DNA of 64,000 bases from Setoptus koraiensis. Taxonomy: Eukaryota > Animalia > Arthropoda. The notes below the pieces were generated by a model. That model did not search any database. It saw only the letters and a program-made list of their open reading frames with translations, and was not told the DNA's origin. The stretch is taken from the NCBI GenBank assembly GCA_048013815.1, contig CM106585.1, positions 15,376,001 through 15,440,000 of the forward strand. The letters are read 5' to 3'. A program made the position numbers and the translations under genes. This document shows positions 1-64,000 of this stretch, piece by piece (position 1 is the first letter of the stretch; the number at the start of each line of letters is the position of its first letter).

Positions 1-6
1 CATCCG

Positions 7-2241
7 ATGTCCCTATTAGCTCAGCATCAGCATCAGAATAGCTTGCAATCAACTATGCCAGGCATGACAATACAACATCGACACCATTATCATCACCATC
101 ATCATCAACCAAATAATTTGACCAATTCCTCCTCTGTTACAGATAGTAACAACCAACATGTCAACAACAATTCCTCTAATCATGTTGATATTACATCATT
201 CAATATTGTTTGTGCATTGAGAGCTAGTGCCAGTTATGACATTGTCAATTGTTATCATGACTTAAGCCAAAGACTTGCCATAGCCTTAGGCTTTGAAGAG
301 CGACGCTGTTCATATCTCACTAAAGAAGCCAGAGACATCGTAGCCACCTTGGATGAACAACAAATGGCCAAACTAGTTGACCAAGACCAACAGGATCAGC
401 TTGGCCAATGTCAATTAGGAAAGACAACAGTTACTTCACTTAATACTAATTCTGCCATAAAAGACAAACAATCCATTTTCAGTACTATTCTTCAAAGGAG
501 CCTCCTGGCTAAAGATCTAAAAAAAGTTTTCGAAGATTTAACCATCAAAGGAATTGTAGATCTTAGAATAAACAATTGGGTTCGTGTTAGTTTCTGTCTG
601 CCGCACAAAGTTCATCGTTTGAAATTGATCAATCACTTGGACATGCCAGCTATAGGACCAAAAGAGATACAAAATTGTCTCAACTATCTCAGGCCCTATC
701 ATGGTTTGTTACTATTACAAAAACCAAAGGATCTTTTGGAGTCGTTGCCCATCGATGCATCGCCCGCGTTTGTTCGTTTGATAAAGGTGACAAAACCGGA
801 AAAGAACTTTATGGATCTATCAGTCGATGCCAATCTTACATTGATGCAAATATTTTGCATTGTGTCACAACTGGTCTATTGGGCCAAAGCAACGATCATT
901 TATCCCATTTGTGATAGCAATGTATATGCCATACATCCGTTGGCATCTACAGGTATTAATTCAATGTTGGTTGAGGAATTCAGACGCCGGTTCCCTTGTA
1001 ACAAACCTCTACATCATTACTTGGCAGAATTTTCGTTAGGTACATCACTTAGTCAATTGAATAGGCCACTATTAGAGGTGGAGGAAAGATTGAATTTGTT
1101 GAATATTGTAACATGGTTGCTTCAATGTCGCATCCTATCGCAAATACATAAATATATTTTTCTGGTTGCTGGCGAAGATTCTTCCATACATTTGCGTCAA
1201 GAAACAATTAATAACAGTCCGAGGAAAACTAACCAGCAGAGTAGTCTCATTGAGAGTAATACCATCAGCGCTAGTACTGGCACAAATCTTGCCTTCGACA
1301 TTATTTACGAGCAACCCACTGATGTGATGGGGGCAACCGGAAATTCAACATTAAATAGTAGTAGTCAGTTGTATATTAATAGTAGTAATAACAATAATAG
1401 TAGTAGCAACACCAATAGTAATTTAAGCAACACCAATAGTAACTTAAGCAACAATAGTTACTCGTCCCCTAAAATGCAACCCAGTAGTAATGTTTTGAAT
1501 AATAGTGGAGGCTTTTTGGTCAAGAGTACTCAACTCACGTCAAACAACAAAATCATCAACAATGATATCACTACACAGGTTATTGGTGAAACAACAAACT
1601 CAACTACTACGTCCACCAATGGAGCTAGAGCAATTCCTCATGCCAATGCAACGAGCGGGTCTGTGGGTCTATCTAATAGTATAAATAACTATGAGGGCTC
1701 ACAATATATGGTGACCAGGAGCCCATTCTCTGATAGTTCCGAGTTTGTTAGGCGAGCTAGAACAGACAGTTATGCCTACTCTAATGAAGATAGTAATTTT
1801 GGTCTTAATTCGTCGCTTTCGTCAACGCCAAACTCAAACATTGAATCAACTTCGCCAATGAATAGTGAGCTGCAATCCCGTTCAACTATGAACAATCAGC
1901 CTTCTATTGTTGCAAGCAGTGGTCTACTTTACGAATCTGTTTTGGATCAAACAATACCAGAATTGGATATGGCCTCACTGTTGCGCGCCGGTCTGACACA
2001 AACAGAGTCCAAAAATATCCTGTCTGTTCCAGCGAGTAAAAATAGCGAAGATCTCAGGCTACTCATAAGGTTGTTACCGTATTTCGACGGCAGGCATCAT
2101 ATCGAAGATATAATGTTCTTCGAGAATCTAAAAAGATCCCAAATACTGATTTTGTGTGATAAATTTCGTGAGGTTCTGTTCACCTGTCACTACGAGGATG
2201 TGGCCGTAGATCAGCTTAGCCCGTACAATAAACTTTGCTAG
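7..2241 (+). CDS. NPRL3: GATOR1 complex subunit NPRL3 (probably 5'-truncated by the window edge), intronless over this span
   Basis: FNIVCALRASA...YHDLSQRLAIALGFEERRCSYLTKEA and C-terminal LRLLIRLLPYFDGRHHIEDIMFFENLKRSQILILCDKFREVL match NPRL3 motifs recalled from human (HEERRCQYLTREA; YFRGRHHLEEIMYNEN). The frame is open to position 1, so the true start is probably upstream. Confidence 0.92.
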   Translation: MSLLAQHQHQNSLQSTMPGMTIQHRHHYHHHHHQPNNLTNSSSVTDSNNQHVNNNSSNHVDITSFNIVCALRASASYDIVNCYHDLSQRLAIALGFEERRCSYLTKEARDIVATLDEQQMAKLVDQDQQDQLGQCQLGKTTVTSLNTNSAIKDKQSIFSTILQRSLLAKDLKKVFEDLTIKGIVDLRINNWVRVSFCLPHKVHRLKLINHLDMPAIGPKEIQNCLNYLRPYHGLLLLQKPKDLLESLPIDASPAFVRLIKVTKPEKNFMDLSVDANLTLMQIFCIVSQLVYWAKATIIYPICDSNVYAIHPLASTGINSMLVEEFRRRFPCNKPLHHYLAEFSLGTSLSQLNRPLLEVEERLNLLNIVTWLLQCRILSQIHKYIFLVAGEDSSIHLRQETINNSPRKTNQQSSLIESNTISASTGTNLAFDIIYEQPTDVMGATGNSTLNSSSQLYINSSNNNNSSSNTNSNLSNTNSNLSNNSYSSPKMQPSSNVLNNSGGFLVKSTQLTSNNKIINNDITTQVIGETTNSTTTSTNGARAIPHANATSGSVGLSNSINNYEGSQYMVTRSPFSDSSEFVRRARTDSYAYSNEDSNFGLNSSLSSTPNSNIESTSPMNSELQSRSTMNNQPSIVASSGLLYESVLDQTIPELDMASLLRAGLTQTESKNILSVPASKNSEDLRLLIRLLPYFDGRHHIEDIMFFENLKRSQILILCDKFREVLFTCHYEDVAVDQLSPYNKLC

Positions 2242-2620
2242 ACAAGCGACGTTTTCATATATTTTTGTCTCTGAATTTTAAAGGTTCGTTTTTTTTTGTT
2301 TATCATAAGACCGTTGAATAGTCTTCCAAAAGCTTACGTCATCACGGAGGTAGTTGATTCACAAACAACTGTGCCTATTTTGTTCAATAGAGTTCCCTAA
2401 GGAATTTCGTCAACTTTCATCAAGTTTGCAAAAGAGCTGTGGTTTGAATAGTAAAAAATCAATAAATTTGTAATAGATTGGCGATGAACAGCGGTTATCT
2501 TGAGATACTCAGGTTTCATTTCAGTAGCACCATGATATTAACTCACTAATCAAGATAGGTGAACTGCTAAATATTGAGCAGATCACTGAAATCAAATTTA
2601 GCATGAGAACTATATATTGA

Positions 2621-2660
2621 TTGTAATGATACTCATTATTCGAGATGAGTATCATTACAA
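2621..2660. repeat. Perfect 16-bp inverted repeat (hairpin) with 8-nt loop
   Basis: TTGTAATGATACTCAT (2621-2636) and ATGAGTATCATTACAA (2645-2660) are exact reverse complements. Confidence 0.9.
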
Positions 2661-2835
2661 ATTAAATAGATTCATTACTAGAATCAGTCAATACGGCACC
2701 ATGAGTGATGGGTATTTATATGCATGCCCCGGCCAAGGAGCATTCAGATCATTTCTTGCAACTTCTAAGCAAGAAGTTTCTCGTATTTGTTACTAACAAT
2801 TCATATGTCAGTATCCTAAGTACGAAATCATCGAG

Positions 2836-3090
2836 ATGAGTCGTATTGGTTGTCTGGTTATAGGCCTTTTGATTTCCATCGTGTTGGCAGAGGGAATGTT
2901 TACTGCACCGCGTGATATTCCAAAACATTCAAGCGATGATCCTCAACAAGAGTGCCCAGAAGATGAAGAGGGAAGAGGTATGGTAGAACGTAGACCATAC
3001 GGGATCATGAAATACCCGAGAGCCCATTTCCCCGATTTTGACGCTGTTAGATGGTGGAAAAAGTTAACAGATGAAGACGACTATTTTTAA
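2836..3090 (+). CDS. Small putative secreted orphan peptide (84 aa)
   Basis: ATG ORF with a signal-peptide-like N-terminus (MSRIGCLVIGLLISIVLAEG) and a charged mature part. No family recognised. Confidence 0.6.
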   Translation: MSRIGCLVIGLLISIVLAEGMFTAPRDIPKHSSDDPQQECPEDEEGRGMVERRPYGIMKYPRAHFPDFDAVRWWKKLTDEDDYF

Positions 3091-3545
3091 GAAACGGTCT
3101 CGTAGATTTGGAAAAGGTAAAAGGAAGAATAGGGAAATGGGAAAATATCACTAAATATCATATCATGATAGTACTGAAATGGGACTTAACAACCTTGATG
3201 GCCGAGGCGAGCGAAGTTATAGTTATTGAACGGATTCGTCGTGAAATCAAACTTAGCATGGGGGCTCTGTATGTATTGAGAATCATTATTCAAGATGAAT
3301 GGAGAGGTAAAAATTGAACAGATTCATCATATATTACACCGTCTAAGCGAGATGTTTCTTTCATGATTCTATCTAGACCAAGAAGCTTGTCCGAAATTTT
3401 TCGGCGACTGACATAACTTATTTGTAGACTGTAGTAACAATATTACTCCGTGTTAACTTTATTTTTTTTTTTTATTTTAATTGTTAATTGTTGAAGAGTC
3501 AGCCAATAGATTACATAATCACGAAATAACAGATGATTTCAGTTG

Positions 3546-5153
3546 TCAGAAATGTCGTGCAGAAGTGCTACGTTGATTTGTTTTGGCCAAAGTTGAAATT
3601 CTTCCATAAATTATTTCAATCAATAGAATCACTAAGGATATTAATAGACCATAGAGAAGCAGATTGAAAAATGATTCAAAATGACTCATAGACATCGCGC
3701 TATATGTAAATATGCTACTATCCTTGGATTTTCTGGTCACTTTCATAGATGATTTAGATTGCTGGTCGCGATATTGTTGATCAAATGATTCTTGTCCACC
3801 ATTGTTTGCCGTTTCGTTGTTGTAAAATCTAATATATGCCTCCTTTTGGGCTCGCAACCATCTCTGATAAACACCCGTCTCAAATATTTGCACAATGCCA
3901 TTCCTAAGCTTATACTCTAGCTCGCTATCTATCTCTTTTCTGTACATAATTGAAATGGGAAATTGAAGATATGTTGTCTTCGCAATATGCAAATCATAAT
4001 AATGTTTGTATGTGTCATAGATGGTTTCTATTAGTTCATCGTCGCCCAACAACACATAATAACGTTTAGATAGCGCATGAATAAACTCTCTCGTGTAAAC
4101 TTCCGGCCTTGGTATCAATTTGGTCATGTTATGCAACTTAATCATTCTGGCGTCTTTGCTCTTCTTCATTAGCTTATAAACAAAATCGTCGTGTCTTATT
4201 ACTGGCTGTGGCATATGTGGCTCTAATGCCAATAATTGATCTATGCTATCAATGTTTTGGTCGGCATTTATCAATATAACCGCCAACAATGAACCAGAGT
4301 ATATCGTTGCAATTATAATGCTAGCTGTCGACCAAATAAAACTCATGAAGCGGACGTAATTGCATTTTTGTCTAAAAACAAGCGTCACATACTCTATGCT
4401 AGGCTTGTTTAAGGCCAAAGTATAATAAACAAATATCATGGATTGCAAATTCGTAAGATAGCTGACTTTACTTTTCACCTCATCTTTTTGTTTAGATTTT
4501 GTTGCGCCACCTAGTTCAAATGAGGCCAACAATGACAATAATAGTATTGATAATAAGATACAAATCCACACTTTGTTGTGCACATTGGTGGCAAATGAAC
4601 TGCGTAAAACACTTCTAGCACTTCCCGTCAACATAACTAAATTGTGCTCAACGGCATAAAATGGGCCAAACTTTAAATAGGGCACCTCTTCGTCCCAGGC
4701 AAGAAAGTTGCCAAAAGCGATGTCGTAACTGTTGTTTGCCTCAATGGGATCTGTTAGGCCTGACACAATACCAGTCCAAGTGCCATTGACAAATTCCGTT
4801 CTGCCCGGTTTGCGCTTCTTAAATTGCAATCCAAGCTTGAGAAAGTTGGTTACCACTGTTATTCCTAATTGAATTTTAGAGCCACAAAATAATTGTTTAT
4901 CTCCGTCCAACTCGGCTTGCTTGATTCTGTCTGCCATGACAAGCAATTCCCTTTGAAAATCATTGTATGGCTCAAAATTCCTGGTAAATCTCAAATAGTA
5001 ATCGTTGTCAGCGACAATATCGGTGCTGTTTATGAGCTGGTTAAAAGATCTGATCTCGTCAGGTTTGAAGATGTAACAATCAAACCCGAAGGGAAGCAGC
5101 GCAGAGTCGGCCATCCTCATTCGCTGGATTCGTTGATCACTCGGGATGCGCAA
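3546..5153 (-). CDS. Divergent ionotropic receptor (IR / iGluR-like chemoreceptor); 5' end uncertain
   Basis: S1 motifs NGTWTGIVSGL and YDIAFGNFL; M1 (VWICILLSILLLSLL); M3 hallmark RFMSFIWSTASIIIATIYSGSLLAVI; S2 (YLQFPISIMYRK); M4 (FFNLLLYGLLISLVILLIEII). The ORF-track start is TTG and the first ATG is at 5120. Confidence 0.85.
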   Translation of the reverse strand: MRIPSDQRIQRMRMADSALLPFGFDCYIFKPDEIRSFNQLINSTDIVADNDYYLRFTRNFEPYNDFQRELLVMADRIKQAELDGDKQLFCGSKIQLGITVVTNFLKLGLQFKKRKPGRTEFVNGTWTGIVSGLTDPIEANNSYDIAFGNFLAWDEEVPYLKFGPFYAVEHNLVMLTGSARSVLRSSFATNVHNKVWICILLSILLLSLLASFELGGATKSKQKDEVKSKVSYLTNLQSMIFVYYTLALNKPSIEYVTLVFRQKCNYVRFMSFIWSTASIIIATIYSGSLLAVILINADQNIDSIDQLLALEPHMPQPVIRHDDFVYKLMKKSKDARMIKLHNMTKLIPRPEVYTREFIHALSKRYYVLLGDDELIETIYDTYKHYYDLHIAKTTYLQFPISIMYRKEIDSELEYKLRNGIVQIFETGVYQRWLRAQKEAYIRFYNNETANNGGQESFDQQYRDQQSKSSMKVTRKSKDSSIFTYSAMSMSHFESFFNLLLYGLLISLVILLIEIIYGRISTLAKTNQRSTSARHF

Positions 5154-5971
5154 ATTATCTTTATTATCTCTTTATAATAGATATAATGGGTTATCCTCTG
5201 TATAATGATAACATAATAACCATGATAACAAGGCAAACAAAATATGTTTCGATTAATATAATTGAATATGTAACTGTTTGCAATGCAAACAAAATGCAAG
5301 GTTTTGACCCCAAATCAAGCTGAAATTTTATCATTTTTCCTGTACATCCTGAATTGACAAACGGTCTACATGAAGGCCTCATCGTCAATTGAAGCGTACG
5401 AAGTTTTTCCGATGGATTGTACTAGAGAATTGTCTCATACGCATAGGCTATCTATGGTCAAGATATGACTGACAACCGGCAATTATTCCGTGAATATCGA
5501 CAGCGATGATCGATGTTATGCATTTGTAGACTCAAATGGCACGGATGCGACATTTGAGCATCTCCGTCGCATAACTCATTATATCGGGAGGTATGGCAAA
5601 TTGGCACGACGAAAAACAGAGCTAGGAACCGACATTAATTATAAGATATCGCAGCCTCTAAACTATCGATAGAGCTCCACCAACTTATTTTCCACCAAAC
5701 ACCTCTCCGGTGAGTGTAACTAAAATGAGCATTGATCCACCGCCCCACATCCGCACACTATCCGTCATGCAAGCAAACAAGCTATTCTTAGAACAATAAT
5801 TCAGATTAGATTCTCAAAAATTGGTGGATTTTTCAGTATTTAAGTAGGTTGAACACGATAGCGAACAGAAAACCAACTCCAAATTGACACAAGTTGTCGA
5901 AGAACTAAATAAATGAATACTAACCAACTTCTTCAGAAAAAGCAGAGTATAAAACTTTTAGAAATCTAAAT

Positions 5972-6253
5972 ATGAGATCCCCATTAAACAAATTTCTTTT
6001 TCTTGCCATCCTGGGAGTTTTTGTAATCCTTCTGGTGTGCTTAAGTATGAGTACAGAGGGCGCACTCAGCCAGGAAGAGGCATCTAAGTTGAAGGACCAA
6101 ATCCAAGGAATGCGTATCGAGCAAATGAATTGGTATAAACTTTTGATTAGAAGTGACATGGCTGAACTAGATGATTTAGCTGCTGCAGCTCAACGACAAA
6201 TCAAAGCATTGGATATTAAGATGAAAGAAGCGACCGATCGCTTAGAAGAATAG
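5972..6253 (+). CDS. Small secreted helical/coiled-coil orphan protein, copy 1 (93 aa)
   Basis: Signal peptide of about 30 aa (MRSPLNKFLFLAILGVFVILLVCLSMSTEG) plus an amphipathic helical mature part. The ORF is conserved in the adjacent paralog. Putative 127-nt 5'-UTR intron at 5710-5836. Confidence 0.75.
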   Translation: MRSPLNKFLFLAILGVFVILLVCLSMSTEGALSQEEASKLKDQIQGMRIEQMNWYKLLIRSDMAELDDLAAAAQRQIKALDIKMKEATDRLEE

Positions 6254-6895
6254 CTGGACTCAATGGCTCGTATATTTGCTTGATGATGAACATGATTTTT
6301 CAAGTTAAATCAGTCGACAGTGGATTCATAGTTAAAGTCAAATTCATGGTCTAAATGGGAGAATCAGTTTTACTAATTTGAATCATGTCTTTCATGGCTT
6401 CTTTTGGTTTGGTTTTAAACAAATCGAATTAAAACCAGATAACACCGGTTTGATTCCAATCAAGCCGATAAAAACTGTTAAAACTGTTGTCTGAATAACA
6501 ATCTTAATCGTATTTTTATTGATTAAAACCACCGTTTTCAATCAAATGATTTCAATCAGAAAAATCTCCATTCTAGTTCGACCTGTTCGACCCCTCTGAA
6601 TTTTTCAACAACTCATTTTCAAGCAAAGCAAACTTTGGTGAGTGTAACTAACACGAGTATTGATCGACATTCCCACAGTCGTGTATTATCTATCGTGCAA
6701 GCAAATAAGCTATTCTTAGAACAACAATCCGGATTAGATTCTCAAAAATTGATGGATATTTCAGTATTTGAATGGAGTTAGCACGAAAGCGAAAAGAAAA
6801 CCAACTCCAAATTGAAACAAGACGTTTGCAGAGATTGAATGAACACTAACCAATTTCCAGCAAAAGCGGAGTATAAGACATCAAGGAATCCAAAT

Positions 6896-7180
6896 ATGAG
6901 ATCCCCATCTAACAGATTTCTTTCTTTTGCCATTCTGGGATTTTGTCTGATCTCTCTGGTGTGCTTAAGTATGGGTACAGAGGGCGCACTCAACGGGAAA
7001 GATGCATCCAAGTTAAAGGAGAAAGTTCAAGGAATGCGTAGGGAGCAAATTAATTGGTATAGACTTTTGGTGGCAAGCACGCAACATGGACAAGATGATA
7101 TAGCTGCTGTAGCTCAACGAAAAGTAGATGATTTGAATATCAAGATTAATGGAGTGATCGCTCGCTTACAAGAGGAGTAG
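6896..7180 (+). CDS. Small secreted helical/coiled-coil orphan protein, copy 2 (94 aa; in-frame upstream ATG at 6839)
   Basis: 53/93 aa identical to copy 1 by manual alignment. Putative 127-nt 5'-UTR intron at 6638-6764. Confidence 0.75.
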   Translation: MRSPSNRFLSFAILGFCLISLVCLSMGTEGALNGKDASKLKEKVQGMRREQINWYRLLVASTQHGQDDIAAVAQRKVDDLNIKINGVIARLQEE

Positions 7181-7999
7181 GTGGACTTTGCTAGATGATT
7201 TATCAAAAGTCACTCCATTAATACCATTAATAAAGCGACAGCTCAGAGAAATAACTGGTCTTCGTGGCACGTGAATTTGCTCGATGATGATTCTTTGTTT
7301 CAGATCAGTCGGCTGTGGATTCGTGGTTAAAGTCAAATTCGTGGTCTAAATTGTGTAATGGGTTTCATTGATTTGAATCATGTCCTTCAAGGGTTTTATT
7401 GGTTCGATCTTACACAAATCGAATTATAACCAGATAAACCAATTCAATTCCAATCAAGCCAAAGAAAACTGTCAAAACTGTATTTTAAATCACAATTTTA
7501 ATCGTGACCGTATTTCCATCGATTGCAACCACCGATTTAAATCAAATGATTCCAATCGGAGAAATCTCCTTTCTAGTTCTGCCTGCCTTCAAAGAATAAA
7601 CTCGTTCATTTAGAGTGCGGGCCCCAATCTTTCAACTCTAACCTCAGATAGACAGCAGTCGTTGGCGAATGATCGGAGGTAACTCGGTTTCCAACCAGTC
7701 CTGTGTTTATTTCAAAGACAGTACTACGCAGTACCTCCGAGATAAGGCATCCCCGGGATGTAAAACTACGCTTACTGTGAAAGCCAACGTGATGTATGTA
7801 TTTTTGCCGCAAATAACGATAGCAGAGGCGATTATTTTTAGAACTAAATATCACGTCTTTCACATCTGATAGAATGATAGCATCGTATGGTGCACCTTTC
7901 GAATACCTAGCACTTTGATGTTTTTGTTTTGGAATCGCTCTGCTCGTATGCACGAGAAGCGTATATATAAATTAATTAATACTTCAACAATTAGTCACA

Positions 8000-9825
8000 A
8001 TGAGAACTCCCTTCAGAATATCCATACTGTTGGCCACAGCTTTATGTCTGCTATCATTGCTTGTATCGACCGAATCTAAAAATGAGCTAGATAAACGGCC
8101 AAAGAGTTTGCGCTTAAAACTTCCCGAAATATTCAACTGGTCCAAATTCAAGGTGAGCTAACCTCATCTTTCCTCTAGTGTTTGCATAGAAATGAAGCGG
8201 TGAGTTGAATTTGATTGTACTGAACTCAAAGCAATGATTTTTTGTTTTCGTTTTCAACACATTTCTAGGAGTATTTCCATAAGGTTTATCCAAATGTACG
8301 GGACGAGCTTGCAAGACAGAAATTGTTTTTTATCAACGCGTTAAAAACGTTTGCTCACAATATCGGTTATAGGTGGGGGAAATCTAGTCATTTCCTCGGC
8401 ATAAATAGTTACTCTGACTGGACAATAAAAGAGGTGAAGAGTTTATACAATTTTCGGCATGACAAAAGCGAAAGCAACGGTAAAAACAAAAGTGAAGGTG
8501 ACGATGAAATTCTCGTTGAGGGCGCCAGTTTGGTCGATATCAAGCAGGAGCTGATGAGAATACTGGAAGAGAAACCTGAGGGTTATAAAATGATTGCTCA
8601 AGGATTGCAGATTAAAATGGACGAACTTGGTCGCCGAAATAAGAGATCAGCGACGAAAGTCGATGAAAGAGGCAAAGGTCGACGAAAACGAAACAGACAT
8701 TACAAAAAACATTTAGATGACAAGATCAATGAGTTTAGAGCCAACACGAACAAGCCAAGAGAAAGCGAAAAATACAAGCGTCGTGTGCCATCGACCAACC
8801 CGAATTATGAGCCAGTGGAGCTATTAAGTCAAGCCAATAGCGACGTTGCAAGCGGCTTGAATCCGTTGCCCGAAAATTACATTGAAATGCTTGAGAAGGT
8901 GCCGGGAGTTGTACAAGTTAGAGACAAATTTTCATCGCTGCTAAGCTGGTTCAATCAGGCACCAACTGATGATATTGATGGACTCGACACGATAGACGAA
9001 GAAGACGAAGAGAACGAATTTGAAGACGCACAAGATGGTGAGATGATTGGTGATAAAGTTTACCTGGATTATCGACAATCGGGTTGTTTAACCATACCTA
9101 GAAACCAGGACCAATGCGGTGCTTGTTATGCTTTTGCAGCAACCTCTCTGATGGAATGGATAAATTGCAATCAGACAGGTGTCTTAGTTCCATTCAGCGA
9201 ACAATATATGGTTGATTGTGGCAGTCATGTGGAACTTGATGGTTGCGATGGTGGCGATTATCACGGAATTCACAGATTCAACATGGATTGGGGAGTGGAA
9301 TTGTTAGCCAATTATCCTTTCATGGGAAGAGAAACTATGTGCCCTTACGGAGCCGATGAATGGGAAAAGGCAGGCTATAAGAGGCCGATATTGCTCGCAA
9401 ACAAGCAAGTGGACGATAGGACATTGTGGGCCCAGGCTCTTGAGCGTTCCGGTCCCGTCATGGTCTCCATAAATGTTCCATATGATTTTCATTTGTACAA
9501 TGGTGGTGTCCACGAAGGCGACAATTGTAGCGTAGAAGACGATGATCTACATGCGATGTTATTGGTGGGCCATGGCACTGAGGACGGCCAAGATTATTGG
9601 CTTATAAGGAACTCGCATGGTTTCGATTGGGGCGAGTCGGGCTATTTCAAGCTATCCAAAGATGCCGATGCAATTTGCTTTGACTTGGCACGTGAGCTCA
9701 CCTACGACTTTGTCAGTGAGCCATCGCCACTCAAAGAAATTCGAGACTCCACAGGTAAGAAAAAGAGACTGTCGCCATACGAATCAGAGGAGAAACTCTA
9801 CGCCGAAATTCTTCTACAGGGTTGA
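8000..9825 (+). CDS. Papain-family (C1A) cathepsin L-like cysteine protease, 2 exons (8000-8152, 8269-9825), 569 aa
   Basis: Exon 1 gives a signal peptide plus the start of the I29 prodomain. The phase-0 GTGAGC...TTCTAG intron joins WSKFK|EYFHKVY...ELARQKLFFIN. Catalytic Q/C (QDQCGACYAF, Cys 9124-9126), H (9550-9552) and N (9610-9612) are present. Confidence 0.9.
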
Positions 9826-10822
9826 TCAGAATTGAAAAAGATGAAGAAAAAAAAACAGCTTCCAGAAAATAATACAATCAACGCTATGTTGCTGCTGCAT
9901 TTATTGTTAGTTATTTATGCTGATAATCATGTATGATATTGTAGAGTTCGTATTGTTATTCATCTGTGAATATTTGTGGTGCAGGTAAGCGCAATAGCAA
10001 AGAATTGTTAAAAAGTGAAAAAGCAGTTTAGAAATGCACCCAGCACTCGCTGCTGCTGCACCATCATCATGCACCTGTAAAGTAATACCATAATATATTG
10101 GGCCAGTCTCCGAGTTATTCAGAGGCGATGAAATCTGACTGATTCTAATAAAATTATTTAATTAAATCGAATGTTACAAGCATGAGCGGAGGCAATAGTA
10201 GCAACATTTGATCTAATCAGAGAGAACAGTTAGTTGTGTTTTAGTCGACTTAGGATACACGAATTTGATATTCAGTCAACATATAAACGAACTCGTAACA
10301 GTGTCTTACAAACTATCAATAGGTTGAGGTGCTTTTGTATTTTTCGGATTCAGCTGGCATCTCCGCCGAGAGTACAATATGTCAACAAGCGTCTAGGAAT
10401 GACGCACGATTTGCAGCGTTCCCTCTGTTACATGTTCAAATTACTCTAGAATCCAATTTCCATGAGTAAAATTGTAGAATGAATTATTCAAATATTCAAA
10501 TTAGTTGCAGCTTCTAATGGTGAGACTGAAGTAGTTAGCACGCGATCGGTGATTAGCTTGATACTGATACAGAAAGGCACAATATGAACATTAATTATCC
10601 CAGACTTCTGGATAATGTCATTTGTTCTAAAGAAGTGGAACTGTAGTGCTTATTTCAGCAGTTTTCTTTCAGAACGAAAAGAAATGTACCTAATCAATGC
10701 ATCATCTCAACTTCTGATTTTCTAGTCTTAGTTCTACGCTAAGGATCTTCTCTCATCATCGTCTGCCGGGTCCATGAGAGAGACATGTTGAATATCAGAA
10801 GGTACAACTCAACTTTCACAAC

Positions 10823-13299
10823 ATGATGAACAAGAAATCTAGTTTTGTAGCCATGGAAAACAACACAAACTATGGAATACAACAGAAAATTATTCGAGAA
10901 CTCATTGGAGCTAGATACAACATCGAATGTTCAGTGTATGATCATTTTTTATTCAGATATTTCAGAATTTTGCACTGCCTTGAAAGCCGGATTGAAAAAC
11001 ATTTCGAACATTGGGGTTCGCCAGATAATCCAACCGGAAACACGATATCATTGACATCAACACCGACGATTTTTGAAAATAATGACGCGTCTTACTCGAG
11101 TCAGAATGTTCTCAGCACTGGCAGATCTACCAGATTGAGAGAATTATCCGATCGAACGATTGCAAGAAACGATTCCACAACAATCAGAATACGGTTGTCG
11201 ATTGTTCATTCTATTTCCGTAAATACTGTTCCGGACCAGCAGTGTGCCTCTTGCAGTCAGCCAGTAGACAAAAATTCACGAAGTAATAAAATTTTCGCTT
11301 TCAGCACGATAACGTCACTGATTATGTTGCTATACGCAACATTTATGATGATTACAATCAATCAGGAGCATTCAAAAAAGGCGGAAATTGAATATAGTCA
11401 CAATGGAACTACCGATCAGAAGCAAGTTTTGATAGAGTGTCTCATAAGGGAAGAAAATCAGCAAATCGGGGGATCGTTGAGGTATCTTAGAGAACTGATG
11501 GATACCTTCCGCTGTCTCGATATGTTGCCTTGTCTGTGGGGATTTAAACTGCACTCTTATGCGGTTTTATTGGTAGGCATAATATTGAGTTTTTTTTCGA
11601 TATCAAGGGTGTTTCTATTTAGGAACATGGAAACAGCAAGGTCATTTGCTAAGTTGGCCATGTCCTACGATTGTGGTTACAATCAAATGATCAGTGATTA
11701 TATCAGTTTGATTGGAGATCAAAGATTGAATTTGAATGCGAAATTTCGATTGCTCAATGTTGTTGCGAGCATCATGTTTTATCATAAAAAAACGTGTATA
11801 CTGAACCATTCCGACATTACACTTTCCGAAGATCGTGATTGGCGATTGATCTACGACAAGAAATTGATTAGTGATCTTTGCAAGGCCAGTCATCTGAACA
11901 AAAAATTCAGTAGATATAACGAGAAAATGTTCGACGAATGTCTCGACTCATTGGTGGGCAACCGATTAGATAACAATAATTCACAAAAAGAAGTTTCGAC
12001 CGATGGATCGGCAAATGAAAGCGCAAACCGAGAGCGGCCTCATAACGTCAACGATTTATCTATACCAAGTTTAGCTAGAGAATATTTAGAGAATTATCCC
12101 AAGGACAAAGTTTATAAAATTATTGAATTGATATACTCTTTTGTCAAGGTATATGTGGTTCCCATGTCAATAATTGTTTATGTTGTCTTTATTGCTCATT
12201 TATATGTAGATGACAGGATGAGACTATGCGGAAAATGCACATATGAGCACTCAACAAACACCACACCAGATGAAAAAAATCAAGCTGGGAATGAATATCA
12301 TATCATCAAACTGGTATTTATGTCTATAATGCTGTCTCTCTTTTATGTGACCTTGGATCAATTTATGGTGGTTAACGGAGCCCCATATTGGGTGCTAGCT
12401 GTTGAGATCAAAAAACAAGTTTGTCTACTCGACAGGGCAGTGAGGACAATGAAGACACAAATACACCGTTATCATAATTATTGTTGTTTGTTGAGCAATC
12501 AAGCAACCGAGACGGCCCTATCGGCCGACTTGAATGCCGTCACAAACAATTTGGCTAAGATGCACAATGAAATACTACATAAAGTACAATCATTTGACGA
12601 TTCATTCAGCTGCCAATTGGGCTCACTGGTGCTTTGGACAATCAGCGGTGTGATTTTGGTTTTTGTATTTATGATTGAGAACTGGAATAAGTCTATCAGA
12701 TTAGAAGAATATATCCTATGTGGAATTCTATTTTATCAATATCTTGTTTCCTTGTACGCTTGGCTGCTGTCGTCGAGAATCAACACAAATGTAAGTGCGA
12801 AACCATAAAGCAATTCGATCAGCTTTGAAGCAGCTAACTATTATCTAACAACCCATAATAATAATAATAACTATTCCCATTTGTCACGGTTAGATAATAA
12901 AACTGTACCACAATTGGTCAAGCTTGCGCGCCAATATGAATTCATATATAAACAATAATACAAAAATCATGTTGTTTAGATGCGTGATAGATGGTTATGA
13001 TCCCGATCCTCGGACGGCCGTCACAGCCTTTGGCTATAAACTAACGAGATCGGGCATATTGTTGGTGAGTAGAACCTCTACTTTTCGCGAAAAAGAAAAT
13101 GTTCTAATGAGATAGATATGAAAAAACAACTCAAGCGAAACTAGCACACCTAGCACGCACAAACAAATGCTGTTTTCTAGAAAAACTTTTCATCAAGTTA
13201 TTATTATTTTTCCTTTTTCATTGTCATGCAATACAGACAATGGCATGGATCATTTCAGGCACGGCTATCGTGATAACATTTGAAGAGCCGCATCAGTGA
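10823..13299 (+). CDS. Divergent gustatory-receptor-like multi-TM protein A, 3 exons (10823-12790, 12894-13064, 13237-13299), 733 aa
   Basis: Multiple hydrophobic helices. Two phase-0 C-terminal introns (GTAAGT 12791, GTGAGT 13065) splice in frame to TAFGYKLTRSGILL|TMAWIISGTAIVITF, resembling the GR TM7a/TM7b region. Paralogous to gene B. Confidence 0.7.
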
Positions 13300-13572
13300 G
13301 ATTGAGAAACAATGGCGCAAAAAGGTCCCAGCTGAAGATTACCGAAATTCATTAATTGAAAAAATTATAGTTGCGAAAATTGTGAAAGGTCCGAGAAAAA
13401 TCAGAAGGGACAGCGGTTCTGCATGGATTTCTGCCCATATCGTATACAATGCAGCGACTACAGATATCGGTGTTGCCGCTCAATTGGGCCCGAAAATCAG
13501 TGACTAGTGGACAACCACTAAACAACTAATATCTAGCAGGCAAGTTAACAACAATCTGAACATTCGAACAAC

Positions 13573-15707
13573 ATGATCTCTTTAATATTTCGCTTCTACT
13601 TCTTCTATACCGGTTTATTTAATCCCTGGATAGAGGTAGACAACGATCACAAGACACCAACAACTTTGGGCGGTTTTCTATGTAAATCAAAAAGTTTATT
13701 ATATTTTCAACTAGTGCAATTTTTTTTCAATTTTATCTGTGTTGGTTTTGTGCTGACCCAGATATCCAGTCTACTGAATGATCCCGACTACGTTGTGTAT
13801 CCATTGTTCAGTTCGGAGCAGCACAATATCGCCAAAACTGGTGATGCGCCTCAAATCAGTGAAATTCGAAACAATCAAACATGCAAATATGACAATTACA
13901 TGAGCATCGCGGGCCTATTTGATGTGTTAAGTATGCTTGAATCGTTCAAGATTTACATGTATTACCTAATTTTGTTGATTATGATAGAGATTTTCGCCAT
14001 CACTTTGTTTCGAATAAAGTACGCCTACAATGAAGACAAATTGGTGCCAATAGCAAAAAAGCTGCTGGCCACCATTGATTGTGGCTTCGACGATCTAATA
14101 GACAAGTATTTGTGCGCGTTAGACAATGTGAAACTAACCAACAATAAAGAGAAAATCGCCATTCTTCGTTGCGTCATTCATGAGAGTCACATCATCAACA
14201 AAAGAGACTTCGAAAACGACATCACCGACAGCAAAGTTTGGCCAGATAGTAAAAATTTGCCACAATTCTTAGAGAAATACTACCCGTTGGCTTATACCAG
14301 ATTGGAGTTTAAGACACAACAGGATCGATCCAACAACCGGTCGGATGACGGTGATTCTGTGCGAGACGGGGACTGCTACGAAACGAAAAACTACTGTTAT
14401 TATAAGCCAACATCAGTGGAACAAATCTATAAAGAATATTTCGATCTGGCCGGCGAAAACGTATCCGCATATTTCCCCGGCGACAGCAGCAGGAGCAGTA
14501 GCACTAGAAGCAAGGAAAAAACTCATGGAAAGAAAACCCCTCAATCTATGAATGGCTTGATAAAGAGAGATGGCAGCAACTATAATACAATTGGCGAAAA
14601 ATTGTATCGGTCATATAATCGTGATAGAAAGGCACTGGTGCATAACATAAGAAAATTTATCATACTCATACTGGCGGCTTATACTTCTAGCAACATTCTG
14701 GGGGCATTCTTGTATCTTCAATATTCAAAGGTGAATTGTTTCATGTTTTTGGCATCGGCACAAAAAATTGTGATCCAACTGCTGGTGTTAGTAGTTGCTG
14801 GCATAGTGTTTGCCTCAGTGTTTACGTTTTTAGCTGTAAATGGAATGATGCAATATGTGTTCATAAGGATCACTTTGAATCAGATCGTTTCGTTGGAATC
14901 CGCATTGGAGAAACACAAGTCATGCATTGATGGCTCACGTCAGGCAACATTCAATAGAAACATCCCCTATCAATCGGTAGATGACGCACATTTGATTGTT
15001 GATAATCTACTTCGAATATATCATTATATATTATGGAAAATCAAAGTTTACAACGATATAACCAAATATGTCTCAACAATGCATAGTATCTATATTCTTG
15101 CCTTGCCCATTATTGTATTAATGTACGTTGCACGCAATCACAATCTAATGAATATCTACGAATGTTGGCTTGCATTATTTCTCTGTAGCATGTACGTCCT
15201 GACAATGCTCGTATTGAATATAGCCACAAACTTGAACAAACAGGTGAGCTGACGCAAACAGAGTTCGCGGAAACGATAATTTATTCATTTTCAAACTAAA
15301 CCTTATCTCTTGATATATACATCTTTATATATATATATATATGTATGTATGTTTGTGTGTCACAACGATAAATCCCGATGCAACACAGTTACAACAAATC
15401 TGTCATTCGTGGTTCGGCCTCTATGCGGCAGTCATATATCACAATATCAGCATCAAGACTGCCATCTACAACAACATCGCCTACAACTTTAATCCTGCCC
15501 CTGTCATTGGCCTCAATTTCGGCCGCAGGGTCACCAAGCACAATTTGCTTATTGTGAGTACCAAAACTAACTGAAATAAAATTTATCACACAATTATCGC
15601 GTTTGCAAATAATTATATCATCTACCGCAATATTGCGTTCTAAATCCTTTCGCTAGACCATTTCTTGGATATTATCCGCTGTGGCGCTCACTCTCAATTT
15701 TAGATAA
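13573..15707 (+). CDS. Divergent gustatory-receptor-like multi-TM protein B, 3 exons (13573-15243, 15389-15553, 15657-15707), 628 aa
   Basis: Same exon layout and phases as gene A. Shared motifs AK(K)L...DCG(Y/F)...I..Y, LYHNW/ICHSW and TMAWIIS/TISWILS. Confidence 0.7.
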
Positions 15708-16354
15708 AACTGATTGACCTAAGGATCGCACGACAAGTGCTGCGGTGCAAATGAAATTTATTGTCGAACTGTCACCAGTTCGCCACTTAGAACGCAATCT
15801 AATAATATAATTATCACGACATTTCCAATGCAATCGATTAAAATGAAGAGAAAAAAAGCAACTAGCGTCAAAAAATATTTCCTTTCCTGGTTTCGATGCG
15901 TGTCTTACTTTCACTAATGACGACGGTCACGATTTTTTCAATCTGGCCGGGAAAAGCTAGATTCAAAATCGCTGACAAGCACGCTAGAAAACGCACTAGA
16001 AAAATATGGCCAACCACATATCTCACCATGATTGCTTTCGTTTCCATGCCCTGATTGTAATCTCGCATTTGTCGTCATTGCGGGAACAATTTTTCATATG
16101 GTGCCGCCCTAGCATAGCAAGCAGCATTGTTGAAAATTGTTGGAATTTCGTAGAAAAAAAGATCGCTTTTCAAGGTCGAAAAATATATACAAAGTGTGCA
16201 TTGTTTTTCTTCTCGTACAAAGCAACAGTGAACGGTAAATCAATGATATACCAGCAGCAAATAGGATCTCGCTCGATTTAGAAAGTTTTTCGGTGCCTCT
16301 GCTTGGTGCGTTAGATAATTGAGGCGCCATCGGCCAATATAATGACATATTAGA

Positions 16355-19300
16355 ATGAGTATTATTCAATGTATACTGTTGTTGGCGGCAGGCGTTTGTG
16401 CGACCAACAAATGGGCCCCGGGCGACGCTGCGCCCACCAACCGAGCATCGGAGACGGGACTGCCTGCGAGACTCGAAATAAACGCTCGCCTGCGAATTGC
16501 TGCAACTGGGGTGAGTTCTTATTTCGCTCGTGATTTTATTTCTGACCATCATCGAAATGATGCACTCGATGATCACATTGACAATTATTGCTATTTGCGC
16601 CATTCTGACAGGCAAAAGATGATTGCAGCTACCGGGTCGACGAGTACATCGACAAGCCCAATTCGAGGGTCACCATCCGATTGCAAAATCAATCAACTGG
16701 CCAGTACACCACCTACTACAGACTCGGCGACCCGCACCAAATGGACACAATAACGCAATTCGACGAAACAAAACAAGAGTGTCACATTGTGAAATTGAGC
16801 TCCCAATGGAGCCTGCAAAAGCTCTCAAAATTGGTGTCGCTGTTGCCCGGCGAGTATCAGATAAATGACGACGAATCAAATTCAAAATCAAAGTCGACAG
16901 TGATAGGCACTGGCTCAATATTATACATAGTGATGAACAAATTAAACAAGAAACTGACGTTTGAGGGTCGCACATTTGACAATGAACGTTTCACGCATCT
17001 AAACTATTTCTCTACGCTGTTCGATTTGAGTGGGGACCAGAAAAAAAAGAATGGGCTTAATTTAAACGGCCACGACGGCTTGGCGCTGCGTGTCACTGTT
17101 GGCATGCCGCTGAGCGTCTCTAAATCGGCCCCTCAATCGGGCGACAGCTGGGAGCTAGCCACGAGCAACGTGATGACGCAATTAGACAGAGTTCCCTATA
17201 CCGTTGTGATGGATATTGTGAATCGAGGCGCCACTTATGATGACGCAAATGGCCAAGATGGCGAAAAAGACAAGCCTATCTCTCGTTCGGTCTATGCTGT
17301 TCTCATTGATTATTATATGGCCCGGCCATTGGTCAACAACAACAATATGCTAACGGAGGCAGATGAGGGCCCCCAATTGGACGGTCATCGATTCACGGAA
17401 CCGTTCATTCTGCCATTGGGCCTGTGGTGTTGGGTAGGCTACGAGTCGAGCGTGTATAGTCTGGAATTGGATCACGATCAATTCAGTGGCGTCTACTATG
17501 ACGAGCTGGCCAGCTCGCAAACGGCCAACGATATGTTTTACATGGCCTACGATGGCAAAACCAAGACATTGCGTTACGACACTCCCGGCCGGAAGACAAT
17601 ACTAGATCTGAAACAAAATTGGGCCTACCACCTAAGCAAGAACACACAGCCAGCTGAGCCCCAAGTGGCGGATCCCCAGCAGCTTGGAGAGCCAGAGAAT
17701 TGCTTTCAACCGCCGATAGGCATCGATATTTTGCAAGTTGATCAACAGCAACAGGAGCCGTGCAAACAGCAACTCGCCACGGATAGTAAGTGTTCGCTTA
17801 TTGAAATGGACACAGAAACTGTCAGCAGCAAGTACAAAGATCTGGCGCGCATACTGGGACTGAGCTCCATGGATCGCATCTATCTGATGGGCCAGGCGGA
17901 TATAGATGGCCTGAATTGTCATGTCTACGAGCGTCTCGTGATACCCGAACAGTTGCCGAAAATATTCGGTTTTCGGCCCATAGAGGCGCAATTGGTGTAT
18001 TTTCTCATAGTGTATGTTGTTCACGACAACAGTTTACTGGACGACGAGTTGTCTCTAAAGTACAATACAATGACATCGTGGCCAAAGCGTTTGGTGCTGC
18101 TGTCGTTCAACACGAGCACCAAGAGGCGCCAATTAGAGGCCTCAGTGATGTTCACGCAATTCTCTTGGACATTGCAAGTGGGCCCGAACGAGGCCGACTC
18201 GGGCGTGTCGGGGCCAGTGCGCTCGGTGCACTTGTTTGACGTCGACCAATGCGCCCCCATTAGGAGGGGTCGCGCCAGGTTGGAATTCTTCGTTGAGCAA
18301 CAAGGTGACACATTGTACAGTTCAAGCAAGAGTGACTTTTTAGTGGATTCTCGTTGGAAAACGCTCACAACAACAGCTCAGGCCAGTCTGCAGCAATGGA
18401 TAATGGGGCACATTAGTGACAGTTACGGTATATCACGGGCCAGAGTGACCAATCTGGAGCTGACATTTCGGCGACAGGCCGTGCTCGTACGGGCCATCCT
18501 GCTCGAACTTCCCGACGTCCACTGTGAGCAATCCACGAATCCATCTTAGACACTCATGCTTTGTTTCTTCGATACTGTATTCTCACGAATGTCATCTATC
18601 ATTGCTATTCATGTCTGCCCGACCCGCCAGCCGAAATCAAACCTTTGGGATACTTTGCGGACTGTTATTACCCTGCCGAGAAACTGGCCGAACTGGCCAG
18701 CAAGTGGCAAAACACACGAATAACCTACTGGATCTCGCTAGATGAATGTCATCTCGAGGGTGCCGTCAGTGGGGCCCACACGATAACCTATTGTCCCAAT
18801 TATAATGGGATGTGCATTGTTGTTGCGCACACTGACATGCCCCTGTTGTCTAGTTCCCGATTTAATCGGGGTTCCACCGCTGACAGGTCATTTTGTTCAG
18901 TGTACACCGTGCAACAAGTGAGTACTCAGAGTAAATTACCGAACAACTCCCTGCGTCAACTTATTGACGACTCCCAGCGTCTATTGACGGCCAGGCCCAT
19001 CAGTGGCAAACTCAAGCTTTTATGGGACGGACCGAACAAAACAATGAATAGAAAATTGACGGAGTTCAAATTCGTCGCCAGAGTAAAAAGTGTCAAGATC
19101 GGCCTCATGGAATCCATTCGAGAAGTGGAGGCCCTCTCCGGTCTCAATTTCATGGTCAGCAGGCAGGTGAGCGGAGATCCGATCGACAATTCAACAATGA
19201 GTGGCCATCTTAACGAACAAGTGTCAGCAACAAATTATTATGTAACGAATATTTCGCGAACGGATGATGATTACCCCGTGGGCCTCATTTACTGTCACGA

Positions 19301-20606
19301 GGCTTGTCAATTAAGTGACCACTGTCATTCTTGGTCGTTTTGTCGCACAAAATCAACACAATCTTGGTGCACGTTGACCGATTTAGAGCTTACACAAGCC
19401 GTTCTTCTGGATTTATCCCGATTGAAAACAGCTGCCGAAAGGAAACTTCCGGTGACATATTCACCACAGCAATTTGACGAAAAGCGTGTCTACTATTTGG
19501 AAAGCAATGATCAGTGTAGCTTACACTCAAAAGATTACTATCAGTTGTATGAGGAATCGACTGGGAACAATTCCGTTCAACTTCAACCTGATCAGCTAAA
19601 ACAATTTGCCTTTGTCTCACTGGAAGAATGCGCTCGATTGTGTTTCACGCACGAGCTGCCCTATGACGAAAAAAACAATTATAACGGTGCCTATCAAGTG
19701 TGTGAAAATTTTAATTATTGTCCAGTCATATCACTTTGTCACTTTGATGGTCTTAGTGGTTCCGATTTGAACTTTTTTTCGCAACAAACAAACAAAGATC
19801 CAATGACATTGTTCAGAGGGCGCAATTTGGAACAACAATTCAACCTGAGGCAACAATGTCATCGCTATCACCGTAACTATTTGCAATATTTTCAAAAGCT
19901 ACTATTTCTGCGATTAACCCTAACTGATACAAGCTCTGCAAAGGAGATTTCTTCGTCCAGTGATGTCATCACTAAATTTGCCAATCTGAATTTCAATCAA
20001 TGCATTCGTCATTGTGCTCTGGCCGACGACCGATGCCTTGCCTTCGATTACTGCAGAGCTTCAATGAGTTCCACCTGTCTCATATACACTATTAAAAGTC
20101 CCGGCGCTGCGTTGAACGGAGACTCGCCAGATTATTCGCCGGAAGTAATTGAACAATACCCTTATTTTTCTCAGCAAACAACAGAAGCAAACAAACCTGC
20201 AGTGAAATACAAAGTTGCGCTGAGGAGTGACGAGAGGTGCGACCATCATTTTCTCATCGACACATATGCAAATGTCAAGCTGAGTCTGTCTAAACATAAA
20301 TATTTCTCCGATAGCATGATTTTAGAGCAAGATCAGTATATTAGCAATAGCATCGAACGATCCGACTTGTTCACAAATGGAACAGCCATAACAAGCAACA
20401 AAATCAACAATGATATGAATACATCTAATCATAGTCTCGTAAATTTCGCTACTTTCGCCATTGGACTAGCGATGGGGGTGCTTATCTATCTTATGGTGCC
20501 GAGTTATGTAGTGCGTCGTGTCAAGCGGCGCCAGGAAACGGAACACATCCGATTCAAGGTTTTCAGCTCAGTTCCTAATGAACACCGCCAACATTGCTCA
20601 CGATAA
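16355..20606 (+). CDS. Large type I membrane protein with about 3 PAN/Apple-like Cys modules, 3 exons (16355-16510, 16612-18523, 18631-20606), 1347 aa
   Basis: Signal peptide MSIIQCILLLAAGVCA. GT-AG introns (phase 0, then phase 1) join three ORF-track ORFs in frame. Repeats CHEACQLSDHCHSWSFC, CARLC...CENFNYC and CIRHCALADDRCLAFDYC. C-terminal TM followed by RRVKRR. Confidence 0.8.
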
Positions 20607-21204
20607 AGCTGCCGTGCATGATTAAATGAAACAACCAATTGGAGCAAGTTAACTCAAACAACTGTTAAAATGAATAAGCCGATGTGCTCATTCTCAACTC
20701 ATGATTGTGATAGAGAAGTCTTCCGAAATTTGGGAAACAGAACAAAAACGAGCAGGCTCGCCACTCAATTGAGAGCCTACGCTAAGAATAGATTGTCTTA
20801 GAATACAATGTGTAAGATAATTCCTGGTTAGAACCCATACGTTCATCGCTGTATATCATGGTGCCTCTTGTTGATTTCCATATATATCCTATAAAATAAA
20901 ATATCCATCAGTTGGAAAACTTTTGGAAGCGTAAGCTGCGCTTGCTAGTAGCAACAGCACCATTGGAAAGCGTGTTTGAGTTGTAGCTGATTGTCTATTT
21001 TTATCCGATTGTTTTTTTGTCCGACTTCTGTCACGACGCGTCGAACGAACGCAAAATAAAAGATCAAGCTCACCATTTGCAGCCCATTGGAAACTAGTCG
21101 TAACATTTATTTATCGCTGGTAAACCCATAAATGATAGTTAGTTATATTCCTCGAAGAATATAAACAAAATAGATCATAATTCTTAGGCCTCTTTCTCTA
21201 TACA

Positions 21205-22113
21205 ATGAAAGACGGAATATTTTTTGTTTCCTTGATCACGATTGGTCTTGTTGCCTTCGTATGCGATGTTGAAGGTGGGTAGCTACTACACTTGGCACGT
21301 CTTAGAATCACCTCGCGATTATTCTTTTTATCACAATCAAGCAACTCGTTCAATTGTCTTGTATTACAGGCAGTAAAGATAAGGACAAAGATAAGCACCA
21401 CGAAACACCATATACGCCACCGTGGGCACCAGGTAAGTCTCATCGAATTGCTTTGCCAATCGTTATCTACCTGACATTGTCGCATATGTTTTTATTATCA
21501 AATTGAAACAATTATTCACTCAGAGGGAGCCGGCCATGGACATCCTCCCAAAAAGGAAGGATTAACACACAAGATAGTGAGCTTGCTTGGAGGAAAAGAG
21601 AGTCATCATCAAGATTACCGCTTCATGAGCGACTATGATATCCTGTTTTCTCTATGCAAAAAAGTGAGCAAGAGTATGTGTGACAAATTTGTCACAATTG
21701 CAAGAGAACGTTACCCTTACGAGGCGGCCTCAGTGGTCAATGCCATAAGAAATAAACGTCCCGATGAAAGTGCCTATTCCACGGCAGCCAATGAATTCTT
21801 TAAAAAGGTGGTCAAAAAACATCTTCTGAATGAGTTGTTCAAAAAACCGAAGCCCCACGGGCAATACAACGACGGACATAATTATAATCCGCATAATTAT
21901 AATCCAAACAATTACAATCCACACAATTATGATCCACACAATTATAATCAACAACAAGAGGATGCAAATTGGCTCCACAATCAAGAAGTGGAGGCAAGAA
22001 ACCATTATCAGAACGCCATGAATAATTACAGAAATCAGCAGCTCAACAACCCATTCCCAACTTACAATGGCGTACCCATATATCCGTCCCCTTTCCCCGA
22101 AAAACATCACTGA
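21205..22113 (+). CDS. Secreted orphan protein with His-rich N-terminus and NYNPH repeats, 3 exons (21205-21274, 21370-21432, 21524-22113), 240 aa
   Basis: Signal peptide MKDGIFFVSLITIGLVAFVCDVEG in exon 1. Two phase-1 GT-AG introns give a 723-nt in-frame CDS. Confidence 0.75.
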
Positions 22114-22369
22114 TCGAGTACCAAGATGACCACCTCGGCTCATGGAGGTACCAATGTGAGGCTGAGTAATTAATTGGGCAGCGGTCTAAATGATGGAGGG
22201 TTGGTCACTAACATCTACAGAGCGAACAATAAAATACTAGACGAGAATCTATATTAAAATCTCTATCTATAATATAATATGTGTGTTGTTGCACTTTATT
22301 ACTAATTGCTAGCATCACTTGAACAATATTAACGTCTCTTATCGACCACAACTAGACAATTATCCGCAT

Positions 22370-25300
22370 TTATAAGGCTGAAATATCGTTGAGTATGGAC
22401 TTTTCACTATCGTTTAAATGTGGCAGAAAACTTGTTACGTACACTGAGTTTTTAAATCGTTTTAGGAAATCGAGCAACGTATCCTTGAGGTTCACACGAT
22501 TGATCGGATCATTCAAAACATCCACATCGTCGCTGTCTGTATAATTGTACGAGACACATTTTAATAGATCTGTGTTCTCTCCGGCACTTTCCGATATCAC
22601 ATGATTTTCTGATTTAGTATTGTTTGCATTGAAACATTCATCGAATTTAGAAGTTCTACTGCATTGTGTAGATCGGGGCTTCAGATCACCCTCGGCACTG
22701 TCACTTATATCCACCTCATTAGAAGTGTGAGAATCATCATGTTCAACATCTTTCCATTCTTCATCATCATCCTCTTCGTCGGCATCCAGAGTAGAACATA
22801 CACTGCTGTCCTCATCCGATGCATTATCTAAATGCATGGCCTCCCAGTATTCGTGCAACAAAATCTTGATTATCTTGACTGACGCGGGTATTGTGGTCCA
22901 ATCAGCTTGGTTTTGTTTGGCCTTCGAACGAGTTATTGCAGATTGACTTCTTTCTTGGTTTTCGTTAGTGGTATTTTCACCTGGCACCATTGTTTGATTC
23001 AATAACTGAAATGAGTTCTCCATGAGGCTACACAAGGCAAATAGTGTGACGCGTTGATCATAGCGGCCATAGAACAATTGTTGACGACCTAGCCATTGCA
23101 CGATAACAAACTCGAAAGCTGATTGGTTTCCGGAAGGGGCGGGCAGTTGGTTTAAAAAGTCGATGACCGACTTGTGATCAAAGTTGATCAAATGTGCAAA
23201 TATGAGTAAAATACTCTGAACAATTATGAATGTATCCGCTGAGAGTAACTTTGTCAGGACAGAACGCAAAAGTAGCTGCTTGTCATCTTCACAAATATAA
23301 TGACAAGCTTTCCTGATAAATACTGATACCAGTCTGCTAATGAACATGGCACAGTTCTCATTAGTCTTTGGATCCAGTATATGCAAGCATACACGAAGCA
23401 CGGCATTTATGCCGTTCTGGTCAGTGCCCGGAAATCTATAAGCGGCCACTTGGTCAACGGACTTTGATACAAACCCACGAATGAGTTCACCACCGCTTTG
23501 AATAATGGCGCTATCATCTTGGGTTGATAGAATGCAATTGATAGCAGACGGAAATATTTTTGTCATCATACTATCGCTAACGGGGAGCGGAGATTCCACG
23601 ATCATTGTCCTCAATATGTCCAAAGCAGCGGGCTGTATAGAGGCCAGCGAAGTAATGCCATTCTTGGTATTTTTCTGTGGTTCAGATGCTAAAATATCCA
23701 ACAATGTAGGAATAAGTCGGTCATGCAGAGAGGCATAACACGCTTTCACTTTGAACAATTCGTCTAGTATTTCTTCGACCACCAAAAGAATTGAAGGACT
23801 TTGGCCAAACTTGTTAAGACTGTTTATAATCAGGGGCGCAACTTCACTTTCGGCTGCGGGTGCAAACTCCTTATCAGCAGTGATCATAGTCAGAATGGAA
23901 TCCAAAACCACAGAAAGAACGTCCACGGAATAAGTCATGCCAATTTGCACCAATCTGTTCAGCATTGCCAACATAATAGGTCGCATGAGATGGATGCGTT
24001 GAGAAGAATCTAGATATTGACAAAAGGCCTGAGTGGAGCGAATAGCGCAAATCTTAATTACATCTGACTTGTTGCACAATCCATTACATGTAGCTTGAAG
24101 GAATCGTTTGACTTCGTCGTCATGCATGATAACAGCAAATCTGCTAGACGTAATCAAGACTCGACCTACAAGAAAAGGGTAGTCATCGCTAGAGTTTTGA
24201 AGAACGGTCTTGAGAATAACCATTAAATCAGATGATAATGATTGCGCCTCCGAAGTGTTTGTTTGTATAATAGCAATGAAAGACTCTGGTCCATGGCAAA
24301 GAGCCATAAGGCAAGTTTCTTGAAGTTTCCATCTCTTTGTGCGGGCTGACTCAGACAAATCTGTTTGGTGTTGTGCAAGTTCATTAAAATGTCTCTTGAT
24401 AGCATCCATTGTACAAAGCCAAAACCATAGAGCGTTTTCTTCACAGAATTCGTCACTAAAAGTTGATATCAAATCAAAGGTAGCATTCCTCACAGAATTT
24501 GAGAAACTGTCTTCTTCTTCATCAATAATAAATTGATCTGGATCCTCTTTCCATAGGTGCATTTGCTCATCAGTAATCAGCATATAGTTGATGAGGTAGT
24601 ACATGACGTCTGTTATGTTACTTTTTATATATTTTTTTCTCAATTTGGAACTTTCAACAAGCTGCTGAACAAATGAAATTATGCTCCGAACTAATCGACA
24701 CAGAGGGCCTTCTCCCTCGTCTTCGCCGAGTTCCAAGTCATTTCCACTAGTATCTGGATCTGGGTTGGTATCTGAATTGACAACAGAGGTCAAATACAAA
24801 GAAGCTGTCTCCGTTAGTATGTTCCATATAACTGGCAACAAGTGATCTAACCATTTGAGCATAACCTTTCTGGCTACGTCCATCATGATGAACAGACAGT
24901 TCATAATTTCGTATTTAATTTCGAGATTGACTACAACAAATGTCCTTCCCATGTCATCAGTCATATTTGTGGGCATCTGTAAGCCCTTTATAAGAGCTTC
25001 AATGACCTTTGGAAGAATGGGCTCAAGATAGGTCTTTCTAGCGGAGGCTCCTGACTTATTATCAGTTTCGTAAATGAATTGAAACGATTCACAGAGATTG
25101 GAAAAAATTTTCAAAGCTCTACACCTCGTGCCGATGGGATAGATAGCTGGCTGAATGAATATGTCATACATTTTCGGTAATATTATAGGTATAGTATGCG
25201 GTATTTGTTGTTCAGTTATGTCTCGCGATAACTCAACGAACACTTTCATGGCTCCGTAAACAACTAGTTTGTCTGAGGAGCACAAGTAACTTGTGAGAAT

Positions 25301-25816
25301 CTCCAACAAATTGGGCCATTCCTCTGGCCAGTCATAAACAGCAATGTTAGTTATAACGGCTGCCAGGCAAGTTCTCAATCGTTTGTCCTTGTTGTCTATA
25401 GAAGATTCTGTTTGGCCAGCGTTACCGGAACCACCGTCGCTCATCTGTTGTTGTTGGTGAGTCGGATATGAGGGCGGCGAGCCCAACGCTTGTATGAGAG
25501 TACTTCTGATTTGTTCCCTAACATGATTGCTAGTTTCGGGTGGTGTAAAGTTGGCCGAGATCGATTTCCAGTGTGATGCAACATATTGCTTAAGAATAAC
25601 AAGAGCCAATTGACGCAATGCAAAATCAAGATTGTTATCTTGCGAGATTTCCATCATATCTAATGCAAATGTTTCTGTCACCTGAAGCATCCTGATTCGT
25701 TCCTCGCATTCGTGTCTGCGATCAGTGTGAGTGGGGGACAGGATGACGCTCATATTGTCTAGGAGGGCTTGACGCATTGCCTTATCGGCATTCTGTACTA
25801 TGGTTTGATCAGCCAT
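22370..25816 (-). CDS. IPO9: Importin-9 (Ran-binding protein 9), intronless, 1148 aa
   Basis: IBN_N-like start (RQLALVILKQYVASHW), AVYDWPEEWPNLL, WKEDPDQFIIDEEED, acidic C-terminal loop and DVLNDPINRVNLKDTLLDFL end. Confidence 0.9.
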   Translation of the reverse strand: MADQTIVQNADKAMRQALLDNMSVILSPTHTDRRHECEERIRMLQVTETFALDMMEISQDNNLDFALRQLALVILKQYVASHWKSISANFTPPETSNHVREQIRSTLIQALGSPPSYPTHQQQQMSDGGSGNAGQTESSIDNKDKRLRTCLAAVITNIAVYDWPEEWPNLLEILTSYLCSSDKLVVYGAMKVFVELSRDITEQQIPHTIPIILPKMYDIFIQPAIYPIGTRCRALKIFSNLCESFQFIYETDNKSGASARKTYLEPILPKVIEALIKGLQMPTNMTDDMGRTFVVVNLEIKYEIMNCLFIMMDVARKVMLKWLDHLLPVIWNILTETASLYLTSVVNSDTNPDPDTSGNDLELGEDEGEGPLCRLVRSIISFVQQLVESSKLRKKYIKSNITDVMYYLINYMLITDEQMHLWKEDPDQFIIDEEEDSFSNSVRNATFDLISTFSDEFCEENALWFWLCTMDAIKRHFNELAQHQTDLSESARTKRWKLQETCLMALCHGPESFIAIIQTNTSEAQSLSSDLMVILKTVLQNSSDDYPFLVGRVLITSSRFAVIMHDDEVKRFLQATCNGLCNKSDVIKICAIRSTQAFCQYLDSSQRIHLMRPIMLAMLNRLVQIGMTYSVDVLSVVLDSILTMITADKEFAPAAESEVAPLIINSLNKFGQSPSILLVVEEILDELFKVKACYASLHDRLIPTLLDILASEPQKNTKNGITSLASIQPAALDILRTMIVESPLPVSDSMMTKIFPSAINCILSTQDDSAIIQSGGELIRGFVSKSVDQVAAYRFPGTDQNGINAVLRVCLHILDPKTNENCAMFISRLVSVFIRKACHYICEDDKQLLLRSVLTKLLSADTFIIVQSILLIFAHLINFDHKSVIDFLNQLPAPSGNQSAFEFVIVQWLGRQQLFYGRYDQRVTLFALCSLMENSFQLLNQTMVPGENTTNENQERSQSAITRSKAKQNQADWTTIPASVKIIKILLHEYWEAMHLDNASDEDSSVCSTLDADEEDDDEEWKDVEHDDSHTSNEVDISDSAEGDLKPRSTQCSRTSKFDECFNANNTKSENHVISESAGENTDLLKCVSYNYTDSDDVDVLNDPINRVNLKDTLLDFLKRFKNSVYVTSFLPHLNDSEKSILNDISAL

Positions 25817-27092
25817 ACTATCAATTATTCACATGTGAGTAGGTATAAAGTGTGTTTGGGTATTGTGTCTAATTTGTTGTAAATATCTCAGATCTGTTGT
25901 TCTAGAAGGTTATTGTCTCACTTTCTTTTACGACCAGACTTTTGTTGTTGCTGTTGTTGCTCTCGGCAGTCCAATCGGATTGATCGGGGCTGTTGTTGTT
26001 GAGATTATAACTATGGAGCGATTGATAATATGTACGATAAAGTAATAAGATCCTTGTTCTACAATGACGATAATAATAGTTTCAGAGGTTTTATAATCTT
26101 ACATGTGTCTGACAGAATATTATCTGGTATGATGTTGCTTGTAAGATGATGTTTGAACAGGGTAGATACGGAATTAATTTATATTTATACTGGCTTGCTT
26201 GCCAGTGTTTACTGATGGCTATCGGCACACTACCCACAGTGTACGCAACATTACGTTGGTACATGTGTTCTGCCGCCAACGCCGGCACATCACTGTCATG
26301 CTGGCGCTCGCCCGATGATTCATTCTAGCGCGCAGCGCCACCTCTCGCGCACAATCAAAGCCACAGCCGAACCATTGATGCTACCCTGCTATGCGGGCTT
26401 GCGTTTGGGCTTGCGTTAGAAAGTTCTCGCAAGATCTCGAGCCAGTAGCTGCCGCAGAGCGGCGCTGCCACGCATTGTGGATACTACAAACACACAATTG
26501 CTGTTGAGTGGGCGCCAGTTGTGACGGCGCACATTTGCGCGCGCGTGCGACAGAATGCGCCCAGAACAGAACACAATTTTGACGCTCCGATATTTCGACA
26601 TGCAAACTGCAGTTCAATTGCTATGCTTGTAGCTGTAGTAGGTGGTGATTCGATACAACTTGTTAGCAACTTTTTTTTCGCTCGCTCAGCCAACAGAATG
26701 CCTGTGCAGCGCACATTTTTGGGCGACAGTCATGCACTTCGCTCAGTGTATTCACCCCGCTATACTACTGTAATAATGCTAGCAGTGCTAGCATAGTAGT
26801 ACACACATTTCACGCACACGATTTTTTCAGCCTTGAGTGTACAAAAGAAAGATGCCAAAATGACCGATTGCACCCAGTAAACAAATCTTAGTTCTCATGT
26901 AAATGTATATGTTGTACAACCTAATTATATATCTAAATATGTTGTTGGATAACTCTAACATGTCATTTATTTATTCATATATTAATATTTATTATCAAAC
27001 AAACAACAGCACAAATTGCTAATAATATTAGTTGGACATTACTCATCACACACACACACAAGCAAGCAAGCAAACTAAAAACTGTCATCAAA

Positions 27093-28127
27093 ATGACCAA
27101 TGCCATGCACCGTATTGGCTATTGGTGGAGCGAAAAGAAGAGCACAAAATTGAACATATCTGAATTGGAAACATTGTTACTTAAAAATGATTGTCAACTT
27201 ATCAAAATCCATCTTGACAGATCTCTCGAAGAGCAAGGACCTTTCTCTGTCATAATACATAAACTAAGTGACATCATTGTCAAAGCCGATCAAGGAGACA
27301 CAAACGCTAAGCGTGCAATACAAGCATTCGAGAACTATGTTCGAAAGCATCCAGAAATCACCGTTCTAGATCCACTTGACAACGTCAGGACGTTATTAGA
27401 TAGATATAATCAATATCGTCTAATAGAGGAAAGTGGTCTCGCAAAAGAGGACGTTGTATTCACACCGGCATTTGTACACTTAACAAGTAACAATATTGAT
27501 GTCAATAGGGGAAGGATAAAACGCTCTAAAGTTACGTTCCCGTTGGTCTGTAAACCCATTCTGGCACATGGTTCAACGGCGGCCCACCAGATGTGTATTA
27601 TATTCAACGAAACTGGCCTGAAAGATGTTAAACCGCCTTGTGTCGCACAATCTTTTGTTAATCACAATGCAAGATTATTCAAATTGTTTGTCATCAAGTA
27701 CAAGTATTATGTCATCGAACGACCATCTTTGAAAAATTTCCAGGCATGCGAACGTGATACGGTGTTCTTCTATAGTCATGATATTTCAAAACCCAATTCG
27801 GCATCTTCCCTGACCGAACTTGATGAACAGGATCAAGAAGATTCGAAAAAGAGCCCATGTCGCGAAAGATTGGATAGAATAGTGGAGGTTTTCAGTGACA
27901 AACTGGGTCTCACTTTTTATGGTATTGATATAATTATAGAAAATTGCACCTCGCGCTATGCCATAATTGATATGAATACATTTCCTGGTTACGATGGAGT
28001 AGACGATTTTCCGGACATGTTCAAGGAAGTCATCCTAGATGCTATATCTCCAACAGGTACAGCATCTTCTCATCTAATCAAACCGAGAAAAGCTACCGAT
28101 ACAGACTCGGGTATTGAATCAACGTGA
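27093..28127 (+). CDS. ITPK1: Inositol-tetrakisphosphate 1-kinase (ATP-grasp), intronless
   Basis: IGYWWSEKK, IIHKLSD, CKPILAHGS.AAHQM, VAQSFVNHNARLFKLFV and GIDIII...IIDMNTFPGYDGV motifs. Confidence 0.93.
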   Translation: MTNAMHRIGYWWSEKKSTKLNISELETLLLKNDCQLIKIHLDRSLEEQGPFSVIIHKLSDIIVKADQGDTNAKRAIQAFENYVRKHPEITVLDPLDNVRTLLDRYNQYRLIEESGLAKEDVVFTPAFVHLTSNNIDVNRGRIKRSKVTFPLVCKPILAHGSTAAHQMCIIFNETGLKDVKPPCVAQSFVNHNARLFKLFVIKYKYYVIERPSLKNFQACERDTVFFYSHDISKPNSASSLTELDEQDQEDSKKSPCRERLDRIVEVFSDKLGLTFYGIDIIIENCTSRYAIIDMNTFPGYDGVDDFPDMFKEVILDAISPTGTASSHLIKPRKATDTDSGIEST

Positions 28128-28162
28128 TCAATTTGTATACATAAATATATTGAACGTTGCAT

Positions 28163-28687
28163 CTACAATTCTGCCCTAGTCTCTTCTTGCTTCTTGAGCT
28201 CTTCCACTTTTTTAATAAATTCTGCTTTCTCAATGCATCCATCACAGCTGACTCCCCTCTCTTTGAGTATCCTCTTAAGGTCGCCAACTTTCAATTTCTT
28301 CAGATCAACAGTCTTGAGGTCGATGGGTTTTTTCTGTTTAAGTTCGCATATTTGTGGATCCCTAGATTTTAGATGTTCACATATTTTACTAGCTGGCATT
28401 GTCCAAGCGATCCTTTCTGCCATTTCGGTGTATGTGCGTGTGGCAGAAACGTCCTGGCCTCCTAAGAAATAGCAAAATCTTTGCTCAGCCCCAACGGCAG
28501 TCTTACACATTTTTAAAAATTCTGAGGCCACATCTCCGGACTTTGCACCTGGTTTTACCGTTTTTTCTAATTTCTTGACTACTGAAAAACATACTGGACA
28601 ATCATCTTCGCTCAAATTGAACACAGGTTGCATAAAAAACAATAAAGCGGCTCCCAAAACGAGTGTTATCCGACTTGAACACCGCAT
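28163..28687 (-). CDS. MANF: MANF/ARMET (mesencephalic astrocyte-derived neurotrophic factor), intronless, 174 aa
   Basis: Signal peptide; saposin-like domain with six Cys (CPVC...C...RFCY...ICE...ICE); SAP-like domain with LKKLKVGDLKRIL and CDGC; KDEL-like C-terminus RAEL. Confidence 0.95.
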   Translation of the reverse strand: MRCSSRITLVLGAALLFFMQPVFNLSEDDCPVCFSVVKKLEKTVKPGAKSGDVASEFLKMCKTAVGAEQRFCYFLGGQDVSATRTYTEMAERIAWTMPASKICEHLKSRDPQICELKQKKPIDLKTVDLKKLKVGDLKRILKERGVSCDGCIEKAEFIKKVEELKKQEETRAEL

Positions 28688-29048
28688 TATAGATAGATGC
28701 TGCTAATTGATAAATAGATTAATAGTTAAAAATTTTCTATAACAGTCACTCTTGTTAATATATTTTTAGTTGAATAAATATATTGATGATACTGGTATTA
28801 ATACTATGTAAAGCGCAGGAAGACTATTTCAGAGCTTTGTGAATACTATTCAGTGAATTGAGAGATGAGGTGGCACGCGAAAACCGACCCTGAAAATAGC
28901 CGTACGATTGCTGAATTGTTGCTTGAATTGAACAGTGATCGCGGTAAGAATCAGATGCGGGGGGTGGGTCACAACAAAACACAACAGCAAGTAACACTAA
29001 ACAGGGCGCAACGTCTCACTCTAACCGAGTTAAACAAGGCGCGTTAAT
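28342..29048 (-). repeat. MANF 5' block (codons 1-115 plus upstream DNA), donor copy of a dispersed duplication
   Basis: Aligns by eye to 30419-31121, including non-coding motifs TAATACTATGTAA, CAGGAAGACTA, TGAGGTGGCACGCGA, GTCACAACAAAAC and GGCGCGTTAAT. Confidence 0.9.
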
Positions 29049-29417
29049 TTGTGCAAACCCGAGACAGGGCGTGGGGGCAAAATTTGCAGTGAAAATGTTT
29101 GAGTTGTCATCAGTCAGATTAAAAGATTCACAATTTGATTCCATTAATAATGCATAGGGACAACTATGACAGCGTCCTGAAACATTTAATGTGACACTCT
29201 ATGCTCATGTTTGTATTCTAGCTTGCACTATGCGCCCCTGGTGGAATAAAAAAAAACGCCCGGAAGTGCAGTGGATAAAGGCACACAACATACAATTGAA
29301 TATTCATGAATAGTTCAATACTGTTCAAAATTAGCGCCTAGAAAGCTACATTGGAGAAAGTCAAGTGAGTTATGCTGAGTCATCTGTAGAGTTGTTCGGG
29401 AAGATGATTATTTTTTA

Positions 29418-30764
29418 TCACAGAATAGAGAATCCACACAGATCTTCTATAGCTCGCCACCTCATCGTTCTCTCTTTCGTCTCACTTGTTATCTGTCGCA
29501 TTTCTTCTTTAATCAAAATTATATTCTTGTAATCATCCTCTAATGAATTTTCCTGTGCCATTTTGTAGTAACCTAAAAACGTGGTCTTTTTCTTTTGTAA
29601 CTTAAGGTTTCGTTGTTTAACTTCTAAGGCTCGAGATTCTAGTTCCAATTTTCTTTGATTGTAATACTGAGACTCAATTTGGTATGTGGCCTTCAAATGA
29701 TTTTCCAAAGCTGGTGGTGCCGTCCACTTTGTGGATTCAGTTGCTCTGTTGGATAAACTTTCCAATTGATGTTGGAGGATTTTTTTATCAGAGGCTGCTT
29801 CTTCTTGCGCTTTCAGAGCTTTGTCTAGATCCAATTGCAGCTCAGTCATCTGTTCCAAGTTATATTGCAACGATTTAAGCTGCGTCTGAGAATGGTTATA
29901 CCTAGAATACGTCAAATAGCAAAAACTACCGGCAAATAATATTACGCAGACAACACACGCGATGACATCCCTTGCGTATCCGTTCTTTTTTGGTGGCCCA
30001 AATAGAACAACGTCTGTAGATTTCAGCATAATTTTGTGCTTGTGTTTAGCATTTGTAATACCCAATTGTGTGAAGAATTGTGGCTCGGCCACGGCCAATC
30101 TTGGCAGCTGGGAGCCGTCAACCAATTTGGCTGCAAAGTTTTGAGCATATTGAGGTAATTCAACATGATTGATGAGCCAATCTAACGTGTCTTCTACAGT
30201 CCAATTGTGTACTTGTGACTGTTTCCATGATTGCCATAGCTCCTCTACAGTGATTGAGTTATCTTTGCCATTTAAATGGAATCTCTTGTGCCTATCCGCA
30301 CCATTGCTCAACGACAGCTCCTCCCTTATGAAATTGTGACTCTCGTCATTATCTATCTCGCCATCATTGTCATCGTCGAGATTACTGTGCAATAGTTTGA
30401 TGGCGCTAAAACATATTGGTTCGCATACTTGTGGATCCGTGGATTTTAGATGTTCGCAAATTTCACTAGCTGGCACGTTCGAAACGATCCTATCTGCAAT
30501 TTCGGTGTATGTGCGTGTGGCAGAAACGTCCTGGCCTCCTAAGATGTAGCAAAATCTTTGCTCAGCCCCAATGGCAGTCTTACACATATTTAAAAATTCT
30601 TTGGCGACATCTCCAGAGGTTGCGCCGGCTTTCACGGATTTTTCTAATTTCTTGACTACTGAAAAACATACTGGACAATCATCTTCGCTCAGATTGGACA
30701 CAGGTTGCATGAAAAACAATAAAGCGGCTCCCAAAACGAGTGTTATCCGGCTTGAATATCGCAT
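29418..30764 (-). CDS. Chimeric MANF(saposin domain)-STIM protein, intronless, 448 aa
   Basis: Residues 1-115 are 97/115 identical to the neighbouring MANF. Residues 116-448 are STIM: EF-hand DDDNDGEIDNDE, SAM (VHNWTVEDTLDWLINHVELPQY...VLFGPP), TM, CC1 and SOAR (WTAPPALE...RWRAIEDLCGFSIL). ATG at 30764 is equivalent to the MANF ATG. Confidence 0.9.
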   Translation of the reverse strand: MRYSSRITLVLGAALLFFMQPVSNLSEDDCPVCFSVVKKLEKSVKAGATSGDVAKEFLNMCKTAIGAEQRFCYILGGQDVSATRTYTEIADRIVSNVPASEICEHLKSTDPQVCEPICFSAIKLLHSNLDDDNDGEIDNDESHNFIREELSLSNGADRHKRFHLNGKDNSITVEELWQSWKQSQVHNWTVEDTLDWLINHVELPQYAQNFAAKLVDGSQLPRLAVAEPQFFTQLGITNAKHKHKIMLKSTDVVLFGPPKKNGYARDVIACVVCVILFAGSFCYLTYSRYNHSQTQLKSLQYNLEQMTELQLDLDKALKAQEEAASDKKILQHQLESLSNRATESTKWTAPPALENHLKATYQIESQYYNQRKLELESRALEVKQRNLKLQKKKTTFLGYYKMAQENSLEDDYKNIILIKEEMRQITSETKERTMRWRAIEDLCGFSIL

Positions 30765-31121
30765 TATAGATGAATACCGATAATTAATAATTAGATAAAT
30801 AACAATAGATGTTATATAATAGTTGCTTCTAGAAATATGTTCTGGGTTAGTGTAATAAATATAGAAAAATGATAATAATATTGCTAATACTATGTAAGGA
30901 TCAGGAAGACTAATTTGGAGCTTTGCTAATGGGAAAGTGAGGTGGCACGCGAATAACCGACCCTTGAAATTACCGTCCGATCGCCGAATTGTCGCTTGAA
31001 TCGGGCAATGTTCGCGGCGAGAATCAGGTGCGAGGGGTGCGTCACAACAAAACGCGGCAGCGAATAACACTAATTAAGGCGCAACGACTCATCTCGACTC
31101 ATCTGAACATGGCGCGTTAAT
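30419..31121 (-). repeat. Duplicated MANF 5' block forming the 5' part and upstream region of the chimeric gene
   Basis: Homology to 28342-29048 ends at ...TGCGAAC| (codon 115/116), where STIM sequence begins. Confidence 0.9.
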
Positions 31122-31419
31122 ATGTGTACGGGTAGAACTTGCTTGGGAATTTCATAAAGCGGCCGCGGTGCCGACGGTCGCAGATACTCCAGTCAAATTG
31201 CGGCAATCGGCCATCACCACGGTTATATGCAACAGCAGTCTATCCGAGGTTTGTAAACAGTCGAAATTAAATCCACGATGCACCGGGATTCTTAGGAGAG
31301 GACTGAAAATGACTCTTCAGTCTCACATTTATATGGAACAGTTGTATATTCGTGAATACAGTTCAGCACTGTTCTAAGCATAAAAGTTTTATTATAATAT
31401 ATTATCCAATCAATCACCA

Positions 31420-32478
31420 ATGATAAACAGGCGGAGAGCAGCCCAAGGATGGGGCAATTGTTCGGAGGATCAACAACCTCTCTTGGCTGCCCACACTTCT
31501 CCTTCATCATCTTCCATACCCATGGGTCCAGCGGTATCACACAGCGCCATAGATATGATGAAATTTAACAGGAGTTCTGGCCAAAATTATCCGGAAAATT
31601 TCGTCGAATATAGCCTCAAACCCGACGATACCTTGCACAATTTGTCGGTCAGATTTGCATGTCCAATAGCCTCAATTAAACGATTGAACAACATTATTAG
31701 TGATCAAGAATTCTATGGATTGTCCAGTTTGAAGTTACCAGTTGGAAAATTGGGAGTGATACAAGAGACGCTGGAATCATCAAATTCGATGCGAGAATCT
31801 CGTGGCTTTTCCAGAGACAATAAATTGGCAATCGTCAATAGCAATAATAACAATAACAGTGCCAGCTTCGTTGCCGCCCATGATCATGACAGACCAGCAG
31901 ATAGAACCATGTTCCAATCTAAAGAGATAGATATGGCCGTTTCTTCACATGACACAATAAATGATAAGATTAATTCATGTCACGTATCACCAGCATCGAT
32001 AACGAACCAAGCGATACATTTGCAGTCGTCCAGATTAAACCAACAACCAACTAAAACAAAACCAGATCTCACCAGAGCAGGGGATAATCATATCAATACT
32101 ACTACTAGTCATTCCAACGACAAAATCACATCATTACTCTCCAACCAGCCAGGCCGATCGAATTCGTTGGACGCCATATACAAGGATCTAGATAAGAGTG
32201 TTGCAAGGGCCAAATTGGCGGCGGAATTCATCGAGCAAAAGGCCACTGATTTGATTCAGACCATAACAGAGAACGAGAGTTCCGAAGCAAAACTTGATAG
32301 TAGTAACATTCCAGAAAATAATCCGTCCACTCGTAGTATTCAGCAAATTGAAGAAGGCCTCACTGACTTGGGTCTAACTGTTCACGGACTAATACTATTT
32401 ATTTTTATTATATGCCTTGTTGGTCCTCTTGGCTATGTGATCTATCTCGAAGAGACGGCTCAAAATTCAAAACTGTAA
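31420..32478 (+). CDS. LysM domain and C-terminal TM protein (LYSMD3/4-like), intronless
   Basis: LysM motif EYSLKPDDTLHNLSVRFACPIASIKRLNNI...LKLP, low-complexity linker and C-terminal TM (GLILFIFIICLVGPLGYVIY). Confidence 0.85.
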   Translation: MINRRRAAQGWGNCSEDQQPLLAAHTSPSSSSIPMGPAVSHSAIDMMKFNRSSGQNYPENFVEYSLKPDDTLHNLSVRFACPIASIKRLNNIISDQEFYGLSSLKLPVGKLGVIQETLESSNSMRESRGFSRDNKLAIVNSNNNNNSASFVAAHDHDRPADRTMFQSKEIDMAVSSHDTINDKINSCHVSPASITNQAIHLQSSRLNQQPTKTKPDLTRAGDNHINTTTSHSNDKITSLLSNQPGRSNSLDAIYKDLDKSVARAKLAAEFIEQKATDLIQTITENESSEAKLDSSNIPENNPSTRSIQQIEEGLTDLGLTVHGLILFIFIICLVGPLGYVIYLEETAQNSKL

Positions 32479-32855
32479 ACAAGAATGGTCGTGCATTACA
32501 TCCTTAAATATATAGTTACGAAAAATGATTTTGCAATGGCGAAATAGCAAGAAAATTTTTGAAATGTTAATAATGCGGATACCTTTGCATGTTGTATTTA
32601 TGTAAAAATGTAGAATAAAAACTTTTCCTTTGCCTTTTTCTTTTAATTTAATCAACAACTTTATTGTTAGCAAATAAATAAAGCAATAACAAATGAAGGT
32701 GAATAGGATTGAAGCAAACATTGAGATCATTCTATGTTTTGTGTTTGTATCAATGGCTGATGAATGATATAAAAAATTGACGTTTGCCTTCGTGAAAGAG
32801 TTAATCGCTGATATGTCCATCCTCCTGGACTGTACCTTGTTAGACTTCCGGTCAA

Positions 32856-35383
32856 CTACAACAATAACACTCCGATCTGTTGGCGTCCAATTTGTGGATA
32901 TTGATCAATAGAGGCATTATCATTGTTATTTGTGTCCTGTATCTGGTGTTGTTTTTGTTGTTGTGTAACAACTGAGTTGTTATCAATAGTACTGATGTTG
33001 GCCACACTATTTCGTAATTCTTTTGGAAACGGTGTAGGCAATCTTGTTAACCTAGCGGGCAGTTCTGTGTCATCTGTCACAACCGTATCATCAATTGAGC
33101 GATCAAATCTAATTGTTGTCCTGATGAATTCGTTATTCTGTAAACAATCTGTCATGTTATCCTCCTCTTCGTCGTACATTACATTCTTTGGCCTCAAATC
33201 AAACAACAAACTCTTGGTGGTTGGATTTTGGCGTGAATTAGCATACTGCTCATTGACATTAGTTGTCAATGGCATTAGTTCACTTTGGCCAGTATTTGAC
33301 TGACTAAAAGAAGTCCGAACCATGTTGGTTCCGTATTGTTGCTGTTGTTGATCTGACTGAGCTATCATGCGTTGATTGTCAAAGTCCATCTGAAATTGTG
33401 TCCGCCTTTCATCACGATAATTGCCTGTATAAGAGGATGGCCCCATTAACGGAAATAGGAAGCAGGTCAATACTTTGGTGTCGGTTCTCTCGTCTCTGTC
33501 TGTTTGAAGAACCATCAAGGGCTTCTTTTGATTCTCAGACAGCCACAATGCTGTCAGATTGGGTAGGTTGACTATTGAGTAAGGCAGATATTTCAGATAG
33601 TTGTTAGTTAAATTTAAGACCCTCAACTCGTTGAGTCTACCAATATCTTCGGGTAAAGACATGAGATTGTTGATTGCCAAATTGAGTATTCGCATGCTTT
33701 TGCAACTTCCAATTGACGAAGGCAGGGCGGCCAAAATATTGGTGTCGGCCAAGAATATCCTTAGGTTCCTCAGTGAACCAATTGAATTAGGTAAAGTGTG
33801 AACTCTATTGTTGCTTATCACCAACTCTTCTAACATAACCAAACTAGATTGGCGCGTCGAAACAATAAGAAGAAGAAAAAAAAATAGACACTCATCTATC
33901 AGTGGCAGTGATTTTTTGTTCGTTTTTGTTTTCATCAAGTAAAAGAAAAAATTAAATTCCAAGAGCATCACCATGGGCGACGATCATGCTATGCAGTAAA
34001 AATGTGAAGTGTTCACTTACTTGCCGATGGTCCTTGGTAGTTCGGACAATTCGTTTTCGTCCAATTTCAATGTAGTTAGATGAGTTAGTTGTCCTATAGA
34101 ATCGGGTATTACATGAATTCTGTTGCTAGACAAGATTAAATCGGTTAAGTTGGCGCAACGACAAAAATCTGGCTCTATCTCCACAATAAGATTATTGCTT
34201 GCATCAAGATAGTTGAGATTGTCAAGATTGCCCAAGAACTAGGGTGACGAGTTTGGTTATTAATTTTGCGCGAAGGGCAGATAAGGGAATAGAAACAAGA
34301 GAAATAGAGTATAAATTATTCATGAATATTGTGCTCTCATGCGATTGTTTTATCAAGCGAGATTTATCAAGCCAGCATGATGTGCCAACAGAAGCAGTTG
34401 CATCAGCATCAACAGAAGCATCAACAACAGCAACCATTCAACCAACAAGCTGTCTACTTACGCCAGGAATTTCATTGACGGCATTCTGATCTAGCCAAAG
34501 CTCTTGTAGGTTGACTAGTTGACCCAGTACCTCGGGCACCATCATGAGATCATTTTGACCTAAATCAAGTCGTCGTAATTCAGTCATTCGTGCCATGGAT
34601 TTGGGTAGCGTCTTGAGATTGTTTTCGCGCAATTCTAGAACTTTTAGAGCTGTCAATCTGCCAATGTTGGCTGGTATAAACTCCAGATAGGTATCATTGA
34701 GATATAGCTCATTCAAGTTGAGCAACTGTGTTAATCCGTCAGGAATTTTATAAATGGGATTTACGGATATATCTAACGACCTGAGCTGTTTACATTGTTT
34801 TATTTCGTCGGGTATCTGAACCACCTGGTTCTTGCTGACACCAAGAACCTCCAAATTGTTCAAATTGCACATGGCGGGCGGCAGACTGGATACGCATTGG
34901 AGCGGCGGAGTGGGGGGGGGGGCAGAGCGGAGTGGGGCGGACCGGAGCAAACCGGATGGGACCGGATAGGCAGGATGTTGGTATGGTAATTATGGTGAAC
35001 AAAGTTAAGTAAAGATCAGGCGCATAGAGAGGCCAGCAGCCAAATAAACAAACAATGGATACTTACGACGAAATGTCATTATCTGTCAATATTAGCTTTC
35101 TAATTTGTTGACAGTGAAACAATGTTAACGGTAGATCCTGAATATTATTTGAATCTAGATATAACTCTTCTAGAGTGCGCTCAAAGGAAAACACTGGCGC
35201 TGGCACATTGGTGAGTTTCTGATGGCTAAAATCTAAGCTCTCGGGATCTACGACAAATTTGTCGCTATCGTTGGTTTGCTGACGACAACAGCATGATTTG
35301 ATGACAGAAAATATAGGCGCTAACAACGACGATGGATAGGTGGAGGGAGATGAACTCGACGATAGAGATCGACTTGATTCCAT
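32856..35383 (-). CDS. LAP-family LRR protein (Erbin/Densin/Lap1-like) without PDZ, 4 exons (35383-35067, 34885-34462, 34238-34021, 33843-32856), 648 aa
   Basis: N-terminal SCCC then LDFSHQKLTNVP...TLEELYLDSNNIQDLP; tandem LRRs; LAPSDa (LWLSENQKKPL...VLTCFLFP) and LAPSDb (LTRLPTPFPKELRN). All three introns are GTAAGT...AG and the phases are consistent (1947 nt). Confidence 0.85.
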
Positions 35384-38300
35384 TCGCCAGATAAATATTT
35401 ATCTATTTGTTTGGTGTCGTTGCGTTTATTTGCTCTGCAGTGTTTTGCTGCAGCGCCTTTTTGCACTTGTTCGCCGGTGATTATATCAATGTGTATGTGT
35501 CTGGATTGAGCAGCGACACAGGTAGATAGGGAGAGAGAGAGAGAGAGAGAGAGAAAAAACCCTTTTAGAGGACCCTGCTCATGTTATGTAATGTCGTTGT
35601 GTCTTATATCTGTGTTGTTGTCGTATATCCATGTTGTCCATACATAAAGTGTATAAACACACACACACGCACACGTATGCGTCAGTTTGCAATTGGGAGA
35701 CGGAGGGATTCAATTTAATCTTGAGACCGCTCTCATGCACTACTTGACAGGCAACTACTACGGATAATAACTAAACGCGCATCTCCTTCTTGTTTCAACG
35801 ATGATTTTGATGTGCGATGCCAACACACACACACACACACACACGCACGCCGCCGCCATCATGGTTGTATCAGAGCGATAATATGTATGGGATAAACTCA
35901 AATGGGGCTACACAACACGATGTAGATAGGCCCTAGATAAGCTGGCAGTGAATGAAAAAGTATTGAAGCGTCAACAAACCAATTGGAAACAAAGTATGCG
36001 CGCGCTACAAAGAGTAAACAGAGTTTAAAGACTCGTAATGATGATGTAACTGGCGACCAATAACGCCAACGGAACATTGTTCATGCATTATCCGTCTATC
36101 TCGTATATCTTAATCTATGTGCTGTTATTATGTGTGCCATGGGGCGACTGCTATTTGACAATTATTTGCGGGCCGCCCAATTCATTACAACTATAACTTG
36201 CAATTTGTAATGGCGCTGGTGGGCGCACCAAGGGCCGCATCAAGGGGCTACGCGCCCTCGCTCTCCGGTTCAATACGGTGTAAACTTTTAATTAGAGTTA
36301 ATGATGTTTTTCAATGACTGCTATATTAACGGCGTATTAAGTGCACCTGCCTAGGGCGCCAACAGTGTATCCAAGGTGTATACAAGCCATAACAACAAGC
36401 CGTGATGGGGCCCGGCTGCGAACGCAAAAAGTAGGCCCAAATGGCGGTCGCTGGCTCGGCCCATTTATTGCATGCTCGCGCAAAAGAGTATATTACAAAC
36501 GCATTAGCAAACTTACCTATTGCTGGCTATTGGAAAACGACGTTTTGAAAAACGTCGTCGTCGTGGTGGTTGTTGTTGTTGTCCGGTTTGTTGATAGCGC
36601 AATGTAACATTTTTCGCGTTGCTGTTGTTGGCTGCTGGTAAGTTGTTACGACTGGTGCAACGGTACGAGTTGCACTTGATTATTTGTAGTGCTTCTGATG
36701 GATGAGTGTGTATCACAGTGGCATTACTTCTTTTTCTTCTACTCAACTACTAGTGCACACTCTGTTTTCTCTGGCACAATGTTGTTGTTGTTTGATGACG
36801 CAATTGATTGTAACGGTATAAATATGATGATTGATATGAACACTGTATATACACTAACAGTTGTACAGTGTATATAACACTAACCGTTAGTTATATCGTA
36901 CTAATACCGTAGTTACACGCGGCACACGCGCACGTTAGCAAGTAAAGCACACTAGTATCGACAACTATATCGAGCGAGTGTATGATTTCTAGTTGTTGTC
37001 GCCTTGTTTGCACCATTAACACGTTGTTGCGTAATGGTTGTAGTGCGTTTTACTTGTACTTGTGCGTCGTCGTGGTTGCGCTTGCTGTTGTGTGGTGGTT
37101 GCTCGTCGGTTGTCGGTTGTCGGCTGTCGGTTGTTAGCCGGCGGTCGTCGATTGTTGGCCGGCGGTCGTCGGTTGTCGGTTGTTGGCCGGCGGTTGTTGA
37201 TCGGCGGTTGTGGTTGCGGTCAGTGGCTGGACAAATCGAGCATGAATTATTGAGTGTTGCCGGAATATGGATAAAGATGATAAATATTCATGGATCTGGT
37301 CTGATGGTTGGCCAAGTGCGCTGAGAACGGGGCTTATTGAGAAATAGCGAGCTAGCGAAACAGAGCGAGAGACAGAGAGAGAGCTGGACAAAATTCATTA
37401 CTTGCTGCCGGCCACAACGTAATGGTAATCGTGTGCCATGGACTCATTCATGTGGCTGTTGCACTTGTCGTGTCGATGATCATCACATCGTCGCCTGTAT
37501 ATCATTTGCGATCGTGCTCGTATTTATGTATGGATATCGGCGTGCCAGTGCGGATATGTATGGATACTGTGGTATTATTATTCGTTTTTTGCAATGATGC
37601 TCACATGATTTAATACTTTAACACTTCTCGAGCTTGGTTTAACTGTCTGGCCAACTGTGAGCTGCTTAACATTCAAATATTCTTTTTATATATACTGTTC
37701 ATATAAATATCATGCCGGCTAATGGTGCACTATGAATGTAATACTATGAAACTATGGCTGCGTCGTTGTTGTTGTTGCTGTTGTTGTTGTTGTTGTTGAT
37801 GACTGCTATTATTATTATGACTGTCTGCTTATCGTGTACACACATGTGATGAGTGAGCCAAGCCGATCAACCGATGCGTATTTGTGATTCTTTAGTGATG
37901 CAATGCAATTGGCAAACGCTGGCAAGCTTGCCGACACGACGCAATGCCCAGGGCCAATTAGAACAACGCACACACTCAGTCAGGGATAAGAGTTGCGATA
38001 GATAATAGTTGCAGTTGCTTTACATAGACAGTTGCAGCGAGTGATATGTATACAGTATGTATGTAGTTATATGGTAGTTGCAGTGGCAGGCACCACGTAA
38101 ACAGCCCAGATAGAGAGAGAGAGCGGATAAAGCTGGCGAGCTGGCCGGCCAACGGTTGGCCGACGGAGCCGCTTTCGATCGCCGCCTGCTGGCCGGCGCC
38201 GCCGCTGCTGCTGCTGGGGCTTGATTGAGACCGTTAGTTGCGCAATGTAGCGTTGCAGCGGCACCAATGATACTTTATTGTTATCATTACCATGATTACC

Positions 38301-38455
38301 ATTAACATTGGCGCTATGGTAGCCTTCGATACTCTGATATTATGATTGTTGTTGCCGTTGTTGTCGCTGTCGGCGCTGTTGTTGTTCATTGCACTCGCTG
38401 GCTTGGGACGCACACTGCTCCGACGGGCTGCTCACTCGGCCTTTGTCTGGCTGGC

Positions 38456-38540
38456 CCGATACTCCGATGGCTCGATACTGCGATGGCTCGGCACTCCGAT
38501 GGCTCGGCACTCCGATGGCTCGGCACTCCGACGGCTGGAT
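38456..38540. repeat. 16-bp minisatellite (CCGATGGCTCGGCACT), about 5 degenerate units
   Basis: Direct tandem units visible at 38464-38527, with degenerate flanks. Confidence 0.85.
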
Positions 38541-38715
38541 ATCCCAGCGGCTGCTACGAGAACTCGAGCTTGTGGTGTTTTCAGTGGCGCACGCAAGCCT
38601 TTTCGCTGGCTCCTCTCGGGAATTACAACAACCCGCTATTTGGCGCTGCGCTGTCTGCGCGCTGCTCCGATCGATCTTGGTGCGGTCGTGGCGGTGGCGG
38701 CTGTGTGCAGCTTTG

Positions 38716-38890
38716 CGTTGTTGCTGTTGTGGTGGCTGTTGTTGTGGCTGTTGCTGCTGTCGTTGCTGTCGTTGTTGCTGTTGTGGTGGCCGTTGTTGTG
38801 GCCGTTGTTGCTGTTGTCGTTGTTTTTGCTGTTGTTGTTAGCAATGGCGTTGTTGCTGTTGTTGTTAGCGATGGCGTTGTTGCTGTTGGT
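38716..38890. repeat. Degenerate GTT/GCT/GTG triplet repeat
   Basis: Continuous low-complexity triplets that generate poly-V, poly-L and poly-C spurious ORFs. Confidence 0.9.
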
Positions 38891-39812
38891 GGCGCTGCTG
38901 TCGTCTGGTGCACAACACTGCTAAACTACAATTACTGGCGCTGTCCGCTGCTGGCTGCTCGCCTCGGCTGACATGGTCTGATTCAACTGAACGCTGAGCC
39001 TCCGCTCTTATTTAATGCGCTTTATGTTTTGCGTCCTCTGTCGCTGTCGCTGTCGCGCCGCTGCCCTGCTGCTGATGCTGGCACCGTTGCCGTTGCCGCT
39101 GCTGATGATTTTATTGGCAGCGCTGCATCAACTCTTACGTAACTGGCTCTCGTAGCGGCGCATTCGCAGCAGGCCCCACACCGCTGACTGTGCACTGTTG
39201 GTTGCACGCTTGCACGGCCAACAAAAAAGTGGCTCGCTCCGCGACAAGTGTTTGCTGCTCTCTGTTGTCGCTGTTGACGCTGCTGTCGCTGTTAATGCCG
39301 CTGCTGCTGCTGTCGTTGTCGCTGTTGTTGTTGTCGCTGTTGTTGGCGTTTTTGCTGTCGCTGTTGCTGTCGCCCAGATGATGCAATTTCGCAGCAAACT
39401 CACACAGAGCTCACACAAAACCCACACAAAACTCGCAGCAAACTCGGCACAAACTGCCACAGCAAGCGAGCCGGCGCTGTGCGCACTGGCGGCTGGCTAG
39501 CTGACAAGCGAATAGAATTACGTAACAGCATCAGCGGACTGGCATGCCGCTCAAGTGTCACACTCTGTGCAGACTCTTTTCAGACTCTGTGCAGACTCTT
39601 TTCAGACTCTGTGCTGACTCTGTAACAGGGACTGCACAGGGATGCAGGTCGCCGCAGTCCAGTGGCTGCAGTCTGGGCGCAGCGGTCTAGGCGCCGGAGT
39701 CCAGTGCGGAGCAGCGTGCGCAAACCTAGCCGCAGTGCAAGGTCTGTGCAAGGTGGTGACAAACTGTGCTAAGTATGGCCGGCGGGTGGGCGTGAGCGCA
39801 TCGACTTCGGGG

Positions 39813-39851
39813 GCTGAATGTTGACCGCTGAATGTTGACCGCTGAATGTTG
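39813..39851. repeat. 14-bp tandem repeat GCTGAATGTTGACC, about 2.8 units
   Basis: Directly visible. Confidence 0.85.
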
Positions 39852-41591
39852 TGCGGCTTGTACGGGCACACTTGTTCGCGCCCGCCTACAGGCGCATTTC
39901 TTCGTACCCGGTCTAGGGCCGTCGGCAAGAGCTCACACCGCACACCGCACACTGCGCACGCCTTCGCTGGTTAGATCGTCGCTGTGCCACCGGACTCCGA
40001 TGATCGGAGCCGCCGGCCATGACGGCGATTTGTGTGCGCTGTGAGTGTTTGTACGCTTGTGTATTTGTGTTTTGGCAAGCTAGCTCGCCAACATACCGCT
40101 GGCAAGCTAGCTCTGGCTGGCTGGCCGGCTGGGTGCGTGGAAGCCGTGCCCGAGCGCTGCGCCGACGGCCTAGTGTCCGACGCAAGCGGACCGAGCGCTG
40201 TCTTGAGCGCGGTGCGGCCGGCCCGTGCTCACACATTATCACTGCACGCCGCGCACCGTGTAGCTGGCTGTGCCACTAACCATATTAGTGGCACATACAA
40301 GCGAGCAAACGTGGCAAGCTCGCTGCCTATTACGTAATGTACCTAACATACATACAAAACTTGCTGGCCGCGTCGCTTGCGTAACTTGTGCAACTTGCGC
40401 AGCTTGCGTGGCGGCCACTTGGCTGGCCCGGCGCCACCGTTCACTTGCAATGACAGTGGGGCCGCAGTTGGAATGAAGCGCGGTTGAAGTTGCTGCTCGG
40501 CCGGCTCGGTGATTATGCGCGCTCTGTGTCGCCTTTAATTTGCGCCAACCACGGCCCCATTCAGTGCAACAGAAATCTACCAGAATGTACCAGAATCTAG
40601 CCAGAAGTGTCCAGTCGGCGCTGAAGACAACGCCATAGGTGGTAATTACCCGGGCCACCGTTGCTTGCCGCTCTCTGGTTACTCTCTGTTGCCCCCCCTT
40701 TGTCGGCCCGCTCGGGCCGGCTCGTTGACCGGCGCCCGAGAGGAAGCCGGCAAACAATTGTGCAAAATAACATAATTGTGGCCGCGGCTCGCACGCACAA
40801 ACTCGCATAGGGCTAATGCGCGTAATATCGCGTTGTGTCGCGTTATTTGGGGGTTATATCGCGTTGTGGCGCGCAATATCGCGTTATGTCGCGCAATATC
40901 GCATAATGTGGCCCAATATCGCATAATGTGGCCCAATGTCGCCGGCTAGACTCGCCGGGATTATCGCCGGGCAGCAGTTGGCTAAATAGCGCGACTGCAT
41001 ACTATGCAATGCACAGTGAGACAAGTGCGACTGCAAAGTAGGAATATCGCGACTAAATAGCTGCAATAGTGCCACCAAATAGCTAGAATAGTGCGACTAA
41101 ATACTTGGCATTGTCAAGACCGTTAGCACGAACTACATAATCTGCAGTGAGTGCTTGTGTCGCCGCCAATTGGCTGTTTCCTCTCTGGGCGAGCCAGCGC
41201 TTGCCGGGGCCCAACAGCTGGCCAGTAGGCTGGCTTAGGCTCGGGCTTAGGTCGCCGTCGAGGAAGCCAGTCTCTCACTTAGGGATCAATTGTTGGCAAT
41301 TTTGCTGCTTCCTCTCTATCGGGTGCCCCTCGGCATACCTATAGAGGGCTGCAGCGAGCAACGGAGAGCCTCGGAGAGGTGCACGGGCTAGAGAGGCCTA
41401 TTGAAGGCTATTGAAAGCTATTGAAAGCACGGGCACGGGAAGCTATAGGAAGCTGCGGATATGTGTGTGTATAATGGGCAGCCAGAGACATCCAGAGGAA
41501 AGGGGCCAGCCGAGCGTGGCTGCTGCACGCAACCAAACAACAAGCGACCAATCTGCAACACTTAGGGCACAAGTTGTCAGAGGCAAAGCAT

Positions 41592-41602
41592 AGCAACAAC
41601 AA

Positions 41603-41646
<44 letters not shown>

Positions 41647-41660
41647 ACAGCAGCAACAAC
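41592..41660. repeat. CAG/CAA triplet microsatellite
   Basis: About 23 mixed CAA/CAG units. Confidence 0.9.
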
Positions 41661-42108
41661 ATTACATAACATGGCACAAAAATGCAGCTACTTGCCGGCG
41701 GCGCAAAAAGAACGCCAACTCTCCAAGGGGCCGGCCGGCCAGCCCAACGGGTAAAATCCGACTCTTGCAAAATGTTGGCTGGCTGGAGAGGGAGAGAGAG
41801 GGGGAGGCTGCGGGAAGAGCAGCGTAGAGAATTAAGAGTAAAGAATAGCTGGTTGCGCAACTTTTACAACTTGGGCCACTTTTGGGCTGGCTACACTGGC
41901 CAACTGCATGGGGGTCAACCAGCGCCAGGTACGCGCACAAGGGCACGCCAATCAATTACGGGCGCACGCTGTAATCAACTAACCGGATCAACTAGCCATT
42001 GCCAGTTGATTACATAACTACCATAAGTAGTTACCGGTAGTAGCTACATAACATATAGTTAGTTTTTTGATTATGGTGGTGGTGGCGCCACCATAATCAC
42101 CAGAGAGC

Positions 42109-42316
42109 GAGCCTCGGTGAAAGAGAGCCTTGTTGAAAGGGAGCCTCGTTGAAAGGGAGCCTCGTTGAAAGGGAGCCTCGTTGAAAGGGAGCCTCGTTGA
42201 AAGGGAGCCTCGTTGAAAGGGAGCCTCGTTGAAAGGGAGCCGCGCTAAAGGGGAGCCACGCTAAAGGGGAGCCGCGCTAAAGGGGAGCCACGCTAAAGGG
42301 GAGCCACGCTAAAGGG
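42109..42316. repeat. 16-bp minisatellite, 13 units in two subtypes
   Basis: Eight GAGCCTCGTTGAAAGG-type units (42109-42236, the first two variant), then five GAGCC(G/A)CGCTAAAGGG units (42237-42316). Confidence 0.92.
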
Positions 42317-43202
42317 GAGAGAGCCCTCCCAAAAGCCGTGTTAAAAGAGAGCGGGGGCCGTGTTAAAGTGGTAGCCATGGTATAAACACATGTGCCAATT
42401 GAATGTTTGACGTAAGCGCGAAAAGCGATTTAACGAATGGGTGAACAAGTGAACTGCTGCTCACAGCAACCAGCAGCCATATATCTTTGTCTGTTGGTTG
42501 CTGCCTGCCCCTTCCCCCCCCCCGCTCACCTGTGTGTCTTTTCAAAATACGCACAGGTGAGGGGGGACAGGACAGGACAGACAGTCGTGTCGTGGAACGC
42601 CGCTAAAATTATTAGCTGACTAACGCCGCTTTCGTGTGCAGCTTCTCCGGGCCTCAGTCACCTGGCCGGCGCCACAATGGCCCGCTGTAGCAACTTTAGA
42701 GGCAGCAGCTTTATACGTTACGTAAGTCACAATGAGTCAATCAGACTGACACTCAATGTCTGGCACTGTACACCGTTGGCACAGGTGCACCTAGGCCTAC
42801 CTGTGTTCACCTGTGCTGCTGGACGGCTGCAGGCAGCAGCTCAACTGGCTTTATCCGCCAGCGGCTCACTGCCACAACTGACTGCGGCGGCAAGCTGGCT
42901 GGCGGCTAGATTGGCGCCAGATTAGTGCCAAGAGAAGAGCAAGAGAGCACACTAATCTGACAGTTGAGAATAATGACAGCACCGGGTGAGACAGTGTCAT
43001 CGCACTGCGCCTAGCGATGCGACGCGAGCGGATGTCCACACGCCGACATTGTTATTATGTTAGTTTGTCACTACAACTAATAACTCTGGCGAGGCATAAC
43101 CGGCAACAACCGGCAACAACCGGCGGCCGCTGTCGTTGCCGCTGCCGCTGCTAAGATAATCCCGCCAGTCATTGTGTGTATAATTGTGTATATGAGGAGG
43201 AG

Positions 43203-43358
43203 CAGCAACGGCAGCAGCAACAACAGCAACGGCAGCAACAACAGCAACGGCAGCAACAACAGCAACGACAGCAGCAACAACAACAACAGCAGCAACAGCA
43301 ACGACAGCAGCAACAGCAACAACAGCAACGACAGCAGCAACAACAACAACAGCAACAG
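43203..43358. repeat. CAG/CAA/CGR triplet repeat, 52 units
   Basis: Directly visible; yields poly-Q, poly-L, poly-C and N/S ORFs in different frames. Confidence 0.92.
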
Positions 43359-45035
43359 CGCAAAGTCAACGGCGAGCTAGGCAAACATTATGTGCCAAGC
43401 TATGCAGTGACAAATGAGGGGCCCCGGACCCGCATAGACGCACATAGACACACATGGGGATACGCGGGCATGCATAGACATGCATGGACATACATCATTG
43501 GCACGGGCCCATTGTGCTTGGCTGGCTCGCTGGCCATCGAGCCGGCCTATTTAATATGGTGCCAGTTTTAAATGTCATCATCGTGCGCCTTGCCTCGGGC
43601 AACACCGGCGCCAGCCAGCCAGCCAGCGGTCTCGCGGCAAGCTGCTACCTAGCTGCAACGCAACAACAAACAACAAACAACAACAAATATACATATACAT
43701 ATACCTATTATCTGTCCCTGTCTCTATGTGTCGCATTATGTAAGCTCCGCCTGAATGAATATAGTGGGCCGAGTGATTGACGTCAACTTGGCTCGCTACC
43801 ACTAATACCGCATCGCAAATACCTCGCTTGCCCGTCCGTCCGGCTGGCTGGCTGGCTGGCTGGCGGCGCCCTTGCCGCTGCCTGTCGCGTGACCCATTTG
43901 AGCAAACAACAAAAAGCTCAAGGTGAGAGATGGGCACCAACAAAAATATACACAATAACATATAGTGCATGGCGGCAAGCGAGTCGTCGTTGTCATTATA
44001 GACATGAGTGGATGCCAGCACTTGAGAAAGCAAGATAGATGAGCTCAAATTAAACATACGTCCATATCCATATAGGCACGTGCAGTCACAGCCAGCCAAT
44101 GACACACTTGAACTGGCCAGCTAGGTGGCTAGCTTGCCGGGCGCGACAATGGGCCAGTAGCGCCGTATAGTACCACTCCGAGCACGTCACAACACGTCTC
44201 ATTCCGAGTCAATTCGCCTGGTGTCGCTGCTGGAGCCACTGACCAACTTTTGAAATAAATAATAAAACATGGGTCAAATAATGAAACGCTTAAACGCTAT
44301 TACGCTGCTACAAACTGTAATAACAGTTATAATGATAATAGACAGATAGATTGCCTACTTGGGCGCTTATTGGAGCCAGTCAGCTCGCTCAAGTGCCCCT
44401 CGAGTGTGTGTGTGTGTGGGGGGGGGGGCCCGTTTTTTGCCATCAACCATTTTTGTTGCATGACGCACTAAATGGGTGACTGGTGTCACTGTCTAACTGT
44501 CCAGCTATCCGCTACAGGCTATCGATGTCATGCAGCTCAACTGTGGTGTTGGCCATGTCAATGTCGCCAGCCATACGCCGACCCGGGCGCTTTCGGGATA
44601 TGCGGTGATGGTTGCACTATTCTTAGTAGATCCCACAATCTAGGATATGTGTTTTTGGGAATGTGTGGCCACGGTGGCGGCCCCAATGTGCGCTGTCGGC
44701 CAACAAACAAACTAACCTGACCTGACCAACTAGATAGTGTGTATCAGCTGGAAACGGGCTGCGTGAACACACACGCTTGACCAATTTGGTCGGGATTGTC
44801 AAAACATCTCTCGCCAAAAGATTTTTTCTTCTTCTTTGTTTGTTGGTTCTCTGCTATTGCTATTATTATCATCATTGTTATTATTTATATGTGTTTGTTT
44901 GCTTGCCAGCCAGCCAGCCAGTTTTGTTTGTTTGTTTGTTTATTCGCCATTTCGCGACTGTTGCACGTGCACGCCAGTAGATAACACTAGTAGAGCAAGC
45001 AGTTTAGTTAAGCGACTTGCCAACTCACAAGTTAC

Positions 45036-45038
<3 letters not shown>

Positions 45039-45102
<64 letters not shown>
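45039..45102. repeat. (AC)32 microsatellite
   Basis: Pure dinucleotide run. Confidence 0.95.
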
Positions 45103-45105
<3 letters not shown>

Positions 45106-45224
45106 ATTACTAAATTCAACAACACAAGCTATGATTCGTATCGAGTTTCCGGTTGTCGCATTATAACAAATGTTACGTGACACGTTTGACGTTATGTGTC
45201 AACATTATGTAGCCTTTCCGGCCA

Positions 45225-45272
45225 GCCTAACCAAAGGCCTAACCAAAGGCCTAACCAATGGCCTAACCAATG
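45225..45272. repeat. 12-bp tandem repeat GCCTAACCAA(A/T)G x4
   Basis: Directly visible. Confidence 0.9.
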
Positions 45273-46606
45273 GCAACGCCCTCTATGTCTGGACACACAA
45301 AACAGGCGAATGGAATGTTGTTCGAAAGGACTTCGCTGTGTAACTTGCATAGTTTGAGAGGGAAAAAAAACTTAACGGACATTCTTAAAGCAACTCAACA
45401 TTTGCTTGTTTTCTTTGCTTCACCTGTGTAACGGTACAAGCAGTTGTTACGCAATAGCTGCTATACTTGTGCTCCCAGTTCGGTGAGCTTCAACATGAGG
45501 TTATAACTGTGTTATGTAACATAGGGGACAGTGCCTGGTTGCATTATAGGGCCAGTATAAGTAAATAAGTAAAGTCGGAGACAAGCTATAATGGGCTTAA
45601 AACATTGTCGACTCTCTCAAATACTGTAAAGTTATTGCAATACAAAACGGCCCCCTAGCGGACGTTTCTTGCGCAATAAATTTAGCTCTCTCTACATCCA
45701 TATCGCATTGTAAATGCAAGGCGCCTGTTTTATCGTGCAATCAACAACAATGACTCTGTTACTCAACCAAAGGTGTCCAGTGTGTTAAATGTTGCAAACA
45801 GCTGATCGGCCAAAAAATAGTTTATGTGTCGTAACAAGTCATCAGGTGCTTGCAGCAAGATAGTTAGAGCAACAGCAGCAGACTAACAACTAAAATTGCC
45901 AATTACGAAATTCAGTCGGATATCCTGACAAGCTGGCCAGTTATTGGATCAATATCAATATATTTAAATTTCAATACAATATACTCTTTGGAGCCTACAA
46001 AAACAGACCCCGTTGCACATAATATACAGGCGAAATTTCACCTAAAACAAGTACACATAAACAACAACGTATACAACTACAAAAACAAGTACAAATATTT
46101 ATTACGTCAGCACAACAGCAATAGCTGTGCTTTATTGTGGACTAGTTGTACTAATGATACATTAGTAAGCATTCGGATTCTTCATAGCCATTGTAGACAT
46201 TTGGACAATCAAATGAGTAGCAACTAGCTATTATTACGATTTATAATTATCATTAACCAATGTATTGTGTGCAACGCCATCTCACCAACAAGCTAGATAT
46301 TCAATCGCACATTTTCTAGTGGATACGCACTGTCAGGTTTACTCCAGCTACCCCGCTGCCAATTTTTCTAGTAACAATAGATTGATGGATACACAGGACA
46401 CAGAATAAGTATATCACCAGACCAGCAAATCAACGCGAGTTCAATTAGATCCCTGAGTACTCACAGAAACAATTCGAGGGATACTCAGACGAGATAAGGT
46501 AGTTTTTCATGGGCAAAATTATATTATGCCTAAGTAATTGTATATGATATTCCACCAACAATAATAATCATAATAGCCGTTCAGCTCTAGCGGAGGCTGG
46601 TGCAAC

Positions 46607-48316
46607 ATGTCCGACTCATCAATCAAAACCATTACTGATACTAATGTTAATAGCAATAGTACTACTAACAATGATAGCAACAACAACAAAAACAACAACA
46701 ACAATGGTACCAACTCGAGCCACGGCAAAACTAATCTAGTTGATAGTGTGAGGAGCAAGCTCGAAGCTGGCCACGGAGAATGCCTGTTCAGGTTAGGCGA
46801 ATCTCTCGTGGATGAGACTCAAAATGGATTGACGGACGAACAAATGGCATTAGCAATCACGGATCTGACTATAGCAGTGGAAAGACTTAACGCAAATTAT
46901 GTGAAGCTCAGACAGATTCCCACCGAACGCAAGAGGTACATAAATGAATATCTAATCAGATCTAGAGCGCCAGAGGACGACTTCCAAGAGATTCGTGTTG
47001 CCGTTGTTGGAAATGTGGACGCCGGCAAGTCTACACTATTGGGAGTGCTTACCTACGGCGAGCTCGATAATGGTCGTGGTTTGGCTAGGCGGAGACTGTT
47101 CAGGCATAAACACGAATTTGAATCTGGTAGAACGTCCTCAGTGGGCAACGACATATTGGGCTTCGATAGTCAGGGTAATGTAGTCAACGAAACGGAAGCA
47201 CGAGCGGGCCATCTGAATTGGAATAATATTTGTAAGAAATCATCAAAGGTTATCACATTCTTAGATCTAGCCGGACATGAAAGATACCTCAAAACAACCA
47301 TTTTTGGTATGACCGGCCACAATCCGGATTTTGTTATGCTACTCATTGGCTCCAATTCTGGTATAGTAGGAATGACTAAAGAACATTTGGGCCTCGCTTT
47401 GGCGCTCAATGTACCCGTTTTTGTAATAGTATCTAAGATTGATATGTGCCCTCCAAATGTTCTCGCAAATACGCTCAATACTCTGCAGAGGTTACTCAAG
47501 TCACCGGGTTGTAGAAAAATACCGCTTATCGTAGCTAACGAAGACGATGTTGTTATGGGAGCCACTAACTTCGCCACCGAAAGGTTGTGTCCAATATTTC
47601 AAATATCAACTGTAGCTGGTACAAATTTGAACTTATTGAAGATGTTCCTCAATTTGTTGATGACTAGAACACCTAAATCGGACAATGACACCGCCTGTTA
47701 TGTGATCGACGATATACACCAGGTGCCAGGAGTGGGCACTGTCGTATCTGGTCTTATCTCTAAAGGAGTCATCAGAGTGAACGACGTCCTTTATTTAGGC
47801 CCTGATTCCGTCGGAGAATACCAACACGTCTCAATAAGATCTATTCATAGGAAGCGAATGCCTGTTGCCGAGGTTCACAGTGGACAGACTGCCTCATTTG
47901 GTTTGAAAAAAATCAAAAGATCGGAGGTGCGAAAGGGAATGGTGATGATGGCCTCGCCAACTCCACCTTTGGCTTATTGGGAATTCACTGCTGAAATACT
48001 AATTCTACATCATGCCACTACCATAAGTGTCAGATATCAAGCGGTTATTCATTGCGGTAGCATTAGACAAACGGCACAAATATTAAATATGGACGCTGAA
48101 TGCCTCAGGACTGGAGACAAAGCTTCAGTGCATTTCAGATTTATCAAGAATCCTGAATATTTAAGACTCGGCCAAAAGATGATCTTTCGCGAGGGTAGAA
48201 CCAAAGCAATAGGAACAATAGCCTCTATCGAAGTTGGTTGTTCTCCGCCTAAACCGCGTGAGAAGGCTCTCAGAGAGGACGCCAACAGGAAGGTTAGAAG
48301 CCGGAGAAATCCCTGA
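46607..48316 (+). CDS. GTPBP1: GTP-binding protein 1 (translational GTPase), intronless, 569 aa
   Basis: [19 protein letters not shown] (G1), [33 protein letters not shown] (G3), SKID (G4), and EF-Tu-like domains II/III. Confidence 0.95.
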
Positions 48317-50829
48317 GAAAATAAATGGATTTTTTTTATCATTTCAGTCAGTTTTTGTTGTTGCCATTTTGAAAGACTATATATGCTGATTGAATAGACA
48401 TATCGCATAACATCTACATTATGTATACATTTTACATTGTTATACAAATCGTTTCTTAGCGATTGTTAGAATATTTTTTTAGAACTCTATAGTGACTTCT
48501 TTTTCAGATATCCAAGAGGAAAAACAAAACAAATCAGACGGATCGCCACTCCTCCGTTCCAACATGGGATAGACAACCTAAAATTCATCTCGACGATAAT
48601 AAACTTATGATTGTTAGAATCAATAATGCCAAGTTCTTTGTATTGAATTACTGACGCAAGCAATCGTCCTTATCTTATCATCGTTTAGGTGGGCTCATTC
48701 GATCGAGTTGGAATTGGCAGCATTACAAAGGTATAATTGACAGGGTGTAACTATGATTTGTTGTCTCTCGCAGTTATCTCATAGATATTCTAACACTATT
48801 AGACTACTACTAGACTAATGCTAGACTAATAAGGTTTTAGCAGCAACAAACAAGTGAAGAAGTCATCATCGCTAGCATGCAGATTTCGACTCATTCATGC
48901 AAACTAACAAGTTTATATCTAACTGAACGTGATCTATGATAATTAATGGCAACAAAGCATGGCTGGTTAACCAGATAAACAACAACACTAATGGGCTAGA
49001 TTAAAGATGGATTATAACTGTATAGTTGACGGTAGAGTAAACTGTGAAGACAGCGCCATCACTTGATAATTATCACTCAATTTACAGAATATGTTGAGAT
49101 TATCTTCGCTTATTTTCGATGCGACTAAATGCAATAAATGAATGCGATGACGTAAAGTTAATACCCATGCTCGAGAATTCAAGCCGCACATATACGATAG
49201 ATAGTTAAACTAGGTGACGGGCATAACGGCATGCGGAGCAAAAGGGCGACTAAAGTAGCAAAGAAGAAGAGTTGAGTTAAAATTCAAGATCAAGCGTTTT
49301 TTCAAAAACTATTGCGTTTATATGTCAATTGTTGTCTAAGCTCAACTAGCTTAGTAGTTGGATTGGTTTCAAATGTTCACAATCATCTCAGTTCATGATT
49401 GTTATAAAATAATTGTTGTTATGTGCATTAACGTTGTGTTTCACGCCGTGATGACGAAGAATTTCAACTAGTGATCTAAGAAACTAACAAAATTGATAAT
49501 AATTATAAAGAACGGTGGTTAACTAACTAACAGTTGATACACTTTTCACACGAACTCGCTCTTTATATGTGAGCTGCGCTTATTTTTATGCGTCCCCTCA
49601 TATATCACTAATTATTTGACAGAGATGAGCTGCCAAGCAAGCTGAAATATCTCATAATAATATATAAAGAGCATTTATCATGAGAAATATATATCCATGT
49701 TTGAATGTGTGTTTGCGCTCGAACGTCGTCGTGTGTCTCACTGGAGCTGTATCACAAATAGTAATAATAATAATAATACGAGCCTAGATTAAAGATAGTG
49801 AAGGGGGACAGAACAGTCAAGGTAAGCCGAAACTCTATTAAGACTGGCTGTCTGCATCTAGTAAAATTGCTTCGTTATATAGTTCATCATCTATACATAT
49901 GTACATATTACCCTTGATGTGAGATACACACACTATACATGCATAAGTATAATAATTATTGTTTTCTATACACAAGAAGCATCGGATCCGCTGTTTATCG
50001 ATGGTTCAGACGGTCGGTTGTTTGTTTTCATTTCATTTCAATTTGTTGTCTCACAAGTAGAACTTCCATCGTGATCTGGGTAATTTTGGACATTGTTTGC
50101 GAATAGCGAAGATACAATTTGCAAGTTTGCATTCGATTTTGAATCATGAGCATAGCTCCTCTGTGAGTTAATTAGTAGCGACTCAGTACGAGTGGCATAG
50201 GGGCGCAAATACTGCAGAGAGTAGCAACATTATCAAGTAGTAAAACAGCAACAACAACAACAACAAATAAACAAGCGTAGATAAATGCAACAACAATAGG
50301 CAGAAACAAAAAGTCCGCGAATAAATAGTTAGATTTAGTCAGTTGAAAACAACTAATTCATCAACTTGTGCCCCTGAAAGTGTGTCAGCAAACAATCGAC
50401 TATAACTTCTTCCTCTTTTTACCTAGGTATGATACAAAAGACATAAAAGATATCAAAGGAGAGTGAACACACCAGAAAACAATATCTCATTTGAATTGAA
50501 TATTATTGGACCGAACTTACAACTGATACTGTTTCATTGCGACGAAGATGATCCAAACTTAGTAAAATCTTATTACATTCAGACATTCAACAGTTGGAAG
50601 TCCGAAAAAAGAAGATGATGATGGAGACATATAGAAAAAGAAGAATAGCAGTAGTTTGAGTCCAACGTAACGAATCCATCGCGAATAAATAATGCTATTC
50701 TAATTGCTGAGTAAATAGTTATATGATTAGAGTAAACAATTTTAGTTCTGGAGAATATTAGTTTGAGCAGATGGTACATAAAGTTTTAGATTAGACATTA
50801 AACAAACAAAAAACAGAATAATTGTCACC

Positions 50830-53442
50830 ATGTCGGATGTTAATGGTCCTGAAGAAAGTCTAACTGTGTCCATACAAACAATGGAATCTTCGAATCCAAT
50901 CTCAATTGATTCAAACAATTGTAACACGAATGAACAGACCGAGATATACCTAGAACTTGCAAGCTATTCAAGCGAATCCGAGAATAACAACGAGATAAGA
51001 GGGGCAAACAACGAAAAAAAGTTGACCTCTGTTGTTGAAGACACAATAGAATATACTGATACTCCTGATATCACTAGCACCACTGCTAGCGCTGACAATA
51101 ACGCGAGATCATCTTCAACGATACAAGATACTGTTAATGTAGCAGAGCAACAGTGTAAATTTTCGTCAGTAAATCAAGATTATGACATAAGAGAGGAGCC
51201 CATTAAGGGCGAAAAAATTATAAATAATGAGGCAACATCAATAGCAATTAGCACATACGATGAAAGTAATGATGAGAATGCAGGCATAGAGATAGAACAA
51301 AAGACTGAAAGCAATGAAGAGAATATAGGCAAGAATAATGAGCTTAATAGTAGTAATAATAATAGTGACAATGAGGCAAAGATCGAAAATATGATGGCAG
51401 AAAAAGAAGAAAACCCTCTTGTTGCGTTGACTGAACTCAACTCGAGAATGGATGATGCTAATGAAGGCACCACGACAAAAGATGACTCTATAAACAGTTA
51501 TCGGGAACAACAACAACAGCAGCAACAACAACAGGACTACATAACAACTGTGGTGATTGAAGTTGTTCAGGGTCAAGGGGATAATTCTAGCGCAACAAAT
51601 ATCAAAACAAATGAAATAATTCGTTTAGAAAAGGACAACGAACAAATTGAGATTGAGCACACGATTGAGACGAGCAACCATCCAGAAACAGCCAACAAAT
51701 GTAATGATGAATTAGACAGGAACTGCTTTATGCGAGGTCAGGCTGACGATAATGAACAATCTGTGGATGGTAGTTGCGGACAAACGATATTTCATTTAGA
51801 GTCGAAACCGGGTATAAAAATAGGAAAAGAAGAAAAGGAGAAGGACTCCAACATTACGCAACAAGAGCAAGAAACTCTGTTGGCTTTGGGAATATTTGCA
51901 CGAAACATTGTGGAATGTGAAATCAGAAAGTATATTGAATCAATTATCGACACCATTGACAATAAATCAGCCATAGCGGATCTTCCACTAGATGAGACAG
52001 CCGACACAGAAACATATTTAAAAGCCGATAAAGAAACTGACGCAAAGAAAGCTTTCGAGGGAAGTGGCGAAACAGAGACTACAGAAATACCTGGGACGAC
52101 CGTCCAAGCAATCACTCAACCTAACGACGAACAATTAGCTGTCAGGGGAGAACAAACTCTTGGACTAGCAAGCGGTCATAGCGATAGGGTGGAGGACATA
52201 AACTTAGTTGATCCAGGACATGTTGACGAGATTAATTGGTTGGACGGGGCGAAACAGGATGAAATAGAGCAAACAGTTTCTAACAGAAGCAGTGATTTTA
52301 TTGAAAGAGAAAAAGAACTAAAAGGTAAAAATGACGATAATATTGGTGAAAGAAATGATAATATTTGTGATACAAACGAACAAGTAGAAACAGTTATAAT
52401 TAGTAGTACTATCAAGGAGGACATGGCTCTCAATAGTGACCATGCGATCAGCAGTGATACCCCAAACCAGCAGCTATTAAAAAGTCACAATGAAGCAACT
52501 GACCCAACTAAGCTGCCCATTGCCGGAAGTAGCGATGACATGAACCTTGCTGATGAGGAGTTTGATAATGATGTTGACGACGACGAAAAGGAGCCTCTAT
52601 TTGTGGCTCGTCAGGTTGTCATGAAAAGAAACAAAGATCCCAGAGATGAGTACAATTTAAAAGAGGAACTTGGACGAGGCAAATTTGGCACTGTGTACAA
52701 GTGCTCGGACAATACAAATGGTACACTATTAGCGGCTAAATTTATTCATTTGAGACGTAGAGAGGATCGCGAAGATGTTGAAAGAGAAGTGGACATAATG
52801 AAATCATTGCAACACAAGAGACTATTACAATTATATGATGCATTCGATGATGGGCACAATGAGATGTGTCTGATAATGGAGTTGGTTGAAGGCGGTGAGC
52901 TATTCGAGCGCGTTATAGACGACGATTTTAAATTGACAGAAAAAATGGCCGCCATATTTATGAGACAAATATGCGAAGGAGTGAGATATATGCATGAGCA
53001 AAATATTGTTCATCTAGATATGAAACCAGAGAATATATTGTGTGTATCTAAAAGAAGCAATCGTATTAAGCTGATTGATTTTGGTCTAGCCAGACGTTTA
53101 GAGCCTAATTCTAAATTGCAAGTTCTATTTGGAACGCCAGATTTTGCCGCACCGGAAGTGCTATCTTATGACTCAGTGACACTAGCTACAGACATGTGGA
53201 GCGTGGGTGTTATTTGTTATGTGCTACTATCGGGTTTGTCGCCATTTATGGGCGATACTGATCTAGAGACTATGACTAATGTAACAAAAGCGGCTTATGA
53301 TTTTGAAGACGAAGCATTCGATCCAATATCCGATTCAGCTCGGGACTTTATTTCCAGATTACTTGTCAAAGACCAAGCGCTTAGGATGAATCCAAGCTCA
53401 CATATGTATACATATCTCTACTCTTTTCTCCTCCTACCGTAG
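50830..53442 (+). CDS. Myosin light chain kinase-like (MLCK/DAPK group) Ser/Thr kinase with a long acidic N-terminus; C-terminus truncated at the palindrome centre
   Basis: ELGRGKFGTVY, AAKFI, EREVDIMKSLQHKRLLQLYDAF, HLDMKPENI, IDFGLARR, FGTPDFAAPE and DMWSVGVICYVLLSGLSPF. The expected ending (..CL.HPWL) is missing; the last codons run into adapter-like sequence. Confidence 0.85.
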   Translation: MSDVNGPEESLTVSIQTMESSNPISIDSNNCNTNEQTEIYLELASYSSESENNNEIRGANNEKKLTSVVEDTIEYTDTPDITSTTASADNNARSSSTIQDTVNVAEQQCKFSSVNQDYDIREEPIKGEKIINNEATSIAISTYDESNDENAGIEIEQKTESNEENIGKNNELNSSNNNSDNEAKIENMMAEKEENPLVALTELNSRMDDANEGTTTKDDSINSYREQQQQQQQQQDYITTVVIEVVQGQGDNSSATNIKTNEIIRLEKDNEQIEIEHTIETSNHPETANKCNDELDRNCFMRGQADDNEQSVDGSCGQTIFHLESKPGIKIGKEEKEKDSNITQQEQETLLALGIFARNIVECEIRKYIESIIDTIDNKSAIADLPLDETADTETYLKADKETDAKKAFEGSGETETTEIPGTTVQAITQPNDEQLAVRGEQTLGLASGHSDRVEDINLVDPGHVDEINWLDGAKQDEIEQTVSNRSSDFIEREKELKGKNDDNIGERNDNICDTNEQVETVIISSTIKEDMALNSDHAISSDTPNQQLLKSHNEATDPTKLPIAGSSDDMNLADEEFDNDVDDDEKEPLFVARQVVMKRNKDPRDEYNLKEELGRGKFGTVYKCSDNTNGTLLAAKFIHLRRREDREDVEREVDIMKSLQHKRLLQLYDAFDDGHNEMCLIMELVEGGELFERVIDDDFKLTEKMAAIFMRQICEGVRYMHEQNIVHLDMKPENILCVSKRSNRIKLIDFGLARRLEPNSKLQVLFGTPDFAAPEVLSYDSVTLATDMWSVGVICYVLLSGLSPFMGDTDLETMTNVTKAAYDFEDEAFDPISDSARDFISRLLVKDQALRMNPSSHMYTYLYSFLLLP

Positions 53443-53463
53443 TTGTTGTGAGAGAGTAGAGAT
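53414..53463. other. Degenerate PacBio SMRTbell hairpin adapter (contaminant)
   Basis: Observed ATCTCTACTCTTTTCTCCTCCTACCGTAGTTGTTGTGAGAGAGTAGAGAT versus the blunt adapter recalled as ATCTCTCTCTTTTCCTCCTCCTCCGTTGTTGTTGTTGAGAGAGAT. It sits exactly at the symmetry axis. Confidence 0.88.
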
Positions 53464-53466
53464 ATG

Positions 53467-56046
53467 TTACATATGTGAGCTTGGATTCATCCTAAGCGCT
53501 TGGTCTTTGACAAGTAATCTGGAAATAAAGTCCCGAGCTGAATCGGATATTGGATCGAATGCTTCGTCTTCAAAATCATAAGCCGCTTTTGTTACATTAG
53601 TCATAGTCTCTAGATCAGTATCGCCCATAAATGGCGACAAACCCGATAGTAGCACATAACAAATAACACCCACGCTCCACATGTCTGTAGCTAGTGTCAC
53701 TGAGTCATAAGATAGCACTTCCGGTGCGGCAAAATCTGGCGTTCCAAATAGAACTTGCAATTTAGAATTAGGCTCTAAACGTCTGGCTAGACCAAAATCA
53801 ATCAGCTTAATACGATTGCTTCTTTTAGATACACACAATATATTCTCTGGTTTCATATCTAGATGAACAATATTTTGCTCATGCATATATCTCACTCCTT
53901 CGCATATTTGTCTCATAAATATGGCGGCCATTTTTTCTGTCAATTTAAAATCGTCGTCTATAACGCGCTCGAATAGCTCACCGCCTTCAACCAACTCCAT
54001 TATCAGACACATCTCATTGTGCCCATCATCGAATGCATCATATAATTGTAATAGTCTCTTGTGTTGCAATGATTTCATTATGTCCACTTCTCTTTCAACA
54101 TCTTCGCGATCCTCTCTACGTCTCAAATGAATAAATTTAGCCGCTAATAGTGTACCATTTGTATTGTCCGAGCACTTGTACACAGTGCCAAATTTGCCTC
54201 GTCCAAGTTCCTCTTTTAAATTGTACTCATCTCTGGGATCTTTGTTTCTTTTCATGACAACCTGACGAGCCACAAATAGAGGCTCCTTTTCGTCGTCGTC
54301 AACATCATTATCAAACTCCTCATCAGCAAGGTTCATGTCATCGCTACTTCCGGCAATGGGCAGCTTAGTTGGGTCAGTTGCTTCATTGTGACTTTTTAAT
54401 AGCTGCTGGTTTGGGGTATCACTGCTGATCGCATGGTCACTATTGAGAGCCATGTCCTCCTTGATAGTACTACTAATTATAACTGTTTCTACTTGTTCGT
54501 TTGTATCACAAATATTATCATTTCTTTCACCAATATTATCGTCATTTTTACCTTTTAGTTCTTTTTCTCTTTCAATAAAATCACTGCTTCTGTTAGAAAC
54601 TGTTTGCTCTATTTCATCCTGTTTCGCCCCGTCCAACCAATTAATCTCGTCAACATGTCCTGGATCAACTAAGTTTATGTCCTCCACCCTATCGCTATGA
54701 CCGCTTGCTAGTCCAAGAGTTTGTTCTCCCCTGACAGCTAATTGTTCGTCGTTAGGTTGAGTGATTGCTTGGACGGTCGTCCCAGGTATTTCTGTAGTCT
54801 CTGTTTCGCCACTTCCCTCGAAAGCTTTCTTTGCGTCAGTTTCTTTATCGGCTTTTAAATATGTTTCTGTGTCGGCTGTCTCATCTAGTGGAAGATCCGC
54901 TATGGCTGATTTATTGTCAATGGTGTCGATAATTGATTCAATATACTTTCTGATTTCACATTCCACAATGTTTCGTGCAAATATTCCCAAAGCCAACAGA
55001 GTTTCTTGCTCTTGTTGCGTAATGTTGGAGTCCTTCTCCTTTTCTTCTTTTCCTATTTTTATACCCGGTTTCGACTCTAAATGAAATATCGTTTGTCCGC
55101 AACTACCATCCACAGATTGTTCATTATCGTCAGCCTGACCTCGCATAAAGCAGTTCCTGTCTAATTCATCATTACATTTGTTGGCTGTTTCTGGATGGTT
55201 GCTCGTCTCAATCGTGTGCTCAATCTCAATTTGTTCGTTGTCCTTTTCTAAACGAATTATTTCATTTGTTTTGATATTTGTTGCGCTAGAATTATCCCCT
55301 TGACCCTGAACAACTTCAATCACCACAGTTGTTATGTAGTCCTGTTGTTGTTGCTGCTGTTGTTGTTGTTCCCGATAACTGTTTATAGAGTCATCTTTTG
55401 TCGTGGTGCCTTCATTAGCATCATCCATTCTCGAGTTGAGTTCAGTCAACGCAACAAGAGGGTTTTCTTCTTTTTCTGCCATCATATTTTCGATCTTTGC
55501 CTCATTGTCACTATTATTATTACTACTATTAAGCTCATTATTCTTGCCTATATTCTCTTCATTGCTTTCAGTCTTTTGTTCTATCTCTATGCCTGCATTC
55601 TCATCATTACTTTCATCGTATGTGCTAATTGCTATTGATGTTGCCTCATTATTTATAATTTTTTCGCCCTTAATGGGCTCCTCTCTTATGTCATAATCTT
55701 GATTTACTGACGAAAATTTACACTGTTGCTCTGCTACATTAACAGTATCTTGTATCGTTGAAGATGATCTCGCGTTATTGTCAGCGCTAGCAGTGGTGCT
55801 AGTGATATCAGGAGTATCAGTATATTCTATTGTGTCTTCAACAACAGAGGTCAACTTTTTTTCGTTGTTTGCCCCTCTTATCTCGTTGTTATTCTCGGAT
55901 TCGCTTGAATAGCTTGCAAGTTCTAGGTATATCTCGGTCTGTTCATTCGTGTTACAATTGTTTGAATCAATTGAGATTGGATTCGAAGATTCCATTGTTT
56001 GTATGGACACAGTTAGACTTTCTTCAGGACCATTAACATCCGACAT
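53467..56046 (-). other. Mirror copy of the MLCK-like ORF (probably not a real second gene)
   Basis: Identical translation to 50830-53442 up to RMNPSSHM; lies in the right palindrome arm. Confidence 0.85.
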
Positions 56047-58558
56047 GGTGACAATTATTCTGTTTTTTGTTTGTTTAATGTCTAATCTAAAACTTTATGT
56101 ACCATCTGCTCAAACTAATATTCTCCAGAACTAAAATTGTTTACTCTAATCATATAACTATTTACTCAGCAATTAGAATAGCATTATTTATTCGCGATGG
56201 ATTCGTTACGTTGGACTCAAACTACTGCTATTCTTCTTTTTCTATATGTCTCCATCATCATCTTCTTTTTTCGGACTTCCAACTGTTGAATGTCTGAATG
56301 TAATAAGATTTTACTAAGTTTGGATCATCTTCGTCGCAATGAAACAGTATCAGTTGTAAGTTCGGTCCAATAATATTCAATTCAAATGAGATATTGTTTT
56401 CTGGTGTGTTCACTCTCCTTTGATATCTTTTATGTCTTTTGTATCATACCTAGGTAAAAAGAGGAAGAAGTTATAGTCGATTGTTTGCTGACACACTTTC
56501 AGGGGCACAAGTTGATGAATTAGTTGTTTTCAACTGACTAAATCTAACTATTTATTCGCGGACTTTTTGTTTCTGCCTATTGTTGTTGCATTTATCTACG
56601 CTTGTTTATTTGTTGTTGTTGTTGTTGCTGTTTTACTACTTGATAATGTTGCTACTCTCTGCAGTATTTGCGCCCCTATGCCACTCGTACTGAGTCGCTA
56701 CTAATTAACTCACAGAGGAGCTATGCTCATGATTCAAAATCGAATGCAAACTTGCAAATTGTATCTTCGCTATTCGCAAACAATGTCCAAAATTACCCAG
56801 ATCACGATGGAAGTTCTACTTGTGAGACAACAAATTGAAATGAAATGAAAACAAACAACCGACCGTCTGAACCATCGATAAACAGCGGATCCGATGCTTC
56901 TTGTGTATAGAAAACAATAATTATTATACTTATGCATGTATAGTGTGTGTATCTCACATCAAGGGTAATATGTACATATGTATAGATGATGAACTATATA
57001 ACGAAGCAATTTTACTAGATGCAGACAGCCAGTCTTAATAGAGTTTCGGCTTACCTTGACTGTTCTGTCCCCCTTCACTATCTTTAATCTAGGCTCGTAT
57101 TATTATTATTATTACTATTTGTGATACAGCTCCAGTGAGACACACGACGACGTTCGAGCGCAAACACACATTCAAACATGGATATATATTTCTCATGATA
57201 AATGCTCTTTATATATTATTATGAGATATTTCAGCTTGCTTGGCAGCTCATCTCTGTCAAATAATTAGTGATATATGAGGGGACGCATAAAAATAAGCGC
57301 AGCTCACATATAAAGAGCGAGTTCGTGTGAAAAGTGTATCAACTGTTAGTTAGTTAACCACCGTTCTTTATAATTATTATCAATTTTGTTAGTTTCTTAG
57401 ATCACTAGTTGAAATTCTTCGTCATCACGGCGTGAAACACAACGTTAATGCACATAACAACAATTATTTTATAACAATCATGAACTGAGATGATTGTGAA
57501 CATTTGAAACCAATCCAACTACTAAGCTAGTTGAGCTTAGACAACAATTGACATATAAACGCAATAGTTTTTGAAAAAACGCTTGATCTTGAATTTTAAC
57601 TCAACTCTTCTTCTTTGCTACTTTAGTCGCCCTTTTGCTCCGCATGCCGTTATGCCCGTCACCTAGTTTAACTATCTATCGTATATGTGCGGCTTGAATT
57701 CTCGAGCATGGGTATTAACTTTACGTCATCGCATTCATTTATTGCATTTAGTCGCATCGAAAATAAGCGAAGATAATCTCAACATATTCTGTAAATTGAG
57801 TGATAATTATCAAGTGATGGCGCTGTCTTCACAGTTTACTCTACCGTCAACTATACAGTTATAATCCATCTTTAATCTAGCCCATTAGTGTTGTTGTTTA
57901 TCTGGTTAACCAGCCATGCTTTGTTGCCATTAATTATCATAGATCGCGTTCAGTTAGATATAAACTTGTAGTTTGCATGAATGAGTCGAAATCTGCATGC
58001 TAGCGATGATGACTTCTTCACTTGTTTGTTGCTGCTAAAACCTTATTAGTCTAGCATTAGTCTAGTAGTAGTCTAATAGTGTTAGAATATCTATGAGATA
58101 ACTGCGAGAGACAACAAATCATAGTTACACCCTGTCAATTATACCTTTGTAATGCTGCCAATTCCAACTCGATCGAATGAGCCCACCTAAACGATGATAA
58201 GATAAGGACGATTGCTTGCGTCAGTAATTCAATACAAAGAACTTGGCATTATTGATTCTAACAATCATAAGTTTATTATCGTCGAGATGAATTTTAGGTT
58301 GTCTATCCCATGTTGGAACGGAGGAGTGGCGATCCGTCTGATTTGTTTTGTTTTTCCTCTTGGATATCTGAAAAAGAAGTCACTATAGAGTTCTAAAAAA
58401 ATATTCTAACAATCGCTAAGAAACGATTTGTATAACAATGTAAAATGTATACATAATGTAGATGTTATGCGATATGTCTATTCAATCAGCATATATAGTC
58501 TTTCAAAATGGCAACAACAAAAACTGACTGAAATGATAAAAAAAATCCATTTATTTTC

Positions 58559-59316
58559 TCAGGGATTTCTCCGGCTTCTAACCTTCCTGTTGGCGTCCTC
58601 TCTGAGAGCCTTCTCACGCGGTTTAGGCGGAGAACAACCAACTTCGATAGAGGCTATTGTTCCTATTGCTTTGGTTCTACCCTCGCGAAAGATCATCTTT
58701 TGGCCGAGTCTTAAATATTCAGGATTCTTGATAAATCTGAAATGCACTGAAGCTTTGTCTCCAGTCCTGAGGCATTCAGCGTCCATATTTAATATTTGTG
58801 CCGTTTGTCTAATGCTACCGCAATGAATAACCGCTTGATATCTGACACTTATGGTAGTGGCATGATGTAGAATTAGTATTTCAGCAGTGAATTCCCAATA
58901 AGCCAAAGGTGGAGTTGGCGAGGCCATCATCACCATTCCCTTTCGCACCTCCGATCTTTTGATTTTTTTCAAACCAAATGAGGCAGTCTGTCCACTGTGA
59001 ACCTCGGCAACAGGCATTCGCTTCCTATGAATAGATCTTATTGAGACGTGTTGGTATTCTCCGACGGAATCAGGGCCTAAATAAAGGACGTCGTTCACTC
59101 TGATGACTCCTTTAGAGATAAGACCAGATACGACAGTGCCCACTCCTGGCACCTGGTGTATATCGTCGATCACATAACAGGCGGTGTCATTGTCCGATTT
59201 AGGTGTTCTAGTCATCAACAAATTGAGGAACATCTTCAATAAGTTCAAATTTGTACCAGCTACAGTTGATATTTGAAATATTGGACACAACCTTTCGGTG
59301 GCGAAGTTAGTGGCTC
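58559..59316 (-). other. Mirror copy of the 3' part of GTPBP1 (probably artefactual)
   Basis: Reverse complement of 47559-48316, cut off by the N gap. Confidence 0.85.
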
Positions 59317-59816
59317 NNNNNNNNNNNNNNNNNNNNNNNNNNNNNNNNNNNNNNNNNNNNNNNNNNNNNNNNNNNNNNNNNNNNNNNNNNNNNNNNNNNN
59401 NNNNNNNNNNNNNNNNNNNNNNNNNNNNNNNNNNNNNNNNNNNNNNNNNNNNNNNNNNNNNNNNNNNNNNNNNNNNNNNNNNNNNNNNNNNNNNNNNNNN
59501 NNNNNNNNNNNNNNNNNNNNNNNNNNNNNNNNNNNNNNNNNNNNNNNNNNNNNNNNNNNNNNNNNNNNNNNNNNNNNNNNNNNNNNNNNNNNNNNNNNNN
59601 NNNNNNNNNNNNNNNNNNNNNNNNNNNNNNNNNNNNNNNNNNNNNNNNNNNNNNNNNNNNNNNNNNNNNNNNNNNNNNNNNNNNNNNNNNNNNNNNNNNN
59701 NNNNNNNNNNNNNNNNNNNNNNNNNNNNNNNNNNNNNNNNNNNNNNNNNNNNNNNNNNNNNNNNNNNNNNNNNNNNNNNNNNNNNNNNNNNNNNNNNNNN
59801 NNNNNNNNNNNNNNNN
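59317..59816. other. Scaffold gap (500 N)
   Basis: Run of exactly 500 N. Confidence 0.99.
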
Positions 59817-62800
59817 AGTTTGAATCCGTCCCCCGGTTGGTCTCGATTGGGGGGCGGCCTGGGTTTGTCGATGGAGCAGTTGGAAGGGGGTGAGGAGAAG
59901 CGGCTAAGGGGAGAATATGTTTTGTTGGTGGGGTGTAGCTCGTACGGCGATGAAAGGATTGGTTGTTGTTCGGGTGTGATGTGAAGGCGGTGAGGTTTGA
60001 GTCCGGACACCGCTTCGGGCGTAGGGTGGGAGTGAGCTCAGTGAGCGCGATAGGGGTGTGATTGAGGAGGGGGTTACAAGCCACGTGGGGGTCCGCACGT
60101 CTTGGCACGGGACATGGTGGGGTTGGTTGATTGGTGCAATGCGGGTGTGGGTTTGTTGGGTACGGGCGAGTACTAGTGGTTACACGCCGTCTCAAGGGCC
60201 GGGTTTGGGGTGGGTTGCGGTATGGGGAGCGGGGGTGTGATGGTATTGGAGGGGTGACAGAGATGGGGCGTCGGCGGTTGCGGTGGGTCACGGGGTTTGG
60301 GGCGATACGTCGTCTGCGATGTGCGCGGGCGGGGGGGTGGGTATTGACGCCGGTGGAAGGGTGTGGGGAGTGACTACTTCCGGTCGGGGTCACGTCCGGG
60401 GTGCAGGGGGAGGATGCGTGCTGAGTCGCGGGGTGGTCCGTGGTTTGGGGTGTAAGCGACGGGGGTGTGTGCGGGGGGGTGGCAGGGGGTCCAAGTCGGG
60501 GGGTTAGGCCCGGGTCACACCCGGGGGGATAGGGTCTACTTCGTCGTTGGGGCGTTGCAATTTGAGTTACGGACGCGAACTTTTGTGGAACGATTGGTCA
60601 CGAGGGGCGTCCTGGACCCCCACGGGCCTCGAGGGGTGGTGTTGTGAGTGGGGGGAGTTGTCGGGATCGATGCCGTCGGGTGCGGAGCCCCCGGGGGTAT
60701 GGGGTGGGGGTTAGTAACGGGTAGTAAATTACGGGGGTTGGGGTGGTGGAAGTGGAGATTCTGCACTGACAGCCAGTCCCAAGCACATACTCCGAGGAGT
60801 GAGTGGTTGACTATGCGATCATTGGGTAAATGGCTTTCGGGGACTGGTATAGGCAGACTGTGGATGGTGGAAGATGCGCAGGCTTAAGGATGGATGTTGT
60901 GGAGTTGCGTCGGTCGTTGGCGAGGGCGCGTGGGCGATTGGTGGGTTACGGGTTGGGGGGGGTGGGGACGGGCGCAGGCGCCAGGGTACATTCCGAAGTG
61001 TGAGACTTGGTGGTGGTCCCTATTCAGGGTGGGGAAGCTGCCGGGCGTGGCTCGTCCCGCTGGGTGGCAGGTGGGCGGGGGTAAGGGTTCGGAGATGATG
61101 GGGAGGGTGGGCCACTGACGTGGGGTGGGCACTGGTGGACGTTTTATGTCTTGCTGTGCGGCTGACAGCCAACGGAGTTGGTCCGGTGCCGCGAGGGTGT
61201 GATAGCGGCGCAAGGGGCGGGGCAAGGTGCTTCGGTCATGGATGGGTGGGGTGTGAGGCCCGGGTAGACGGTGTTGAGGGCGGGGTATTGAGGTGCTCAT
61301 GCCTGACGCGGTCTGGTCCGCGCGGAGAACGCGGCCGTGAAGCGAGGGGTGAGTTATGAACTCCTGGTAAAACCATGACAGCCTCGGGAGTATGTCGGGT
61401 GGGGCGTGTTGCGAAGTCGGGATCTCGGAGGGTCAGGGGAGGGGTTGTAGGGGACCTAGGTGGGATCCGGGTTCGGGTTGGAATGTAGTGTCTCTAGCGG
61501 GGGTTTGGCTGGGGTGTAGATGGGGGGTTCAGCGCTACATGTGCCGTGGGTGGCAGGGGGGGCCCCGCCTCTGCTTGCGCAGCGACCACACCCGGCCACG
61601 CGGCGGGGGACCGGAATGAGGTGGGGGAACGTGGTACTGGGGCGTGCTACAGAAAATCTCTATCGGGGGAGAGTGCGCAAGTGGGGGGTGGTCTAGTGGT
61701 TGATGCGAGTCCAATGTGTGACCATCGGGGCTGGTGGTGTTGAACTGATGAGTGTTGTGCGGAGGGAGTGAGCCCGAGGCCCGGGTCGCAGGGGGCCGGA
61801 GGGGGTTTAGGCCGTGGGCGTGGCAGTCGCGCGGGGGGGCTTGGTAAGGAGATGGTGGCGTGTGTCATCGGTGCGGTGCGTGGGGGGATGTGTGTCTGTC
61901 TTGGGTGGGATGGGGGAACGCGTGGGGGGGGGGCGGGGTTGGCGGGGGCCTGATTGGGTATGGTCGGGCGGGGGGTTGCACGGTTAGGCGGTCGGGCGGG
62001 GGGGGCAAGGTGTCTAGGGTGTTGAGTGTGGGACCACGGGGGAAGGTGGGCGGTGTGTCGGCCACGCGAACTGGTGCTCGAGTGGGGTCGTAAGGGGTAT
62101 CGGTGAGACCGGTGCCGGGACGGCGTTGTGGCCGGGCGGTTTTGGGGTGACGGAGGCCCCGTCGGTGGTAATGATGTCTAGGGGGGGGCGGCGAGGTAAT
62201 AGTCTGGGTGGGATCTGACAGGGTTGGGTTGTGCTCGGGCAGTCATGCTTGGACTTGGTTTCGACCTCGATGTGGCGGAGGCGCTCTGGGGGGGAGGGCG
62301 TTGGGGGTGGTAGCAGAGAGGGGCGGGGCCGTCTCGAGGGGAAGGCCGGGGAGTGGGTGGGAGGGAGGGGTGCCGGTTGGTGTTTGTGAGAGGTCTTTGT
62401 TGAAGTTGGGGGAGGTGGTGGGTAGATTTCCCCCGGGGCGGTCGCTGTGCTGGGTTATTGGTGCGGTTGTTGGTTAAGCCACCGGGGACAGGGAGTGCTG
62501 GGAGAATGAACAGGATGGAGCTCTGGAAACTGGAGTGGGAGTGGGTTCCGTGGGCTCGTGGTGGAGTGGGGGGGGGTCCGTGCGGTAGGGGGGCGTAGGT
62601 TGTGGGGTGGTAGACCTAGGTGTGGTGTCAAGCCTGGGATTAGTGTGACTGTAGAGCGGAGTTTTGGCTCGGTTGCCTCCTCCGTCCAGTAAGACGGGAG
62701 CGGACCGGTAAGCTGCAGTGGGGATATCAGGCGGCAGGGTCGTCCGTGTGGGGCACAGAATGCGACACCGTGTGTGCGGGTAGGGATGGACCCTGGCACT

Positions 62801-63827
62801 TGAGGTTGGCGTACCCACCGTTCGTAATTTAGAGAGTAGCCGTAGTGTGTGGAGTTGGTCGGGCAGGCGATGTCTGTCTTGCCGGGGGTGGGGGGTCGGT
62901 GCGTAGGCAGGTGTGGGGGCTCCTCATGGGGGGGGGTGGCGGCCGGTGGTTCGGGCCCGCGGCGGGGGGGGTGACGTGAGAGCCGGGGGGGGGTAGGAGT
63001 CGGGGAGGGTACGAGTTAGGTTGGTGGTCTCAGTCGTGCGGGGTGCGGTGGGTGATTGGAGCTTTGCGCGTTGGGCTTCGGTTGTGTGGGGGGTGGGGGG
63101 GAGGCAGGGGTGAAAAGGGGAGGGGTATGTAGGGGGATAGGGGGTGGAGACGAGCCGGGGTTGGTATCGTTGGGCGTGGGGGAAAGGGTAGGTGAGTCCC
63201 CCCACCCCCCCCCAGGGGGCAGGTGGTGGCCGGCGGGAGGAGCCGGGGGTCAGGTGTGGGAGACACCGAGAGTGAGGGGGGGGGTCTTCAACCCAGTTGG
63301 GGTGTGGGGGGCTCGGGTCCGGGAGTTAGGTAGGGTGCTATGGCTGCCCAAGGCGTGGGTTGTGCAGGGCGCTCAAGGGCGATGGGTGTTTGTCGGGGAG
63401 GGTGGGGTGCTAATTGAGGGTTCGGACTGGGGTGTGGCGCAGGGGTGTTGGGAGGGCTGGGCAGGGGTGCTGGAGACGGGCGTGTTGTGTGGCCCCCCTA
63501 GTGGACACTGCCTGGGTGCGGTGTGGGGTGCCGGGGGGGGGTGTGTGAAGTAAGTTTTTAATCGAGGCGGTTTGAGTCAGGTACCGGTCCGTATGGGGTG
63601 GTGGGCTGGCGGCTGAGCGAGGGTTGTTGGGCGGTGGTGGTAGGGGGATGAGCTCCGGGCGGGTGGGGCGGGGGGGTGTGGTGCCACAGATTTGGCGTTC
63701 GGAGCCCGACCCTTGGTTAGATGGGGAGCGGTGTACGGGGTCGGTGTCTAGTTTCGGGGGCTTCTGTAGGGCCGGTTGGTGAGGATACCACTTCGGGACT
63801 GGCTGTTGGGGTTGTTGTAGTGTCAGC
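59817..63827. other. Strongly G/T-skewed, non-periodic sequence, probably low-quality unpolished read
   Basis: Very frequent G runs, no recognisable ORF or repeat unit, unlike the rest of the window. It starts at a gap and switches abruptly to AT-rich sequence at about 63828. Confidence 0.6.
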
Positions 63828-64000
63828 TTTCCCCTTTATTTAATTTCTTATACAGTCCGTTTATTTCATTCTATTACTATATTTTTATAATTAAATTGCT
63901 TTACAATTATTCTTTTTTTATTTTCGTTTACAAACTTTTTTTAATATTTTTTTGTCTTTTTACTCATGCATCAATGTTCTCAGAGCCCGTTTATAAGGTA

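What the first reader, a model, noticed from the sequence alone, without database searches (positions are those of the whole stretch)
29418..30764. Intact MANF-STIM fusion gene: an ER-stress chaperone domain grafted onto the ER Ca2+ sensor
Seen: one stop-free 448-aa ORF. Residues 1-115 are a diverged copy of the adjacent MANF (18 substitutions, 84% identical by manual alignment) and keep the signal peptide and all six saposin-domain Cys. The switch to STIM falls one residue after the last saposin Cys (DPQVCE|PICFSAI versus MANF DPQICE|LKQKK). So the MANF SAP domain and RAEL retention signal are dropped and replaced by a STIM EF-hand (DDDNDGEIDNDE, canonical ligand positions intact), SAM, TM, CC1 and SOAR. 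Established: MANF is a UPR-induced ER-luminal protein whose saposin-like domain binds lipids; STIM senses luminal Ca2+ and gates Orai. Inference: a saposin-EF-SAM luminal sensor could couple ER stress or lipid state to store-operated Ca2+ entry. I know of no described MANF-STIM fusion. The divergence between copies, the preserved frame and the domain-boundary breakpoint argue for a real, selected gene rather than misassembly.
Basis: partly seen in the sequence, partly recalled or inferred. Interest (0 to 1): 0.92.

Follow-up and report, generated by a model that had tools for sequence, protein, structure and literature searches.

The report
Mite STIM gene with MANF head
In this intron-poor mite, the gene for the ER calcium sensor STIM has had its front end replaced by a duplicated copy of the neighbouring MANF gene's promoter region, signal peptide and lipid-binding-type domain, and the resulting intact, transcribed chimera has no counterpart in any database searched.

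Summary
A 448-codon open frame (29418-30764, minus strand) joins MANF residues 1-115 to a complete short-type STIM: EF-hand, SAM, transmembrane helix, CC1 and SOAR. The MANF part holds the signal peptide and a saposin-like domain with all six Cys, and is 97/115 identical to the intact MANF 730 bp downstream.

- **More than coding sequence was copied.** About 360 bp of MANF upstream DNA was duplicated too, so STIM also acquired MANF's 5' flank.
- **The junction is real DNA.** It sits in a read-derived contig at full single-copy depth.
- **It is transcribed.** Contigs from two runs covering only genes cross it unspliced, at equal depth on both sides.
- **It is probably the ancestral STIM.** It lies beside ITPK1, as STIM does in three related species. 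Ending just after SOAR is normal for this clade. Its distance to outgroup STIMs is ordinary.
- **No other case was found.** None appeared among 1.84 billion representative proteins, 60 metagenomic STIM loci or the literature.

Still unshown: that the saposin head does anything. Pairwise dN/dS is 0.34, but most polarisable replacements fall on the fusion copy, so relaxed constraint is not excluded. The proposed coupling of ER stress or lipid state to calcium entry remains speculation. Whether this is the genome's only STIM could not be tested.

The parts
29418..30764 (-). Chimeric MANF(1-115)-STIM open reading frame, 448 codons plus stop
30696..30764 (-). Signal peptide (residues 1-23), copied from MANF. 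It is the only signal peptide available to the STIM part.
   Evidence: Sequence shows a basic n-region and a hydrophobic core. 21/23 identical to MANF. Helix 2-18 in the model.
30420..30695 (-). Saposin-like MANF N-domain (residues 24-115) with six Cys
   Evidence: Pfam ARMET_N. AlphaFold model pLDDT 81.8. Best PDB matches are human MANF 2W51 (rmsd 1.7 A over 93 columns) and the CDNF N-domain.
30408..30419 (-). First 12 nt after the homology breakpoint (codons 116-119, PICF). They match MANF codons 31-34 (PVCF) at 11/12, so the junction may be composite or microhomology-mediated. C118 is a seventh, unpaired luminal Cys.
   Evidence: 2 of 1000 shuffles reach 11/12. This was a post-hoc test.
29997..30419 (-). 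STIM EF-SAM luminal sensor (residues 116-256). The canonical EF loop D130-E141 lies at 30342-30377.
   Evidence: Model pLDDT 85-92.
29907..29966 (-). Transmembrane helix (about residues 267-286)
   Evidence: Hydrophobic stretch aligned with the TM of STIM relatives. Long helix from residue 263 in the model.
29727..29903 (-). Shortened coiled-coil 1 (about residues 288-346)
   Evidence: Alignment A2. A similar short CC1 is seen in P0005, P0028 and P0034.
29424..29726 (-). SOAR/CAD Orai-activating region (residues 347-447). The protein ends one residue later.
   Evidence: Pfam SOAR 1-101/101. Matches 3TEQ.
29243..29417 (-). 3' untranslated region (minimum extent)
   Evidence: X8 contig 29243-29426 is collinear with the genome across the stop codon.
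30765..31126 (-). Duplicated MANF upstream block (5'UTR and presumed promoter) now in front of the fusion gene
   Evidence: 80% identical with about 15 indels to 28688-29053.
28163..28687 (-). Intact parent MANF gene (174 aa: N-domain, C-domain with CDGC, RAEL tail). Codons 1-115 (28343-28687) are the paralogous segment.
   Evidence: Transcribed.
28688..29053 (-). MANF's own upstream block, the source or paralogue of 30765-31126
   Evidence: MANF transcript contigs reach 28838.
31337..31377 (-). 40-nt island similar to 29291-29329 in the fusion gene's 3' flank, in collinear order and at similar spacing. It may be a trace of a larger tandem duplication.
   Evidence: score 39 against a shuffle maximum of 30. 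The rest of the spacer is not significant.
27093..28127 (+). ITPK1 (inositol-trisphosphate 5/6-kinase), the conserved neighbour of STIM in related species and the synteny anchor
   Evidence: Pfam. 66-77% identical to the ITPK1 next to STIM in L002-L007.

Best explanation
This is a real, expressed chimeric gene and most likely the mite's working STIM. A roughly 0.7-kb copy of the 5' module of the neighbouring MANF gene now stands where STIM's own promoter, start codon, signal peptide and short leader used to be. That module holds the upstream region, 5'UTR, start codon, signal peptide and the whole saposin-like N-domain. It is joined in frame exactly at the first helix of the EF-hand. The protein should enter the ER through the MANF signal peptide and sit in the ER membrane. 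There it should sense luminal Ca2+ with an intact EF-SAM and gate Orai with an intact SOAR, like the short STIMs of related mites. The selected contribution of the MANF module is probably transcription, translation start and ER targeting. The folded saposin-like head is carried along as a tolerated luminal appendage under relaxed, but not absent, constraint. Shown here: gene structure, duplication, DNA and transcript continuity, domain integrity, synteny and rarity. Inferred: translation as one chain, STIM function, and the passenger status of the head.
For: Structure and domains. The duplicated block includes the upstream DNA. DNA support: in X5, depth is even at about 124 across genes and spacers. 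A 1,886-nt contig (28643-30528) crosses the junction with no mismatch. K-mers shared by the two MANF copies have doubled depth. RNA support: X7 and X8 have zero depth over both spacers (28947-29188 and 30762-31487) but cover the genes. X7 contigs 29452-30528 and 30515-30668, and X8 contig 30045-30467, cross the junction with no joints. Depth is 6.2 on the STIM side and 6.8 on the MANF side. Orthology: ITPK1 is the immediate neighbour of single-exon STIM in three relatives and lies 1.3 kb from this gene. Ending just after SOAR is shared by all close relatives. The STIM part is 43-44% identical to spider and spider-mite STIM, the same as the relatives are. There is no second STIM in the window. 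Constraint on the head: dS 0.23, dN/dS 0.34, no indels in 345 coding nt against about 15 in 362 upstream nt. The fold is predicted intact. Relaxation: 6 fusion-derived against 1 MANF-derived replacement at conserved sites.
Against: The runs with gene-only coverage are not labelled as RNA, so their RNA nature is inferred from the depth pattern. Transcript contigs stop at 30668, so the first 32 codons and the start site are not covered. Contigs cannot prove one continuous molecule. Only this 64-kb window could be searched, so another intact STIM elsewhere in the genome is not excluded. No protein-level evidence exists. Keeping all six Cys and a confident fold could equally mean the head is functional. 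The contig elsewhere holds a perfect 5.85-kb palindrome, so the assembly is not flawless, although the fusion itself is backed by read-derived contigs.
Confidence: 0.6

Rival explanations
1. Neofunctionalised sensor. The saposin-like head is a working regulatory domain. It is joined rigidly to the first EF-hand helix and makes STIM activation respond to the luminal lipid, redox or ER-stress state. Alternatively, the captured MANF promoter puts STIM under stress control.
For: All six Cys are kept and the fold is confidently MANF-like. Pairwise dN/dS is below 1. The model runs one helix (111-129) across the junction, so there is no flexible linker. An extra Cys sits at 118, next to C114. The replacements cluster in the last helices, next to the junction, which could be adaptation to the new partner. 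The MANF upstream block was co-duplicated.
Against: The estimated dN/dS for the fusion branch is about 0.5 and is not separable from neutrality. Retention of six Cys is expected about 16% of the time by chance at this divergence (my estimate). Nearly invariant MANF residues are replaced (K101E, W95S, I113V). No ERSE- or UPRE-type motif lies upstream of either copy. The MANF N-domain alone has no MANF activity in flies. There is only one lineage, so recurrence offers no test.
Confidence: 0.2
2. Redundant or decaying duplicate. The chimera is real and transcribed but is not the functional STIM. A conventional STIM elsewhere does the work.
For: A tandem-duplication origin would at first have left an intact upstream STIM. 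The 40-nt island at 31337-31377 hints at a larger duplicated unit. The rest of the genome could not be searched.
Against: The chimera sits at the conserved ITPK1-adjacent position. The STIM part has a full-length SOAR, an intact EF loop and an ordinary distance to outgroups. No stop or frameshift appears in three independent read sets. There is no STIM relic where the upstream copy would lie. It is expressed at about a third of the MANF level.
Confidence: 0.12
3. The MANF part is not translated with STIM. Transcripts start inside the gene or splice from an unseen upstream exon into the acceptor-like TTTTAG at the junction, and the in-frame continuity is a one-in-three accident.
For: The sequence just before codon 120 looks like a splice acceptor. 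The 5' end of the transcript is not covered.
Against: Contigs run straight through the junction at equal depth on both sides and no joint was reported. Without codons 1-23 the STIM part has no signal peptide, and its first Met comes after the SAM domain. Relatives' STIM genes are single exons.
Confidence: 0.05
4. Assembly artefact that joins two paralogous regions.
For: The same contig contains a perfect palindrome typical of fold-back artefacts.
Against: The junction lies inside a 1,886-nt read-derived contig at single-copy depth in X5, and inside contigs of X7 and X8 from another study. Six further runs from several studies hold 87-97% of the sampled words. The two MANF copies differ at 10% of coding sites, so they are not collapsed.
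Confidence: 0.03

Closest known systems
STIM family (human STIM1/STIM2, Drosophila Stim, C. elegans STIM-1), and most closely the unnamed short STIMs of related mites (P0001-P0034)
   Same: EF-hand plus hidden EF-hand, SAM, a single TM helix, CC1 and a full SOAR. The NWT glycosylation sequon and the DVVLFGPP motif are kept. It ends a residue after SOAR like its closest relatives. It neighbours ITPK1 like them.
   Different: The native signal peptide and short leader are replaced by the MANF signal peptide plus a 92-residue saposin-like domain. There is no S/P-rich region or polybasic tail, which is a clade trait and not specific to this gene. CC1 is shortened. Gene order relative to ITPK1 is rearranged.
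MANF/CDNF (ARMET) family
   Same: Signal peptide and N-terminal saposin-like domain with three conserved Cys pairs. 84% identical to the mite's own MANF. The predicted fold superposes on human MANF at 1.7 A.
   Different: It lacks the SAP-like C-domain with CXXC and the C-terminal ER-retention motif. That half binds BiP (PMC6358605 abstract) and is needed for activity in flies (PMC3760817). The protein is membrane-anchored through STIM and not soluble.
Chimeric genes born from partial or tandem duplication of a neighbour (5' module or promoter capture)
   Same: The parent gene is kept intact next door. The duplicated block includes upstream DNA. The junction is in frame at a domain boundary. 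The product is transcribed.
   Different: The recipient appears to be the lineage's ancestral, probably single-copy, STIM rather than a spare duplicate. This is an inference, because the genome-wide copy number was not tested.

Membership tests
STIM | Cleavable N-terminal signal peptide directing a type I ER membrane topology | tested here: met
   Residues 1-23 have a basic n-region and a hydrophobic core, but they are MANF-derived. Judged by inspection only, with no dedicated predictor.
STIM | Luminal canonical EF-hand with acidic Ca2+ ligands, paired with a hidden EF-hand | tested here: met
   PF25578 E 8e-23. Aligns with 2K60 and 2L5Y from residues 115-117. Loop D130-E141 is acidic at positions 1, 3, 5, 9 and 12.
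STIM | SAM domain following the EF-hands | tested here: met
   PF07647 E 7e-11 and PF00536 E 5e-9. pLDDT about 90.
STIM | Single transmembrane helix followed by cytosolic CC1 and SOAR/CAD | tested here: met
   Hydrophobic residues 267-286 aligned with relatives. SOAR PF16533 covers 1-101 of 101, E 1e-22. Matches 3TEQ.
STIM | C-terminal S/P-rich region and polybasic tail | tested here: not met
   The protein stops one residue after SOAR. So do all close relatives, and in L002 the next gene starts 85 nt after the STIM stop. This is a clade-wide trait, so it is not held against membership.
STIM | Store-depletion-dependent oligomerisation and Orai gating | not testable with these tools
   Needs cell physiology. 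The presence of Orai in this genome could not be checked.
MANF/CDNF | Saposin-like N-domain with six conserved Cys | tested here: met
   PF20145 E 2e-19. Foldseek to 2W51, 6HA7 and 2W50 at probability 1.00.
MANF/CDNF | SAP-like C-domain with a CXXC motif | tested here: not met
   No PF10208 hit in the fusion, while it is present in the neighbouring MANF.
MANF/CDNF | C-terminal KDEL-like retention signal | tested here: not met
   The fusion ends in ...FSIL. MANF ends in RAEL.
Duplication-derived chimeric gene | Paralogous block shared with an intact parent, in-frame junction, and transcription across the junction | tested here: met

The most novel reading that the evidence does not exclude
The saposin-like head is a working input domain. 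Because it continues as one helix into the first EF-hand helix, lipid binding, a redox change at the extra Cys118, or opening of the saposin fold would shift EF-SAM stability. That would set the threshold for store-operated Ca2+ entry. Meanwhile the captured MANF upstream region would make STIM dosage follow MANF's regulation. This would be a natural ER-state-to-Ca2+-entry coupler that does not exist in any other sampled animal.
Probability: 0.15. Interest if true: 0.85.

Novelty: new variant of a known kind. Interest (0 to 1): 0.6.

Why it matters
STIM's luminal architecture (signal peptide, short leader, EF-SAM) is essentially fixed across animals. This gene looks like a natural experiment in which a folded, disulfide-bonded lipid-binding-type domain was bolted directly onto the Ca2+-sensing helix of what appears to be the ancestral STIM copy. 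If it works as STIM, it shows how much the luminal N-terminus tolerates. It also gives a ready-made construct for asking whether luminal inputs other than Ca2+ can be wired into store-operated entry. In addition, it is a clean, datable example (dS about 0.23) of 5'-module capture, with promoter region, signal peptide and a domain taken from a neighbour, in an extremely compact genome. If the head is only a passenger, the finding is a tidy case of chimeric gene birth and of modest wider interest.

Tried and rejected
- **Exact-sequence look-ups.** The fusion protein and the window's MANF are not on record. So no public gene model, organism name or further contigs could be obtained that way.
- **Word-index search with residues 1-115.** Restricted to proteins of 246-784 aa, it found nothing. 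The index needs shared 5-mers, so this blank is weak. The exhaustive phmmer search and Pfam scans of ten STIMs with long N-termini also showed no ARMET_N.
- **Combined alignment for structure prediction.** MANF and STIM relatives were mixed to model the whole luminal region. MAFFT twice placed the relatives' EF-hand on MANF helices 1-3. I therefore modelled the head and the full chain with separate alignments, and inter-domain packing is not informative.
- **UPR elements.** A search for ERSE, ERSE-II and UPRE motifs found none upstream of either copy.
- **Relic of STIM's original 5' end.** tblastn with relatives' N-termini and ORF inspection of 25.8-27.1 kb and 31.1-31.6 kb gave nothing convincing. 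Signal peptides are too variable for this test.
- **Homology across the spacer upstream of the duplicated block.** Only one 40-nt island is significant.
- **Raw RNA runs of 2026 labelled 'organism C'.** That label looks like a much-sequenced species in which only a few runs hold mite sequence, so the single read-laying run went to runs known to hold the locus.
- **Synteny of other neighbours.** The 681-aa ORF at 18561-20606 is not homologous to the roughly 680-aa gene beside STIM in relatives.

Full report

Yes. The minus strand carries an open frame from 31070 to 29418, and its first ATG at 30764 gives 448 residues. Pfam places these domains on it:
- ARMET_N on residues 29-115
- the STIM-specific EF-hand on 115-181
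- SAM on 185-248
- a full-length SOAR on 347-447

The gene 730 bp downstream on the same strand (28163-28687) is a complete MANF, with ARMET_N, ARMET_C and a RAEL end. Residues 1-115 of the two proteins are 97/115 identical with no gaps. The six saposin-domain cysteines are all kept.

DNA homology ends immediately after codon 115. PDB sequence searches match the same chain to STIM1/STIM2 EF-SAM starting at residues 115-117, to SOAR, and to the N-domains of MANF and CDNF.

**2. What else is in the sequence?**

- **The duplication is larger than the coding part.** The 362 bp upstream of the fusion ATG (31126-30765) align to the 366 bp upstream of the MANF ATG (29053-28688) at 80% identity with about 15 indels. 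STIM therefore acquired MANF's 5'UTR and presumed promoter as well as its signal peptide and N-domain.
- **A possible trace of a longer duplicated unit.** A further 40-nt island (31377-31337 against 29329-29291) lies in collinear order at similar spacing. It scores above all shuffles. The DNA between is not significantly similar, so a longer original unit is only suggested.
- **The junction may be composite.** The first 12 nt after the breakpoint encode PICF and match MANF codons 31-34 (PVCF) at 11/12. Only 2 of 1000 shuffles do as well (the test was post hoc). This could reflect microhomology or a composite, two-step junction. It also leaves a seventh, unpaired luminal Cys at position 118.

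**3. Is it an assembly artefact?**

No.
- In run X5, depth is flat at about 124 over genes and spacers alike, which is DNA-like. A 1,886-nt contig (28643-30528) crosses the junction without a mismatch.
- The short k-mer stretches shared by the two MANF copies show doubled depth, as two single-copy paralogues should.
- Six further runs from several samples and studies hold 87-97% of the sampled words.

This matters because the same contig does contain a suspicious perfect palindrome further on.

**4. Is it transcribed as one unit?**

Probably.
- **RNA-like coverage.** Runs X7 and X8 are of unlabelled kind, but they have zero depth over both intergenic spacers while covering MANF, the fusion gene and the next gene. 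That pattern is expected of RNA.
- **Contigs cross the junction.** X7 contigs 29452-30528 and 30515-30668, and X8 contig 30045-30467, cross it collinearly with no joints. Depth is 6.2 on the STIM side and 6.8 on the MANF side.
- **3' end and expression level.** An X8 contig (29243-29426) runs through the stop codon into the 3'UTR. The fusion gene's depth is about a third of MANF's.

Caveats:
- The first 32 codons and the start site are not covered.
- Contigs cannot prove a single molecule.
- The RNA nature of X7 and X8 is inferred.
- The acceptor-like TTTTAG at the junction is not used in the dominant form.

**5. Is it the real STIM or a spare copy?**

Four lines of evidence point to the real one.
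- **The short C-terminus is a clade trait.** The closest homologues are unnamed proteins of 355-505 aa from public assemblies, 53-55% identical over the STIM part. All of them end within a few to about 50 residues after SOAR. In one relative the next gene starts 85 nt after the STIM stop.
- **Conserved neighbour.** In three different relatives, STIM is a single exon lying head-to-head with ITPK1 (L002-L004, L005-L006, L007). Here ITPK1 (27093-28127) is 1.3 kb away, although gene order is rearranged and MANF lies between.
- **MANF is also near a conserved neighbour.** MANF lies within 5 kb of an LRR gene, as it does in the eriophyoid mite Fragariocoptes setiger. The locus therefore looks like a junction of two ancestral neighbourhoods, and the rearrangement that joined them may have cost STIM its own 5' end. 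That last step is inference.
- **Ordinary divergence.** The STIM part is as similar to spider and spider-mite STIM (43-44%) as the relatives are (39-44%), so it has not decayed or accelerated.

No second STIM lies in the window. The rest of the genome could not be searched.

**6. Is the saposin head under selection?**

The evidence is ambiguous.
- **Pairwise rates.** Nei-Gojobori analysis of the 115 shared codons gives dS 0.229, dN 0.078 and dN/dS 0.34. The bootstrap interval is 0.17-0.72, and 0.4% of replicates reach 1 or more.
- **Most polarisable change is on the fusion copy.** With 14 outgroup MANFs, six replacements are clearly fusion-derived at sites conserved in at least 11 of 14 outgroups: M89I, E91D, W95S, K101E, R109T and I113V. 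Only one is MANF-derived, T49K.
- **Branch estimate.** Splitting synonymous changes evenly puts the fusion branch near dN/dS 0.5, which 115 codons cannot separate from neutrality.
- **What the absence of indels shows.** It shows selection for an open frame. That is required anyway, because this is the only signal peptide in front of STIM.
- **Cysteines.** I estimate that retention of all six Cys would occur by chance in roughly one case in six at this divergence.

On the structural side, the head modelled with a MANF alignment is confident (pLDDT 81.8) and superposes on human MANF (2W51) at 1.7 A over 93 columns. The full-length model draws one helix (111-129) through the junction into the first EF-hand helix. 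That would mean a rigid rather than tethered connection. However, that model had no alignment depth for the head, so this is a weak indication.

**7. How does it most likely work?**

I commit to the following, at about 0.6. The protein is targeted to the ER by the MANF signal peptide and anchored by the STIM transmembrane helix. It then acts as the mite's store-operated Ca2+ entry sensor through an intact EF-SAM and SOAR. What the MANF module was kept for is transcription, translation start and ER entry. The saposin-like head is a folded, tolerated appendage.

From general knowledge of the field, not tested here: luminal N-terminal tags placed after the STIM1 signal peptide are compatible with store sensing. 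That makes a 92-residue head plausible as a tolerated addition.

The more exciting reading is that the head or the captured promoter adds a new input. It is not excluded, and I give it 0.15-0.2. Points that weigh on it:
- No ERSE or UPRE motifs lie upstream of either copy.
- The MANF half linked to BiP binding and needed for in vivo activity in flies is the half that was lost.

**8. Is it novel?**

No MANF-STIM architecture was found in any of these searches:
- a length-restricted search with the MANF part
- an exhaustive HMMER scan of 1.84 billion representative proteins, where all 150 best hits align only from about residue 71 onward
- Pfam scans of ten STIMs with long N-termini, which instead show duplicated EF-SAM units
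- 60 STIM-bearing metagenomic loci with 4-kb flanks
- full-text literature searches, including the first eriophyoid genome paper

It is a new variant of two well-known families, produced by a known kind of event, namely duplication-derived chimeric gene birth. It is unusual in that the recipient seems to be the ancestral STIM copy.

Earlier notes of this scan describe the genome as an intron-poor mite. That fits the single-exon genes seen here, and I did not test it further.

Noticed in passing
window 47559-53408 and 53468-59316: A perfect 5.85-kb inverted repeat (100% complementary, 59-nt spacer). It creates two identical head-to-head copies of a truncated 859/870-aa protein-kinase gene (CaMK/MLCK-like). 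This looks like a fold-back assembly artefact or a very recent palindromic duplication.
   Followed up: partly
window 60001-64000: Beyond the palindrome the sequence turns strongly G-rich (GC 62-65%, GC skew +0.46) with runs of G. It is unlike the rest of the window (about 39% GC), and no tandem array was detected. It may be a contig end, foreign DNA or subtelomeric sequence.
   Followed up: partly
window 37000-44000: A GC-rich block (53-57%) full of imperfect trinucleotide-type repeats (CAG/CAA, GTT) and 16-27-nt tandem arrays, including a 13-copy 16-mer at 42109-42316.
   Followed up: no
window 28127-28163: The stop codons of the convergent ITPK1 and MANF genes are only 36 bp apart. One X7 contig (948 nt) runs from MANF into ITPK1, so their 3'UTRs overlap or abut. 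This illustrates how transcript contigs merge neighbouring genes in this compact genome.
   Followed up: partly
proteins P0174, P0176, P0178, P0182: Some STIM homologues from other organisms carry two or three EF-hand/SAM units in tandem ahead of the TM helix. These are luminal sensor duplications, which I have not seen described.
   Followed up: no
alignment A2; loci L002-L007: A whole clade of mite-like STIMs (355-505 aa) ends just after SOAR, without the S/P-rich region or polybasic tail. They are single-exon genes lying head-to-head with ITPK1. How they reach ER-plasma-membrane junctions without the lipid-binding tail is an open question.
   Followed up: partly
window 30374-30419 vs 28529-28597: The start of the STIM EF-hand helix (F-x-A-I-K-x-L) and MANF helix 1 (F-S-V-V-K-K-L) resemble each other enough that BLASTP reports E 1e-4 for that pair and MAFFT repeatedly misaligns them. 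This chance similarity may have provided the microhomology for the fusion.
   Followed up: partly
window 31420-32478 (+): A 352-aa ORF diverges from the fusion gene. It has no Pfam hit at E 1e-4, though by eye it has a LysM-like stretch and a C-terminal hydrophobic helix. An X7 contig over its 5' end shows an odd opposite-strand joint at 31511/31555.
   Followed up: no
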